A stretch of 59,040 bases of DNA, filler included, from Sphacelaria rigidula (lineage: Eukaryota): assembly GCA_964200075.2 (NCBI GenBank). It is 4 parts of 4 records of this genome, joined end to end, with 100 filler letters (N's around TTAATTAATTAA, not from the genome) between each part and the next. Parts side by side here need not be neighbours in the genome. Positions count along the whole stretch, not along the records: positions 29,578 to 44,259 come from CAXNAA020002098.1; 3 more parts are not named here. One strand, given 5' to 3'. The notes under the pieces are model-generated. The model was not told the origin of the DNA, ran no database searches, and worked only from the letters and a program-made list of their open reading frames with translations. Shown in pieces: positions 1 to 59,040 of this stretch. Every line of letters starts with the position of its first letter. Position 1 is the stretch's first letter. A program made the position numbers and the translations under genes.

Positions 1-411
1 TTGAGTTGCATCAGGTCTACAATAACGTAATTGGGCACAATCGCTGAAAGTGTGGGGAAAGCACTGTTTTAGGTTTGAACCTCATCTCGAAGTTAAACTT
101 CAATTCGCACAACTTGTTGTTTTTTGTTTCACCGTAGCTCTACGGTTTTCTTCCTAATACCCTTGCTTTGCGCGGTTCGACACCGGCTGTCGTAATTTGT
201 GTTTTTCTAAGCCCTTGTAATTTCAGTCCTTGATTTTCACTTGATAGTTCTATACACGATTTATCGGTGTGATCTACACACTCGGGTAATTAGACAGCTT
301 CTTGGACAGCTGTTTTTTCAGTTGCAGTTTGACAGACGTTCCGACTCGACTCTAGCTGCAGGTCCTCGATGTGTCCTACAGTATCCACGCTGGTTTTATG
401 CAATGGCGACC

Positions 412-624
412 GTGTAATTCGTGAGAGGACCGCGTGCTTAGAGAACTGCATCGGAATTTGAATATCTCTGTGGTTAGGGTTAGGGTTAGGGTTAGTGTCG
501 GGGTTATGGTCAGGGGCGTAGTACCTGCAGGGACTCGCCCGATTGGTTTTGAAAACCGTCGATCCTGAGGTGCTTTGAACCACGGCGCGGTCCTCTAAGC
601 ACGCAGCCCTCTCACGCATAACAG
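412..624. mobile_element. MITE-like element with internal telomere-type (TTAGGG)n repeat, copy A
   Basis: ~35-bp imperfect TIRs (GTGTAATTCGTGAGAGGACCGCGTGCTTAGAG / CTCTAAGCACGCAGCCCTCTCACGCATAACAG). GGTTAGGGTTAGGGTTAGGGTTAG lies at 472-495. Homologous copies at 30010, 31630 and 42611. Confidence 0.8.
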
Positions 625-1292
625 ACCGAACCATCAGGCGCGTGAGGTACGCGCACGCACGCAAGCCCCATCTTGCGGCACAACCAAACTCCCCCCCACC
701 TGCAGGTCATATCGACGGCGCAAGTCAACCTACTGTGGCGGATGCGCTCTCTCTGGTAACATTATGCACTGCACAGAGAACGCTATGCGTCTTCATGCAT
801 GCTCGATCTGAAATGCTGTTTCCTTTTTCACCCACGGGCGGTTCTCTGAAACTCCAGCCGCTCACATGTTATTTGTTTAGATACGCCTCTCACGGGCCCG
901 TAGCTTTTTTAACGCTCCCCCGACCACGTGCCCCCGCCAGCACCCGCCGCTCAGCGCCCGTCGATCCTGTATTAACCACACCGGCCGACATGTACGAAAC
1001 ATCTGCCGATCTACTCACATCCAGGGCGTCCGAGGGCTATTTTAATCGCAGCCCGCTGAACAGACGGTTTCTTTTTCCCGAACACGGAACGTTGAGCCCA
1101 CCTTGCACACCGATTCATATCGATGTGACATAATAGGCCAGGAAAAAGATTTTGTCGCTACACAAGCATGATTGAACACGGGCGAGGCTCATGTTACTTG
1201 TACACAAGCTCCCGATTTCTGCTTTGCCACTGTTACACGGAACCAATGTACACCACAGTTTGATTATTGCCCCACCAAACAGCCACCACAGC

Positions 1293-3640
1293 TATGGGCG
1301 CGCCTGACCCCCCAAACTGGGCAAAAAACGTGTCACCGACCAATATTACGAGAAGACACGAACATATCGACTTTTGGAGCTTATCTAGGCTCGTCGGGTA
1401 AAATTGCCCGACGTCATCGGAAGAGAACGACATGGATCCAAAATTCATATAGAGCGCCCTACCGTTTCTTCCGTTGTTGTTCCTCATCTATTGCATGCCA
1501 CTGCGTAGTATTTTCGTCCACGCTTGCGATACGCTGGAATGTCAAAGGCTATTATAGTTGGGTTGAACCAACCCAACCCAGACCGAGAACCCTCGGGCAA
1601 GGGCGGCACGTACATTCTCTGAACAAAGTGAGGCCCTGGGAGACCCCAAATCTGCGCCTGTGGCGCCGTTATATAAAAAAACACGTTCTGCTCACACGAG
1701 GAGCCCACGGGACTGTCAGTGCTACTTGAATTCCGATTCTCGTTGTACACACTCAAACTAAGTAATACCAACCATGAACATTTGTAGCCCAACGCCTGAA
1801 GCGGGAACGCTGAACCATCTATTTTTGCAAAATCATATGCTCAATATGCGACAGAACCATACGTACTGATGAACTTCGACGAGGATGGCCCTTACACAGA
1901 CGAGTGGAGTACAGTCGCCGGGTGTGTCATGTAGGCTGGGCGGATGTTGGTCGACTTCCTCGTCATGTTTTGAGGAGTTCGATTTATCGGATCCCATCAT
2001 TCTCCAATTTAAGCGGATGAATGACTCGCCCTATGCAGGCGCATTTGTTGTTCCGCGGGTATGCATTTTTCATTTCATGAATATGCATGAGTTTCATCGG
2101 ACTCCTAGGATATCGTGTTGCAAGAGGGAATAAAAACAAACCGTCGGTCGTCACCCACCACTGCCGATACAACGGACGCGTGTCTTAGGACGGGTTAGTG
2201 CACTGAAAGACATGAATGGGGCTTCGGTTCCATGTGGCTTCAGCAAAAGTGGACTGACGACTTTATGCTGTCCTCTGTGTCGTCTTGACGCAGTATAGTT
2301 GACCATTCGGGAGGGTAAGTTGATCCATTTTGATTTTATTGTCAACACCGAAATCCGGATCTTTTCATGGAAAGCTATGCTTCAAGCATGCTCCTAGCGT
2401 GCCCACAACGCGTTCTTATCTGAATCGGGGCCTGGGGCAACGATTTGAGGTCTGGCAACGCACTCTTCGCTTAGGGAACACGTTGCACCCGCCTTGCCCG
2501 AGGATTCTCGGTATGCCCTTGTTGTGGTTAGGGTTAGGTTTGGTGTTATAATTTGTCCGCTTCGCTGCCACAAGATCGCAACGATGATTCTTATTGAAGT
2601 GTGTTGCCATTGCGGATACTGCTCTCTCCTCTTGAACGCCAGCTTGCTCTGTGGCTTTCTTTTCTCCTTCAGTTCAGAGGTTGTCCACACTTGCCTCCAG
2701 GTAAGATTAGATACAAAGCTACGCTATCGATGGTGGCGTGGTGATGACACCGGGTGCAGGAGAACGAGCGCCATCTTTGCCACTATCACAAGCGATGCAC
2801 AGATGGGGGTATATATCCGCAGACACGGAAGCCTCTAGGGGTTCGGTCGAAGGTTCAAATTCTACACCTGCCGAACATTCCACACATGTGATATATCAAC
2901 CATCTGCAGTATCAAAAGTCATTCATGGTTGTAATCTATTCTGAGGCCCTTGGACAGGGGTGAGGTTTTTGCATGTCGTGGAAACCGGCAAGTGTTGGAG
3001 GCGCTGGTTTGCGCTCATAGCCCAAACGGTTGCTCTCATTACTCATCGCCAAGGCGATCGATTAGGATGCGTTTTTTTGCATCATCTGCGCCAAGACGGC
3101 AGCTACAAATCGGGATTCGAGTTTTATAACAAATTAAGTGAATAAACACTTGGGTTTTTTGCGATATCCTCGATCACCGTAACTCCTTTGGTTCCTCAAT
3201 GCTATCAGACTGCAGCTTGGACCAACACACCCCGGTGAGTAGCCTAGGCACGCCGTGGTTCGTAGCCCGGGACGACGATAATGGGAAATCGTCGAGTGGA
3301 AACCCCACTCGAATTACAAGTACTTTGGGGAATTTTACGGCGTGCATAATCAGGGGGAGGGGGGGGGGGGGGGGGACACATTTTTTGTGTTTGTGTTCGT
3401 TTTTTGCCTTGAGCCCTCATCGCGTTTGAGGGGGGGTGCAGCGTATGTTGAANNNNNNNNNNCGTACTAATTTGTTGCTTGCCTTAGTCGTTTGACCATT
3501 GACCACGCATCGCTTTCGAGACGGAGCAACGTGCATAATCAAGGGTGCATAATCAGGGGATGAACGAGATCTCCGGTCTGTTCGTGCTTTTGGTCGGTGA
3601 CACTTTTTTTGCCCATTTTGGGGGATTAGGCGCGCCCATA
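1293..3640. mobile_element. Pair of ~50-bp inverted repeats, possibly the ends of a non-autonomous DNA transposon
   Basis: 1293-1343 (TATGGGCGCGCCTGACCCCCCAAACTGGGCAAAAAACGTGTCACCGACCAA) is the near reverse complement of 3590-3640, with TA at both outer ends. No transposase is recognisable inside, and there is a 10-N gap at 3453-3462. They could be two independent insertions. Confidence 0.45.
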
Positions 3641-4668
3641 ACAGTACGTTCTAATCGCCAAAGTGCGGCGTACCTCTTGCGTTGAAATTTTGTTTCGAAA
3701 GGAGATACTGTCCACAGTATAGTGCCGTTTGAATTACAAGTGGTCTCGGCGGGCAATATGTTTGCGGACGGTGAGGTGCCGCGCTGTAGCATACGTTGGT
3801 ACTGCTGCACTCTCTGAACAAAGTAATCTTTATTGCATTATAGATATGAACACGGCGCGGGTATAGCGCTGTGCCGGGTGTTCTTCGTGTGTTACGAATT
3901 GACGTTATTACTGCACTGTTGACCCAACCCTTCGCTGCACCACGCGAAGATCATAAGTACTGTACTGTGCCACCGAGCATTTCGCTGTCTGGTGCTTTGT
4001 ACGTTGCTGTTTGTACTACACTACATCTCTGTACTACGGTTGTGCTTGTACATCTATGAATTGTCTACCTGTACGATGTATATCACCGAGGCCCCAACTC
4101 GGCTATTTTCAGCGAACTACGCGGTACTGTATTGAGTATCGCCCGCTGCGCTAGTATTGCCTCTGGAAATACGGCATCCGACAGTTGTTTTTTTCTCAAC
4201 CTCAACATGTTCTCAAAACAAAACTGGGTGGTTTGACATTGCTGTTCGCTGCGCCCCACATGTATGTCCCTTCATGGCATAAAGGTTTGTCAAATGCGCT
4301 GTTGCGCTGGTGACAAACACTGTATGTCTGTGTTTTCGTGACAACCGTCGTTTTCTGCTTGTCTCTTTTTTCCCAGTTTATTCACCAAAACACACCAAAA
4401 TACTGTTTGTTGTGTGCCTTCTACATTTTTTTCCTCCTTTTGTCTGCACCTGATTGAAAAGGTGGTAGACCGCATGCATATGCGGAGTGCGCGGAGCTAC
4501 ATGTCGATCAAAAACTGTCGACGGTACCCTGCCACTCTATTCCTCTCGTTTTTGTTCACGCCGCCTCAGTCCCCAACAACTATGCGTACTCCCACGACGA
4601 GACGTTCACTTTTCAACCTTCGCATCTTTTCGTTACCGGTCTTGCGTAATTGGGCAAGTATACAAGCC

Positions 4669-5565
4669 ATGTCTGATACCAACCGCCCCTCGACTTCATC
4701 TGAGCGCGATGTCACGAAGGACGGTGCGCTCCCTCCATCAGTGGTAAAACAACCGTACGGTAACCCATGCGTAGTGAGACGGTTGGCACCAACGAACCGG
4801 AACGTTTCGATGCCGTTGAAAGCGTTTTTGCAGGACATTTTTTCAGGGATGTGGCTAGATATTTCGATGAGGACCGTAGTTCTCTCGGCCATGCTCACCC
4901 CACCTCCTTCAGTGAACATACCACTATACACCAATCAGCCACTCAAAGCGCTGACGGTGTTCCCACTCTTCATTCTCAGATGGCATCTCTCCACGTCAGC
5001 CTTAATGCTACGAAAACCTTTCCTGACGATGACCTCCGCACCCAAACCGGTGCTGAACCCTGTAATCGCCCCACTCTGGCTGTTGATGACCAACCCAAGC
5101 CAGAACAATCCCCGCCCACGCGTGACGAAGCATATTTCCAGCTTAAGCAGACTGGCCCAGCGTTCATCCCAACGCGACGTTGGTTCAACTTTTCAGTGAC
5201 TGAACAAACTGAATGCTGGAACCAGATTCGGAGCAACGACCTAGCACAGCTTGAACGTGCGTTGAGAGAGTTGGAATTTGCCCGCCTCCAGGCGGGTCAA
5301 CATGAGGGTTTTTTCAGGGGTGCAGAGCCCGCGCAGGTCCCCCGGACGATAGATGTCCATCCCGAGAAAAGCCAACGGAACAAAGCGAACTAGAGCGCGC
5401 GATACGCGAATCAACGAAAGCTTTGGAAATTGCGGAGCGAGAATGTACACTGATGACACAAAGACATTCAGACGCTTCGCACCATTTTTCCCTACGTTGG
5501 CAAACATGGCAGTCACAACTCCGTTCGTGCGGTCGCTCACACCGCTAACGTCGTCCAACGCCTAA
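4669..5565 (+). pseudogene. gag: Gypsy gag-like ORF remnant (frameshifted)
   Basis: Overlapping long ORFs (ATG at 4669; 4767-5393; 5353-5565) lie directly upstream of the protease. The call is mostly positional. Confidence 0.5.
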
Positions 5566-6479
5566 CCCACCTGACCTGGCACACTTTCAACCACATGCAC
5601 CGGCCCACTCACAAAACGGTAGACGTTTATTCATAACATAACTAGTGCTGCGGCTGAACCCCACCAGGACGGTACCCACACGACACTGATGAAAACCTTA
5701 GAGTGGAACAGGCCCGTACTCCCCAGGTTTCGAACAGATCGTTACTGCTCCCTGACCACCCCTCGTGCACTGCGTTAGAACCCACTTTCGATGAAGCGTC
5801 GCCGTCTGTAGGGACAGAGACTTCGCCGACTCATGGACGTTCGCATCCTGGTCATGAAGACACCTCAACCGTGTGTTTGTCACCAGGCAGACAAAGTGTT
5901 ACGCAAGAAGACTCGTCTCTTAACTTGCTCACGTTGGCCCCTTCAATAGATGCCGGGTCGAACAGCACAGCTCAAACAACCCCGTCCTGACGAATCGTCC
6001 CCAAAACCTTCCATGTTGACCTCAACTAACGACGGTATTGAGTTGATTGGCGTATCAAACTCAACACCGCACCGTGATGTATCGTTCCCCGTTCTGACCA
6101 AGCTGGATAATGTCCAAGCTGGATAATGTAATTGATCCCGCTTTGCACAATAACGATCCGCCCCCTCTGTGTTGGTCAAAAAGGGTGAAACACCACGCAC
6201 AAATCAATTGTCGGGTCCAACCACAACAACTGCCCTTCCCCGGCATCGCCCCTCCGTTGCAGTATATGAGATTCAACCCTCGACTGATGAGACAAATATT
6301 TCAGGCACAAACACTGACACTCCATGCACGCACCATCCTTCCGACCAAAAGCTTGTCCCACAGGATCACCACGAGTGTATTTTAGCACCTTCGTTCAAAC
6401 TGCAAAGCAGGGTGTGTCAGATGTCTTACTCGAATTCGGGCCCGATCTCGTCAGTGGTACTGCAACTATAGATGGTGAT

Positions 6480-6830
6480 TCCTTCACAATTAAGATAAGT
6501 TTACATAATGGAGCGCGCGCAAACGGTCATTTGATACCGCTTGCACTCCCAGACTCAGGTTCGCCTCAAACGTTAATTACAGCCACCTGCTGGCAACAGA
6601 TGATCAACGCGGGCGCGGCGGATGAGCATTGTCTGTCCACCGTGCACCCTCGTGTTTTTGGTGGGTTTGGTTCATCCACGTCTCTGACGGTTAATCAATC
6701 GGTGAGACTAAGTGTACGATTCTACCAGGATATTACTCCCACTACTCGGTTATCCGTATGAGCACTAACTGTGCCCGACGGTTCCATGTACTTTGATGTT
6801 TTGTTGGGTCGAGATAGTTGGCTTCGTTTT
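6480..6830 (+). pseudogene. Retropepsin-type aspartic protease remnant
   Basis: ALPDSGSPQTLI (D-S-G at 6552-6560) and the downstream flap/C-terminal motif FDVLLGRD. Confidence 0.8.
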
Positions 6831-7554
6831 TCCTCACACACGTATACGTCGGACTCACCTGTCTCGAACCGTCCAGTCACAGGCAAACTGTCACTGGGTC
6901 ACTTCGACACTGATTCGGGAGCTCATGCCTGCAAGGATGACCCCACGCAAACAGGTAATGCTTGCCGTCTGTACTATGTTGGTGAACCTGTAGTCTCGCT
7001 TTCTCGTGAACACCAACTTATCCATGTGAACCTCGTGAGACGCAATGGATCGATTTGCTCAAATGTGACCAATCACAGGTTGGTCTGTTTGAACAGACCG
7101 AAGTCTTTGTTCATGAAGGTAGGCAGGCCATTTACCTCACGTCATGTTTCGATTACTCAAAGGACAGTCGTCGGGTTATGCTCAAGCGCCTCTCGTACGA
7201 ACTGCCCTGCCAGACGTGTGCCCCCCTGCGGAAACCAACTTGTCAACCGACCCCCCGAACATCACGGGTCCCCCTCCGCTACACATGCCTGACCCTATGT
7301 TGGTGACAAACCTACCAGATGCGCCTGAACCAAAATCCCCATCTACATTACTGGATAGGTTTCCCCCAAAACAACGCGCCAGTTTTCAAAAGTTGTGGGA
7401 TGCCATCCACCCTCATTTGCGGCATATTGTTTTCTGCCTATCCGGCGATGGATGGACACCCACTGTAACCGATAGATTGAGATCCATCTTGATTAGATAT
7501 TCTGAACGGTTTCTTACTGCACCCTTGGATTTAGGTCGATGTACCACGACACCT

Positions 7555-8850
7555 TTCAAGATCAAAATCCCTGATGGCACTCCGCCTATCGCTATGCTTC
7601 CGTACCGTACGATCCCCCTCTTCGCGGATAAGATCCAGGTAATCCTCGATGGTTACTCACCCGCCGGTTTTATTCGGCACTCGACGTCTCCGTGGGCCTC
7701 GCCTTTAGTAGTCGTCCGTAAGAAAAATGGCAAAATAGGGTTGACGGTTAATTATTAACGATTGAACGCTGTCACTAAACTCGCCAGGCTGCCACTTCCA
7801 CAGATTGATGAAATTATTGACTCTCTCGGCGGGGGTAAGGTATTTTCGAATTTTGACATGCAGTCCGGCTACCACCAACTCGTGATGGATCTGAATTCCA
7901 TTGAACTGGCAGCGTTTTGCACGTCACCAGGTTTGTAGGAGTGGCTGGTTACACCACAAGGTGCCGCCGGAGCTCCAGGTGCGTTTCAACGTGTAATGTT
8001 CCGTGTGACTGATGGATTGCCCAAATGCAATATGTACCTTGATGATGCGGTGTGCCATGCCTCCAAAACCACCGAACACTACGAACAGTTGGCATCATTC
8101 TTGAATCGGTTTAAACAACACAACTTATAACTCGCCCTCCCCCAAATCCCGTGTTGGCGCCACGAAAATTGAGTTCTTGGGTCATTGCATGACCCCTGAA
8201 GGTCGTAGCCCAAACCTCGAGAAGGTCGCCGCACTCGCCGATATGCCCATGCCACGGGACATTTCTCAACTGCGTTCCTTGTTGGGAGGTCTAAGCTACT
8301 ACAGACAGTACTTGCCAAACCTTGCCCAGAAGCTAAAACCCCTCATCACCCTCCTCAAAAAAGGGGTGAAATTTGTGTTCACATCGGAAATGGAAACAAC
8401 CGTCCGCCGTCTTCTTGACACCCTCTCGCGCCCGCCGATTCTCGTCTTCCCCGACTGGTCGGCAGCGGAACAAGGTTTCTGCCCTTTCCGTCTCCACACA
8501 GAGTCTTCCAAAATTAGATTTGGCTGCACATGAGAACAGGAGCAAGACGATGCTACTGTTCGTCCCATTGTATATCTGAGTCGCACCACTTTTCCAAGTG
8601 AACAGAATTGGTCTGTCATGGAATAAAAGGCCGGCGCAGCTGTTTGCGGCGCGCGACGTCTGCGTCAGTATTTGTATGGCATCCCGTTTGTGATTTATAC
8701 GGATCATGATTCTTTGGAAAGCCTCGCCAAAATGGCGGAACACAACGCTAGGGCACAACGCTTGTTCGAAATCCTCTCGTCTTTCAACTTCCAGTTGAAA
8801 TATCGCACAGGCCCGCAAAATGCAAACGCCGACTTTCTGTCACGCTTGCC
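7555..8850 (+). pseudogene. pol: Gypsy reverse transcriptase and RNase H remnant
   Basis: RT motifs: STSPWASPLVVVRKKNG, FDMQSGYHQ, PQG, YLDD (8035-8046), LRSLLGGLSYYRQY. RNase H motifs: RPIVYLSR, FVIYTDHDSL, NANADFLSRLP. In-frame stops occur (e.g. 7756, 7937). Confidence 0.95.
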
Positions 8851-9889
8851 CACACCGGCTCAACCTATCGATGAATCCCCCATGGTACGTATCGCCGATC
8901 CCACCGAAGACATTGTATATTTCATAAGCAGAAATGGACAGGTCTCTACAAACCACTTTCACTGAGAAAAAATCCGGCTTTAGGCATGGGTGGGCTGATG
9001 ACCGCAGCCCACGCATCACTTCTTGGCAGCTTGAAACCTCAATCGTTGTACTCAGTTTGGAATGGACTGTCTACGAATACCGCTGGCTATGATCATTTTC
9101 GAGCAACTGGCCAGCGCATGGTTTTCGCAGCAGGTGTAGAACCGTCCTTTGCTGACTCCGTCTTACCAGTTCAAGTTCGAGATTTGATTTCGATGGGACT
9201 CGTGCGCGACGGACCGCCGAAACGGCCACCAAATTAGTCGTATCTGGTCCTGACCTTCCCCTCCCTGCCCCCACCCCGGTCCCCGATAGTTTCCTTGCGC
9301 CTCCTCAACCTCCACGACGCAAGGCCGCCAGAAAATCGACTCCGACCGTGCCGTCCCTGCCAACCATAGCCGAAGCCACGGCTATACCCCCCTCCCTTGG
9401 TGATGATGATGCAAACATCACCACAACACCCACCACGCTAATCGACGCAGGAGTAGACGTCAACGTGACGTCTGAGAATACACCACCTGATAGGCTCACC
9501 CTTGATTCCGACGTTACCGCTTCGTGTCACCCCCATCCCGAACCGACCCAACGCGAAGTAGACGCTTCAACAGATGGCGTATTCAAGGAAAGTTTGACTC
9601 TCTCCTCCCACGCTGATTGGGCCCGGGAACAACAGGCAGAACCTGCTTGTGAATCAGCTATCCATTATCTATCCAAAGGTTGCCCATGTCCATTCTCAGA
9701 AGCTGAATTCCTTTCGCCCGTCGGGAATCTCAAAGCCCCCACGCAGAATGAAGTTACTGAACTTGCGCGGAAAGGTATGCTGCATATGGATGGTGATGGT
9801 ATAGTTATGTTGGTTCGCCGGCCCACAGCGGCCCTCCCCAGGGGAAATCCTACGAGTCGACGTGCCCGCTTGCTAGGTGATGAACCCAT

Positions 9890-10690
9890 CCGCATCTATG
9901 TCTCGATGCCCCTGCGCCCATGGGTTTTACACGAATGCCACTCACAGGCATCGACTCATTTAGGCGCCATTAGGACTTCCCAGATGTTGGAACGTTTTTA
10001 TTGGTGGATTTGTATGGATCAGGCGCGCTAACTTCCAGTCAAACAGTTCGTTGGCCGGTGGTTTCCATGCCACTCTCAAGCGGGCCTAGTGAAGTAGTTT
10101 CGTGGGACTATTGTGGTCCTTCGCCCCTAACGGATAGTGGTGATAAGTGTATTTTGTTGTTTACGGATAGATTTAGTCGGCATGCGGTGATGCACGCTGT
10201 CCCTGCCAGTAGCTATAGCGCGGAAGGTGCCGCCAACATTCTTGTATATATGTATATCCCACGGTGGGATGTGCCCAAACGCTTACTGTCTGACAACGGC
10301 CCGCATTTTTCAGGCAAACTTTCAGCCGCCGTCAGTAACCGTTTGGGTGCCCATCGCATTTTTACTAGTTCATATCACCTTTCCAACAATGGTGGAACGG
10401 AACGAGTGAACCATACGATGGCACAGATGCTTGCTGCTGTCGCAAATGAGAGACAGATGGACTGGGATCTGCACCTGCCCCTTGTCCAAATGAACTCTAA
10501 CAATTCAGTCAATGCCGCTACGGTATTGTCACCGAATGAAATTCATATTGGTCGCATGCCTAGGTTATCTTTAACGGTATTCGAATGCGAAAATACAGGC
10601 AGACATCAGAGTCTGGATCGTGATGTTGTAGAGTATCATTTGTCGGTAAGCAACCGTCTTCGTCTTGCATATGAGGTGGTACGAGAATAG
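9890..10690 (+). pseudogene. Gypsy integrase remnant (partial HHCC and DDE core)
   Basis: HECHSQASTHLG...RFYWW, then SWDYCGP, FTDRFSRH, LLSDNGPHF, NGGTERVN. The CC half of the zinc finger appears deleted near 10030. Confidence 0.93.
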
Positions 10691-11160
10691 AACCAAATCA
10701 ATTTGGCCAAGGTGACCTGGGCGAACTCGATGTTGGATGATGTGGTACATACCCGCCCGGTGTGGAACGTAGGCCAATGAGAATGGGTATATAACGATGT
10801 AAAGATCATCAATCAAGGGGCTAGCTCAAAATCATCCTCTTTGGACAAAGTGTTGAAGGCGAAACTATCCTTGAATTGGACTTGTTCTTGGGAAACTTTA
10901 GCTGTTGGTCCAAGCGCTACCGCACCCGACAAGAGTCTGGTGGGAGCGAAACGTTTGTATTTGGATTTTCCCACAGATGAACCTGGTATGAAACCGAAAA
11001 ATTGAGCCTCTCGATGCTACGATACAAACCGTGTATCCCCCCTCATGACTCCTCGAACATGCCCAAACAACTGCCGCTGGGGCTTAGCCAGTATGTGTTG
11101 ACCAAGTATGCGATTAAAACTCCACCGTATCATATGACGGTCGAGGATGCGGGCGCACCC

Positions 11161-11322
11161 CTGGAACGGGTTGCGGTAGATAGGATTTCGGGCCATCAAC
11201 TGGTTCGCGGTCGTGGAGGTAAGATAGCGGTAATGTATCAAACATATTGGAAAGATATCATGTGTTTTACATGGGAGCGTGAAGTTGATTTACGTCATTT
11301 TCGTCGAGTAATATTGCTGTGC
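11161..11322 (+). pseudogene. Integrase C-terminal chromodomain
   Basis: VAVDRISGHQLVRGRGGKIAVMYQTYWKDIMCFTWEREVDL matches the chromodomain pattern V-e-k-I...Y-x-x-x-W-x-G...tWE-p-e-x-n-L. Confidence 0.8.
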
Positions 11323-11502
11323 TAGGTAGGAGATGCCGTCCAACACCGCCCGTTGAATAAAATATACAGGTCGATGCGCAAGAGAGCTGCCGCCCGGTAA
11401 CTGGCACGAGAGCCCTCGGCGCGATTTTTCATAAGATGATATTATGGCCTTCTTTCGCATTCACAATACATGCAGTTTTTTCACGGACAACGCTTGCCGA
11501 AG

Positions 11503-11700
11503 GGGGAGTACTTTTGGTATAAGGCCTTGGATTCACTGTGGTGGTTAGGTAAGATTTTTTTGGTCGATCCTGCATCTGACGACCCCTACTTTATCCGTTT
11601 CGTCGATGACCCGAGCCTCCTAAAGATTCGCTCGGATGATGCCTACTACACTGAGGTGCCAACCGCCCGCCGGGGATCCTGGTGCCTCCAACGACACGAC
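11503..11700 (+). pseudogene. Second C-terminal domain, Tudor/PWWP-like (Royal family) by pattern
   Basis: GEYFWYKALDSLWWLGKIFLVDPASDDPYFIRFVDD resembles PWWP/Tudor G-d-l-v-W-a-K...WW-p-a-k-I...Y-l-V-r-F. It is in the same frame as the chromodomain, separated by a linker with three stops. Confidence 0.55.
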
Positions 11701-14690
11701 CAAGGCGATCTCGACACAGCCATTCTACGCAACGCGGACACCGCTTGGGATGCAGAAGACTCATGATGCCGCATCCGAGTCTGTTTCCACATTCACCTTG
11801 CGTAGTGTACTATGTTCGGGTCGCTTGTCTTGCGCCGTAGCGTCGTTGGAAAACCATGTGTTTTCCATCCCCCCGCCCCTTCCATTTTTTTCGTACTGAT
11901 TAGCCCCGTACTTGTAGTGGTTGTATGTTGTTTTTCGTACATATATATATATTCTTGTGTTTGTTTTGTTTTGGCTTTGGACCCTGACTTTGTGTTTGGT
12001 TTTTTTGCGTTGCGTCATTTTCTTTTGATTTGTTCTTCTCTTTTTGTTTTTCTTCCTTTTTCTCTTCTTCTCTTTTCGCCTCGTGTTTACTATTTTTTTG
12101 TGTTCGATATGAAAGCTTCTTGGTTATTCCTGGGTTCATCGGCAAAGTACAAGTGACGACCGTTCAATTCCTGACCCCAAGTCCGGAACCTTGAACCTCC
12201 GTCCTCCGCGCCGTACATTCACGACCATTCCGTATACTGGAACAGTTGCCATGAGTTATGTATCTCTTTATTTTTCTCCGTTGTACGCACCTTTTGTCTT
12301 CCTTTGTTTATTATATGGTTATTTTTTGTTTTGTTTGTTTTTGGTGAAGAGTTCCGGAGCGAGCGTAAGACATACCTGACCCCCACGTCTGGAATATTTG
12401 CGCTCTTATTCCATCGCTCCGTACGCGAATATCGCTTCCCTCTTCGGGATCGGTCGTGACGTGTCTCCTTTTGTGTGCGTTCCACGTTGGGTTTCATATT
12501 AACATGGACAATAGTAACCGAAGCCGAGTGCGTGAAATGTTTTGACCTTCTTGGCTGAAACTTTTGACCCTACTTGCTTCGTGCACACGACAACCGCTTC
12601 CGTTTACAAGGACGGTCGCCACGTGTTATTTTTCTGCATCAGTGATGATATTTCGTTTTCGCTGTTGCCCAGCGTGCCCCTGGCTTTGCATTTATTTTGG
12701 TTTTGGTTTCTGCGTCTATGTCGGGAAATTCGCCATGAGTGTTCCAACGTTCCTGATCGTCGAGTCTAGAACACTTGGCCTACCTTTTTTTGCGAGTCCT
12801 GCACACGTGTGGCCGACCTCGTTTATAGGAGGGTCACGTGTAATGCGACGCAACGGATGATTTATACTTTGGTGGTTGGTAAGTTACAACGAGATCATCA
12901 CTAGCCGCGTCGTACGTAGCGGTGTTGAGGAATTGTTATTGAAGTCGCGGAATAATTGGTTGCAAACGTCTCCTCGTACAGGACCATTACGTATCATGAT
13001 ACGGTAGGTTGCTCTTCCGGAACTGTCTGTTCCGCCATGTCGATATTCGACCATTGGTACAGCCTACAGGCTGAGTCCGCCAATCGCTATTGTTTCCATC
13101 ACTTTTACCAGTTTTTTGCGTATGATTACCCGCCCATGAAATCGGTCGGTGGTGTTTTGTTTTTATCAAGGATTATTGGACGAAGTAATGTGACGGTATC
13201 ACCGGCTGTGGTTTTTACTCCCTTTTGTATTCGAGCCAATCCCGTTTTAGTCCAAACGGGCAAATACTGTGAGGGGTGGACTACGTTGATCCTCTTTGTC
13301 CCGTGTATTTGTCGCGGTTCAAAAATGTGTTGGGCGATCCGCCTCGGAACTACGTAGTAGGCCCGAAGGTTGTGTATTGACTCAAAATACGTATATTTTG
13401 ACGTGTACGGACACCCGACCTCACAAACCGGCCGGTTGTTTTCGTATCGTCGTGTAAGAAGAAAAACAAAGTGCCGTACGACTGGATCAACACCCAGACG
13501 TCTCTAGCAAGTCGTTACTCTCTCAAACATGCACCGACAATTAACTCACGTCAAACGGGTTGATTTGTCCGTATCATGCTTATTTCGGTTATTTTCAACA
13601 TATGGTTTTCTCGGAAAACTACCTTTTTCGCGACGAAATCTGCTGTACGTGGTTGGCTTTTGCTGATTGACTGAGACGAAAGATTAGCATGAACTTGGTT
13701 ATCGGAGTGATATAATGCCTTGGCGGGCTTGCTTGTTTTTGTTTTCACCAATGAACTGGAACAAATCGGACATCCAGAAAAAAGTGACCTATTATATTCA
13801 TGGTGAAGGTATTGCAGGGTATGATGATCGTTTCGATGATGGGTCTCTGATTTCCTATGGCTACCCCGGAAATGCTCACGGCGTTCTGAAGACACTGCAA
13901 TTTGTTATATACTTTTGATGTTTTTTGGATTCCCCATGACTCTGTCTAAAATGCTTACGGAACATGAGAACACTGAATTTTGTATCGGTTCAATTTTTTT
14001 TCCATGTTTTTTTGTGTTGGTCGTACCTTATGGTTCCCCGTACCGAAGAATACTCGATCTTTGAAATTAGCCAAGTTTCTGTGGTGTGGGAATGGTGTGA
14101 CTCGATGCAAGTTCATCCCTTCTAAGAAGGAACTGCGCTTGAACGATCCAGGGTGGGCTATTGTGATGGTATATGATCGCGTGCGAGAATTAAACTAGTA
14201 CAGTAGGATACGGGTATAAAGAGATCCTAGTCGAATGTGTGCTGCTCGTTCGGAGGATTCTATAGACTGGTCTACGCATCCTCTGCCGTGCAATCACGCA
14301 CGTTAGTACGGACGCTTTGATTGGCCACAGCGTGGCGCGTCAGGCTGATTTTGTAATATGACAGAGTTGTACGCGAGGCAGGATAAAGGTTGAGTAGCGA
14401 TCGAGCATCTCGGCCGCCTCCAGCCTCGCTTGAGTCCCAGGTCTGCAGCCCACACCTTTTTGGATACAGGGTTACCGTAGAAAGCTGATCAAATGAGTCA
14501 CGGATCCCCTTCCTTCTTATCTCTTCAGTTCTACCGGTCTTCAAGTCCTAGCTCGGACCACGTAAGTTGTGCCAGTTGTGTGTACTTGCTATTTTCATAA
14601 CCTTCGCTGTTACCTACAAGGGTGGCTGTAGTTTCCCCCCAGCAGAACCAGCCTGGTCCGGCGAGAACCCGGCGTGCTCCGTCCCGAGAT

Positions 14691-14790
14691 NNNNNNNNNN
14701 NNNNNNNNNNNNNNNNNNNNNNNNNNNNNNNNNNTTAATTAATTAANNNNNNNNNNNNNNNNNNNNNNNNNNNNNNNNNNNNNNNNNNNN
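14691..14790. other. Artificial contig spacer
   Basis: 44 N + TTAATTAATTAA (stops in all six frames, 14735-14746) + 44 N. Confidence 0.97.
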
Positions 14791-14944
14791 ATGTAAAAGC
14801 TCCAAAAATACATTTTTCCGGGTTTTTATTTTTGTCTATTATAGGAAGCGGCCTGAGGCCTTTGGATATATGCGTGTGGTAATCCTATCTCTTGTTGCGA
14901 CGGGCGTTCTGCTCACCATACTCGTTGTGCGTCGGGGTATACTC

Positions 14945-15310
14945 CTTGTGCATGCGACATACATCATGGTGGTTCAAGTCTCGGGTTAGGTTACTCCTAC
15001 AGTACCGCACGGTGACGCCCCGCCTGTTTGCTGCTGGGTGCTCGGCCGAGTGGGGCGCCGGCGCCTTGCGGGCCGAGCCGTGCTATTACCGTTCTGCAGT
15101 TTTAGATCGGTGTTTTGTTCAACGCACCTCTTGTGCACTGAGGCATGCATCTCACGTATGCGACATACAGCCTGGCGATACAAGTCGCATATAAGGCTAC
15201 AAACGCAGTTCTGCACGGTGGCGTGCTGCCTGCTCCCGGGGTACACGGCCTTGCGGGGCGCCGGCGCCTCGAGGGCCGACCCGTGCTACTCCCATTCTGT
15301 AGTACAGCTA
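14945..15310. repeat. Degenerate tandem duplication, ~200-bp unit
   Basis: ATGCGACATACA...GGGGCGCCGGCGCCT...GGGCCGA-CCGTGCTA occurs twice (about 14950-15100 and 15158-15305). Confidence 0.6.
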
Positions 15311-15697
15311 TAGATTGTGTGCTGCCAATATATCTTGCTGGATGGCCATGCCTCTATATTTTCCACAGTGGGCCTGAACTATATGATTACTGTTGTGACA
15401 TGTGTCCCTCGATGGCCACACTCGACGATAGGAGCGTCGGCGCTTGCTCCAGCCGAGCCACCTCGCTAGGATATTGTCACCTTACAACCAGCACCATCTT
15501 CTGCATCCGAAACGCTGAATATTGTTTATTATTTTTCATTTGCATCACAATTTATGATCATGTTCTAATCGACACCAGCACTCTGTACACAGTATAATAA
15601 CTGCGTCAAAGGGGTAGAGGCGCCTCCCGGAGTAAGGGCATTTGATGCTGTTAGTTGGACCTGGACTGAAAGCCTGCGTGTGGTGACGGAAATACAG

Positions 15698-16388
15698 CGC
15701 ATGTCAATACCACGTAGAGGAGGATAACATGTACGAGTCTGATGTTGCGGCTTATACAGCCGCGCCGATTTCACCAGGTGAAGCAGCAAACGTTCCTACC
15801 AAACCTTCACAGACCACGACTAGCACGCTCCCGGAGATGAGCGAGAAAAGTATCCGTCACGGTAATTCTGCGGAGAGATTACAACGCTCCATGGCTTTCC
15901 TCATCGCCCCCAGAACATATCCTGTCTGCGATCACTTCACCAAGCTCCCGGGTGATGAATCATCAACCACCACTGCTGCTGCACAAAGCCAATCACAGGT
16001 GCAAAGCAGGACCTCAAAAGTACTACAAGATGATATGTCAAAATTCGGAAGAACTTCTGCTTGTGCTCACGATGGACACGACGTCAGGGGTGGAGTACCG
16101 TTGATCCGAAACGAGGGCGTTGCACGGTGGGGTACGGAGGATTTACTGCGGGGTGAAAGGGGATTAGCATTGCGATCCAGTGGTGGGTTTGTTACATCTG
16201 TAGCGGCTGCTTCTGAAAAGGGGGGATTGAAGGCAAGGCTCGCTCTTTCGGACGTGCTCGACGTTGTTGGAGGGAGCACCACGGGCGACGGGTCGCAGTA
16301 TGCTTGCCCCTACCTGCCCATGACTGCTGGAGTGTCGGAGCAGTCGCCGGTCCATGGGGGGCAGCAGGAATGGGGGGACGAATGCGAG
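15698..16388 (+). CDS. Candidate large exon of an uncharacterised protein (low complexity, S/T/G/A-rich)
   Basis: 227-aa open frame ending at GAG|GTCAGG. A phase-compatible 40-nt exon with a good polypyrimidine tract follows at 17051-17090 (HLDPTPVLRSPKQ). No domain recognised, and the 5' boundary is uncertain. Confidence 0.4.
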
Positions 16389-18298
16389 GTCAGGTGTATT
16401 TTGCTGTACTGAGGAGTAGTGTGTGGCTCTAAAGCTGCAGTACAGTGAATGTGTAGTGTCCTTGTACTGTTAGGATGCGAATCGGGGGGGTGTTAGCCTC
16501 CGAATTTCATCAGGCTATTCAACGAAATTTTACCCACCATAGGTAACTCATCCTCGTTGCCTTTCTTCCACGTGGATACACGTGATTACAGACTGCATCC
16601 TTAGAACGAGCAAATCGTGTGTTCAAGCGACGAAAATTGTTGAGGCACCACATACACGTCCACACCGCTTGTACGCATTCCTGGTCAGACCACATACAGT
16701 GACAAAATTTATGCGTGGCAAGGTTTCTCGACCAATCAGAGTCTTTAAATACACCAAAATGCGGCGGCCTTTCTTCAATCAGATGAGAGATATGAGTAGC
16801 AGATAAGTCAAAAAGCAGCTTTGATTGGTCCACACATTGCGCCGCTGCGACACAGACAGCTGCTACCGGCAATAAGCGAGGATACAGCAGCTCCGTGCTG
16901 GCTCAGTTTGTTTGTCCCAACCTGCACGCACCCGCCTGGCGTGTCTTCCCCCATCATAGCACGACTATAACTGAAGTACCAGAGAAGACTCAACAGACGG
17001 CTGTACAGCCGTCAGGTGACCAGTGTTTCAGCCTTTCTTTGTTTCGACAGCACCTTGATCCCACCCCAGTTCTGCGCAGCCCGAAACAGGGTATGCAGCA
17101 GGCACTCTCCAGTGCACATCGCACCGTGATCGTCGTAGAGTGTTTGAATGTCCAACATCACAGCGAGAACTACAGCATAGAAATGATGGGTTTGGGGAGC
17201 GCCTTATTCCTTTGACTCGAGACGAAACAGCCAACACACCATGAACGTGTGTAGAGAGCACTGCGTGCCGACAACGTTATTTTTCACAGAGACGAACGGA
17301 ATGACAATAAAAAGCAACTCAGGCATTCCCAGCGGAGATCAAACCGTCTCCACAAAGGCCTGAAGACGCCACAGCGCAGCGACACCTACCGCACACAAGA
17401 CAGAGCACGAGTGTGTTTGTGCTGCAGCACAGTGGTACAGGACATGTTCCATTCGATGGTTCTTTCCCTGATTTCGAGTGGGTCCTCAATTTTTGCCCAG
17501 TGGCGATTTTCAAACGCTCGTCCATAATCGCGCCTCGCGCAAACATATTTTATTTCACTTTGAGTTACCCCTATCTGTGGGAGGTGAGCCTTTTTTCTCA
17601 ACTCTTCTACTTGAAGCGTTCCTCGAAACTCTGCAAAAAAATGTTTTTTCCCGTCTGGTGTGCCGAGCATGGGGCGTTCCCGCCAAGCGAGTTTGACCAA
17701 ACATGCATTGTGATTCAAAGCACATAACGCAAAAAACAGCGCTCTAATCGTACTCGTGGCCGACGAGATCGTCTCTGATTTATCCAGTCAATCGATGGAC
17801 TCTCCCCAACAAGCCACCGTCCCCGACAAGAGCAAATGAAATAAAACCCCGCAGACGGGACAGAGGCGGGGCAAAATGGGAGAGAGAAGAGGTCTGAATC
17901 GGAGTAACTTTGTTTCTGTGAGAAAAAGTGTGTGTGTTGTTGTCCCGTTCATTCTGGACGCGGGTCTACACTTTTCGGTATACGTGGGCTCAGCAGCCGG
18001 GGTCACACAAGAGGAAGGCCAACGCAGGAGTTTTTTCTCTTCTGTTTCTTTTAGTTCTGCACCTTCCTCCTAAGGTGCTTGCCTTTTTTTTATTGCGAGA
18101 GGGATTCCGCAGTCCCTTTCGCTCGTCGACCATTAACCATTTTGGAACTCGCGACAAACAGTACAAACTCCCATATACGAGCTTTCGTCATCGGGAAAAC
18201 GTCACTTCGAGTTCGGTGCACGAATCTGTCACATCAGTATTCTTGAACTTGGAGTTGTGCACCGTTTTGGTGGGCTGCATCATCAACACTTGCAGAAC

Positions 18299-18535
18299 AA
18301 TATATATATATATATATATATATATCTTACCCAAGAAAACGTCAATTGTAAATCGTGGTTTTTTCCATTAACGGTTCCACAAGGGATGAGTCGAATTTTG
18401 TGTCCCCACGATATTGTCGTTGTCCACTGTTGGGCATTGTGTGAGGAAAAATCCCAGATCACTCCGAGATTCAAACCCATGACCCAACGGTCAGAAGTTT
18501 TCGAGGTCACCAACTGACCCACCGGGGCGACCGGC
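18299..18535 (-). mobile_element. tRNA-derived SINE-like element
   Basis: Minus-strand head with A-box-like TGGGTCAGTTGG and B-box-like GGTTTGAATCT, a ~130-bp body and a (TA)n tail at 18299-18325. Confidence 0.7.
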
Positions 18536-20553
18536 TGTATGCCAGGCTAAAACGCACTCCAACAAGTTAGTAACAGAGAAGCGTTGCTGCTTCTATACCC
18601 AGCCTCTCGAAGGACCCACGCTGGAGAGCGTGGTGTTGACTGGAACAGACAGCACCATGGTGACTGTCTTGCGCTCCTCTGTTCTTGGCTATGCAGAGTA
18701 GTCTACTTTTACCGCCACACGCGGCCTGATGTCTGTACATTCCTGCCCTGCTGCAAAGCTTCAGTGTCGTGTTCGCAATACTCCATTGGCATGACTTGAC
18801 TCGAAATATAAACAGGACCTAGATAACCCACCGTGGGGGCCCAAGGATTCACTTTCACAGCTGGGGGCAGGACGAGTTCACGCGCTCCAAAGCTTTATTG
18901 TAATTTGGTCCATGGTTCAAGCCATATATGATGAGAGCAATGGGAAGGAACGCAGGGAGGGAGAGAGAGAGAGAGAAGACAACATCATGCTGAACTGTAC
19001 TGTTCTGCATCGTGTACTGTATTGTCCCGTACTGTACGGTGCCTTGTTCAGCTTTGTCCATGTATATACAACCACCTTCAGGGCGAGTCATCTGTCGTGC
19101 ATTGACAAAATTTTGACATGACAGATGAAAGCAAGACCCAGATGACCCACCGTTATGGGTAGGAGTGGAGGCCGATTGTGGGTACAATATTTCGGGAAAA
19201 TAGATCGCGAACGCTACATGCGTGAGAATTGGACCGTAATGGGGTGAATCATATTAAAAAAAATATACGCGTCATGTAAAAACCATGACCTGGCTCATAT
19301 GAAATGTACTGTAAACATGGAATATTAATTTAAACCTGTGAGTGGTCGGTGTTGAAATTATACCTCCGGATAACTCGCTCCAGATCAGTGAGTGGAAACA
19401 CTTGGTGCACTACTTATAGTGTCCAGCTGCTGTACCACTCGGGAAACACGCCCCCGAGCTGCCACCCCACGTTAACCGCCATTGCGAAGATAACCAGACA
19501 AGAACACGAACAGCGGCAGCCGCCACACACGAACGCAGCTGCAGTGAAAGGGGTGCCTGACATGGTGCCAGAACGAGAAAGTACGGAAATTTGAGACCAT
19601 GAGCAGCAGCGTCGCGCATGTGAAAGCTACTGCGAACGATATCGATGATGTTGACGATGAAGAGATTCACGCTGTGCAGATTGGTTGCGTGCTACATGTC
19701 CTACACGTAGCTGTGACTGCGGGATTAGAGAGTGAATTTTTCATGGGCCCCATGTAGTCAGGAGCACGGCATGAGTGGGAGGAATCCCATCTTGTCGGTG
19801 GCTTCGGCACGGTTTGGCACACTCTGTGCAGATCAACACCTTCAACGTCAGTTTTCCCCTAATTTCAAAGTCTCGTAAGGGACGAAGTTGGACAAACGTG
19901 ACGAAAACAAATTGTGAAACCGGCAGAGACGAGAGGGATGGTGATATGGGAGGGGGCGAGGTGAATTGGTGAGTCACCGACTGTGCTCCTCCCCACCTGT
20001 ATAGTGTCCCGTTTGAACAGCAAGTTGGCTGAAGTCGCATAGCTTACATGTTCGTTGAAGTACCAGCTGGGCCAGGAGTATATCCCGCATTTGCATCTCC
20101 AACTATAGCTCATCAAGTTTACCGAATCACCTCGACTTCAGCATATCGCTGTGAACTGCAGACCAACCTGGGAATGCACGACACCGCCGCTGGTCGATTG
20201 GCGAAGTTTTGGCGATGATGATATTGTACTGCATTGAGTACCGGTAACGTCTTGTGTCATTGCGTGACAGCGTGTCTTGAGACGTTTTGTTTCACGAAAT
20301 GCGGTGGAATTACGGGAGGGAATTGCGCCGCACAGGCACTCGAAGACCCGACATGCGCAGGCAAAAGCACACTGGTACGAGTAGTGCTGCAAGATGGCAT
20401 CAAGGTCGTCAACAGCTCCATCACTGGAGACAACCTCCCTGCCGATGGTCATTTACCACCGTAAAGGGAGAAGTACTACATCAAACTGCGCTATACACCC
20501 CCCGATGCAAGGCGGATGCAAGGCGCTATGCCAGATTATGCGCAAAAACAAAA

Positions 20554-20627
20554 TGGTCATGTCGGGACTCGAACTCGTGGCCTCTGTCATAAGAGGGGGT
20601 TCTATCAGTTTGACCACCGGGTGCCAC
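20554..20627 (-). other. tRNA-like Pol III promoter remnant (SINE head), not a functional tRNA
   Basis: TGGTCAAACTGA A-box-like, CCTCT/AGAGG stem and GTTCGAGTC B-box. The acceptor stem does not pair. Confidence 0.55.
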
Positions 20628-20641
20628 ACGAAAAAGTGGAG

Positions 20642-20891
20642 GCGGTGGGTAATTCGAAGAGTTTGACACTAGAATTTTGATACAATATTTTTATGATCAC
20701 TACGCACAACATTTCTGGGGATGCATCCATTTTTTTTTTCTCGGAGTCACAGCATTTTTCTAGTTTTTGCAGAAACTTTAAACCGCTCTAACTTCCTTTT
20801 TTTTTAATGCACCCTCAATAATGTTGTGCGTAGTGATGACGAACGTGTTCTGTCGAAATTTCAGCGCCTAACTCTTCGAATTACCCACCGC
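20642..20891. mobile_element. Fold-back MITE-like element
   Basis: GCGGTGGGTAATTCGAAGAGTT...ATCACTACGCACAACATT is inverted as ATGTTGTGCGTAGTGAT...AACTCTTCGAATTACCCACCGC (~70-bp arms). Confidence 0.75.
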
Positions 20892-20904
20892 ATAGCCAAG
20901 ATGC

Positions 20905-21970
20905 ATTTAAAAATCGCTGTTGTCAGTTGGCCCAGCCTGTATTTACAGCCAGTCACGTGAAACATCGTTGCTCTACCGACCCGGTCATACATGGCCAGTG
21001 GGTCATCAAAAATAAAAATCGCTCTAGGCGCCTTGGGTTATGTCTCGAAGATATTTGCCACAAGACAGCCGCATTTCATCTGTAAACTCGTCTCCTACAA
21101 GTCAAGGGATGAAGGGGTATTCGCTCATGATACGTGAGGTTGTCCTTTGTGCACATCCCCACGGAACAGAGCAGCACATGGCGGACCGCCACCAAAGCGA
21201 ATGTCATGACATTGATTGCTGCCAAAAAATAACATTTGGTCAAAGATGCAAGTTGGCGCAAATCGCATGGTTTACATATGATTTGCAGTATGTACAGGCA
21301 GTCATGTGAAACATCGTGGCTGTGCCGACCTTGTCATACATAGTCAGTGCGTAGACTGGACTAAAAATCGCCCTTCGAGCCTTGGTTTCTCCCCTGGAAC
21401 CCTCAGACGAAACAGCCGAAGTTCATGTGTGACCCCGCCCTCTGCAACTCAATAAATGAAGTGTACTCGCTGTTGAAAGACCAATTTGCCCTTAATGCAC
21501 AGCCGTACAGAACAAAGCAGCACCTGGTGGCACGCCACAAAGTGAAATGCCGTCACACATTGCTCGTCGCAAAAAAAACACTCACCCCAAACGGAGCTTG
21601 TCGAGCGTCGCATAGTTTGCATCTCATTATTTTATTAGTATTTTCAGACATTTACTTGATACAATACCACAGTCACGAGCAGATGTTAGGCAGTTCACGT
21701 ACTAAAATCGCTCTAGACGAGACGCCTTGGCTTCTGCAGTGGAGCCCTGACACGAAGCAGCCGTCAGCTTTGTTTGTCTTCTGTGAACTCTCCCTATGCA
21801 ATTCGACACGTTCAAGGATACTCGCTGTTGAGATGTGAAATCGCTTTTTGTGCACAGCCGCACAGGACAAAGCAGCAGCGCCTGGCTGCACACAACCAAA
21901 CTGCATGTCGTGACAACTTGCGTGCGACAAAAAAAATAAACATGCGCACCGATTTTTTGGAATTCGCCAT
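20905..21970. repeat. Degenerate tandem array, three units of ~345 bp
   Basis: Anchor AAAATCGC...GCCTTGG at about 21015, 21364 and 21704. GTCAYGTGAAACATCGT at 20952 and 21301. GCACAKCC...ACARAGCAGC occurs in all three units. Confidence 0.75.
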
Positions 21971-22480
21971 CTCCGACCTCGAATAGCGCTAATACTCAAC
22001 CCAAAAGTGCCGATCGCGCAACGCTTAAAACTCGGCAACGAAGCAGGGGATTGGACTGCGGTTTCTTGCCCGTGCTTTCCACACACCCAAGCTAGGTCAC
22101 TCGGTCACATTTTTTCGTTTGAGCGTGGTACTGGGCCGCACCAAACCCAAATGTACCAAAGTGAGGTGCTCTGCACTCTGGCGGGGGGCTTCCGGGCCGC
22201 TGACGCGACACCAGCAAAATATGAAACCAGTTTCCCTAGATTTTGTGTGTATGCAAGGGGCTGTCAAGTGCCGTGGGCTGGCTTGCTTCCTGTGTCGAGA
22301 ACCGCCCGATCTCCAGCGCTACAGCTATCACATAGTAAACCAAGTTTATAAGCGATGAAGCGCGCGTTCTGTTCGAGAGGACCTCGACACAGGTGCGACC
22401 ACCTACTGCGTGTTAATTATTCCTTGGCGTTTCTGATTATTTTGAGTTTGCGGCTGGTTTTTGGTCGTTAGGCCCTGTCT

Positions 22481-22652
22481 TGAGACATAAGTTTTCGATC
22501 GAAATTGTGCGGTGTGGAAAACGAAAGTCCCGATCTGATAGGTGGTGATTTAGATCATCTCCACAATTTTTGATGATGGTTGAAATTACGGCTATCATAT
22601 CAGGATTTTTGTTTTCCACCGCACAATTTCGATCGAGAACTAATGTGCTAAG
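22481..22652. mobile_element. Palindromic fold-back MITE-like repeat, copy 1
   Basis: TCGATCGAAATTGTGCGG...GGAAAAC / GTTTTCCACCGCACAATTTCGATCGA arms. A homologous copy lies at 36505-36650. Confidence 0.75.
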
Positions 22653-24834
22653 ACACCGACACCACCTTGGGCCGTGTCTGATCGAAAATATTTCGACTCA
22701 AAAACATGCGGTCGAACCGAATTGGTCGCTACGAAGCCGGATCAGATACGTCCTCGGCATTTATGCTCTCGGATGAGACCACGGCTGGAGCAGACCACGG
22801 CTGGACCCCTGGGGGGTCAGTCAAGGTGCGACAATCAATCAATCAATCAGATGGCTTCAAGCCCATTTTATAATTAGTTGCGCACGACGGGCAGGATCAA
22901 AAACAGAAAAATATAGCTTTTTCGAGCGAAACGAGCGGCGGAATGAACGAAGGAGCACGTAACTCCTGTGTTGCAGACAAGCGTGCCAGATACTACCCTT
23001 TTACAGAATTATCAAGACCCATATGGTTTATTCGCAGCTACCTACTCAACCCTCCGGCATAGATAAAGAACTGTGCGCAGGGATACATACACTGCGGTGA
23101 GAGGAAACCGACACCACCTCTATTTCGGCATGATGTGTTTCTTCTTGTTGGCGAAAACTTCGGCATTTATTTTTGTGACATGGTCCACCGACTGAGTCGC
23201 GTGTTCCGGTGGGCAATCGAATTGCCAATGCGCTCATGGACAGTAGAGGCGATGCAAAACTGCTCGTGGTTTAAATCTGCTTCACATCCTCCTGTACGTA
23301 GAGAGTCAGAAAGCTGTGCTGTCTGTATGTCGCGTTGCCCGCTTCTTTTCCACATCGCGCCTGCATGCTGTGCGAAACACACGCACTATCTACACAGTAC
23401 AGGTCACCACTGTTGTTGTACATTCTGTACTGCCTGTACTGTGCTGTCTATTGAATATGAGTGAAGAAGTACCGCTTCACGAATTTTGCCTAGCCTTTTC
23501 GATTCAAAGCGTGCAAATTCGCTCGGACGCAAACATTGAAAAGCAAACTGAATCACTCACGCCGCACAAACTTATTCGAGTCGAAGAAAATTTGATAAGA
23601 CACGGCCTCAGGCCCTCCATTCCCACCCATAACCGTGGGGGCTCACAGGTACAAGGCTTTTCAAAGGTTTCGTGTTCATTGGTGGTGCCTAGAAGAAGGG
23701 AAGGGAAACAGCGGAGGGGGAGATAAGGCAACACTGTATGTACTGTACTGTACCACACAACTTTTGTGCTGCATTGTACAACTGTTGTTGTACTCTCTGT
23801 TTTCATTCGGCTTCGTCTATACGAGCTGGGCCAGCGTAGAAACGGATTGAAGCTCTAAAAGCAATATCTCATCGACACAGACGAGTTGGGCCGGGATGCG
23901 CATATCGTATTAATCGTCTAACCAAGGCGAAGGTGCCCAGCTGCTCAAAGGTTTGTGCCCACATGTTCTCGTTGATTGAACCCCATGTCCAGTAATTCCT
24001 ATACCTAACGGAGATGGCGTCCATACTAAAATCTCCATGAAACCCCCGATCGATGCATTCAGCGGATGACGACGATTTTTGGTGGGGACATTCCCTGGAG
24101 CACGGGGAGACAATAGATACCCTCACCTTCACCTGATTCGTTAACTATCTCGACATATGGCGCACATAAGTTTTCATACTAAAATCGATATATCACGAAC
24201 AGAGGCACTAGATGCCCTAAATCTGGGTATCGCGTCTCAGTTTTTCAGAGTTGTTCTATGAAATTTCATATGGTGAACCGCTAGTGCATGATGAATAAAA
24301 TGAAACAACCTGTTACCTTTTTTCGTTTTTTTTCATTTTGTTTCAAGTTTTCGTATTTTTAGTGGCGTTTTGAGGAGGAACGAACATTTCTCTTGGGCCT
24401 TATCCCATTTTTTTAGCTCAATTTTTAGAATTGTGATTTGAAACTTTGCATGAAGAACCACAAAGGTGTGCCGAATATGAAGAAATGGGTCTTCAATTCT
24501 TTTTTCAAGAGGTTAGGGCGTCTCTTGAAGAAATGGTCTTTACCATACTAGAACGCCCTAAATCAGTGAAAACAATTATTGAAAAAAACCCGGCCCACTG
24601 AGTTTTGTTAATTATGCCCTAGAGAGCGCCCAATCAAAATATCAATACACGAAAACCCAACGTGGACCGGTGAGTGGCCTGCGAAATACTGTCCCGAACT
24701 TCTACCGACCCGGTTTTTCAAAGGCCCATGCTCCGGCCAATGTTTAGAGTTGGAGCGTAAAACTAGGTCTGGACAATGCATAGAGCACCAAAAAAACATT
24801 ACGTCGGTACCAAAAGCTTTTTTCAATGAGTTAA

Positions 24835-25723
24835 CCCTTAGACGACGAGCGTCGCCTCGGAAGAGTTGAACGGGCTGACAGTCCCGAGACATCCAGGGGT
24901 TTACAGGGCTTCAGGGGGGGGGAGGGGGTGGGGGGGGGGGTGTCTCTCCGCGGAGCATCGGAGAAGCTCACAGAGTCAACCATCTGTGCTGGAAGTTTTT
25001 CGCGGAAAATTATGAGCCGTGCACGAGGCCCGAGAGGGGCGGGATGACCATTCTGACCAATCACAGTCGTCGAAATGAGCACTTTTGTTCCGGTAGAGGT
25101 AAACACCTGGTAGATACATTCGCCGTCTACCCTCAAATCTCATTTTGACCATCCCAAATCAACCATAGATTATATAACCAAAAAGCAAGTGTTTGAGCAT
25201 CTTCGGTGAACTGTGTCTGCTCAGTAGTGCCTGAGCGTCCTACTAGCTCCTCACCTCCATCTGGTATAAAACGTCATGGCGCAACATGCGAGCAACGGCC
25301 ACGAGTATCCTCCACACCTAGATGTAGAGAAGTACTTCAACGGTGAGGTGATCACCATCGCCGAGCAATTGCTCTACGGTAGTCAGGGGCGTTCGCGGCG
25401 GTAGTCATGGTGCGATATCCAAACGCACGCTGCTTACACTGGGCACGTTCAACACTGTGAGATCTAGTATACTGAAGACTGCACGTGCAGCCGCGGCACG
25501 ATACACTACAGACTGCACAGCAAAAATATGACGCGTAATAATCAGGTGGTTGACAACCACACCACTGTCTGTGGTATGACTCTCACAACTTTTTGCCTCT
25601 TATGCACTCCCGGTCCCTTCGGCCGTAGATCAGGCGTTTTGAGTTGTGACAAGGGAATGATTTTGAACCCAAAAAGTGGAGTGTCTACCTCAGTCTACCA
25701 GAAGGGGGGTCGCTGGCGAAGGG
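24835..25723. mobile_element. piggyBac-like non-autonomous element
   Basis: TTAA|CCCTT...AAGGG|TTAA termini (TTAA at 24831-24834 and 25724-25727). No transposase ORF. Confidence 0.7.
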
Positions 25724-25727
25724 TTAA

Positions 25728-26438
25728 GGGCAATAATCAGTTTTCAGGTATCAGTAAAATGCCCTCAACTCATGAAAAAAAACTTTTGGTACCGATGTTT
25801 TTTTTCATGCCCTCTGCATTGTCCTTCCCAATTGTTACGCCCCAACTCTAAATATTGGCCGTATCAGTAAAATGTCCCTGACTGATGAGAAAAAAAAAAA
25901 TGTCCCGACGTTTTTTTTTTCATGCCCTGTGCATTGTTCATACCAAAAATTTACTCTCCAACTCTAAATATTGGCCGGAGCATGGACCTGCAAACTTCAA
26001 ATCCGCCTCGAGGCTTGCCCAGCTCGTATGGACAATGAATTCCGCCGCGCCCCGGTGGTGTCATGGTCTGACTGTCGCCGTTAGGGTGGAGAGAACGGGG
26101 GTTCGATTCTCGATGCGTTGGGTTTTTTTGTCGTAATGTATTATTTCCACCGTGGAAAGCGTGAGAACGTGCGTAAACAAGGTAGTCGACTGAGTTTTTG
26201 TGACGTGAGTAGTTGACGCAGTGCGGGAGTGCTGACCCAATCCGCGAGACCAAAATGAAAGGCGCGTACCGGGGGAGATATGGGATGATCCCTCGAGACC
26301 ACGGACTCATCCCGAGGAAGGGGAGAGGTTCAATGTGTGAGGAAAACAAGAACAAAAACAATACCCATGGACCCATTTTTTTTTTTTTTCTCATGAGTAA
26401 AAGGGAGTTTACTGATACCTGAAAATCGATTATTGCCT
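25728..26438. mobile_element. MITE with ~55-bp TIRs (PIF/Harbinger-like ends) and an internal tRNA-like segment
   Basis: GGGCAATAATCAGTTTTCAGGTATCAGTAAA...CTCATGA versus TCATGAG...TTTACTGATACCTGAAAATCGATTATTGCC, with TAA/TTA flanks. There is an internal ~115-bp duplication and A/B-box-like sequence at 26048-26115. Confidence 0.75.
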
Positions 26439-27138
26439 TTAACGCATGAGAAATAGAGACCTTGGGTACTTGCGTTTTTGTTCATCGCGCCCTATTCATT
26501 GACAATATGTATGCAGTCCCACGACATCAATATATATATATTACATCGGCAGTATATCGCAAAATTCCAATATGATCGACTGTAATATATATTGGAAACC
26601 TTCTGTAGTGTCCAGGGTGTGATATATACTGGTGCCTTACCGCACCAACACATTACTCGGCCAATATATAGTGAGGTGGTATGTGTCGTGATATATTGTT
26701 CGGTCGATATATATTGCATGTCGTCAGCCTTGACATATTGATGGCACAGTATTCATTGACCTGTCTCTCGTGCCATCATGTTGCTCCCCCGGTATGTATT
26801 GACCACCCGACGCGTCGACATATTGGGCGGTCATATATATCACATTGTATTGTCCAGGGTGTGAAACATGAGCATTTCTGGGTGTGGGACCCGCAGCATC
26901 TTGGCGGTACCAGTAGTATGCCAAGGAAACAATTCCTGCTGTTGCTCGTATTTGTGCCTCGTGATGTTCACAAGGGCAGTGAACGTGGTGTGGTGGCGCG
27001 CGGGCGTATGCTTCTCAAGTACTACAGCAACGAACAGCAGCAGTACCGTAGCACAACAGTAGCAGGAGCAGCAGGTTTTACCCTCTTCCTGTTCCCCTGT
27101 GCACACGTGTATAGCAGCGTCCGTCATAGGCTTGTTAA

Positions 27139-28739
27139 CTCTTTTGGGACCGACCCCCCACTAACACAGGGTTGACCCTTTGTTGGTGAAATGATAAAAA
27201 AAACTAGTCTTCGAGCGACCTGCCCAATCACGGCGAGGCGAAATTTATCTACCAGACCCGAACGACCAGTGCTGGTATCGTTGGCGAGTATGATGCCACT
27301 GTAAAAATCGTGTGGGGACTCTATCCCTGGCCCAGATAAGCCTTCGCAGATTTCCAAGCGCAGGGCGGTCGGAACTTGGTTATATGATATGACTTGCACA
27401 CGGTGTACCGTTCCCAGGTTTTTCGGTGGGTTTTTTGGGTCACAATTCTATACTAAAACGTAGTCATTACGCTAACACAGGGTCGACCGGAAAAGCCGGG
27501 AAGGAGTGTTCGGGGTGGGCCAACCTGGCACGTTTGTATATCAGTATTTGTACATAAGGGAAGCACCGCTTTGACGGGCTGCAGCATCGGGTGGCGAGTT
27601 TGCCAAGCCACACCGTACATACAGCACGGTATGGCTGTACCCAGCGAAATCCCGTCAACACATGTGGGAGGCACAGTGTAATCGCAGGCGTCCGAACAGG
27701 CGATATACATGTACACGGGAGGGAGCTGACGGACACCGCCTACCGTAATCACGCCAGATGAAAAACACTACAGTCAGTAAATACAGTAGGTTACAGTATT
27801 GACTTGCGCCTACACTCCGTGCAAGATAAATATGGGCATGTCGTGAAAAGTCGGCCACGAGCGTAGACGGCACGAGAGGATAGCGGTAGCCGGCGTCATG
27901 AATCTCATGCAGCATGAAGTATGTCTATGCAACGGTCGGGAACGATCAACCCGCGGTATAGATGTGGTGGGGCAACTGTGCCTTTCGCTACGCCGTTGTG
28001 TAATAGTCAGCCCGAAGTATGATGCTGTCGGCGCGTGCTTGGCAGAGCGCAGTTCTGTGCATGCCCCGCGTTTCACAGAGATATTTTCGAAACGCAATAC
28101 AGACATGACACGAAGCAGTAAGGTATCACCCCTGGGGCGACAGCACTTGGCAGACTCTACACCACAGTGACGGTGCATAACTGCAGGGCACATGGCGTTT
28201 GCGTCGCCTTTACCCATTTTTCAAAGGGTGGGATGGTGCTGTCGGAACGTGCATGAGCGCGATGTTGTGCATGACGTAAGTCTGCAGTCGAGATTACCCC
28301 AAACTGCTGTAAACACACCCAGTACTGTACAGGGCAGTGCCGCAGCACCCCCGGTGGCACGGAAAGTTGACTGCCTGGGATTGCATACCGCCAGTTCATA
28401 CATTTAGCGAAGGTGCCATCGGCGTTGCCCTTGTTGCTATGACACTGCGAAGAGTATAAACTGCAGCGGGCAGGGCTTGCAGGTCAGGCCGGAAGCATGC
28501 TTCACAGAGGCCTGTCGCGCATTGTGGCCGAGCAAGGACCTCATGAGTGTAAAAAAAAAGCCGACGGATCGCAGCAAGAAAATAGAAAACCTTCTCTTGT
28601 TCCACGTGTCACTCGGACGGGTCTGAAAAATACGCGTTTGGCCAAAATTGTTGCGTCTAAGCTATGAACCATCAACCATATCTTGCTCAAAAGTCGTCAA
28701 TTACAAATGATCAATTTTCCATTGTGAGTTCCAAAAGGG
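27139..28739. mobile_element. piggyBac-like non-autonomous element (1.6 kb)
   Basis: TTAA|CTCTTTTGGGAC ... GTTCCAAAAGGG|TTAA (10/12 TIR match, TTAA on both sides). Internal repeat CTAACACAGGGTYGACC at 27161 and 27472. Confidence 0.65.
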
Positions 28740-29477
28740 TTAAGCAATGTACTATCTCATCTTATATGTATTCTGCAGACAGGTGTCGATGCACACTTTC
28801 ACAATAATACTGTCCAAAGTTGGTCTTCATTTCCACCAATAACGGTACAGCATCACCATCACAACCACCACCACCACCATGAGTAAAGACCGTAAAAAGG
28901 TAAGTTCAGTTGACATAATGTACCATGCCTGCAAGATAAAACGTGCTCGAAATGTGCCAGCACCGTCTCGAGAGTTTGAGACTGTGAAAGCATGGTAGGA
29001 AGAGAGTAGTATCTTGTTTTGTATGTATCGCTGCAGTAGTCCAGTTGGTCCCAGTGTTCACCACTCGCAGAGAAAGCTTGGAAGCATGTACACCACGACA
29101 ACGGCTCCGCAAAGACATATACATGCTGACTCTGGATGCACTTGACGTGTTGCTCACAACCGGTCAGGGGTTCTCCATCACGAAGTTCTCCACAGGTGAC
29201 CAACAACCTCGTGTTGTTTTGAATGGGCGTCTTGTCTTCGAAAAAACAACTGCTCTAAACCCAAAATGTGCCGTAGGTGCTTAGAGTCGACCTCGGGGGG
29301 TTTCGCAGCTCAAGGGTAGAACGCCTGGCCTTTGTTGATTCGCTGTTCGGACTTCAGATTTTATACTGTACTATAGACAGTTGAGTAAGGACCCCCCCCC
29401 CCCTCAGTGTCAACCTTGTATTTTCTCTGAACATGCGAGATACCGCTCATCCAAACGATGTGCCGCTTTCGGCATTT

Positions 29478-29577
29478 NNNNNNNNNNNNNNNNNNNNNNN
29501 NNNNNNNNNNNNNNNNNNNNNTTAATTAATTAANNNNNNNNNNNNNNNNNNNNNNNNNNNNNNNNNNNNNNNNNNNN
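29478..29577. other. Artificial contig spacer
   Basis: 44 N + TTAATTAATTAA + 44 N. Confidence 0.97.
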
Positions 29578-29744
29578 GATGCCAGTAGTACGTCGTGTGC
29601 ATGTGCTTACACTTACGGATGTGCACACCATTGGCTGCTTTCAGCTTTGGAACCCAATATGTGTTGTAGAATCGAAGCGGTTTTGTCTCCATCGACTGTG
29701 ATCGGTTGAATATTATGACGTGTCCCCCTGTCCGCGTCATGCAG

Positions 29745-29877
29745 TGTTGGTGCGGACCTGCCTCGAGCGACTACACCAAGCACGGTGAATCTGACCACTG
29801 CACAATGAGGTGCGCCGGCGATGACAAACTGATCTGCGGCGGCTACGACGCCATGAACATGTATACACTCCGCAAAG
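29745..29877 (+). CDS. WSC domain / knottin-repeat protein, WSC C-terminal exon (gene 5'-truncated by contig end)
   Basis: CAG|...G|GTGAGG. Encodes CWCGPASSDYTKHGESDHCTMRCAGDDKLICGGYDAMNMY, the C-x-CG...C-x3-C-x-G-x5-CGG...Y WSC signature. FGTQY lies just upstream at 29646-29660. Confidence 0.9.
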
Positions 29878-30009
29878 GTGAGGAATGGCGGCAAGTGGGC
29901 AATACGTGCGTCTTGTTGGCGAGCAATATTTGCGCCCTGTTGGGTACAAGGAAGGCACCGTACTAGAGGCCAGAGAACTCGTTCTCGAGGGGCTGAGTTG
30001 AGCGCTCTG

Positions 30010-30228
30010 GTGTATTGTGTTGGAGGACCGCGTGCTTTTTGGGTCGCATCGGTGCGTGAACACTCCCATGGCTAGGGCTAGGGTCAGGGTCAGGGTCAGT
30101 GTTAGTGTCAGTGTCAGGGGCGCGGTCCCTCCAGGGACTGGCCCGAGCTGTCTTGAAAAACGTCGGTTCCGGGGTGTTTTGAACTCCGATGCGGTCCAAA
30201 CAACACGCGGTCCTCCCACACATTACGC
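30010..30228. mobile_element. Telomere-repeat MITE, divergent subfamily copy (intronic)
   Basis: TIR GGAGGACCGCGTG / CACGCGGTCCTCC. Internal GCTAGGG/GTCAGGG variants. Same layout as 412-624. Confidence 0.75.
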
Positions 30229-30324
30229 TATCTTCCGCCTTCCCTGGCCCCCGGTGCTGCTTCCCGCCCTCGTCCGTCACGTGGGTTCTGCTGTGCCATG
30301 TACCGGCCATCACTCCTGCTGTAG

Positions 30325-30414
30325 ATGAGTGTTCTGGAGAGCATGAAAAGTGCGAGAGGCAGTCGGACTGCTGCGACGAGTTCATCTGCCGCGGTACCCC
30401 TGATCTAGTCAAGG
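30325..30414 (+). CDS. WSC/knottin protein, knottin exon 1 (phase 1-1, 90 nt)
   Basis: TAG|...G|GTGAGT. Encodes DECSGEHEKCERQSDCCDEFICRGTPDLVK, in frame with the WSC exon. Confidence 0.88.
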
Positions 30415-31142
30415 GTGAGTTCCATGTTGCGTGTTGATAGTGTGACTCAAGTATATCGTCCAACCTCTATTTTCACTGTCGATTTTTCGGCACGAGCTTA
30501 GCGGGAAGTAACCGCCTAACACGTACGACTCATGCTTTGGTTCCTCATCACGCGCGGGTACCCGACGGAGTCCGTGCCTGACAGTTTTATACCGTTCAGC
30601 GGGAGACGAGTGGGGCGTACTCACGCTCCCTACAAGAAAGTTGAATAGATGGTGACTGAGTCTACAACGTTCGCTGAATTATAATTCAGTCAGCGCATAT
30701 GTGCTGCCGCAAGTGTGCTTAACAGCCACCATGTATCCCCATCGAGCTCTCACGAGACAGCGCCACACACCTCTGACCGTCAACACGCTACTCGAGGTCA
30801 CGCCATTCGTGTTTCATGTGTCCCAAGCGCAATGAAGGTGTGACTGCCGCTGTGCCGGCCTGTTGGTGCTTGGTCGGCAGCGAGTCGGCTCAAACTGCCA
30901 TGGTTTGGTTTCCAATCATGGTTCGCCTGGCCCAAGGAGACCCAAGAGAGCCTCGTGCAATGTACTGTAGCTGCTGGGCGGTTTCAGCACGCAAGTACAC
31001 TGTCCCTACGTATCCCCTTCATTGTGGGGCTTGGAGCGACTCTAAGCTGTACGAGCGAATGCTACCCCATAGATGCCGCATGAATTATACTTGGGAACCT
31101 GACGATAGTGCTTCCGCGTGCCGTGCGGTCTCGCGTCTTCAG

Positions 31143-31271
31143 TCTGCCAGAAACCACTGGAACCTACGCCGGCTCCCGTCGACTCGTGTGGTGCGGAACG
31201 CGAAGAGTGCGAGTTTCAGTCGGACTGCTGCGACGACTTGGTGTGCAGCGGTACCCCCGAACTAATCAAGC
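31143..31271 (+). CDS. WSC/knottin protein, knottin exon 2 (phase 1-1, 129 nt)
   Basis: CAG|...C|GTGAGT. Encodes VCQKPLEPTPAPVDSCGAEREECEFQSDCCDDLVCSGTPELIK and is paralogous to the previous exon. Confidence 0.88.
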
Positions 31272-31629
31272 GTGAGTCACCTACTGCCGGCGTCATCTTT
31301 AAGGGAACACAAAGTTTTGTCTCTCGGTGTTTTCCTTCAGAGCGATACAGTTGAATCTAAGTCCCACCTCTCGCCTTACCCGGCAGCTGTGAAGAAGTGG
31401 GCGTGTTCTCTATTTCTGCATTGTCATTCGGCCGCCATCCAGGGGTCTGTCGAAAAACGATTTTTCAACACGTAGGCCCCAAGATCGAAAATCCGAGTTT
31501 ATGAGGGGGCGGGACACCCAGCCTGCCATCTCCTAGTTTATAGCCGAGGCGTCGGTGGATGCGGTCGGCTGCCGTTTGCAGAGTTCCCTTGGCATGGAGA
31601 TCGCTGAGATGGCGGACACGCCGCTCCCA

Positions 31630-31842
31630 CTGTTATGAGTGAGAGGACCGCGGGCTTAGAGGACCGTATCGGAATTTGAACATCCTTATGGTTAGGGTTA
31701 GGGTCAGGGTTAGTGATGGGGTTATAGTCAGGGGTGTGGTACGTGCAGGGACTGACCCGAATGGTTTTGAAAAACGTCGATCCTCAGGTGTTTTGAACTA
31801 CGGCGCGATCCTCTAAGCACGCGGTCCTCTCACGCATTACAC
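31630..31842. mobile_element. Telomere-repeat MITE, copy B (intronic)
   Basis: Collinear with 412-624 along its whole length. GGTTAGGGTTAGGGTCAGGGTTAG at 31690-31713. Confidence 0.82.
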
Positions 31843-32280
31843 CCCCCCAAGACCATCGTAGGGTACATCATCTACCATGATACATTTATGGAATCATGTT
31901 CCGTATCGTGTGCTTCGAGTGTCTGCCAGTAGTCCGGGCAAGTTTGATGAGGCGTGAGATAATGTTGCTACTTTGACTACAGGCTGTTGCTACCGTGCGC
32001 TCGTGTGCGTGCATGTGTGTGAGCGTGGCCGACATCCGAGAACATCGGGACAGAGTGGACCAGAAGCAGAAGCAAATAGACGAACCTCGCGAAGCCCACT
32101 TGACCTTTCTTGCAACAAAAGTCGAGAAGAATATTATGAAACTATGACGATTTTCGGAAAAATGCCCTCCGGGAGAGGAGGAGGAGGTGGACCTACGTCC
32201 CCAAACCTATTTTTGGACAGATCTCTGCATCATCTTATGTTTTCGATTCGTGCATCCTGTGGACATTTGGGCCTTTGCAG

Positions 32281-32439
32281 TGTGTCAGAGGCCGGTCATG
32301 GAGCCCGAACCACGCCGCACACCTGTGCCTGCCCCAGCACCGCGTGATGACTGCAAGAAAGCCGGATACGTGTGCATCACCAACTCTGACTGTTGCACCG
32401 ATCTGACTTGCCGAGGTGGAGCTGGAGGCGGGGAGAAGA
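32281..32439 (+). CDS. WSC/knottin protein, knottin exon 3 (phase 1-1, 159 nt)
   Basis: CAG|...A|GTGAGT. Encodes LCQRPVMEPEPRRTPVPAPAPRDDCKKAGYVCITNSDCCTDLTCRGGAGGGEK. Confidence 0.88.
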
Positions 32440-34219
32440 GTGAGTTCTAATGTAAATAGCCATCATGTTGAAAAAAGACGTGACACGCACATGTCCTTTA
32501 AATCTTTGAACCCGACATTCCATTATGAGTATTGGAACTACAAAGACATCTCTTCGCCCAACAACGGAAAGTACGACGTGCATTGAGGCATATAGATGAA
32601 TTAAAAAACGAAACTGCGCGAATATGACCCACCCGAGAACAAAATGTTTTGAAACGATACAAAAAAACCAAAACCAGCCGTAGACATCATCAGTACAACA
32701 CATAGGTCACCTGGGTATATCAAATGACATCTGAAGAGGGTAGCTTCCGTCAGGTGCCGGTCCCATACAACAGCCGATCGTCGAAATTCTGGATGAAGCT
32801 TTTCATTGAGGATGAGGATCCGGAGGATCAAAATCCTGTATCCACACCAAATCTTCGGAATATGGGTCCATTCCTTCACCCACTGATAGCTATCGACAAC
32901 AGCTACACGCCCTTCAGATTTGGATTTCGATAATCGACGAATTGGGGTCCTAGATGAAGAAATAAACTTGCGGAATTTGGGTGATGCGATTGGTGCAATG
33001 TTTGTCATACTCCCATCACACTTGCCGATTCTACAATCGATTATTCTCTCGAATTTTCACCCCGAGCCGGTCCAACGGTGACAACGAACATGACGCACTA
33101 AGGCATGACTCATCACAAATATATATACATATATATATATATATTTCCGGGGTTAAAACTACGCTGTTACGATTCTTTCGAGCCATTTTTCTCCATTCCG
33201 ATCACAACTGACGGTTCCGCCGTGAAATAGGCGCTCGAAATTTTACCCTGAGCCGGCCGAAGGGTAACGTCCAAAATCATGAGTAGTGGGACATGAGTCG
33301 GGACAGAAATACGCTTTTCATATATTCTGCTTTTTTTGCGTGACAAAAGTGTGGATGCGCTTCTTCCAAGCCATCGTTTGCTCGATTCCAATCACAACCC
33401 ATGATTCTACTGTGCGATATTCGTTCGAAATGTCTACCCCGAGCCAGCCCAAGGATGACGTCCAAAACCATGAATATTAAGGTATACCTTATTGGAACGG
33501 TTCTGTTAGACTATAATAGAGCGTTTCCGCCACCCAAATATTAGGGAAATAGCGTCGAGGATTCATTAGCTCTACGTCTCCATAAAATAGTATTTAAAAA
33601 AAACGAGATTCTGCACAAATTGTTGTTCGTCCTCTACTGTCCAGATACATTGCACTACAACAGGGGAATCCAGTAGTCAATCCACTTGACAATATGAAGC
33701 ATTCATAATATGCTCTAAATAAACGCAGCAGCAAACACATGCTACACCAGTATAATAAGTACTTGGTACTACTGATCTGTTCGAGTATGCCCGCACTATA
33801 TCCTGTGTGTGTCCCAGCTGAAGCCTCAAGTTTGGGGGTTGGGAGTAGCAGCTTGGAGTGATGTATGGTCTATGGTCTATATAAGTTGTGAGTGAATATT
33901 CCATGGAGTGAATAATAAGAGAAAATAAAATATATCTGCTCTGTGGTATCTATCCCTAACACTTCATTAGTGCTCGGTGCCAGCGATTATGATAGCTGCC
34001 CCTTCCCCCCCCCCTCCCTCTTGCTCCGTCTCGAAAGGGATGCGTGGTCAATGGTCAAATGAGTACGCCCCCCCCCCCCTCCCTCTCCATCTTGTTTTCT
34101 CGATTTCTGTTAGAATTTGCAGCATATATTTGCACGTTTTCGCACGAAATAAACTACCGTGGTTGACCAGCGATGCCCCGTCAACTACTGTCGTCTCTCG
34201 CCGCCGCGTACGTTTGCAG

Positions 34220-34230
34220 CGTGCCAGTAA
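34220..34230 (+). CDS. WSC/knottin protein, terminal coding micro-segment (T-C-Q-stop)
   Basis: TTTGCAG|CG TGC CAG TAA. Phase-1 compatible, and supplies the same x-C-Q that opens the two previous exons, completing the third six-Cys module. Confidence 0.75.
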
Positions 34231-35425
34231 AGCCAACACCTCTGACTTCGACCCGCTGTGGGACTCGTGTTCACGTCAGCTGCTGTCCTAGTTGGTGGTG
34301 CTAGCGTAGTTTTGGGGAGAATATGATTGGCCGTCGATCGCTTCGTCAACTACAACGGCAGGGTCCCGCAATTTCGGTCGCAGGGAAGATAGTTACATGC
34401 CCCGTACTGACTACGTGTCTGACTTGAGGGTTCGCGACTCCCCCGAAACTTCAATCACCGATATATTGACACCCAGCGTGAGGTTACTGGATGAAGTTTC
34501 AGCGCACAGGTAGTCAGTTGTTATACTGTAGGAGCATCCGCGCAAGAGAAGCTGCGGTAAGGATAGGTAGATGGTCAAAACACATTATTTGTTCTTCGTG
34601 TTGATCATATTTTTGCGCCCTCTTGGGCTCAGCACAAGATCGGTTCGGAGCCAACTGGTGTAGTTGTGAACCTCCCCAGGAGTGTATTTCGATATTGGAG
34701 CACATAGGATGAGGGAGGTGGGGGTCAGGGGTACTGTAATAAATACGTGGTCACGAGCACTGTGCTATAGTGTACGTGATGTAGATTTTCATGAAGACTT
34801 TAATGTGTGGTAGAGTCCTGAGGCCGCGCTTTCGCCAGCAGAGCGGAAACATGGTCGGGTAGATCCCTGTGCTGCAGTACTATGTGATGCAACGTGGCAT
34901 CGTGCTTCCGTAGTTCACATGAGAACGTCGAGGTTTCTCCAGGGGGTGGTGCATTCCGTTACTTTCGGTATGGACGAGTTGGTGTGGTGTTGGATTCAAC
35001 GAGTTGAGTCTTGCGCGCCGTAAATGCTTCCTGTGACGGATTTAGATGTCCAGTGAGCTGTACCGTATGTAATATTTCAACAACTCAAACTGTGAACTGC
35101 GGGAGATCCTGTACGCCGTAATTTTGATTACTTTGGACAGGCGGTTCATTCCGTATGATAATCTAAGTTTGATCAGGTGTCAAATATCGTTATTCTTGGA
35201 GCGTGCGCTCCGACAAAGGCAAAACGACCCACGAGTGTTGCCGAACAGTCTCATCTTCAGGACATCATTCGTGTATGCTTGTTTAGTTGTTTTTGCCTTC
35301 TCGGTGTGTTTTGTGGTTGGTCTCGCTGGTTCACTCCGCCTTCCTGCACCGCGTGGATATTGTCTATCTTGGCGTGTTACGCATTCTCCTCCTGTCTTGG
35401 ACATGGGGTGTTGGTGGTTATAGCT

Positions 35426-36265
35426 TCACCTTGCCTCTGCCTGGAGAGAGGTTTGGAGAACAGGCTGCAGCAGCGGAAGCGGTCATCATGTATGTAATAA
35501 ACACAAGCACTTGTCCAACAGAGAACTCTTGCAGTAATGAGACAACGCATGAGCTAATGCGTCCGTGTTGTTTTTGTTGGCATGACGGCACCTCACAGCC
35601 AACTCGAACAGAGTTGGTACTGCCTATTTCAGCTGCAGTTGCTCAACTCTTGATCGGTTTTCATTGCAGATTTTCAAACACGGTTGAAGGTGCTATTTTC
35701 CTGGCGTACTGCGTCACGTACAGACTCACTTGCGGTTGGGGAGTTGTGAAGCCGTCAACACGATGGGGCTGGTGACTTTGTCATAAAGAGGGAGTTAGCT
35801 AATGCAGTGGCTGGGGTCTATCAGTATGAGTGCCGGGAGATACCATGGTGTCAGCCTCACCAAGCTCCCACGTGGGCAAACTCATACAGACCTAGCTATC
35901 CTCCCTTGACTTATCACCTTGCCTCTGCCTGGAGAGAGGTTTGGAGAACACGCTGCAGCAGCGGAAGCGGTCATCATGTAATAAACACAAGCACTTGTCC
36001 AACAGAGAACTCTTCTTGCAGTAATGAGACAACGCATGAGCTAATGTGTCCGTGTTGTTTTTGTTGGCATGACGGCACCTCACAGCCAACTCGAACAGAG
36101 TTGGTACTGCCTATTTCAGCTGCAGTTGCTCAACTCTTGATCGGGTTTCATTGCAGATTTTCAAACACGGTTGAAAGTGCTATTTTCCTGACGTACTGCG
36201 TCACGCACAGACTCACTTGCGGTTGGGGAGTTGTGAAGTCGTCAACACGATGGGGCTGGTGACTT
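35426..36265. repeat. Direct repeats of ~352 bp (35426-35778, 35914-36265) around a 135-bp fold-back spacer
   Basis: Near-identical copies with a few substitutions and two small indels. The spacer and the repeat ends form a long imperfect hairpin at 35771-35918. Confidence 0.9.
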
Positions 36266-36504
36266 GTATCATTTGCTTGCTTGATGTTGGCTTGCTGGGT
36301 AGCTTTTGTAAGCAGCAAGGGGTGCGTATGAAATCACGTACTGAAATATTTCACCCATACTTTGAGAATGGAATACGACATGCTGTACGTGACATACGTA
36401 CTCCGAAATGCCTGTTACATATACGGCGGATACCGCCCCCATCAGTTATTCGCCCCCCCCCCCCCTGGTCATGGCCGTGTCTTATCACATCACCTTTCGA
36501 TTGA

Positions 36505-36650
36505 AGAAGTGCGGAGAACAAAATCTCCGATCTGATAGGTCGTGAATTCAACCATCTTCTATATAAATTACGATGGTTGAAATCACGACGTATCAGATCG
36601 GAGTTTTTCTTTTCCACTGCACGATTTCGATGAAAAAATAATGTGCTAAA
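36505..36650. mobile_element. Palindromic fold-back MITE-like repeat, copy 2
   Basis: CCGATCTGATAGGTCGTGAATTCAACCATC / GATGGTTGAAATCACGACGTATCAGATCGG hairpin, homologous to 22481-22652. Confidence 0.75.
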
Positions 36651-37935
36651 ACACGCCTGTAAGTCCTGATCACTCACCCTGAAGGTATAATAACGCAGAA
36701 CAATATTCATTGTGATGACAAGAAAAGAAAATTTATCACAACATCAGATAGTCAAAAACTGAAATTGAAACCCTGTACGACTACCCGTCGGGAAAGGACC
36801 CTTTTCACCCTCGCATAGGCCTTGCAAACTCACCTAATTTATTAATCGAAAATGCAGATCCTGAGTCCCCTCTTCAGCACTTCACAGCGCACTACTGTTT
36901 TGCTTAGATGGTTTTTTGCATTAGGCAATACACTGAAAGAAGACTTGAACTATGGCTGACGATGTTGGCTGGTAACCACCAACCCAGTCTCCGTTGAAAA
37001 TGATGCAAAACAAACACAACAATCAAACACGCAGTAGATGTGCACTCAGCATACTCGATACCCATCCCCATTAATATCGTTCCGACGTACCGTCTATACC
37101 GTAAGGTTGACATCAGGCGATAGTCTACCGTCATCACATACAAATATAACTATGCGGCATGCCTACCTCCAGCCTCCACAAACTATTTCCATCTGTGATT
37201 ATCCTGCCTTACACACAAAATGTATCCTGATCGTGTGCATAGAAAATAGACACTGCAAAATGGAACTTGCGGCAGTAGTATCGTGCTACTTCTCCAGATA
37301 GAAATTGAATACGACGTTGTCAACTATAATGCCAGAGATATTGAACACAGGAATGCACGGTATTCTTACCTCCGGTAACACGAAACGCCATGGTGACTTC
37401 CAACGCCCTGCCGGCGTCACGAAAAAAGCAGGTACGCATTCATCTCCATACATCATCATCAGCTACCCTGCTGTTACCGACCGTGTATGAGCCGCCTTAC
37501 TCGTATAATAGTTGACATCGGTGAACATCTGCAAGCTTGACCCGTACATGCTATCTCTACGGGGGAAACGTCCAAGCGAACTCGTTCGCTTCACACATCC
37601 CAAAATACATGGTGCAGACATTGAATAGAATTAGGTGAAGCGTAGTACCTCGCTACGGCACGTTATGTGTACACTCTACAGAGAAGCAATTCAAAACATT
37701 AAAAAAGAACTCTGTTGATCACTCGAGAAAATTTAGGCAAAGTTAGTGGCTGATGATTCCATTCCTTTCGCATTACCAATATCAAATGCAAAACTCATTC
37801 GTCGCTCTGCCCACAAGAACCTCTCCAAATAGGTACGGACCATCATCAAACTCCTCAATTGATTTTCCTCTGCATGAAAATATAGTCAAGCACACCATAG
37901 TACGAGTATCTGTTATGGTATTTGGAGGTCAATGG

Positions 37936-38262
37936 TGTCAGCATTAAACGCTGTGTAGTACCCTGAACGTGTCGCAGGGGCAGGCGCCACAGCTGCAAAG
38001 CTGATCTGAAGAAGGATGTAAACACAAAGTACGCAGCTTGCATTGATAGTTCCCGAAAACGTGGAGAGAAGAGTAAACAAGAAGGTGACCATCTACATAT
38101 CTACAGTACCATCACTCTGACAGTTACAACAAGTTGAACCGTAACCAATCACACCAACTGTTCTGTGTCTAACAGTCCGAATGACAGGCTGCAACTATGA
38201 CAACGCCTTAATGCTCTTAAACGTTGACTACTAAATGAATAGACATATATGATTTCTTGACA
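37936..38262 (-). repeat. Copia 3' LTR
   Basis: TGTCA...TGACA termini. About 12 substitutions (counted by eye) plus a (TA)n length difference versus 42248-42584. Confidence 0.95.
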
Positions 38263-38721
38263 TTCCCCCTCAACGGAAATAGCATCTTCAAAATATCATA
38301 CTCTATCACGATCATCTTCAATTAATAACATCAGTATAATGTTAAAACGTTCACGAGCAGTATACTCACATTGAACACACCAAACCGTGACTAACTAATC
38401 CCGAAGAAGCTACAGGCAGCAAATAAATACATTCAAACTTAAAACTAGTATCATTACTGCTACGATGAGCTATTCATTCCTTGTTTGAACTAATAACACT
38501 ACTGCTACGGTAAGTTATCTCCTCCGTGTCAGTCGTGCTTTCGTCGTCGTCGTTGTCTTCTTGATTGCTTGAACAGTCACATCGGTGTTGGTCCAGTCAG
38601 AACCTGAGTAATTTTCTTTTAACAAATAAGACGCAAAAGTTACACAGAAAGAAGACACAGAGGGCAAGACACGGAAGGCATGCTCCTCCGCCCAAACTGG
38701 CTCCCCCTCCCAAGCCTTCTC

Positions 38722-41716
38722 TTAGTTGTTGAAGTTCCTGATGAGATTCATAAGGTAACGGAACCTCTGAGTTGAAAAGAACTTTGTTTCAATGTCAGCT
38801 GTTTTATTCTCTGTTTCAATGTAGTAAACTGTGATCTTCCCAGACTCCACCAATTCCCTCATGCAGAAAAAACACAAAGCGTATCTTTCGTCCTTCCGCT
38901 GGAAATACGGTTGGCAATCACTTGAAGAGTTGCTGTGTTGTCTAGGTAGATAGGGAGCAATGCTACGGTAGGGGTACACTTTCTTCGCGAAAAATTGTCT
39001 AGTTTAGGAGCTCCTAACGGTTCTAGATGCAGAAGAATATGGATCAGGGCATCCCTGTTTGCAGATTCATTCGGGATATCCCCAGCACACTGGAGTAGTA
39101 ATCCTGGCATACTTTTGAATATTTTCATAAGTGGTGTTTTGCATGAGATCAAGGGCTCCTAACAATTCTAACCTCAGAAAATATTTGTGCACCCCTGCCG
39201 TAGCATCAGTGTAGGTGCAGTGTTAAACGATTACCCACATCCCATCTCAATAATCATACTCGAGCAATAGACCGCCTCCTTGATGGCAAGTGCCCCGGCA
39301 ATCAGTTCCGCTTCCATCGTTGATTGTGCAGTAAGTCCCTGTAGCCCGACTTCAGAGCTATCCTGGGCTTTCGCCAGCATGATGATGTGTGATGACGTGG
39401 ATTTGGAGCTGTCGGGATTGTTCCCCGAGTAGGCGTCTAAAAATACCGTCAAGTGGAATCCGCCCTTCTTGTATCATATGCTGTGGTCGATCGATCCAGC
39501 CAAATATCGCAGGAGGTGTTTTGGTGCAGTCATGTGTGGAATTCCGGGCGCAGCCATGGCTCGAGCTAGCTGGTTAACAGCGTACTGAATATCATAGCGA
39601 ATTACTTGTGCCAGATACATGACTGATCCAACAATGGATTGATATCGTTTTGCGTCCTCCTCGTTTAGCAGCTTTTCCACCGGTTGTTTGATAGAAACTT
39701 CGGGACCAGTTCCAGGTGTGGTCGCAGGGTTGCACTTATCCATACCGAATCGTTGTAGAATACCCTTGGTGTACGCTGCTTGATTCATGGTGAGGTGTCC
39801 AAGAGCCCTGTCCCGGGTGACCTGCATCCCGAGAACTAAGGATACGTTACCCAAATCGGTCATTTTATACTTGGCCATTATTTTTCGTTTGAGCATTTAT
39901 CTAAACTCGTTTTGTCCTTTCCAGCGATTAATAGGTCATCTACATACAGTGTGAGAATAGCAGAGATATTTTCTTGCTTTTCCGTTTCCGAACCCGTCAA
40001 TTCATCCAAGTGCTTCGGAATGTATATATATATATATATACACGGGTCGGACTTGAGAGCCACAAGACCAATCTGCCTCAGGTATTTGTCCATAGTAACC
40101 CACCAGTTTTGAGGCGACTGCCGGAGTCCATAGAAAGAACGACGAAGCTTCATGACGAGAGGAAAACCCGTCGCAGGGTCCTTCGGCTCGACACCAGATG
40201 GTAGTCGCACGTACATTTCCTCTTCCAGCGGTGCATTCAGGAATGCCGTTTGAACGTCGGGTTGAATGACGTCCAAGTCCAATGCAGCTGCAACTGCTAA
40301 TGTTATGCGAATGCTTTGTATGCGGCACACCGGTGAGTCAATCTTTCCACAGTCGCGTCCGACCCCCTGTCCCCAGCCCTGTCCAACTACTCGAGCGTTG
40401 GAAGTGTTGTCAGATTTGATCTTGTGAACCCATTATTTGGAGCCGATGCTTTTCAGGCCAGCCGGTATTTTGTGTTGCGAAATTAGGTCGTAAACCCGGT
40501 TAATTCAAAGGCTGTCCATCTCCTTGGTTATCGTAGCTGTCCATTTCTCTGCTTGAGGAACTTTCATTGCTTCCTTGTACGTGGAAGGTACGATGACAGT
40601 ACTCTGCCCATCCGGAATCTGGAGGTACGTGTTGCTGACAGTGTACATGTATTCGACTCAAGAGTTCATCTGGTAGTTTATGAGCTACATCAGGTATCAC
40701 TGCGTCCATGTAAAAAGATTCGTTAAACTCGTGTACTACGTCAGTCTCCACAGCAGTCGCATAGAATATCTGAGCGGAGTAGGCTAGTCGTCTCAACTCG
40801 TTGCGAGCCTGGTCTGACAATTCACTAGTTTGAGGGTCTGGAGCCTGTACGGGTTGGGAATGTGAGCGCGTGCGTGTGCTCACACCAGACGTAGGTCCTG
40901 CTCCGTTATCTGCAGAATTAACATGAGGACCACAGTCAGCACCAGCACCAGTACTAGTAGAGGTGGAACCACCAGTGGACATGGCCTTTGAAAACTTGTG
41001 TAATTGCTCGTCAGTTTTGCGTTGTGAGCGGTCCACAGGGGCGTAAACGTTGCTGGTCGGAGACGCACGCAGGTCGGGAGCAGAGGTGTGCTGCCTAATA
41101 TCGTCGAGGAGGTCGGTCTCGGAGTTGTAGCCAGATCCTCCCTCCCACGCCGAGTCTGTGCCGAAGTCGATATTTGTAGATTCGCTCATCACCTGCGGTG
41201 CATGTACTGCTGGGATTTCGATGAACACAACATTCCTGCTTTCAACTATTCTCCTTCTTTGGGGGTCCCATAGTCTCCAACCTTTGCTGTTGAAGGCATA
41301 ACCTACCATGCCGGCCTCGAATGCCTTAACCGCAACCTTCTTGGTGTGTACTTCAATATGTACAAAAGCACGGGCACCAATCACACGAAGACGCGACAAC
41401 TCCAGCTCAACCCCGTTGAGACGTTTAAACAGGGACTCCATGTTCAGCGCAGAGTGCGAAACACGATTAGTCAGGCATGCAGCCGTGTAGGCCAATTCAC
41501 CCTAACCCTAAAAGATGGAACCCCGCTGTCCACCAGCATGCATCGAATCATAGCAGCCAGCGTCCCTCCATCGCGTTCGGAAATCCCAATCTGCTGAGGC
41601 GTGTTGGCCGCAGCAAACTCGATGCGAACTCCAGAGTTCGAACAGTATGTGTGAAGCTCGTTTCCTCTGTACCCCCCTCCTTTGTCAGCACGGGGTCGCT
41701 TAACGAGGGCTCCACG
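38722..41716 (-). pseudogene. pol: Copia pol remnant: integrase core, reverse transcriptase, RNase H
   Basis: INT: RADKGG, TPQQIGISER, IVESRNVVF. RT: DVQTAFLNA, FYGLRQSP, LYVDDLL, YQSIVGSVMYL. RNase H: AQSTMEAE, YLDNTA. Frameshifts, stops and an insertion are present. Confidence 0.95.
38961..39205. mobile_element. MITE inserted in the Copia RNase H
   Basis: 19-bp TIRs TGCTACGGTAGGGGTACAC / GTGCACCCCTGCCGTAGCA. It interrupts the RNase H frame between EMGCG and PIYLDN. Confidence 0.8.
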
Positions 41717-42247
41717 CAGAATCAACATGAGGACCACAGTCAGTATCAGCACCAGTATTAGTAGAGGTGGAACCACCAGTGGACAAGGTCTTTGAAAACT
41801 TGTGTAATTGCTCGTCAGCTGTACGTTGTGAGCGGTCCACAGGGGCGTAAACGTTGCTGGTCGGAGACGCACGCAGGTCGGAAGTAGAGGTGTGCTGTCT
41901 AATATCGTCGAGGAAGTCGGTCTCGGAGTTGTAGCCAGATCCTCCCCCCCACGCATCAACGTGGTGTTCGACCCGGCGAATGCACGCTTGGAAGTCGCGT
42001 CTTTCCAACTACCCCTGGAACAGTCACTCCATGACCATGGTCTATACACATTCATCATACGCGTGGACCGTGCGGCCGGCGCGGGTACAGGAAAGCAGGT
42101 GGCTTCAGCCGAAGGTGACTCAACTCACGTGGATATCCCGATACAAGCGCCCGATATGCGTTGATCCTAATCCAAGCGCCTCAGAGGGGATTGAGAAAGT
42201 CTTCCCGGAAACTCTCAAAGATACTCGAAAACACGGGGCTCATAATC

Positions 42248-42584
42248 TGTCAGAATTAAACGCTGTGTAGTACCCTGAACGTGTCGCAGGGGCAGGCGCC
42301 ACAGCTGCTAAGCTGATTTGAAGAAGGATGTAAACACAAAGTACGCAGCTTGCATTGATAGTTCCCGAAAACGTGGAGAGAAGAGTAAACAAGAAGGTGA
42401 ACATCTGCATATCTACAGTACCATCACTCTGTCAGTTACAACAAGTTGAACCGTAACCAATCACACCAACTGTTCTGTGTCTAACAGTCCGAATGACAGG
42501 CTGCAACTATGACAACGCTTTAATGCTCTCAAACTTTGACTACTAAATGAATAGACATATATATATATATATCATTTCTTGATG
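42248..42584 (-). repeat. Copia 5' LTR
   Basis: Direct repeat of 37936-38262. The terminal CA on the plus strand reads TG. Confidence 0.93.
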
Positions 42585-42610
42585 AAGGGTTTGGATGAAA
42601 CACCATATTA

Positions 42611-42681
42611 TGTAATGCGTGAGAGGACCGCGTGCTTAGAGCACCGCATCGGAATTTGAACATCCCCATGGTTAGGGTTAG
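42611..42681. mobile_element. Telomere-repeat MITE, truncated left part
   Basis: TGTAATGCGTGAGAGGACCGCGTGCTTAGAG...GGTTAGGGTTAG, after which similarity ends. Confidence 0.75.
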
Positions 42682-43276
42682 TAGTCATGGTCCTATTCCG
42701 TCTGCCTACAGTGCACGAGTTTCATTTGAGCGTTGGATAGGAAAGGGGCCATGTTGTGCATGATCTACGCTGGTGATGGGGCTCTAATGACACGGTTTCA
42801 CGGAGTATCACTTGTTGCTCGGCAGCTTGGTGGAGGTCAATCTAGCAGTCAGGAGCTGCTGCGGATCTTTTGTGTTAGTTGTTTTGGATATGTTTGTTAA
42901 GGATAGACTCTGGCATAGACTATCGAGGCAATGCTCACTGACACAGCGCAGGTAGCAAGTATGTGCCGTTCGGTGTTCATGAGGATCAACCGGTGTAGGT
43001 TGAAACGTCGAATATTGGAACTTTCTAGAATACGTATAAAACAAGTACAGTACACTGTGGATCGATCTGAGTAACGGTCCAGTACGATCGAGAAAGAAAA
43101 AGAAAGTGTGGTCAAAAGGTCGGGTAGTAATCAACTATTCAAACAAGTTCCTCTTTGATATTTTGGAGGGGAAGGAATGCCCTGCGCCAGCAGAAGGGCA
43201 GCTGCTGGCCAACACTGCAGGAACGCCTCCACCGATCGCGCGAACCAGTGAAAAATAGCAGCGCTGTAATCAAGAC

Positions 43277-43990
43277 CTGCTTCCCATTTTGTACCTCGCC
43301 ACCACCGGGTCAGCGAACATCCTTGTGCGACAGTACGAGGGCCGGAGGCAGGAGGAAGGACTCGGCAATGGGATTGCTGCCTGGAAAGCCCTTGCCGGCA
43401 AATATGACAGCTACACGAAAGAGACGCGACGAGCATGCTACGAGGAGCTGTGCAATACAAAGATGCAGCATGGACAGGATCCGGAGGACTTCGTTTACAA
43501 AATGGACGACCTTTGGGCCCGGCTGCATGACATGGGAGAGGTGATCTCTGACGAGCGTTACGAGGACATCATTCTGCACTCCATCACGAACGACTACGAC
43601 TCTGTACGACAGACCAGCTTCCGCGACCGCAACTACGGGTTGGAGGAGATGAAGTCCACCATGCGGAACAAGTTCGTCGACAACCTTTCTCGCGTGTCCA
43701 AAAAATCTGTTGTGGGCCGCGGCGTGGCCATGCAGGCGGCGCACGGCGACCTCCGCAGCATCCAGTGCTTTAACTGCGACAAATACGGATACCGTCGAAA
43801 CGCATGCCCTGAACCTCCGCGACAGAGATCACAGCAGCATCAACAACAGCAGAGGCAAAAGAGAAAGCACTGGAAGAAAGGGGGAGACGGAAATTCCAAG
43901 TGGTGCTCTTTACACAAGACAAAAAGTCACAGCGATGAGCAGTGCTTCAAGCAGAAGCAGCATCAACTTGGCCAACATCAGCAGCGCGCG
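43277..43990 (+). pseudogene. gag: Copia-type gag fragment with zinc knuckle
   Basis: LATTGSA...GNGIAAWKALAGKY, MQHGQDPEDF, and CFNCDKYGYRRNAC (CX2CX4HX4C with H>Y), plus a second WCSLHKTKSHSDEQC motif. No pol or LTR nearby. Confidence 0.85.
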
Positions 43991-44259
43991 AATTGTTCAG
44001 ACAGCAGAACCCGAACGGCCAAGCTTTGTGTTTTCCTTCTCATCTGAGTGATACTACGGTAGGGTTGCACTTTTCGAGCGAAACTGTTTCTCGGGGTGTT
44101 GCACAGATCGTTTTGAGAATCGGCATCAATTTCACTTGAAAAAGACTGAAAATTATGCCGATTCACGAAAAGGCCCCTATGTGCATCTCCATGTCCTGTC
44201 CCCGGAGATTTGGGTTGCACAGTAAGCCCCATATATTTGGGCTCCTACAAGAACGAGAC

Positions 44260-44359
44260 NNNNNNNNNNNNNNNNNNNNNNNNNNNNNNNNNNNNNNNNN
44301 NNNTTAATTAATTAANNNNNNNNNNNNNNNNNNNNNNNNNNNNNNNNNNNNNNNNNNNN
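44260..44359. other. Artificial contig spacer
   Basis: 44 N + TTAATTAATTAA + 44 N. Confidence 0.97.
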
Positions 44360-44515
44360 TCAATGGTCTTATGACTATGGCATGCATGATCATGAGTACA
44401 CCCCCCCCTCGCCAAAACAAAGTGCTGACTCGATTCATGAAAAGGCCCAGACCCTACAGGTTTCATACACGACGATCCATCGGCCAATGAATAATCAAAT
44501 GCGCACTTTTCTACA

Positions 44516-44657
44516 TCAAGACATCTTGGACGCAAGCTTCCTGTTGAGAAGGCTCTTCAGTCCGGTCAGCAATGCGTAAAGTAGCACACCCATGGGTCCC
44601 GCCATCAACACGAATAGGAGGACAACTCCCATCAGCAGTTGGTTCAGCTCGCCACAA
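44516..44657 (-). CDS. ABA4: ABA4-like (DUF4281) membrane protein, last exon
   Basis: GACAG| acceptor, phase 2. Encodes CGELNQLLMGVVLLFVLMAGPMGVLLYALLTGLKSLLNRKLASKMS*, matching the family C-terminal M-x-GP-x-G-x-LLY motif. Confidence 0.85.
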
Positions 44658-47449
44658 CTGTCATCAAGCAACGACAAACAACGCGAATGCAGGCAGACCG
44701 GTGGTTGTGATGTTACCATCCATGCCCGCGAAGGGGGATAGGGTATCGCATGCTGTAACATTTCGCGTAACGTGTGCGAGAGGGGTGACAATAGTGGTGA
44801 CAGTTGAAATCCTCGTTTTGTATAGGGTGGTTCAACCTCACCACCCGAAATACATGAATCGGCGAAAATTCATGCCGTTTTTTTTAGTTACCTCTGGAAA
44901 ATTGCCACACGTACTTCGGGCCATCACAAAATTTCGATCGACGAAGTTGTTAATCTTGTTTCTTCACCGGTTCCCTGGGGTCCCAGGGTCTCAGGGGGTC
45001 CTTTGCTTCCTGAGTCTCCCCGAAGCGGTGAAAATAAAACAAGTGTAAAAACACTCATCCGTCGAAAGGGCATCATGACCCATGGTACATATGTCCGATT
45101 TTTCAGAGTCCAACTCTAAAAAGCGTCGTGAAGTTTTGCGCCCTTGTGCGACGAGGTTTCCGTGCCCAGCGCGAACTCCAAACTAGTTGGTTTTAATACG
45201 GAAACGTCATTTTTGGGTGTGCTCAGCATTTAACGAGGAAAACCTGCATCAAGTTTTCGAGTTACGCAACGAAGCTTTCACAAACGTTCCTTGGATTACT
45301 CCGGGACGCAAAACCTTAATTTGCTCTCTTGAGGCGTTCTGTACCGGCTTCCGGGAGTCTTCACGTTGGGATCCCCGGGAGCCGGTAAAGGGGGGGGAAA
45401 TATTGAAATATTCCTCTGTACATTCTTGCATTGGGAGCATCCATATCTACCGAACTGCCAAATTTGAGGGCGGTTGGGGATCTTTTACGAGAGATATAGG
45501 GGAAACCGTCAAGAGGCTTTTTGGGTCCTGGGAGCCCTATCATCATTGGAAATCGGACGACGGCAAAACCCCACATCACCGAAATATCACGCTGTTGGGT
45601 ATAATTTGGTCCCGCTGTAACCGTTTTCGTTTCTTATTTTCCGTTAAATTCCCGAGCTCATGGCGGTTACCACGACTTGAAGCATACGGAGATGGGTAGA
45701 AATTAGGTTTGGAATTCGTATTTTCAATTTCGGGACAACTTGAAGGCCTCTGACTGATCTAGGTACCTTTCAGCCCTTAGCGTCACTCCTACGATCTTGA
45801 ACAAAAATCCGGCCATCTTACCCCCTTCAGGTGTCACTGGTGGTCACTATTATACGATGTATGCAACTATTGGGTGGGTCTTGCGTAAGGAATTTGCTGA
45901 TGAGTGAATTGGGTGATGAGCTGCACCAGTCTGCAGAGCACGGCTGAGCGGATATTCGCACGTATTGGCGCTAGCGTTCCAGAGTGAGAGAAAAAACGCA
46001 TTTTAATGACATTGGACGACCCCTTCAAGCACACCTTGCGTTATGCGGTCGACTCGGAGCTCGAACAAAAGAGATGGAGAAAAAACGTCTTAGTTCTTGG
46101 CATTGTACATACCATGTCCTGGCAGTATCGCCGTGAACAACGACAACGACAGCTCGTACTCAAGCTGAACACCCACCATATCCGCATTTGGCGATGTATT
46201 GGGTTCTACAACGGCGTGCTCGTGTGCTTGGTGTAGAGTACGTCGTACAAACGTTGTACGCGTGTGCTTTGTGTGGGGTGCACACGCATTGCCATGCGGT
46301 TACGGCGTTGTGATAGTTCCAACGTGAAACCGTTTTGTATTCCTGTGCAGCCGTAGATGAGAATTCATCTGATTCATCGACAGTGCTTCTTTCAGCGTTA
46401 CCCCCTGAAACGCCTGGGCCCAAAGTTGGACAAAAAAAGGACAGTCTTTTGGAGGGGGGTGGCGAGGGCGGGGTGGAATAACTTTTTCCGGAGGGGAGAA
46501 AAGGCCTACATGTCGTTCCCGCGCATATTATGTGGAGCGTCACAACCTTTCGTGCATGAGGTACAATCAGCAGCGCTCTGCCGTCTCGGACAAGAAAATC
46601 CTCGTGCAAAGAGCAGTTGCGTGTGATCAATAGCAACAGCTGCTGCTGAACAGCTGAGCAGCGTGATGTTCTTCGTGGGGGGTGTCCATCTTGTACACGG
46701 CACGTGCGGATGTGGCTGGGTGGTGACAGCCAGCCGAGCAGGACGAACACAAGTGGGCACACAGACAAGCACCGCGCATGGAACGGCAACGATGAGCTGG
46801 TCCCCCCTCACCAACCCCTGCTGCCAAGTCCCCGCGATAACGGCCGATCCTCCATCGTTGAATGCTTCGACGACAATCGATGGTAGCCTTGCCCTCACAC
46901 TACTGAGCCCGACAGTACTCACAACTGAAGTTTGTGCGGAGGGCAAAAAAAGATGCACCAGCCTCGCTCAACCAGAACGCGCCGGGCTGCCTGTTGGCTG
47001 TAAACGTTTCAAGTTTTGCATCAACTCTGCCCAGCGCCTTCATCATGGGCGTCCATCAACATCTACAAAAATCATCTTTTAACAGGGCTGTGAGCTGACA
47101 AAACCTCGGAGCAGAATCCCAGGGTGTCCAACAGGATGAGATGAAAACCTAACGGTTCTGACTGCTGCTGCGGTTACTGCTCGACGGCTCGACATTTCTG
47201 CCGTGGTGCTCATACGTGACATACATCATGCATCAACACCATCTATACTGTCATAACCGTAGCTCTTCCCAACACAGGCGGTGGCAATTTCTTGGATATG
47301 CTTTTGCCACACGAACGGTAAGATAGTGAGTACTGCAACAAAGAAATCGAGTGGATTCGGATTCCTACATTGAGATCTCCGATCTCCAATGTGTGTGGAT
47401 TGCCACCATGAGTTGCACGCACCCTTTATCCCCCGTTGCGCCTCCCTGC

Positions 47450-48185
47450 TGTAGTGGGGGTGGATGGAGACCGATTTCGGGCACTACATATCTGGCGAAT
47501 GTACATCGACCCATCTCTGCAGAAAAAAAGGCTCGTAATCGAGGCCAGCAAAGGCGTCCGCATCAGATGCCCAGTACGAATGTACCGCGCAGATATCGGA
47601 ACGGTTTTTAATGTGAAGATAACAACAATCATGTGAATCACAAACACAAGCGTCACCTCCAAATATCGACGTCGCTCATATGAAATGTACTATAACAGTA
47701 CATTCTACAACAAACCTGTGACTGACGTTGCTGAACATCTGTACACAGGGTCACAGCAACAGGAGGATAGAAACGACTGCTCGTGTTGTTGTGCCCCTCT
47801 TGTTGCAGTGTGTTGTGATGCCTATCTTCCAACGCGATTTTCTCGGCAACCGAGCAGAGGATTGGACTGCGGTTCGATGCGTGCGCTTCCCATACACCAG
47901 ACCGAGTCACTCGCGGGGCGGATTTTCGTAACGCGTGCCTCAGAGGCCGCAGCACTCTGCAAACCGTTGCACCAAACACAAGATATACTGCAAAACGCGT
48001 TTCCATTGAAGTATTTGGGCTTTTCGCGTCCGCTGTGGCGAATTGAGCAAATCCGCCGCGCGAGTGACCAGGTCTAGTGTGTGTGCGGGGGGCTGAGAAG
48101 TGCCACACGTTGTTGTGCTTCCTGTCTTGAGAACGACGCGATGAAAAATATTACATCTGTCGCATACTAAACCTTGGTGAATTGG
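47450..48185. repeat. Dispersed repeat, copy 1 (intronic)
   Basis: Collinear with 58320-58975 (e.g. CAGTACATTCTACAACAA, AGCAGAGGATTGGACTGCGGTT, CCGCTGTGGCGAATTGAGCAAATCCGCCG). Confidence 0.85.
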
Positions 48186-50759
48186 GATGGAGCGTGTGCT
48201 CTGTTCGGCACAGGTGCTGCAGAGTTTCGGCACAGGTCCGGTCAGTCGATGGCGTCTTCATTATTCCTCATTATTCCTCCGCGTTTTTTCATTCATTTTT
48301 TGCCCACGGTTGTTTTGGTTGTTATGGCCCCCACTTATCCCCATAATAGTTGTGTGCTCTGACTTGCGCAGATGATGACACTTGTCTCGTGTCTTCCCAC
48401 AACTTGTCGTTGGTATTACATGTACGGTCACGTGGTGAGTCGTGGGTACTGATTCAAAAACACGCTAGCATCCAGTCTTCAAACCGTCTCTGTAGCAGGC
48501 CACAGTAGTTGAAAGGACTAGACTTGAGCGGCCTGAAAAGCAGTTGGCCGAATAATGCTGAGCTTTATTGCGTTTAGCAGGTCGATCGATGACTTCGTTG
48601 ATGGCAGCTGCAAGACAACCGCAAGATTATGCGGCACTGGCGGGTTACAAGGATGGGGTGAGGGATTTTGCTTGTGGCGCTGAGGGCTGCCGGGGAATCG
48701 GGCGACGGAGTTCAACAGCAACAAGGTTCCAGCAGATCGCCATGGGGGGGGAAATCGGGTTCGCCAGATAAAATCTTATACTCGATCAATCGAGAGCGGG
48801 ATGGAAGATACGCGAATGCGTGCCAGATGAACACTCCCCCTTATATAGGAGATCGAAGATTCGATGATGGTTACGATTTTGTTTTTGAAAAGAGAATATG
48901 GTGGGGCAAGAGGTTCCTCGGGGCAGGTTGTACCAAGGTGACATAGGTTTGGTATCCTTCGCTGAGAGTAAAATATCGGGTTGTAAGATACGAAGGTACT
49001 TCTCGAGCAATTTCTGGTTGAGTGAAGAGTAGATGGCGTTCTGTCTACAGTAGGGTGTGCACGTAGTGACCCCGGGGGAGAATTCGAAACCTTCAAGTAA
49101 CATGGGCAGAAATTGAAGCAATACAGCAATATATTTCCATCCCAGCCGATAGCCCCCAATAAAAACGGGGTCACAGAACGATGAATCGCAACGGTAGAGT
49201 CGCCAGCATTGACAACCAGGATACAACTGACAAAGCTAAACGGTACGGAGGCCAGCTGAGCCCACGAACGAGTGGCTGATACTCTCAAACATATCTGCTA
49301 TCATACCCAACTCAAGCAACAAGTTTCCGCATGAAATGCTTTACAGGATAGTCTCGACACCTAAGTACCTACCGTTCTTCAAGCTAAGATGCTGTAAGCA
49401 AGAGCGTCCCTCGAAACTCACGGCAAAGGGGCGAGAGTACGCAAGCACCACAAGAGAATCTAGACTCGAGGTGAGTGAGTGCTGGCCAATGGCCGCCACG
49501 TGAGAAAATAATCGCACATGTTAAATGGCGTCGGTTATCTGCACCCTTCCATAAACGTGTATTTCCTTCGCTGGAGGGGATGGATTTTTCGGCAGATTTA
49601 AGTGTGGAGGGCAACTCTGATTCGAGAACACATTGTCTTGGCACCGCTGCCCATGGCGTGCACACCTGCTCGCACGGTGGCCAGGGTAGGACGACTGGAA
49701 CGGAATCAGTGACTATTCCATCGAGGTGCGACCTGCAAGCCCGCAGTTACCATTAACTCCACCGGCAGTCAAACCACCGAGTTGGGGGGCACCGACGGCC
49801 CATCCCCTTCTCGGAAATCTCCGAGTCAGGATGGCGACGGCAGCGGCAATGGTGAAGAGATCGAGCAACAGCGAGGCAATGGATGATGCCCACACGCCTG
49901 AACCCAAACTGACCGCGCTTGATTGTACGCGGCAACACAGTAGTCTGCAACGACACAATCCTACGGACGACAATGGAATGCTAATACTTGCAAGCTCGAC
50001 GAAATGAGCGGCGAGGCGGACATAACTCCGCTGGACCTGAGACGCAGGGTAATTAAACGTGCGCAGCAACAGACTCGCCCCCACAAGACCAAGCCATTCC
50101 AGCGGACCGATGAAGAAGACGTCCGGTTCGCCACATCGGCGGCGGCCTTTAGAGCAACTAATTTGGGAGGGTCTGGATATATTGGGAACATGGCACATTC
50201 TTGACGTGGGCCATGCATCGAGAGCCGATGGTGATGTGTTGAGAACACCGTACAATAATAGGTGGGATTAAGCGCCATGACAAGTGAGATGACCGGATTG
50301 GTACAGGCGTGAAACATTCAAACGAACTTCACGAAGTCCACGACAGTTTTTGACTAGTTCCAAGTGTATGTTCAGATGACAAGCGGACAGGAACAGATTT
50401 TTCACAAAGTCTCAACACATGTTCAGGTCCAAGGATTACCCTCAATAGGCACGAGTCATCCACGGTAAAACATGCGCTCCCGCCCTAGTATAACCAATCA
50501 ACGGTACGTTCACTACACAAGCATGATCCAACGGAAACTTTCCACGATAGCCCCCCCCCCCCCCCCCCCCTCCCCCTGGTTTGGAGAGCCAAAATCTTCA
50601 CGTAAATCGAAATGGAAGAAGTCGAGCACAACGAGTAGTTGAGAATTCCCACGCATCGGGTCGTTCTCGCCAATGCCGCCCATATGAGGCGCTTCATGCA
50701 GCCTGAACCCAGACATCAGGCGCTGTATGCCATTTTTTTCGTTTTGGGCTGGTTTGGAG

Positions 50760-53700
50760 GGGGGGGGCTATCGTAGAAAGTGTCAACGACATGAAGATGT
50801 ATCTCGCGTATTGAAGAAGTTTCTGCACAATCAGATTTGAAGGAGATTCGCACTTCGTAGAGCCAGAGAGTTCAGCCATCTGTCGGGATGAGTTGTGAGA
50901 GTGCTTGAACCACTGTATGGTCTAGAACACACGGGTAGAATTGTGCTGCCCAGTATTTTTATTGCAAACGTGTGTCCTATAGGCTAATGACGGGTGGGCA
51001 AGTAGCGGTCACACTCATTGCACCAGTGAATGATCTTTTTGTTGGCAACAGGGAGCGTGTAAAACTCAAATAAGGTCTAAATCCAAAGTCTTCCACAAAG
51101 GACCTGGCCAAGTACTGACTTGATGGACAGTTTGCGCATGCAAGCGCAACTAGGAGGAGGAGATGATGACAAATCTCAAGAACCGCCAAGGTTACCACAC
51201 CAGCAAGTGCTTCGAGATGACTCAAAACTGCCCCCACCCCCGGGTCTACTATAAGAAAGACAAGGCAGGTGGATGACGAAGCAGAATGAAGTATGTGTCC
51301 TCATCAAGTAAGGATATCAGCCAATAGCGTACTCCTGGACATGGCGGGTACTAAGCAAGCAGCGTTGCGGCACAGCCACGGCTACACTTACGGAAACCGG
51401 ATGCAGGAGTTGCGTCGTCTCGATAACCTTGACGGGATAAACGAGTTAGGGATTACATTCCATCGCTGTTTGGTTTGAGGACTAGTGCCATACGCCGACG
51501 CAGAGTATGTTAATTCAGGGAATAAACCGTTTGTACGGGGAGGGGGTTGTGATGTGGAATGATTTATTGGTTGATTGAGTGTCGCACATCAATTATTTTA
51601 GTCCCCGAGCGATCACACCGTAGTCACGAGATAGACATCCAAGGTGAACGAATCGGAGGCACCGGCTGAATAAGGTAATGTTGTGATTGTCATGAAACGC
51701 CAATGAATGATATTGGCGTGCTACTCTCCAGTGGACTGTTGCGACAGTTGGCAACATGGAGTTCGACGTACAATTTCGCGGAGTTGAAAAAATGCGGCAT
51801 TCGCGAACTTGAAGAAGTCAGGCGATGGATCGAGAGACTCATACCAATTCGCTGGATAAGGTAGCGCATGGTGGATGGATGCACCATCATACCCCACACT
51901 TGCATCGAGACATATTCCAAAAAGCACTTGATTTCCAGGCATACACTTGCATACATGGTCGAATATCAGTCAAAATATAAATGCCAATTTGAAGAGGCAC
52001 AAGTTCATTTCACCAAGAGAGACACGCCGCCCATTATACCGTACACCAAGAGATTAGTTACTATTCAGTCGGCGAGAAGCTTACCGCCCCTCGAGTTTCA
52101 CTGCTTGTCACTTCCTCGTCTCCGGCAAAAGGCTAGGAATCGTACAGTAGAAGCTAATAAAACGCATCTTCAGGGCATCGAGCATCTCTCCACATCCAAC
52201 TTCTGTCTTGCTACGGGTGAACCGGTCCTCAGCGGGAAAGATAGTAAGCCACTGCTTCCAATTGCTGAGTGTAGTCGAGTTTTGTTTACTCTTCCGACGT
52301 TATTTTGAAGTTTATATCATACTGCTGAGATACTCTTGCATACCCAGAGAACTTAGCGGGCGAGCTAGCAAGGATTGATCCTACAGCTGCAACTCGACTG
52401 TCTTGTACCAGTTTTGATGTTTTGCCTAACTTTACATTACTGAAAGCATCGTTTTCACGAACGAAACTCCAAACGACTGGCACGGCATTCGTCGAACATC
52501 TATCCATGTTAACATGAACAGGCATGTCACTTGCGGCCATACACCTGCATGCGGCGTGTATCGTCCTTTTGATATACATTTGGATTCAGCATCGACAATT
52601 GCGTTCGGCTTCTTCAGTTAAATGCGAGAAATCGACACACGCTTTGAAGAGACAAATGGTGCTTGGCTATCTTATCACAACAGCAGTCGTAGTTGTAATG
52701 CATATCCACCGCGTAGTCGGTAGTTCGTGTACGCTGGAGGTGGGTACCTGCAATGCATACCAACTGCATAGTCGGCAGTATATATATGTATCACGCATAT
52801 CCTTAAAAGCTGTAATGCGGGTTTGTTTGGCGAAAGGTACAGAGTGTCAAGCCAAGCCGACACTAAATTGGAAGAGAGACAGATCGATGTTCGGTGATGA
52901 CCTCAACATAACACAAAAGCCTGCAATTCATATCCGCCATGTTGTCGGTAGTCAGCGTAAGCTGGAGGCGGGTGAGGAAGTGCATTCCTCATGAAACACC
53001 CGTCACGATTGGGCTTCAAGCCAACACTGAATTTGAACAAACACAACATGATTGGTGACGAATGTCATCATAACAAGATGAGAAGCTATAATGCCGGCAG
53101 TCTGTGGTCGCTGATAATTACAAAACTAAAGGTTGTAATACCGGTAGCCCGTGTATGCTAAACACAACAACACTAATCCTAACGCCAACTCTAACAGCTG
53201 TAAAGATGCATATCCATTGCATAGTTAGTAGTCCGTATATGCCAGAAGTGGGTGGGGACATGCATTCTTCGCACAACACTCCCCACGACTGAAAGTGATG
53301 GAGTTTGGCCGATGGGGCAGTTAAGTTAAATGTGAGGCGCCAACATACACTTTGAAGAGGAACATGATACTGGGCTACCGCTTCACAACAACAAGAATAG
53401 CTGTAACGTATATCCACCGCGCGGTCGATAGTCCGTGTATGCTGCAGGTGGGGAGCTGTAATGCAGATCCACCGCATAGTCGGCAGTACATGAATACTGG
53501 AGGTGGGTGGGGACATGCACTTTCCTAATACCACCCCCTACAATTGAGATAGCTCGGTCAAATGTGAGAAGTTGACACTCAGCCCCAGGAGGTGGGGTTT
53601 GGTCAAGGCCAGGCATTAGCGTGGTGGCTGTCAGTAGCGTTGCCACACAGGGTTCAAATGCTAGGGGGAGAAGATCCGAAATAATTGAAACGCGGCAACG

Positions 53701-54000
53701 GTCACGCCTTAGGAGTGAAATACCGGGCGAACACGCTTATATTTTTCGTCACGACAAAGACTTCCGTGAACCACTGGAGAACTGGTGAGTCTACTGCCTC
53801 TACTGCAGGCTTCACGTGAAGCCGATTGGTTGTATTGTACAGAACAATTCGTGGAGACAAACAGGTAGAAATCCAGATAGCTGGCGAACATCCCATGTTC
53901 CAGGGGCAAAGGCACATCAACGTGCGCGACTATTTGTTAGGTCAACTGGTGAGAGAGGATAGACGTCCCTTCGGGTATGCCCAGCAGGCTGACCAGCACG
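50760..54000 (+). mobile_element. Highly decayed Copia RT/RNase H fossil, split by later insertions
   Basis: Collinear degenerate motifs: VLEPLYGLEHTGR (50901-50939), PVNDLFVG (~51022), LGITFHR..GLVPYADAEY (~51446-51510), HPMFQGQRHINVRDYLLGQLV (~53889-53950). It may extend upstream to ~49400. Confidence 0.7.
52690..53525. repeat. Degenerate repeat array built on a ~50-bp core
   Basis: ATATCCACCGCRTAGTCGGYAGT...GCTGGAGGTGGG recurs at about 52701, 52930, 53210, 53410 and 53466. Confidence 0.75.
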
Positions 54001-55133
54001 AGTGTATCAAGACTGGGGCTGTGCCGCTGATTATTATCTTCTCTAGTACCTACAGAACGCTCTGATATAACATCAAGTAGACTGAAGTTTCATGTATGCT
54101 TTTGAGTAACTTTCCTCTTGCGGTGGTGGTTGGTACCCAGCAGCGATGCAAAAGTCCCCTAAAGTCTATGTCCCTGTTGATTAGCCTCAATTTTACGCCT
54201 TGCGCGCGTGGCGCTGTTGGTTAGCAGTTAACTTTCTAGATACCCTGAGGAGAAGCTGCCTTCGCTTTGGGACTTTGGCGTTGCACCTACTTACTGTTAT
54301 ACAAAAACGTTCATAATGAGCTCATGTTTTACTTCTCGTGGATTGTGACGTGTTGGGTGTTTCCTTGCACCTTTCATGATGTGCTCTGAACACCATGAGT
54401 GAAGTCAAGTTCGGGCCGGAAATTTGCAATTTTATATCAGCTGTCCTTGGTCGGAAAGCGTGACGACACGAGCAAACAAAACTAATGTGACGAAAATCAA
54501 CCGGACCACGGCATTGCTGATCCAATGACATGTTCGACAACACCTTGTGAGGCAGGAACCGCGGGGGAAAAGGATTGATCGATCCCTTGAAACCACCGAC
54601 TCGTGCGGAGGAAATGAGGGAAGGCTACCACCCCTACTCCAAAATCACGCCACACGTCCTGGTTCGTGATTTTTCTGTGCAAAATCGCAAACTTGTCATC
54701 TCCCTCATGGCATACATACATCATCGGGACTGTGGCATCACAATACAGTTCGTCCATGTACTGCGCAACCGTGATGCAAACATTGCGCGTGTAATGCGTG
54801 GCGCAAGCACGGACAGATAATCATCTGCGGTTCACTCCACAAAACAGTACCACGCGTAGACTAGACTAAAAGGTATCAAGTGTACAAGCACTTCGAGCCC
54901 TCCCACAGCACTTAGCCCCCACTGTCGCTGCACAACGGGGACGCGAAAGAGGAGTTAAAGGCGAAAAAAAGCACGAGAATAAGTCGGTCTTGATCAAATC
55001 CAGTGACAATAGTACGTTCGACGATCTCTTCGTGAACTTCACGTACACACCACCATAGCACAGTTTTAGATGCGTCTGTCAACGAAACCATACCGGTGCC
55101 CGCATAAATATTCAAACACGCAGAAGCACTCAC

Positions 55134-55311
55134 GCAAGGTTCTTCTCGACGAGCTGATTCCCAACCAGCAAATCGAAGGCCAGGTAATGTGCCCATGCAG
55201 GAAGGATGACTCCGGTATGCTGCTGGAAAAGCTTCACCACGCCAGCGTGTGTAGCCATGTCGGCGAACATCTGTCCGAACCCGCCACCCGAGCTTGAGTT
55301 TATCTCAGTCA
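55134..55311 (-). CDS. ABA4: ABA4-like (DUF4281) membrane protein, middle exon
   Basis: TTTTAG|...GC|GTGAGT. Encodes ...AGVVKLFQQHTGVILPAWAHYLAFDLLVGNQLVEKNLA with the W-x-HYLAFDL-x-VG signature. Confidence 0.9.
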
Positions 55312-58108
55312 CTAAAATCATCGCCGTCATCGAAATTTTGAAGGGGGCAGGTGGAGGGCAGAATAAGAATTATTGCTCAGCTTTGAAAGCGACATGGACG
55401 TTACATCTTGACGACCTGTTCACATTCAGTCTTGAGGGAACTTGGGTTTGCTGAGCCAGGAAAGGAAGGGCTGCAGTGTTGATCGGCATTGCAAGAACAT
55501 ATTGAGGCCCGTCCGGATTATGTGAATGAAGGCTGGGCCTGCACCACAAGAATCGCGTCAAAATCTACAGGTAGCATTCGATCAACCTCTACTCTGACAG
55601 GATTTCAAGAGCTGAAGCCGCTTCTCACGGTGCGAGAAATATCTCCTCGGAAACCATTTCCGCTTTCCCCCTCACCACCATGCCTTTTGCGGCCCAGTCC
55701 GGCCTGGCTCGGCCTGGTCCGGCCGGAACATGTTCGCGCAACCATCAATATTCATGACCTTGGTGTCAACCGCTGGTCAGTAGAACATATGTATCGTCAC
55801 AGCGACGCTCGCCTGCCCCGTTCTCATCGCATCAGACGACCGCATGCTGTGTAGCTACTTTCTATGTAGAGTAGGTGAATACCAGAAGCACGAAAAGTGG
55901 CCACGCGGTCGTCTGATGTGATGAGAACGGAGCAGGCGACCGTGGCTGTGGATGATACCACATTCCCGTAGTCGACGGTTGGCACCACCGGCGAGGCTAG
56001 CAGCTGCTCACAGAGGTTGAAATATTCACTAGGCCAGCACCCAAGTACGGCAGCGCTGCTGCTGTACGGCCATGTTGCTCTACTGCTCATTGTACGGTCT
56101 GTAGTCCTGTGACTGATGGTCCTGGATTTTCGCGCGTGATTTGCGACCAGTTGTTGACCCCCGCACACAAGCTCGTAGCCTCGCCGACGAGCATGGTACT
56201 TCCCTCTACATCTACAACGAACGTGCGAATACTGCAACCCATGTTTGATGCTGACGAAAAGTCTCACGCAACACCGTGGCCGCATTCAGCCTGCAACTTG
56301 TGGGCTCATTGCACACATCGGACAGCCAATGAGCTACCTGAATATTTTTTCTCGTTAGTGCGCTAATGCGGATCATGAGCTGGCTTATTTGGACCCTTTC
56401 TCCATAGTTGCTCCCTGCACCGCTGGACGCCGGCGGAGTAGCGCGAAGGTATCGCTTCGGCTTCGCGGACCCCACTGTCACTTACTCGATTTCTTGGATA
56501 AAGTATCTGAGAGTCCTCTTCGGTGTTATAATAGCCATTTGAGGTAGCTTATGAGCTGCCCGATATGCGGTTCATCAAGAAACAACGAGGAGTCAATGGA
56601 CAAAAGGTCCGGCGATAATTTCTCTCTACTCTTGGTGGGACCAGCTTGTTGCACCCTGACTACGTAAACCATGAGTGCAACTTCCAATGCCGGAATTCCG
56701 GGATGATCGACTGACTGGACTGCTTCCGAATATGTGTGTTTGTTCTTCGTTTAGGATACGTACGCTTTTCATCAGTGATGGGTGCTGTCCTGGTCTGCAT
56801 TGTGTTACACAGGCGTTGGTTCGTTTTCCCTCTTGGTGGTCGTTTACGTTTCCCTCTCCCTTGGTTTGATCAGACCCCCTGGTCGCCAGCGTTCACTCGA
56901 CGCATGTAGGCGTTACAAGGTGTCATTTACTGTTACTCTGGCTGCCATACACTGTGTACCGTTCGTAAAGCTTTCGAATTGTGCGAGTTGTGCGAAAAAA
57001 AAGCTGTTGTACCACGCGATTCCGTCCTTATTCGGGGTAGCCTGACCCATAAACATCATGCTTGCCCGCTACGTTGCCATTCTCCCGCCGCACGACGCAA
57101 CGTTTCCATTGCTCACGGATAGTCGTTGCAAGCTGACACCAGGGACGAGCGCGAAAATTGTTTCTCATCCACGAACCATTCCACATCCTCTGTTCTTCCT
57201 CGATGCGCGGGTGATGCTATATTGTTGTTCGAAATCTTGTTCCGATGAACGCCAACCAGGAAAAATGATCAATCTGTTCAGCGTTTGGAAGGGTCTTCAG
57301 CGTCCGTCAGGTGAATTCTCGAAAAAAAAAAACTTACAACTTCTTCCTCGAAAATACTATACCCCGCCCCGCCCGTCCCCGCTAATGGTCATCTGACTAT
57401 GGCACGTAAGATCATGAATACACCCTCCCCGCGCCCCCACCCCCTACGCCCGCCTTAAAGGGTTGGCGTCGGTTGGCAAAGACGCTGTAAAACACGCCAC
57501 CCCCTCCATAAGCTAGCTAGGCAACCGGGTTTTTACTCGCTTGCATTTTGTTTGCCGTAACCATGGTGGTCGCGCTAGATCATGTTGTGCGGGGTGGAAA
57601 ACCTGAACTCCGCGCAAAGGGGATGATCGTACTACGTAGTGTTTTGATGGTGAGGCACCCATGAGGCAGTGTGGCGCCCGTGGCTGTCTCTGGAAGTTGC
57701 CATACGAGAAAATGAGGCGATTTGCTCGAGGCTGTCATCAAAATGCAACAAAATCAGTACGCTTCCAGCCGAACAATCTCAGCAGGATGCACCTCACCCT
57801 TAAAGCGACTCGTCGAACACAACACGGCGCTTCGCGCTTGGTGATTGCGACCCTGTCCGGCGAAAACGCTCAGTCCCGGCTTTGTAGGGATGCGAGGTCG
57901 ATGGTCATGTGACAAGATCATGAGTACACCCCCCTAAGCTTTGTTTTGACAAAATAACCACACGCGTAGTCCGAAAACGTGTGCAATTTCTCCTTGCAGC
58001 GCGATTTCTGCTGCTGATTGAGTAGCCAACTCTGCCTCCGAAATGGACTGCTGCAAGGTATACCACACCGCGATCGCACGCGGAGAATGCACAGCAGAGA
58101 TTGCTTAC

Positions 58109-58179
58109 CGAACGAGGCGGTGTAGATGGCAGCGACGAACAGGACTATGCTGCCTACTAGCGTCTGCCGATGTCTCCAC
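58109..58179 (-). CDS. ABA4: ABA4-like (DUF4281) membrane protein, upstream exon (first exon is outside the contig)
   Basis: CTCAG|...G|GTAAGC. Encodes WRHRQTLVGSIVLFVAAIYTASF. Its phase-1 end joins the next exon in frame. Confidence 0.8.
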
Positions 58180-58319
58180 CTGAGGTGTCACGTGAATAAT
58201 GTGAAAAAACGACAAAAAAAGATTGTTCAGTTCGGAGGGGAACCAAGATATAACAGCGGAAACCAGTGAACGAGTGCAACTATGTGGGTCGAAAGTCCGA
58301 TTATGGGTCTCACGCCACC

Positions 58320-58975
58320 GTTATTGGGGTGAATGGGGCCCGATTTTGGGCACTTTATACAGGGAAAATGGACCGACCAACTACACAGTCAGTTGAATGC
58401 GGAAGAAATGACACCTAGATGAGCCAATCAGTATCAATCACAAGTACACGCGTCACTCGAAATGACGACGGCGCTCATACAAAATGTATTATTGCTACAG
58501 TACATTCTACAACAACCCTGTGACTGACGTTGCTGTACACCTGTGCACAGGGTTACAACAACAGGAGGATAGGAGCTGCTGCTCGTGTTGTTGTTGCGCC
58601 CTTCTTGTTGCAGTATGTTGTTCTGCTCATCTTTCAACGCAGATATCTCGGCAACAAAGCAGAGGATTGGACTGCGGTTTGATGCGTGCGCTTCCCACAC
58701 ACCAGAACTATTCGGTGGCGCGGCAACTTTCCGTAACGCGTGCCGCGGAGCCCGCAGCACTGTGCAAACCGCCAAAATGTACTAAAAAACGCGTCTTCTT
58801 CGACGTTCGGGAGCTTTTCGGATCCGCTGTGGCGAATTGAGCAAATCCGCCGTGGCACTGAATAGATCTAGTGTGTGTGTGCTGGGGGCTCTCAAGTGCC
58901 ACAGGCCGGTTTGCTTCCTATCTCGAGAACTATGCGACAAAAAAATTACAGCTGTCGCGTACTAAACCTGGGTAA
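58320..58975. repeat. Dispersed repeat, copy 2 (intronic)
   Basis: Direct, diverged copy of 47450-48185. Confidence 0.85.
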
Positions 58976-59040
58976 CTTCGGATGGGTGTACTCATGATCA
59001 TGCACGCCATAGTCGTCAGACCATTGACCTCGCATCCCTA

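Follow-up and report, generated by a model that had tools for sequence, protein, structure and literature searches.

What kind of gene lies at positions 29745-34230 of the window (the whole stretch of DNA that was analysed, 59,040 nt from Sphacelaria rigidula, assembly GCA_964200075.2), and what might its product do? The initial annotation had read the locus as a WSC domain fused to an array of knottin-like modules; WSC is a carbohydrate-binding type domain, and knottins, valued as ultra-stable scaffolds, have animal venoms, plants, and fungi as their main known sources. Our gene model has five exons and four phase-1 GT-AG introns on the + strand, with the frame kept across all joins:

29745..29877, + strand: exon 1 as far as present, with the last third of the WSC domain, five Cys and a short spacer, ending in phase 1
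29878..30324, + strand: intron 1, 447 nt, GT..AG, phase 1; joint in X1, X2 and X3, none in X5
30325..30414, + strand: exon 2, 90 nt, module 1 Cys 1-5
30415..31142, + strand: intron 2, 728 nt, GT..AG, phase 1; joint in X1, X2 and X3, none in X5
31143..31271, + strand: exon 3, 129 nt, module 1 Cys 6, a 13-residue Pro-rich linker and module 2 Cys 1-5
31272..32280, + strand: intron 3, 1009 nt, GT..AG, phase 1; joint in X1 and X3, unlisted for X2, none in X5
32281..32439, + strand: exon 4, 159 nt, module 2 Cys 6, a 22-residue Pro-rich linker and module 3 Cys 1-5
32440..34219, + strand: intron 4, 1780 nt, GT..AG, phase 1, with repeats; joint in X1, X2 and X3, none in X5
34220..34230, + strand: coding part of exon 5, with module 3 Cys 6, Gln and the TAA stop
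34231..34386, + strand: 3' UTR, reaching at least 34386, contiguous in X3 record 20

The donors of the four introns read GTGAGG or GTGAGT and the acceptors TAG or CAG. Concatenating the exons by their coordinates yields an open reading frame of 522 nt, or 173 codons plus TAA, whose 173-aa product is partial, as its N-terminus lies upstream of the piece at 29745-34230. The introns also hold repeated elements of their own: a MITE-like element in intron 1 (30009-30226, inverted arms at 30012-30052 and 30186-30226), a second one in intron 3 (31631-31843, inverted arms at 31631-31666 and 31806-31841), and a repeat present in three copies, spaced by 186 and 191 nt, at 33058-33476 of intron 4.

The joints 29877|30325, 30414|31143, 31271|32281, and 32439|34220 were found among contigs of runs X1-X3 in 11 of the 12 run-by-junction combinations, the single empty one being the third junction (31271|32281) in X2, while none of the four occurred in the DNA run X5. 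All three of these runs come from a single study and are RNA-like, their RNA nature being a guess. Contigs carrying joints reached depths of 1327-3460, against 2.3-7.5 for intron-only contigs, and the listed rows of the X1-X3 contigs contained constitutive joints only, with no alternative ones. One contig, X3 record 20 (1393 nt, depth 1326.6), runs contiguously through exons 5, 4, and 3 and positions 34220-34386; because its depth equals that of the X3 joints flanking exon 2, it probably extends through exons 2 and 1 as well, and the mRNA would then have about 714 nt 5' of exon 1. The acceptor of exon 1 itself (29745) has bin depth as its one line of support, its upstream partner lying beyond the aligned stretch. 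The four junctions that the initial annotation had called from sequence are thus seen as spliced joints that connect the WSC exon to the Cys exons in X1-X3, with none in X5, and all four introns are of phase 1, which confirms the symmetric phase-1 exons. The locus holds the 3' portion of a gene that is expressed, in a eukaryote rich in introns.

The identification of exon 1 as WSC is one on which Pfam and an Atlas search agree. Against Pfam WSC (PF01822) the exon scored 25.8 bits (E 1.3e-5; cut-off 27.8) over profile positions 50-82 of 82, a score taken on a partial domain that is truncated by the exon and the piece border, and the 98-aa unspliced frame gave an E-value of 6.6e-6. Its five Cys follow the C-terminal order of the domain (C-W-C ... 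C ... C ... C-G-G). In the Atlas search the first match to WSC clusters was at 0.97, and 28 matches carry the WSC set. At least one predicted WSC domain precedes the knottin-like array. Among proteins with this domain, a yeast Wsc1-type wall-stress sensor was considered and rejected, because the 129-residue tail after WSC consists of three Cys modules and a stop, with a maximum KD(19) hydropathy of 0.42 that is far below transmembrane grade; the Ser/Thr-rich stalk, the transmembrane helix, and the cytoplasmic tail of such a sensor are all absent from the chain after the domain. A hydrophobic GPI-type signal was likewise rejected on inspection of the sequence, the C-terminus being hydrophilic and the chain ending one residue past the last Cys. 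SiWSC3, by comparison, is a secreted fungal lectin among WSC-domain proteins. With 23 Cys among its 173 residues, alongside a WSC domain, the product would be expected nowhere but within the secretory pathway or extracellularly, and we infer that it is secreted.

Downstream of the WSC domain, the spliced product bears out the triple C-C-CC-C-C framework of the initial annotation: three modules of the form C-x6-C-x5-CC-x4-C-x9/10-C, about 30 residues each, are carried on Pro-rich linkers, and their loops are [6,5,0,4,9], [6,5,0,4,9], and [6,5,0,4,10]. Across all six frames of the whole window, the strict five-Cys pattern occurs three times, in each case inside exons 2-4, and in none of 200 first-order Markov resamplings, so that a chance origin of the framework is excluded. 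Each intron between the Cys exons sits one codon before Cys 6, and the phase-1/phase-1 exon unit thus combines Cys 6 of one module with the linker and with Cys 1-5 of the module that follows. The exon 2 region matches 31173-31277 with 75% identity over 105 nt, and the DNA identity between exons 2 and 3 is 75-76%. This identity, together with the placement of the introns one codon before Cys 6, fits exon duplication, and since the unit starts at that codon, its gain or loss leaves six-Cys modules whole. Between modules 1 and 2 we obtained a dN of 0.28 and a dS of 0.33 over 29 codons, far too small a sample; over these codons purifying selection outside the Cys is not clear, and the module loops diverge freely.

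Are these modules knottins? Queried as single exons, each without its own Cys 6, exons 2-4 scored 17.5, 16.6, and 17.0 bits against Toxin_12 (PF07740; E 0.0067, 0.013, and 0.0096), for which the cut-off is 21, and exon 3 scored 18.1 bits against Toxin_19 (E 0.0031; cut-off 23.2). None of the single exons reached the Pfam gathering score of any knottin family (16.6-18.1 against 21-23.2 bits). A profile of the module over 30 positions had 29 PDB matches at E<=10, led by 6nk9_A (2.1e-5), 1s6x_A (6.8e-4), 2n1n_A, and 1emx_A, the three after 6nk9_A all having E-values below 2e-3, and in these four the five Cys and an SDCC motif are in register with the profile; the composition bias of the matches is heavy, however (score 27.1, bias 10.2), and with a profile rich in Cys the framework by itself can suffice for an alignment. 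Of the four, 6nk9 is AcaTx1, from the sea anemone Anthopleura cascaia, 1s6x is VSTx1, 2n1n is kappa-theraphotoxin-Gr3a, and 1emx is heteropodatoxin 2. The double-knot toxin, squash trypsin inhibitors, and asteropsins came next, and every PDB match with E <0.1 is an ICK or knottin peptide. The structure of 6NK9 was determined by NMR, and the available excerpt of one paper groups it with ICK-fold sea-anemone peptides (PMC9866706). The resemblance to knottins from venoms and from plant defence that the initial annotation had proposed is accordingly supported at the level of sequence, by these PDB matches and by weak Toxin_12 matches below the cut-off, although the likeness may be convergence on the framework.

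Another small disulfide-rich fold, such as an unknotted disulfide-directed hairpin or a Dickkopf/colipase-like one, would leave the modules as rigid spacers or cross-linkers in an extracellular matrix protein, with WSC as its sole ligand-binder. The AlphaFold2 models leave room for this, as both the exon-3 product without its own Cys 6 (mean pLDDT 53.4) and a stand-in array of the same framework from the metagenomic protein P0006 (mean pLDDT 53.1) were of low confidence. Some profile relatives also score on Dickkopf_N (P0008 with 25.1 bits against a cut-off of 25), Pro-rich linkers and a pI of 4.49 for the 129-residue tail would suit a wall or matrix protein, and the free divergence of the loops points the same way. 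Yet the exons of the window gave no match to Dickkopf_N at E<=10, and their modules have six Cys each, not the 10 of colipase and Dickkopf domains, for which we rejected that family as a candidate; the consistent run of knottin and ICK peptides among the better PDB matches also argues against a different fold, which we consider unlikely.

A search of 1.84 billion proteins with the module profile returned 10 matches at E<=1e-3, seven of which reach the Toxin_12 cut-off. The sole close relative found is P0005 (E 2.8e-7), an open frame of 70 aa, lying on a metagenomic contig of 603 nt from ENA, that is 54% identical (30/56) to the unspliced frame around exon 3. The likeness extends past both exon borders, with S-S-V-C-Q at the acceptor and K-R-E-S at the donor, and because these read-through residues match, P0005 appears to have the same exon unit and intron positions as exon 3; it differs in being a single exon with a four-residue insertion after Cys 5. 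The other nine, P0006-P0014, are metagenomic proteins with tandem C-x6-C-x5-CC-x4-C-xn-C arrays, most of which Pfam calls Toxin_12. By inspection of its sequence, P0006 has seven such modules at its C-terminus, several of them exactly 6/5/0/4/9, and, unlike the WSC-module protein, it carries bacterial Ig-like Big_5 domains; several others of P0007-P0014 have, also by inspection, prokaryote-style signal regions. Pfam found no WSC domain in any of P0006-P0014, and we regard their E-values (2e-6 to 9e-4) as suggesting likeness only, short of common descent.

Our literature search found nothing that joins a WSC domain with a knottin-like array. In brown algae, WSC proteins are very numerous, with counts of 444 for Ectocarpus sp. 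and 320 for E. subulatus, as given in part of one report (10.1101/307165). The domain is reported to be widely shuffled there, and an excerpt of another source describes fusions to other modules such as CAP/PR-1 (PMC12879055). In sea-anemone venom, the consulted portion of a third source presents WSC-domain proteins and cystine knot peptides as separate components, with no fusion of the two in that portion (PMC6627431). WSC followed by three knottin-like modules hence seems an undescribed, new combination of known parts, as had been suggested. The presence of WSC-domain proteins in sea-anemone venom, along with a sea-anemone ICK peptide (6nk9) as the best solved match of the modules, could also be taken to mean that the gene comes from an animal such as a cnidarian, not from a brown alga, encoding a venom or mucus component that unites two classes of venom protein. 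The base composition speaks against this. The G+C content of the window is 44-55% in 2-kb windows, and inspection of the sequence showed exons rich in G/C at third codon positions; brown algae have about 50-54% G+C and cnidarians about 35-41%, and the window is nearer to the former. We consider an animal origin very improbable.

With these results, the explanation that we favour, at a probability of roughly 0.55, is a secreted, glycan-tethered multi-knottin protein whose array arose by exon duplication. The WSC domain would hold the protein on a cell-wall or extracellular-matrix polysaccharide, while the acidic, disulfide-stabilised modules, on flexible and possibly O-glycosylated linkers, would act as multivalent binding or inhibitor heads; the array itself would have grown by tandem duplication of the phase-1/phase-1 exon unit. 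The knotted fold of the modules and their ligand are putative, as is their role, for which we propose defence or enzyme inhibition. The closest parallels are venom ICK peptides, which share the C-C-CC-C-C framework with loops of 6/5/0/4/9-10 and have S-D-C-C and L-x-C-x-G in register. Unlike them, the modules here stand three in a row behind a WSC domain, are acidic rather than basic, and have no recognisable pro-peptide or cleavage motif. For the tandem arrangement, the double-knot toxin DkTx (tau-theraphotoxin-Hs1a; 6cuc, 5irx, 7l2m) offers a precedent, as its ICK modules also lie on one chain, with a short linker, and both match the module profile (two stretches, E ~0.005). Tandem modules give DkTx multivalent binding, but there are only two of them and no domain of the lectin type, and DkTx targets an ion channel of animals as a free peptide in venom.

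The modules might instead be cut free as antimicrobial, toxin, or inhibitor knottin peptides, with WSC as their carrier or as a pro-region. Plants (Momordica TIPTOP and the cyclotide precursors) and some venoms have precursors with several knottins in tandem, and the linkers, which are long and probably disordered, as well as the high transcript depth of the joined contigs, would suit such a precursor. Of the three dibasic sites, however, RK 43 lies before module 1 and KK 143 inside module 3, leaving RR 129 as the only one within a linker, and the sites examined form no repeated processing motif flanking the modules. There is also no C-terminal pro-peptide, as the chain ends with Cys 6 and one residue. 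We therefore find release of the modules quite unlikely, and retain the tethered multi-knottin protein as the preferred reading.

The value of this finding is limited in that WSC and the knottin-like parts are both of known kinds and the knotted fold is putative. A transcribed gene that places three of these modules after a glycan-binding domain would nonetheless widen the range of knottins and suggest a tethered, multivalent use of them in the extracellular matrix, and the exon cassette, in which the intron falls a codon ahead of Cys 6, illustrates neatly how exon duplication can assemble and resize a disulfide-rich array with every module left whole. It is tempting to go further and suppose a separate lineage of true knottins in a eukaryote that is neither animal nor plant, probably a brown alga, in which they form a polysaccharide-anchored, multivalent matrix array and not free peptides, and in which a duplicable phase-1 cassette allows fast gain and loss of modules and fast diversification of their loops; we offer this only tentatively, as a possibility that we would not yet favour. 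If true, such a lineage would be an algal counterpart of knottin evolution in venoms and plant defence, and a new natural source of scaffolds. If the gene is brown-algal, it would also provide a testable function for one among the hundreds of WSC proteins found there.

Five exons, each placed by its located borders and in-frame translation, make up the available 3' part of the gene, which encodes a WSC domain and three six-Cys modules:

29745-29877, plus strand: exon 1
30325-30414, plus strand: exon 2, 90 nt
31143-31271, plus strand: exon 3, 129 nt
32281-32439, plus strand: exon 4, 159 nt
34220-34230, plus strand: coding part of exon 5

Spliced by coordinates, these exons give 522 nt, or 173 codons followed by TAA, and this partial product contains 23 Cys. 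The four introns (447, 728, 1009, and 1780 nt) all run from GT to AG, with donor sites of GTGAGG or GTGAGT, and all of them lie in phase 1. The initial annotation had described five phase-1 exons joined in frame at canonical splice sites, and this description holds, with the spliced frame closing at the TAA. It had also proposed three modules of the form C-x6-C-x5-CC-x4-C-x9/10-C, and a regular expression applied to the spliced product recovered all three, with loops of 6/5/0/4/9, 6/5/0/4/9, and 6/5/0/4/10. A six-frame scan of the 59-kb window found the five-Cys pattern at three sites, each in an exon of this gene, and the pattern was seen in none of 200 Markov-resampled windows, which rules out that the modules are chance open reading frames. 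The gene lies at the beginning of the window's third piece (29578-44259) and is truncated 167 nt 5' of exon 1; the WSC N-terminal motif was not found elsewhere in the window. No Rfam match within 29578-36500 attained the gathering score of its family, and no snoRNA or other known RNA was found in the introns.

The locus is present in eight sequencing runs, none of which is recorded as RNA and four of which (X1-X4) are RNA only by guess. To examine splicing, contigs of X1, X2, and X3, which are RNA-like and come from one study, and of X5, a DNA run from a second study, were aligned to 29600-34400. In X1-X3, contigs are spliced precisely across the four predicted introns in 11/12 run-by-junction combinations (X2 has no row for the joint of 31271 to 32281), and X5 shows none of the four joints. 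Word depth was 1327-3460 in the joined contigs vs 2.3-7.5 in intron-only contigs. These data confirm the gene model and show that the gene is transcribed, with support from one study; the spliced contigs also rule out a pseudogene or untranscribed relic. One X3 contig (record 20, 1393 nt) covers exons 3, 4, and 5 together with a 3' UTR of at least 156 nt, and its depth of 1326.6 is the same as that of the X3 joints flanking exon 2. We infer that it continues through exons 2 and 1, which would place ~714 nt of mRNA 5' of exon 1, beyond the window piece.

Exon 1 belongs to a WSC domain by sequence: it matches positions 50-82 of the 82 in the Pfam WSC profile (E 1.3e-5) and scores 0.97 to WSC clusters in the Atlas. 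Its Pfam score of 25.8 bits falls just below the cut-off of 27.8, a shortfall due to the missing two thirds of the domain. A hevein/CBM18 domain was ruled out, since it is not among the Pfam families listed at E<=10. The gene also differs from a Wsc1-type transmembrane sensor in its 129-residue tail, which has no hydrophobic segment (maximum 0.42), and this alternative is ruled out on that ground. WSC proteins are described as very numerous in brown algae (444 in Ectocarpus sp. vs 320 in E. subulatus; 10.1101/307165), where they are also fused to other modules such as CAP/PR-1 (PMC12879055). Over exon 1 (29771-29828), X5 contains a divergent contig with 12 substitutions and four indels. Together with a loose end in X1 at position 29833, this contig suggests a paralogue or another allele of the WSC exon.

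The knottin reading of the Cys modules draws on framework and sequence likeness. When a 30-position profile built from the three modules was run against PDB sequences, it hit 29 distinct ones at E<=10, with 6nk9_A at the top (E 2.1e-5). For 6nk9, an NMR-determined 3D structure is reported, together with its grouping among ICK-fold sea-anemone peptides (PMC9866706). After it came VSTx1, kappa-theraphotoxin-Gr3a, heteropodatoxin 2, and the two-module double-knot toxin, with squash trypsin inhibitors and sponge asteropsins further down. In the printed alignments, the five Cys, the S-D-C-C motif, and L-x-C-x-G are all in register. Because composition bias is high, these matches are good but not conclusive evidence for a knottin, and we regard the modules as knottin-like by sequence. 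In Pfam, single exons, which carry Cys 1-5 of a module, reached 16.6-17.5 bits for Toxin_12 against a cut-off of 21, and Toxin_19 and Conotoxin_I2 were weaker relative to their own cut-offs. The knottin interpretation stands as far as the framework and the PDB likeness go, but single exons stay below the Pfam cut-off, and the overall interpretation of the gene in the initial annotation is partly supported. AlphaFold2 gave a mean pLDDT of 53.4 for the unspliced exon-3 product, which lacks its own Cys 6, and of 53.1, with no alignment, for a stand-in of equal spacing, the C-terminal array of the metagenomic protein P0006; at this confidence neither model is usable. An Atlas score of 0.81 between exon 3 and theraphotoxin clusters is a lead only, as it lies inside the range of shuffled sequences.

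The exon structure points to how the array may have formed. Exons 2, 3, and 4 are each a multiple of three in length, and every intron is placed one codon before Cys 6, so that the repeated unit consists of Cys 6 of the previous module, a linker, and Cys 1-5 of the next. At the DNA level, exons 2 and 3 share 75-76% identity over 87-105 nt, which points to tandem exon duplication as the probable origin of the array. Gain or loss of such a unit would always leave complete six-Cys modules. No exon skipping or alternative splicing appears among the joint rows listed for X1-X3 and X5, and exon interchange is therefore a potential rather than an observation. A comparison of selection between modules 1 and 2 covers 29 codons, too few to interpret. 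Among variants in the runs, 31191 G>C and 31194 C>A in X5 (exon 3) alter two loop-1 residues of module 2, and 32310 C>T in X2 and X5 (exon 4) alters a linker Pro; none of these affects a Cys (all by our own codon reading).

An exhaustive HMMER search over 1.84 billion representatives returned 10 proteins at E<=1e-3, of which none reached 1e-10. The best match, P0005, is a 70-aa open frame on a 603-nt metagenomic contig that shares 54% identity (30/56) with the unspliced frame around exon 3. As the alignment extends into residues read through both the acceptor and the donor of exon 3, P0005 appears to represent this exon unit in a related organism, flanked by introns at identical positions. The remaining nine matches (P0006-P0014), all metagenomic and unnamed, repeat the same framework in tandem. 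In Pfam, seven of the ten reached the Toxin_12 cut-off and none contained a WSC domain. Word-indexed protein searches found no relatives with exon 3 or with exon 1, and P0005 alone with the exon profile. Profile scans gave 41 pattern matches in metagenome contigs and 15 in viral contigs, none of them confirmed. In the literature, with brown-algal supplementary architecture tables outside the search, no WSC domain joined to a knottin was found; judged by title and abstract, there was nothing relevant on knottins or inhibitor cystine knots in brown algae or algal genomes, nor on WSC proteins in brown-algal secretomes, and none of the Toxin_12/PF07740 matches listed concerned algae by title. A review of sea-anemone venom lists both WSC proteins and ICK peptides (PMC6627431), and a WSC domain and a cystine knot are also both mentioned in a paper on Dkk4/Kremen. 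The initial annotation knew of no described WSC-knottin family, and none was found within the databases and literature searched. Judged from sequence, the architecture is absent from the databases searched apart from the one fragment (P0005), and we consider the gene a new domain combination from two known kinds of module. P0006-P0014 are prokaryote-style proteins with arrays of C-x6-C-x5-CC-x4-C-xn-C repeats that Pfam scores as the spider-toxin family Toxin_12. One of them, 1365 aa long and with Big_5 domains, carries seven such modules by reading of its sequence. These microbial knottin-like arrays may merit separate study.

The window has a G+C content of 44-55%, and its four pieces of ~14.7 kb are separated by artificial spacers (44 N, TTAATTAATTAA, 44 N). 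This G+C content agrees with brown algae, as do the intron lengths of 0.4-1.8 kb and the third codon positions, which are GC-rich by our own reading of the exons; an animal source is an unlikely alternative. Across 142 open frames of at least 95 aa, Pfam matches were confined to retroelement domains and the WSC exon. Other features of the window are as follows:

14691-14790, 29478-29577, 44260-44359: artificial spacers
3453-3462: further N run
30009-30226 (intron 1), 31631-31843 (intron 3): two copies (~215 nt) of a MITE-like element
33058-33476 (intron 4): three-copy repeat, spacing 186 and 191 nt, 62-83% alike over a 42-nt core
33947-34107: C-rich low-complexity stretch just 5' of the last acceptor
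35287-35775 and 35750-36262, plus strand: adjacent open frames with a near-identical stretch of ~100 residues
39477-42124 (minus strand), 43259-44047 (plus strand), 7123-10690 (plus strand): retroelement remains (Pfam), frames interrupted by stops

The MITE-like copies have terminal inverted repeats of 36-41 nt (85-89% complementary) and carry telomere-like TTAGGG/TCAGGG runs in their interior, and their word depth in X5, up to ~1.8 million vs ~50-240 in most other bins, indicates a very high-copy element. The stretch at 33947-34107 has a depth of 83,000-2.9 million in all runs, with many loose ends and back-joints, and is therefore read as a dispersed repeat. The retroelement domains are RVT_2, retroviral SH3-like, copia-type gag, RT_RNaseH, integrase core, and integrase zinc-binding, of which the SH3-like domain was placed by Pfam (40503-41501, minus strand) and the others were assigned by reading ORF translations. 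The residues shared by the two adjacent frames indicate that sequence downstream of the gene is duplicated in tandem, with a repeat period of ~490 nt; Pfam recognised no family in either frame.

The linkers between the modules are Pro-rich, as had been proposed, with 13 and 22 residues containing four and seven Pro, respectively. Only one of three dibasic sites lies within a linker, which speaks against regular processing. The 129-residue tail has a pI of 4.49, and the chain terminates one residue past the last Cys; in our own reading, this hydrophilic end argues against a GPI signal. WSC domains, like dense disulfide modules, are features of secreted or surface proteins, and on this basis we read the gene as encoding a secreted, glycan-tethered protein, which would display three knottin-like heads on flexible linkers. 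Its most likely use may be binding or inhibition in defence.
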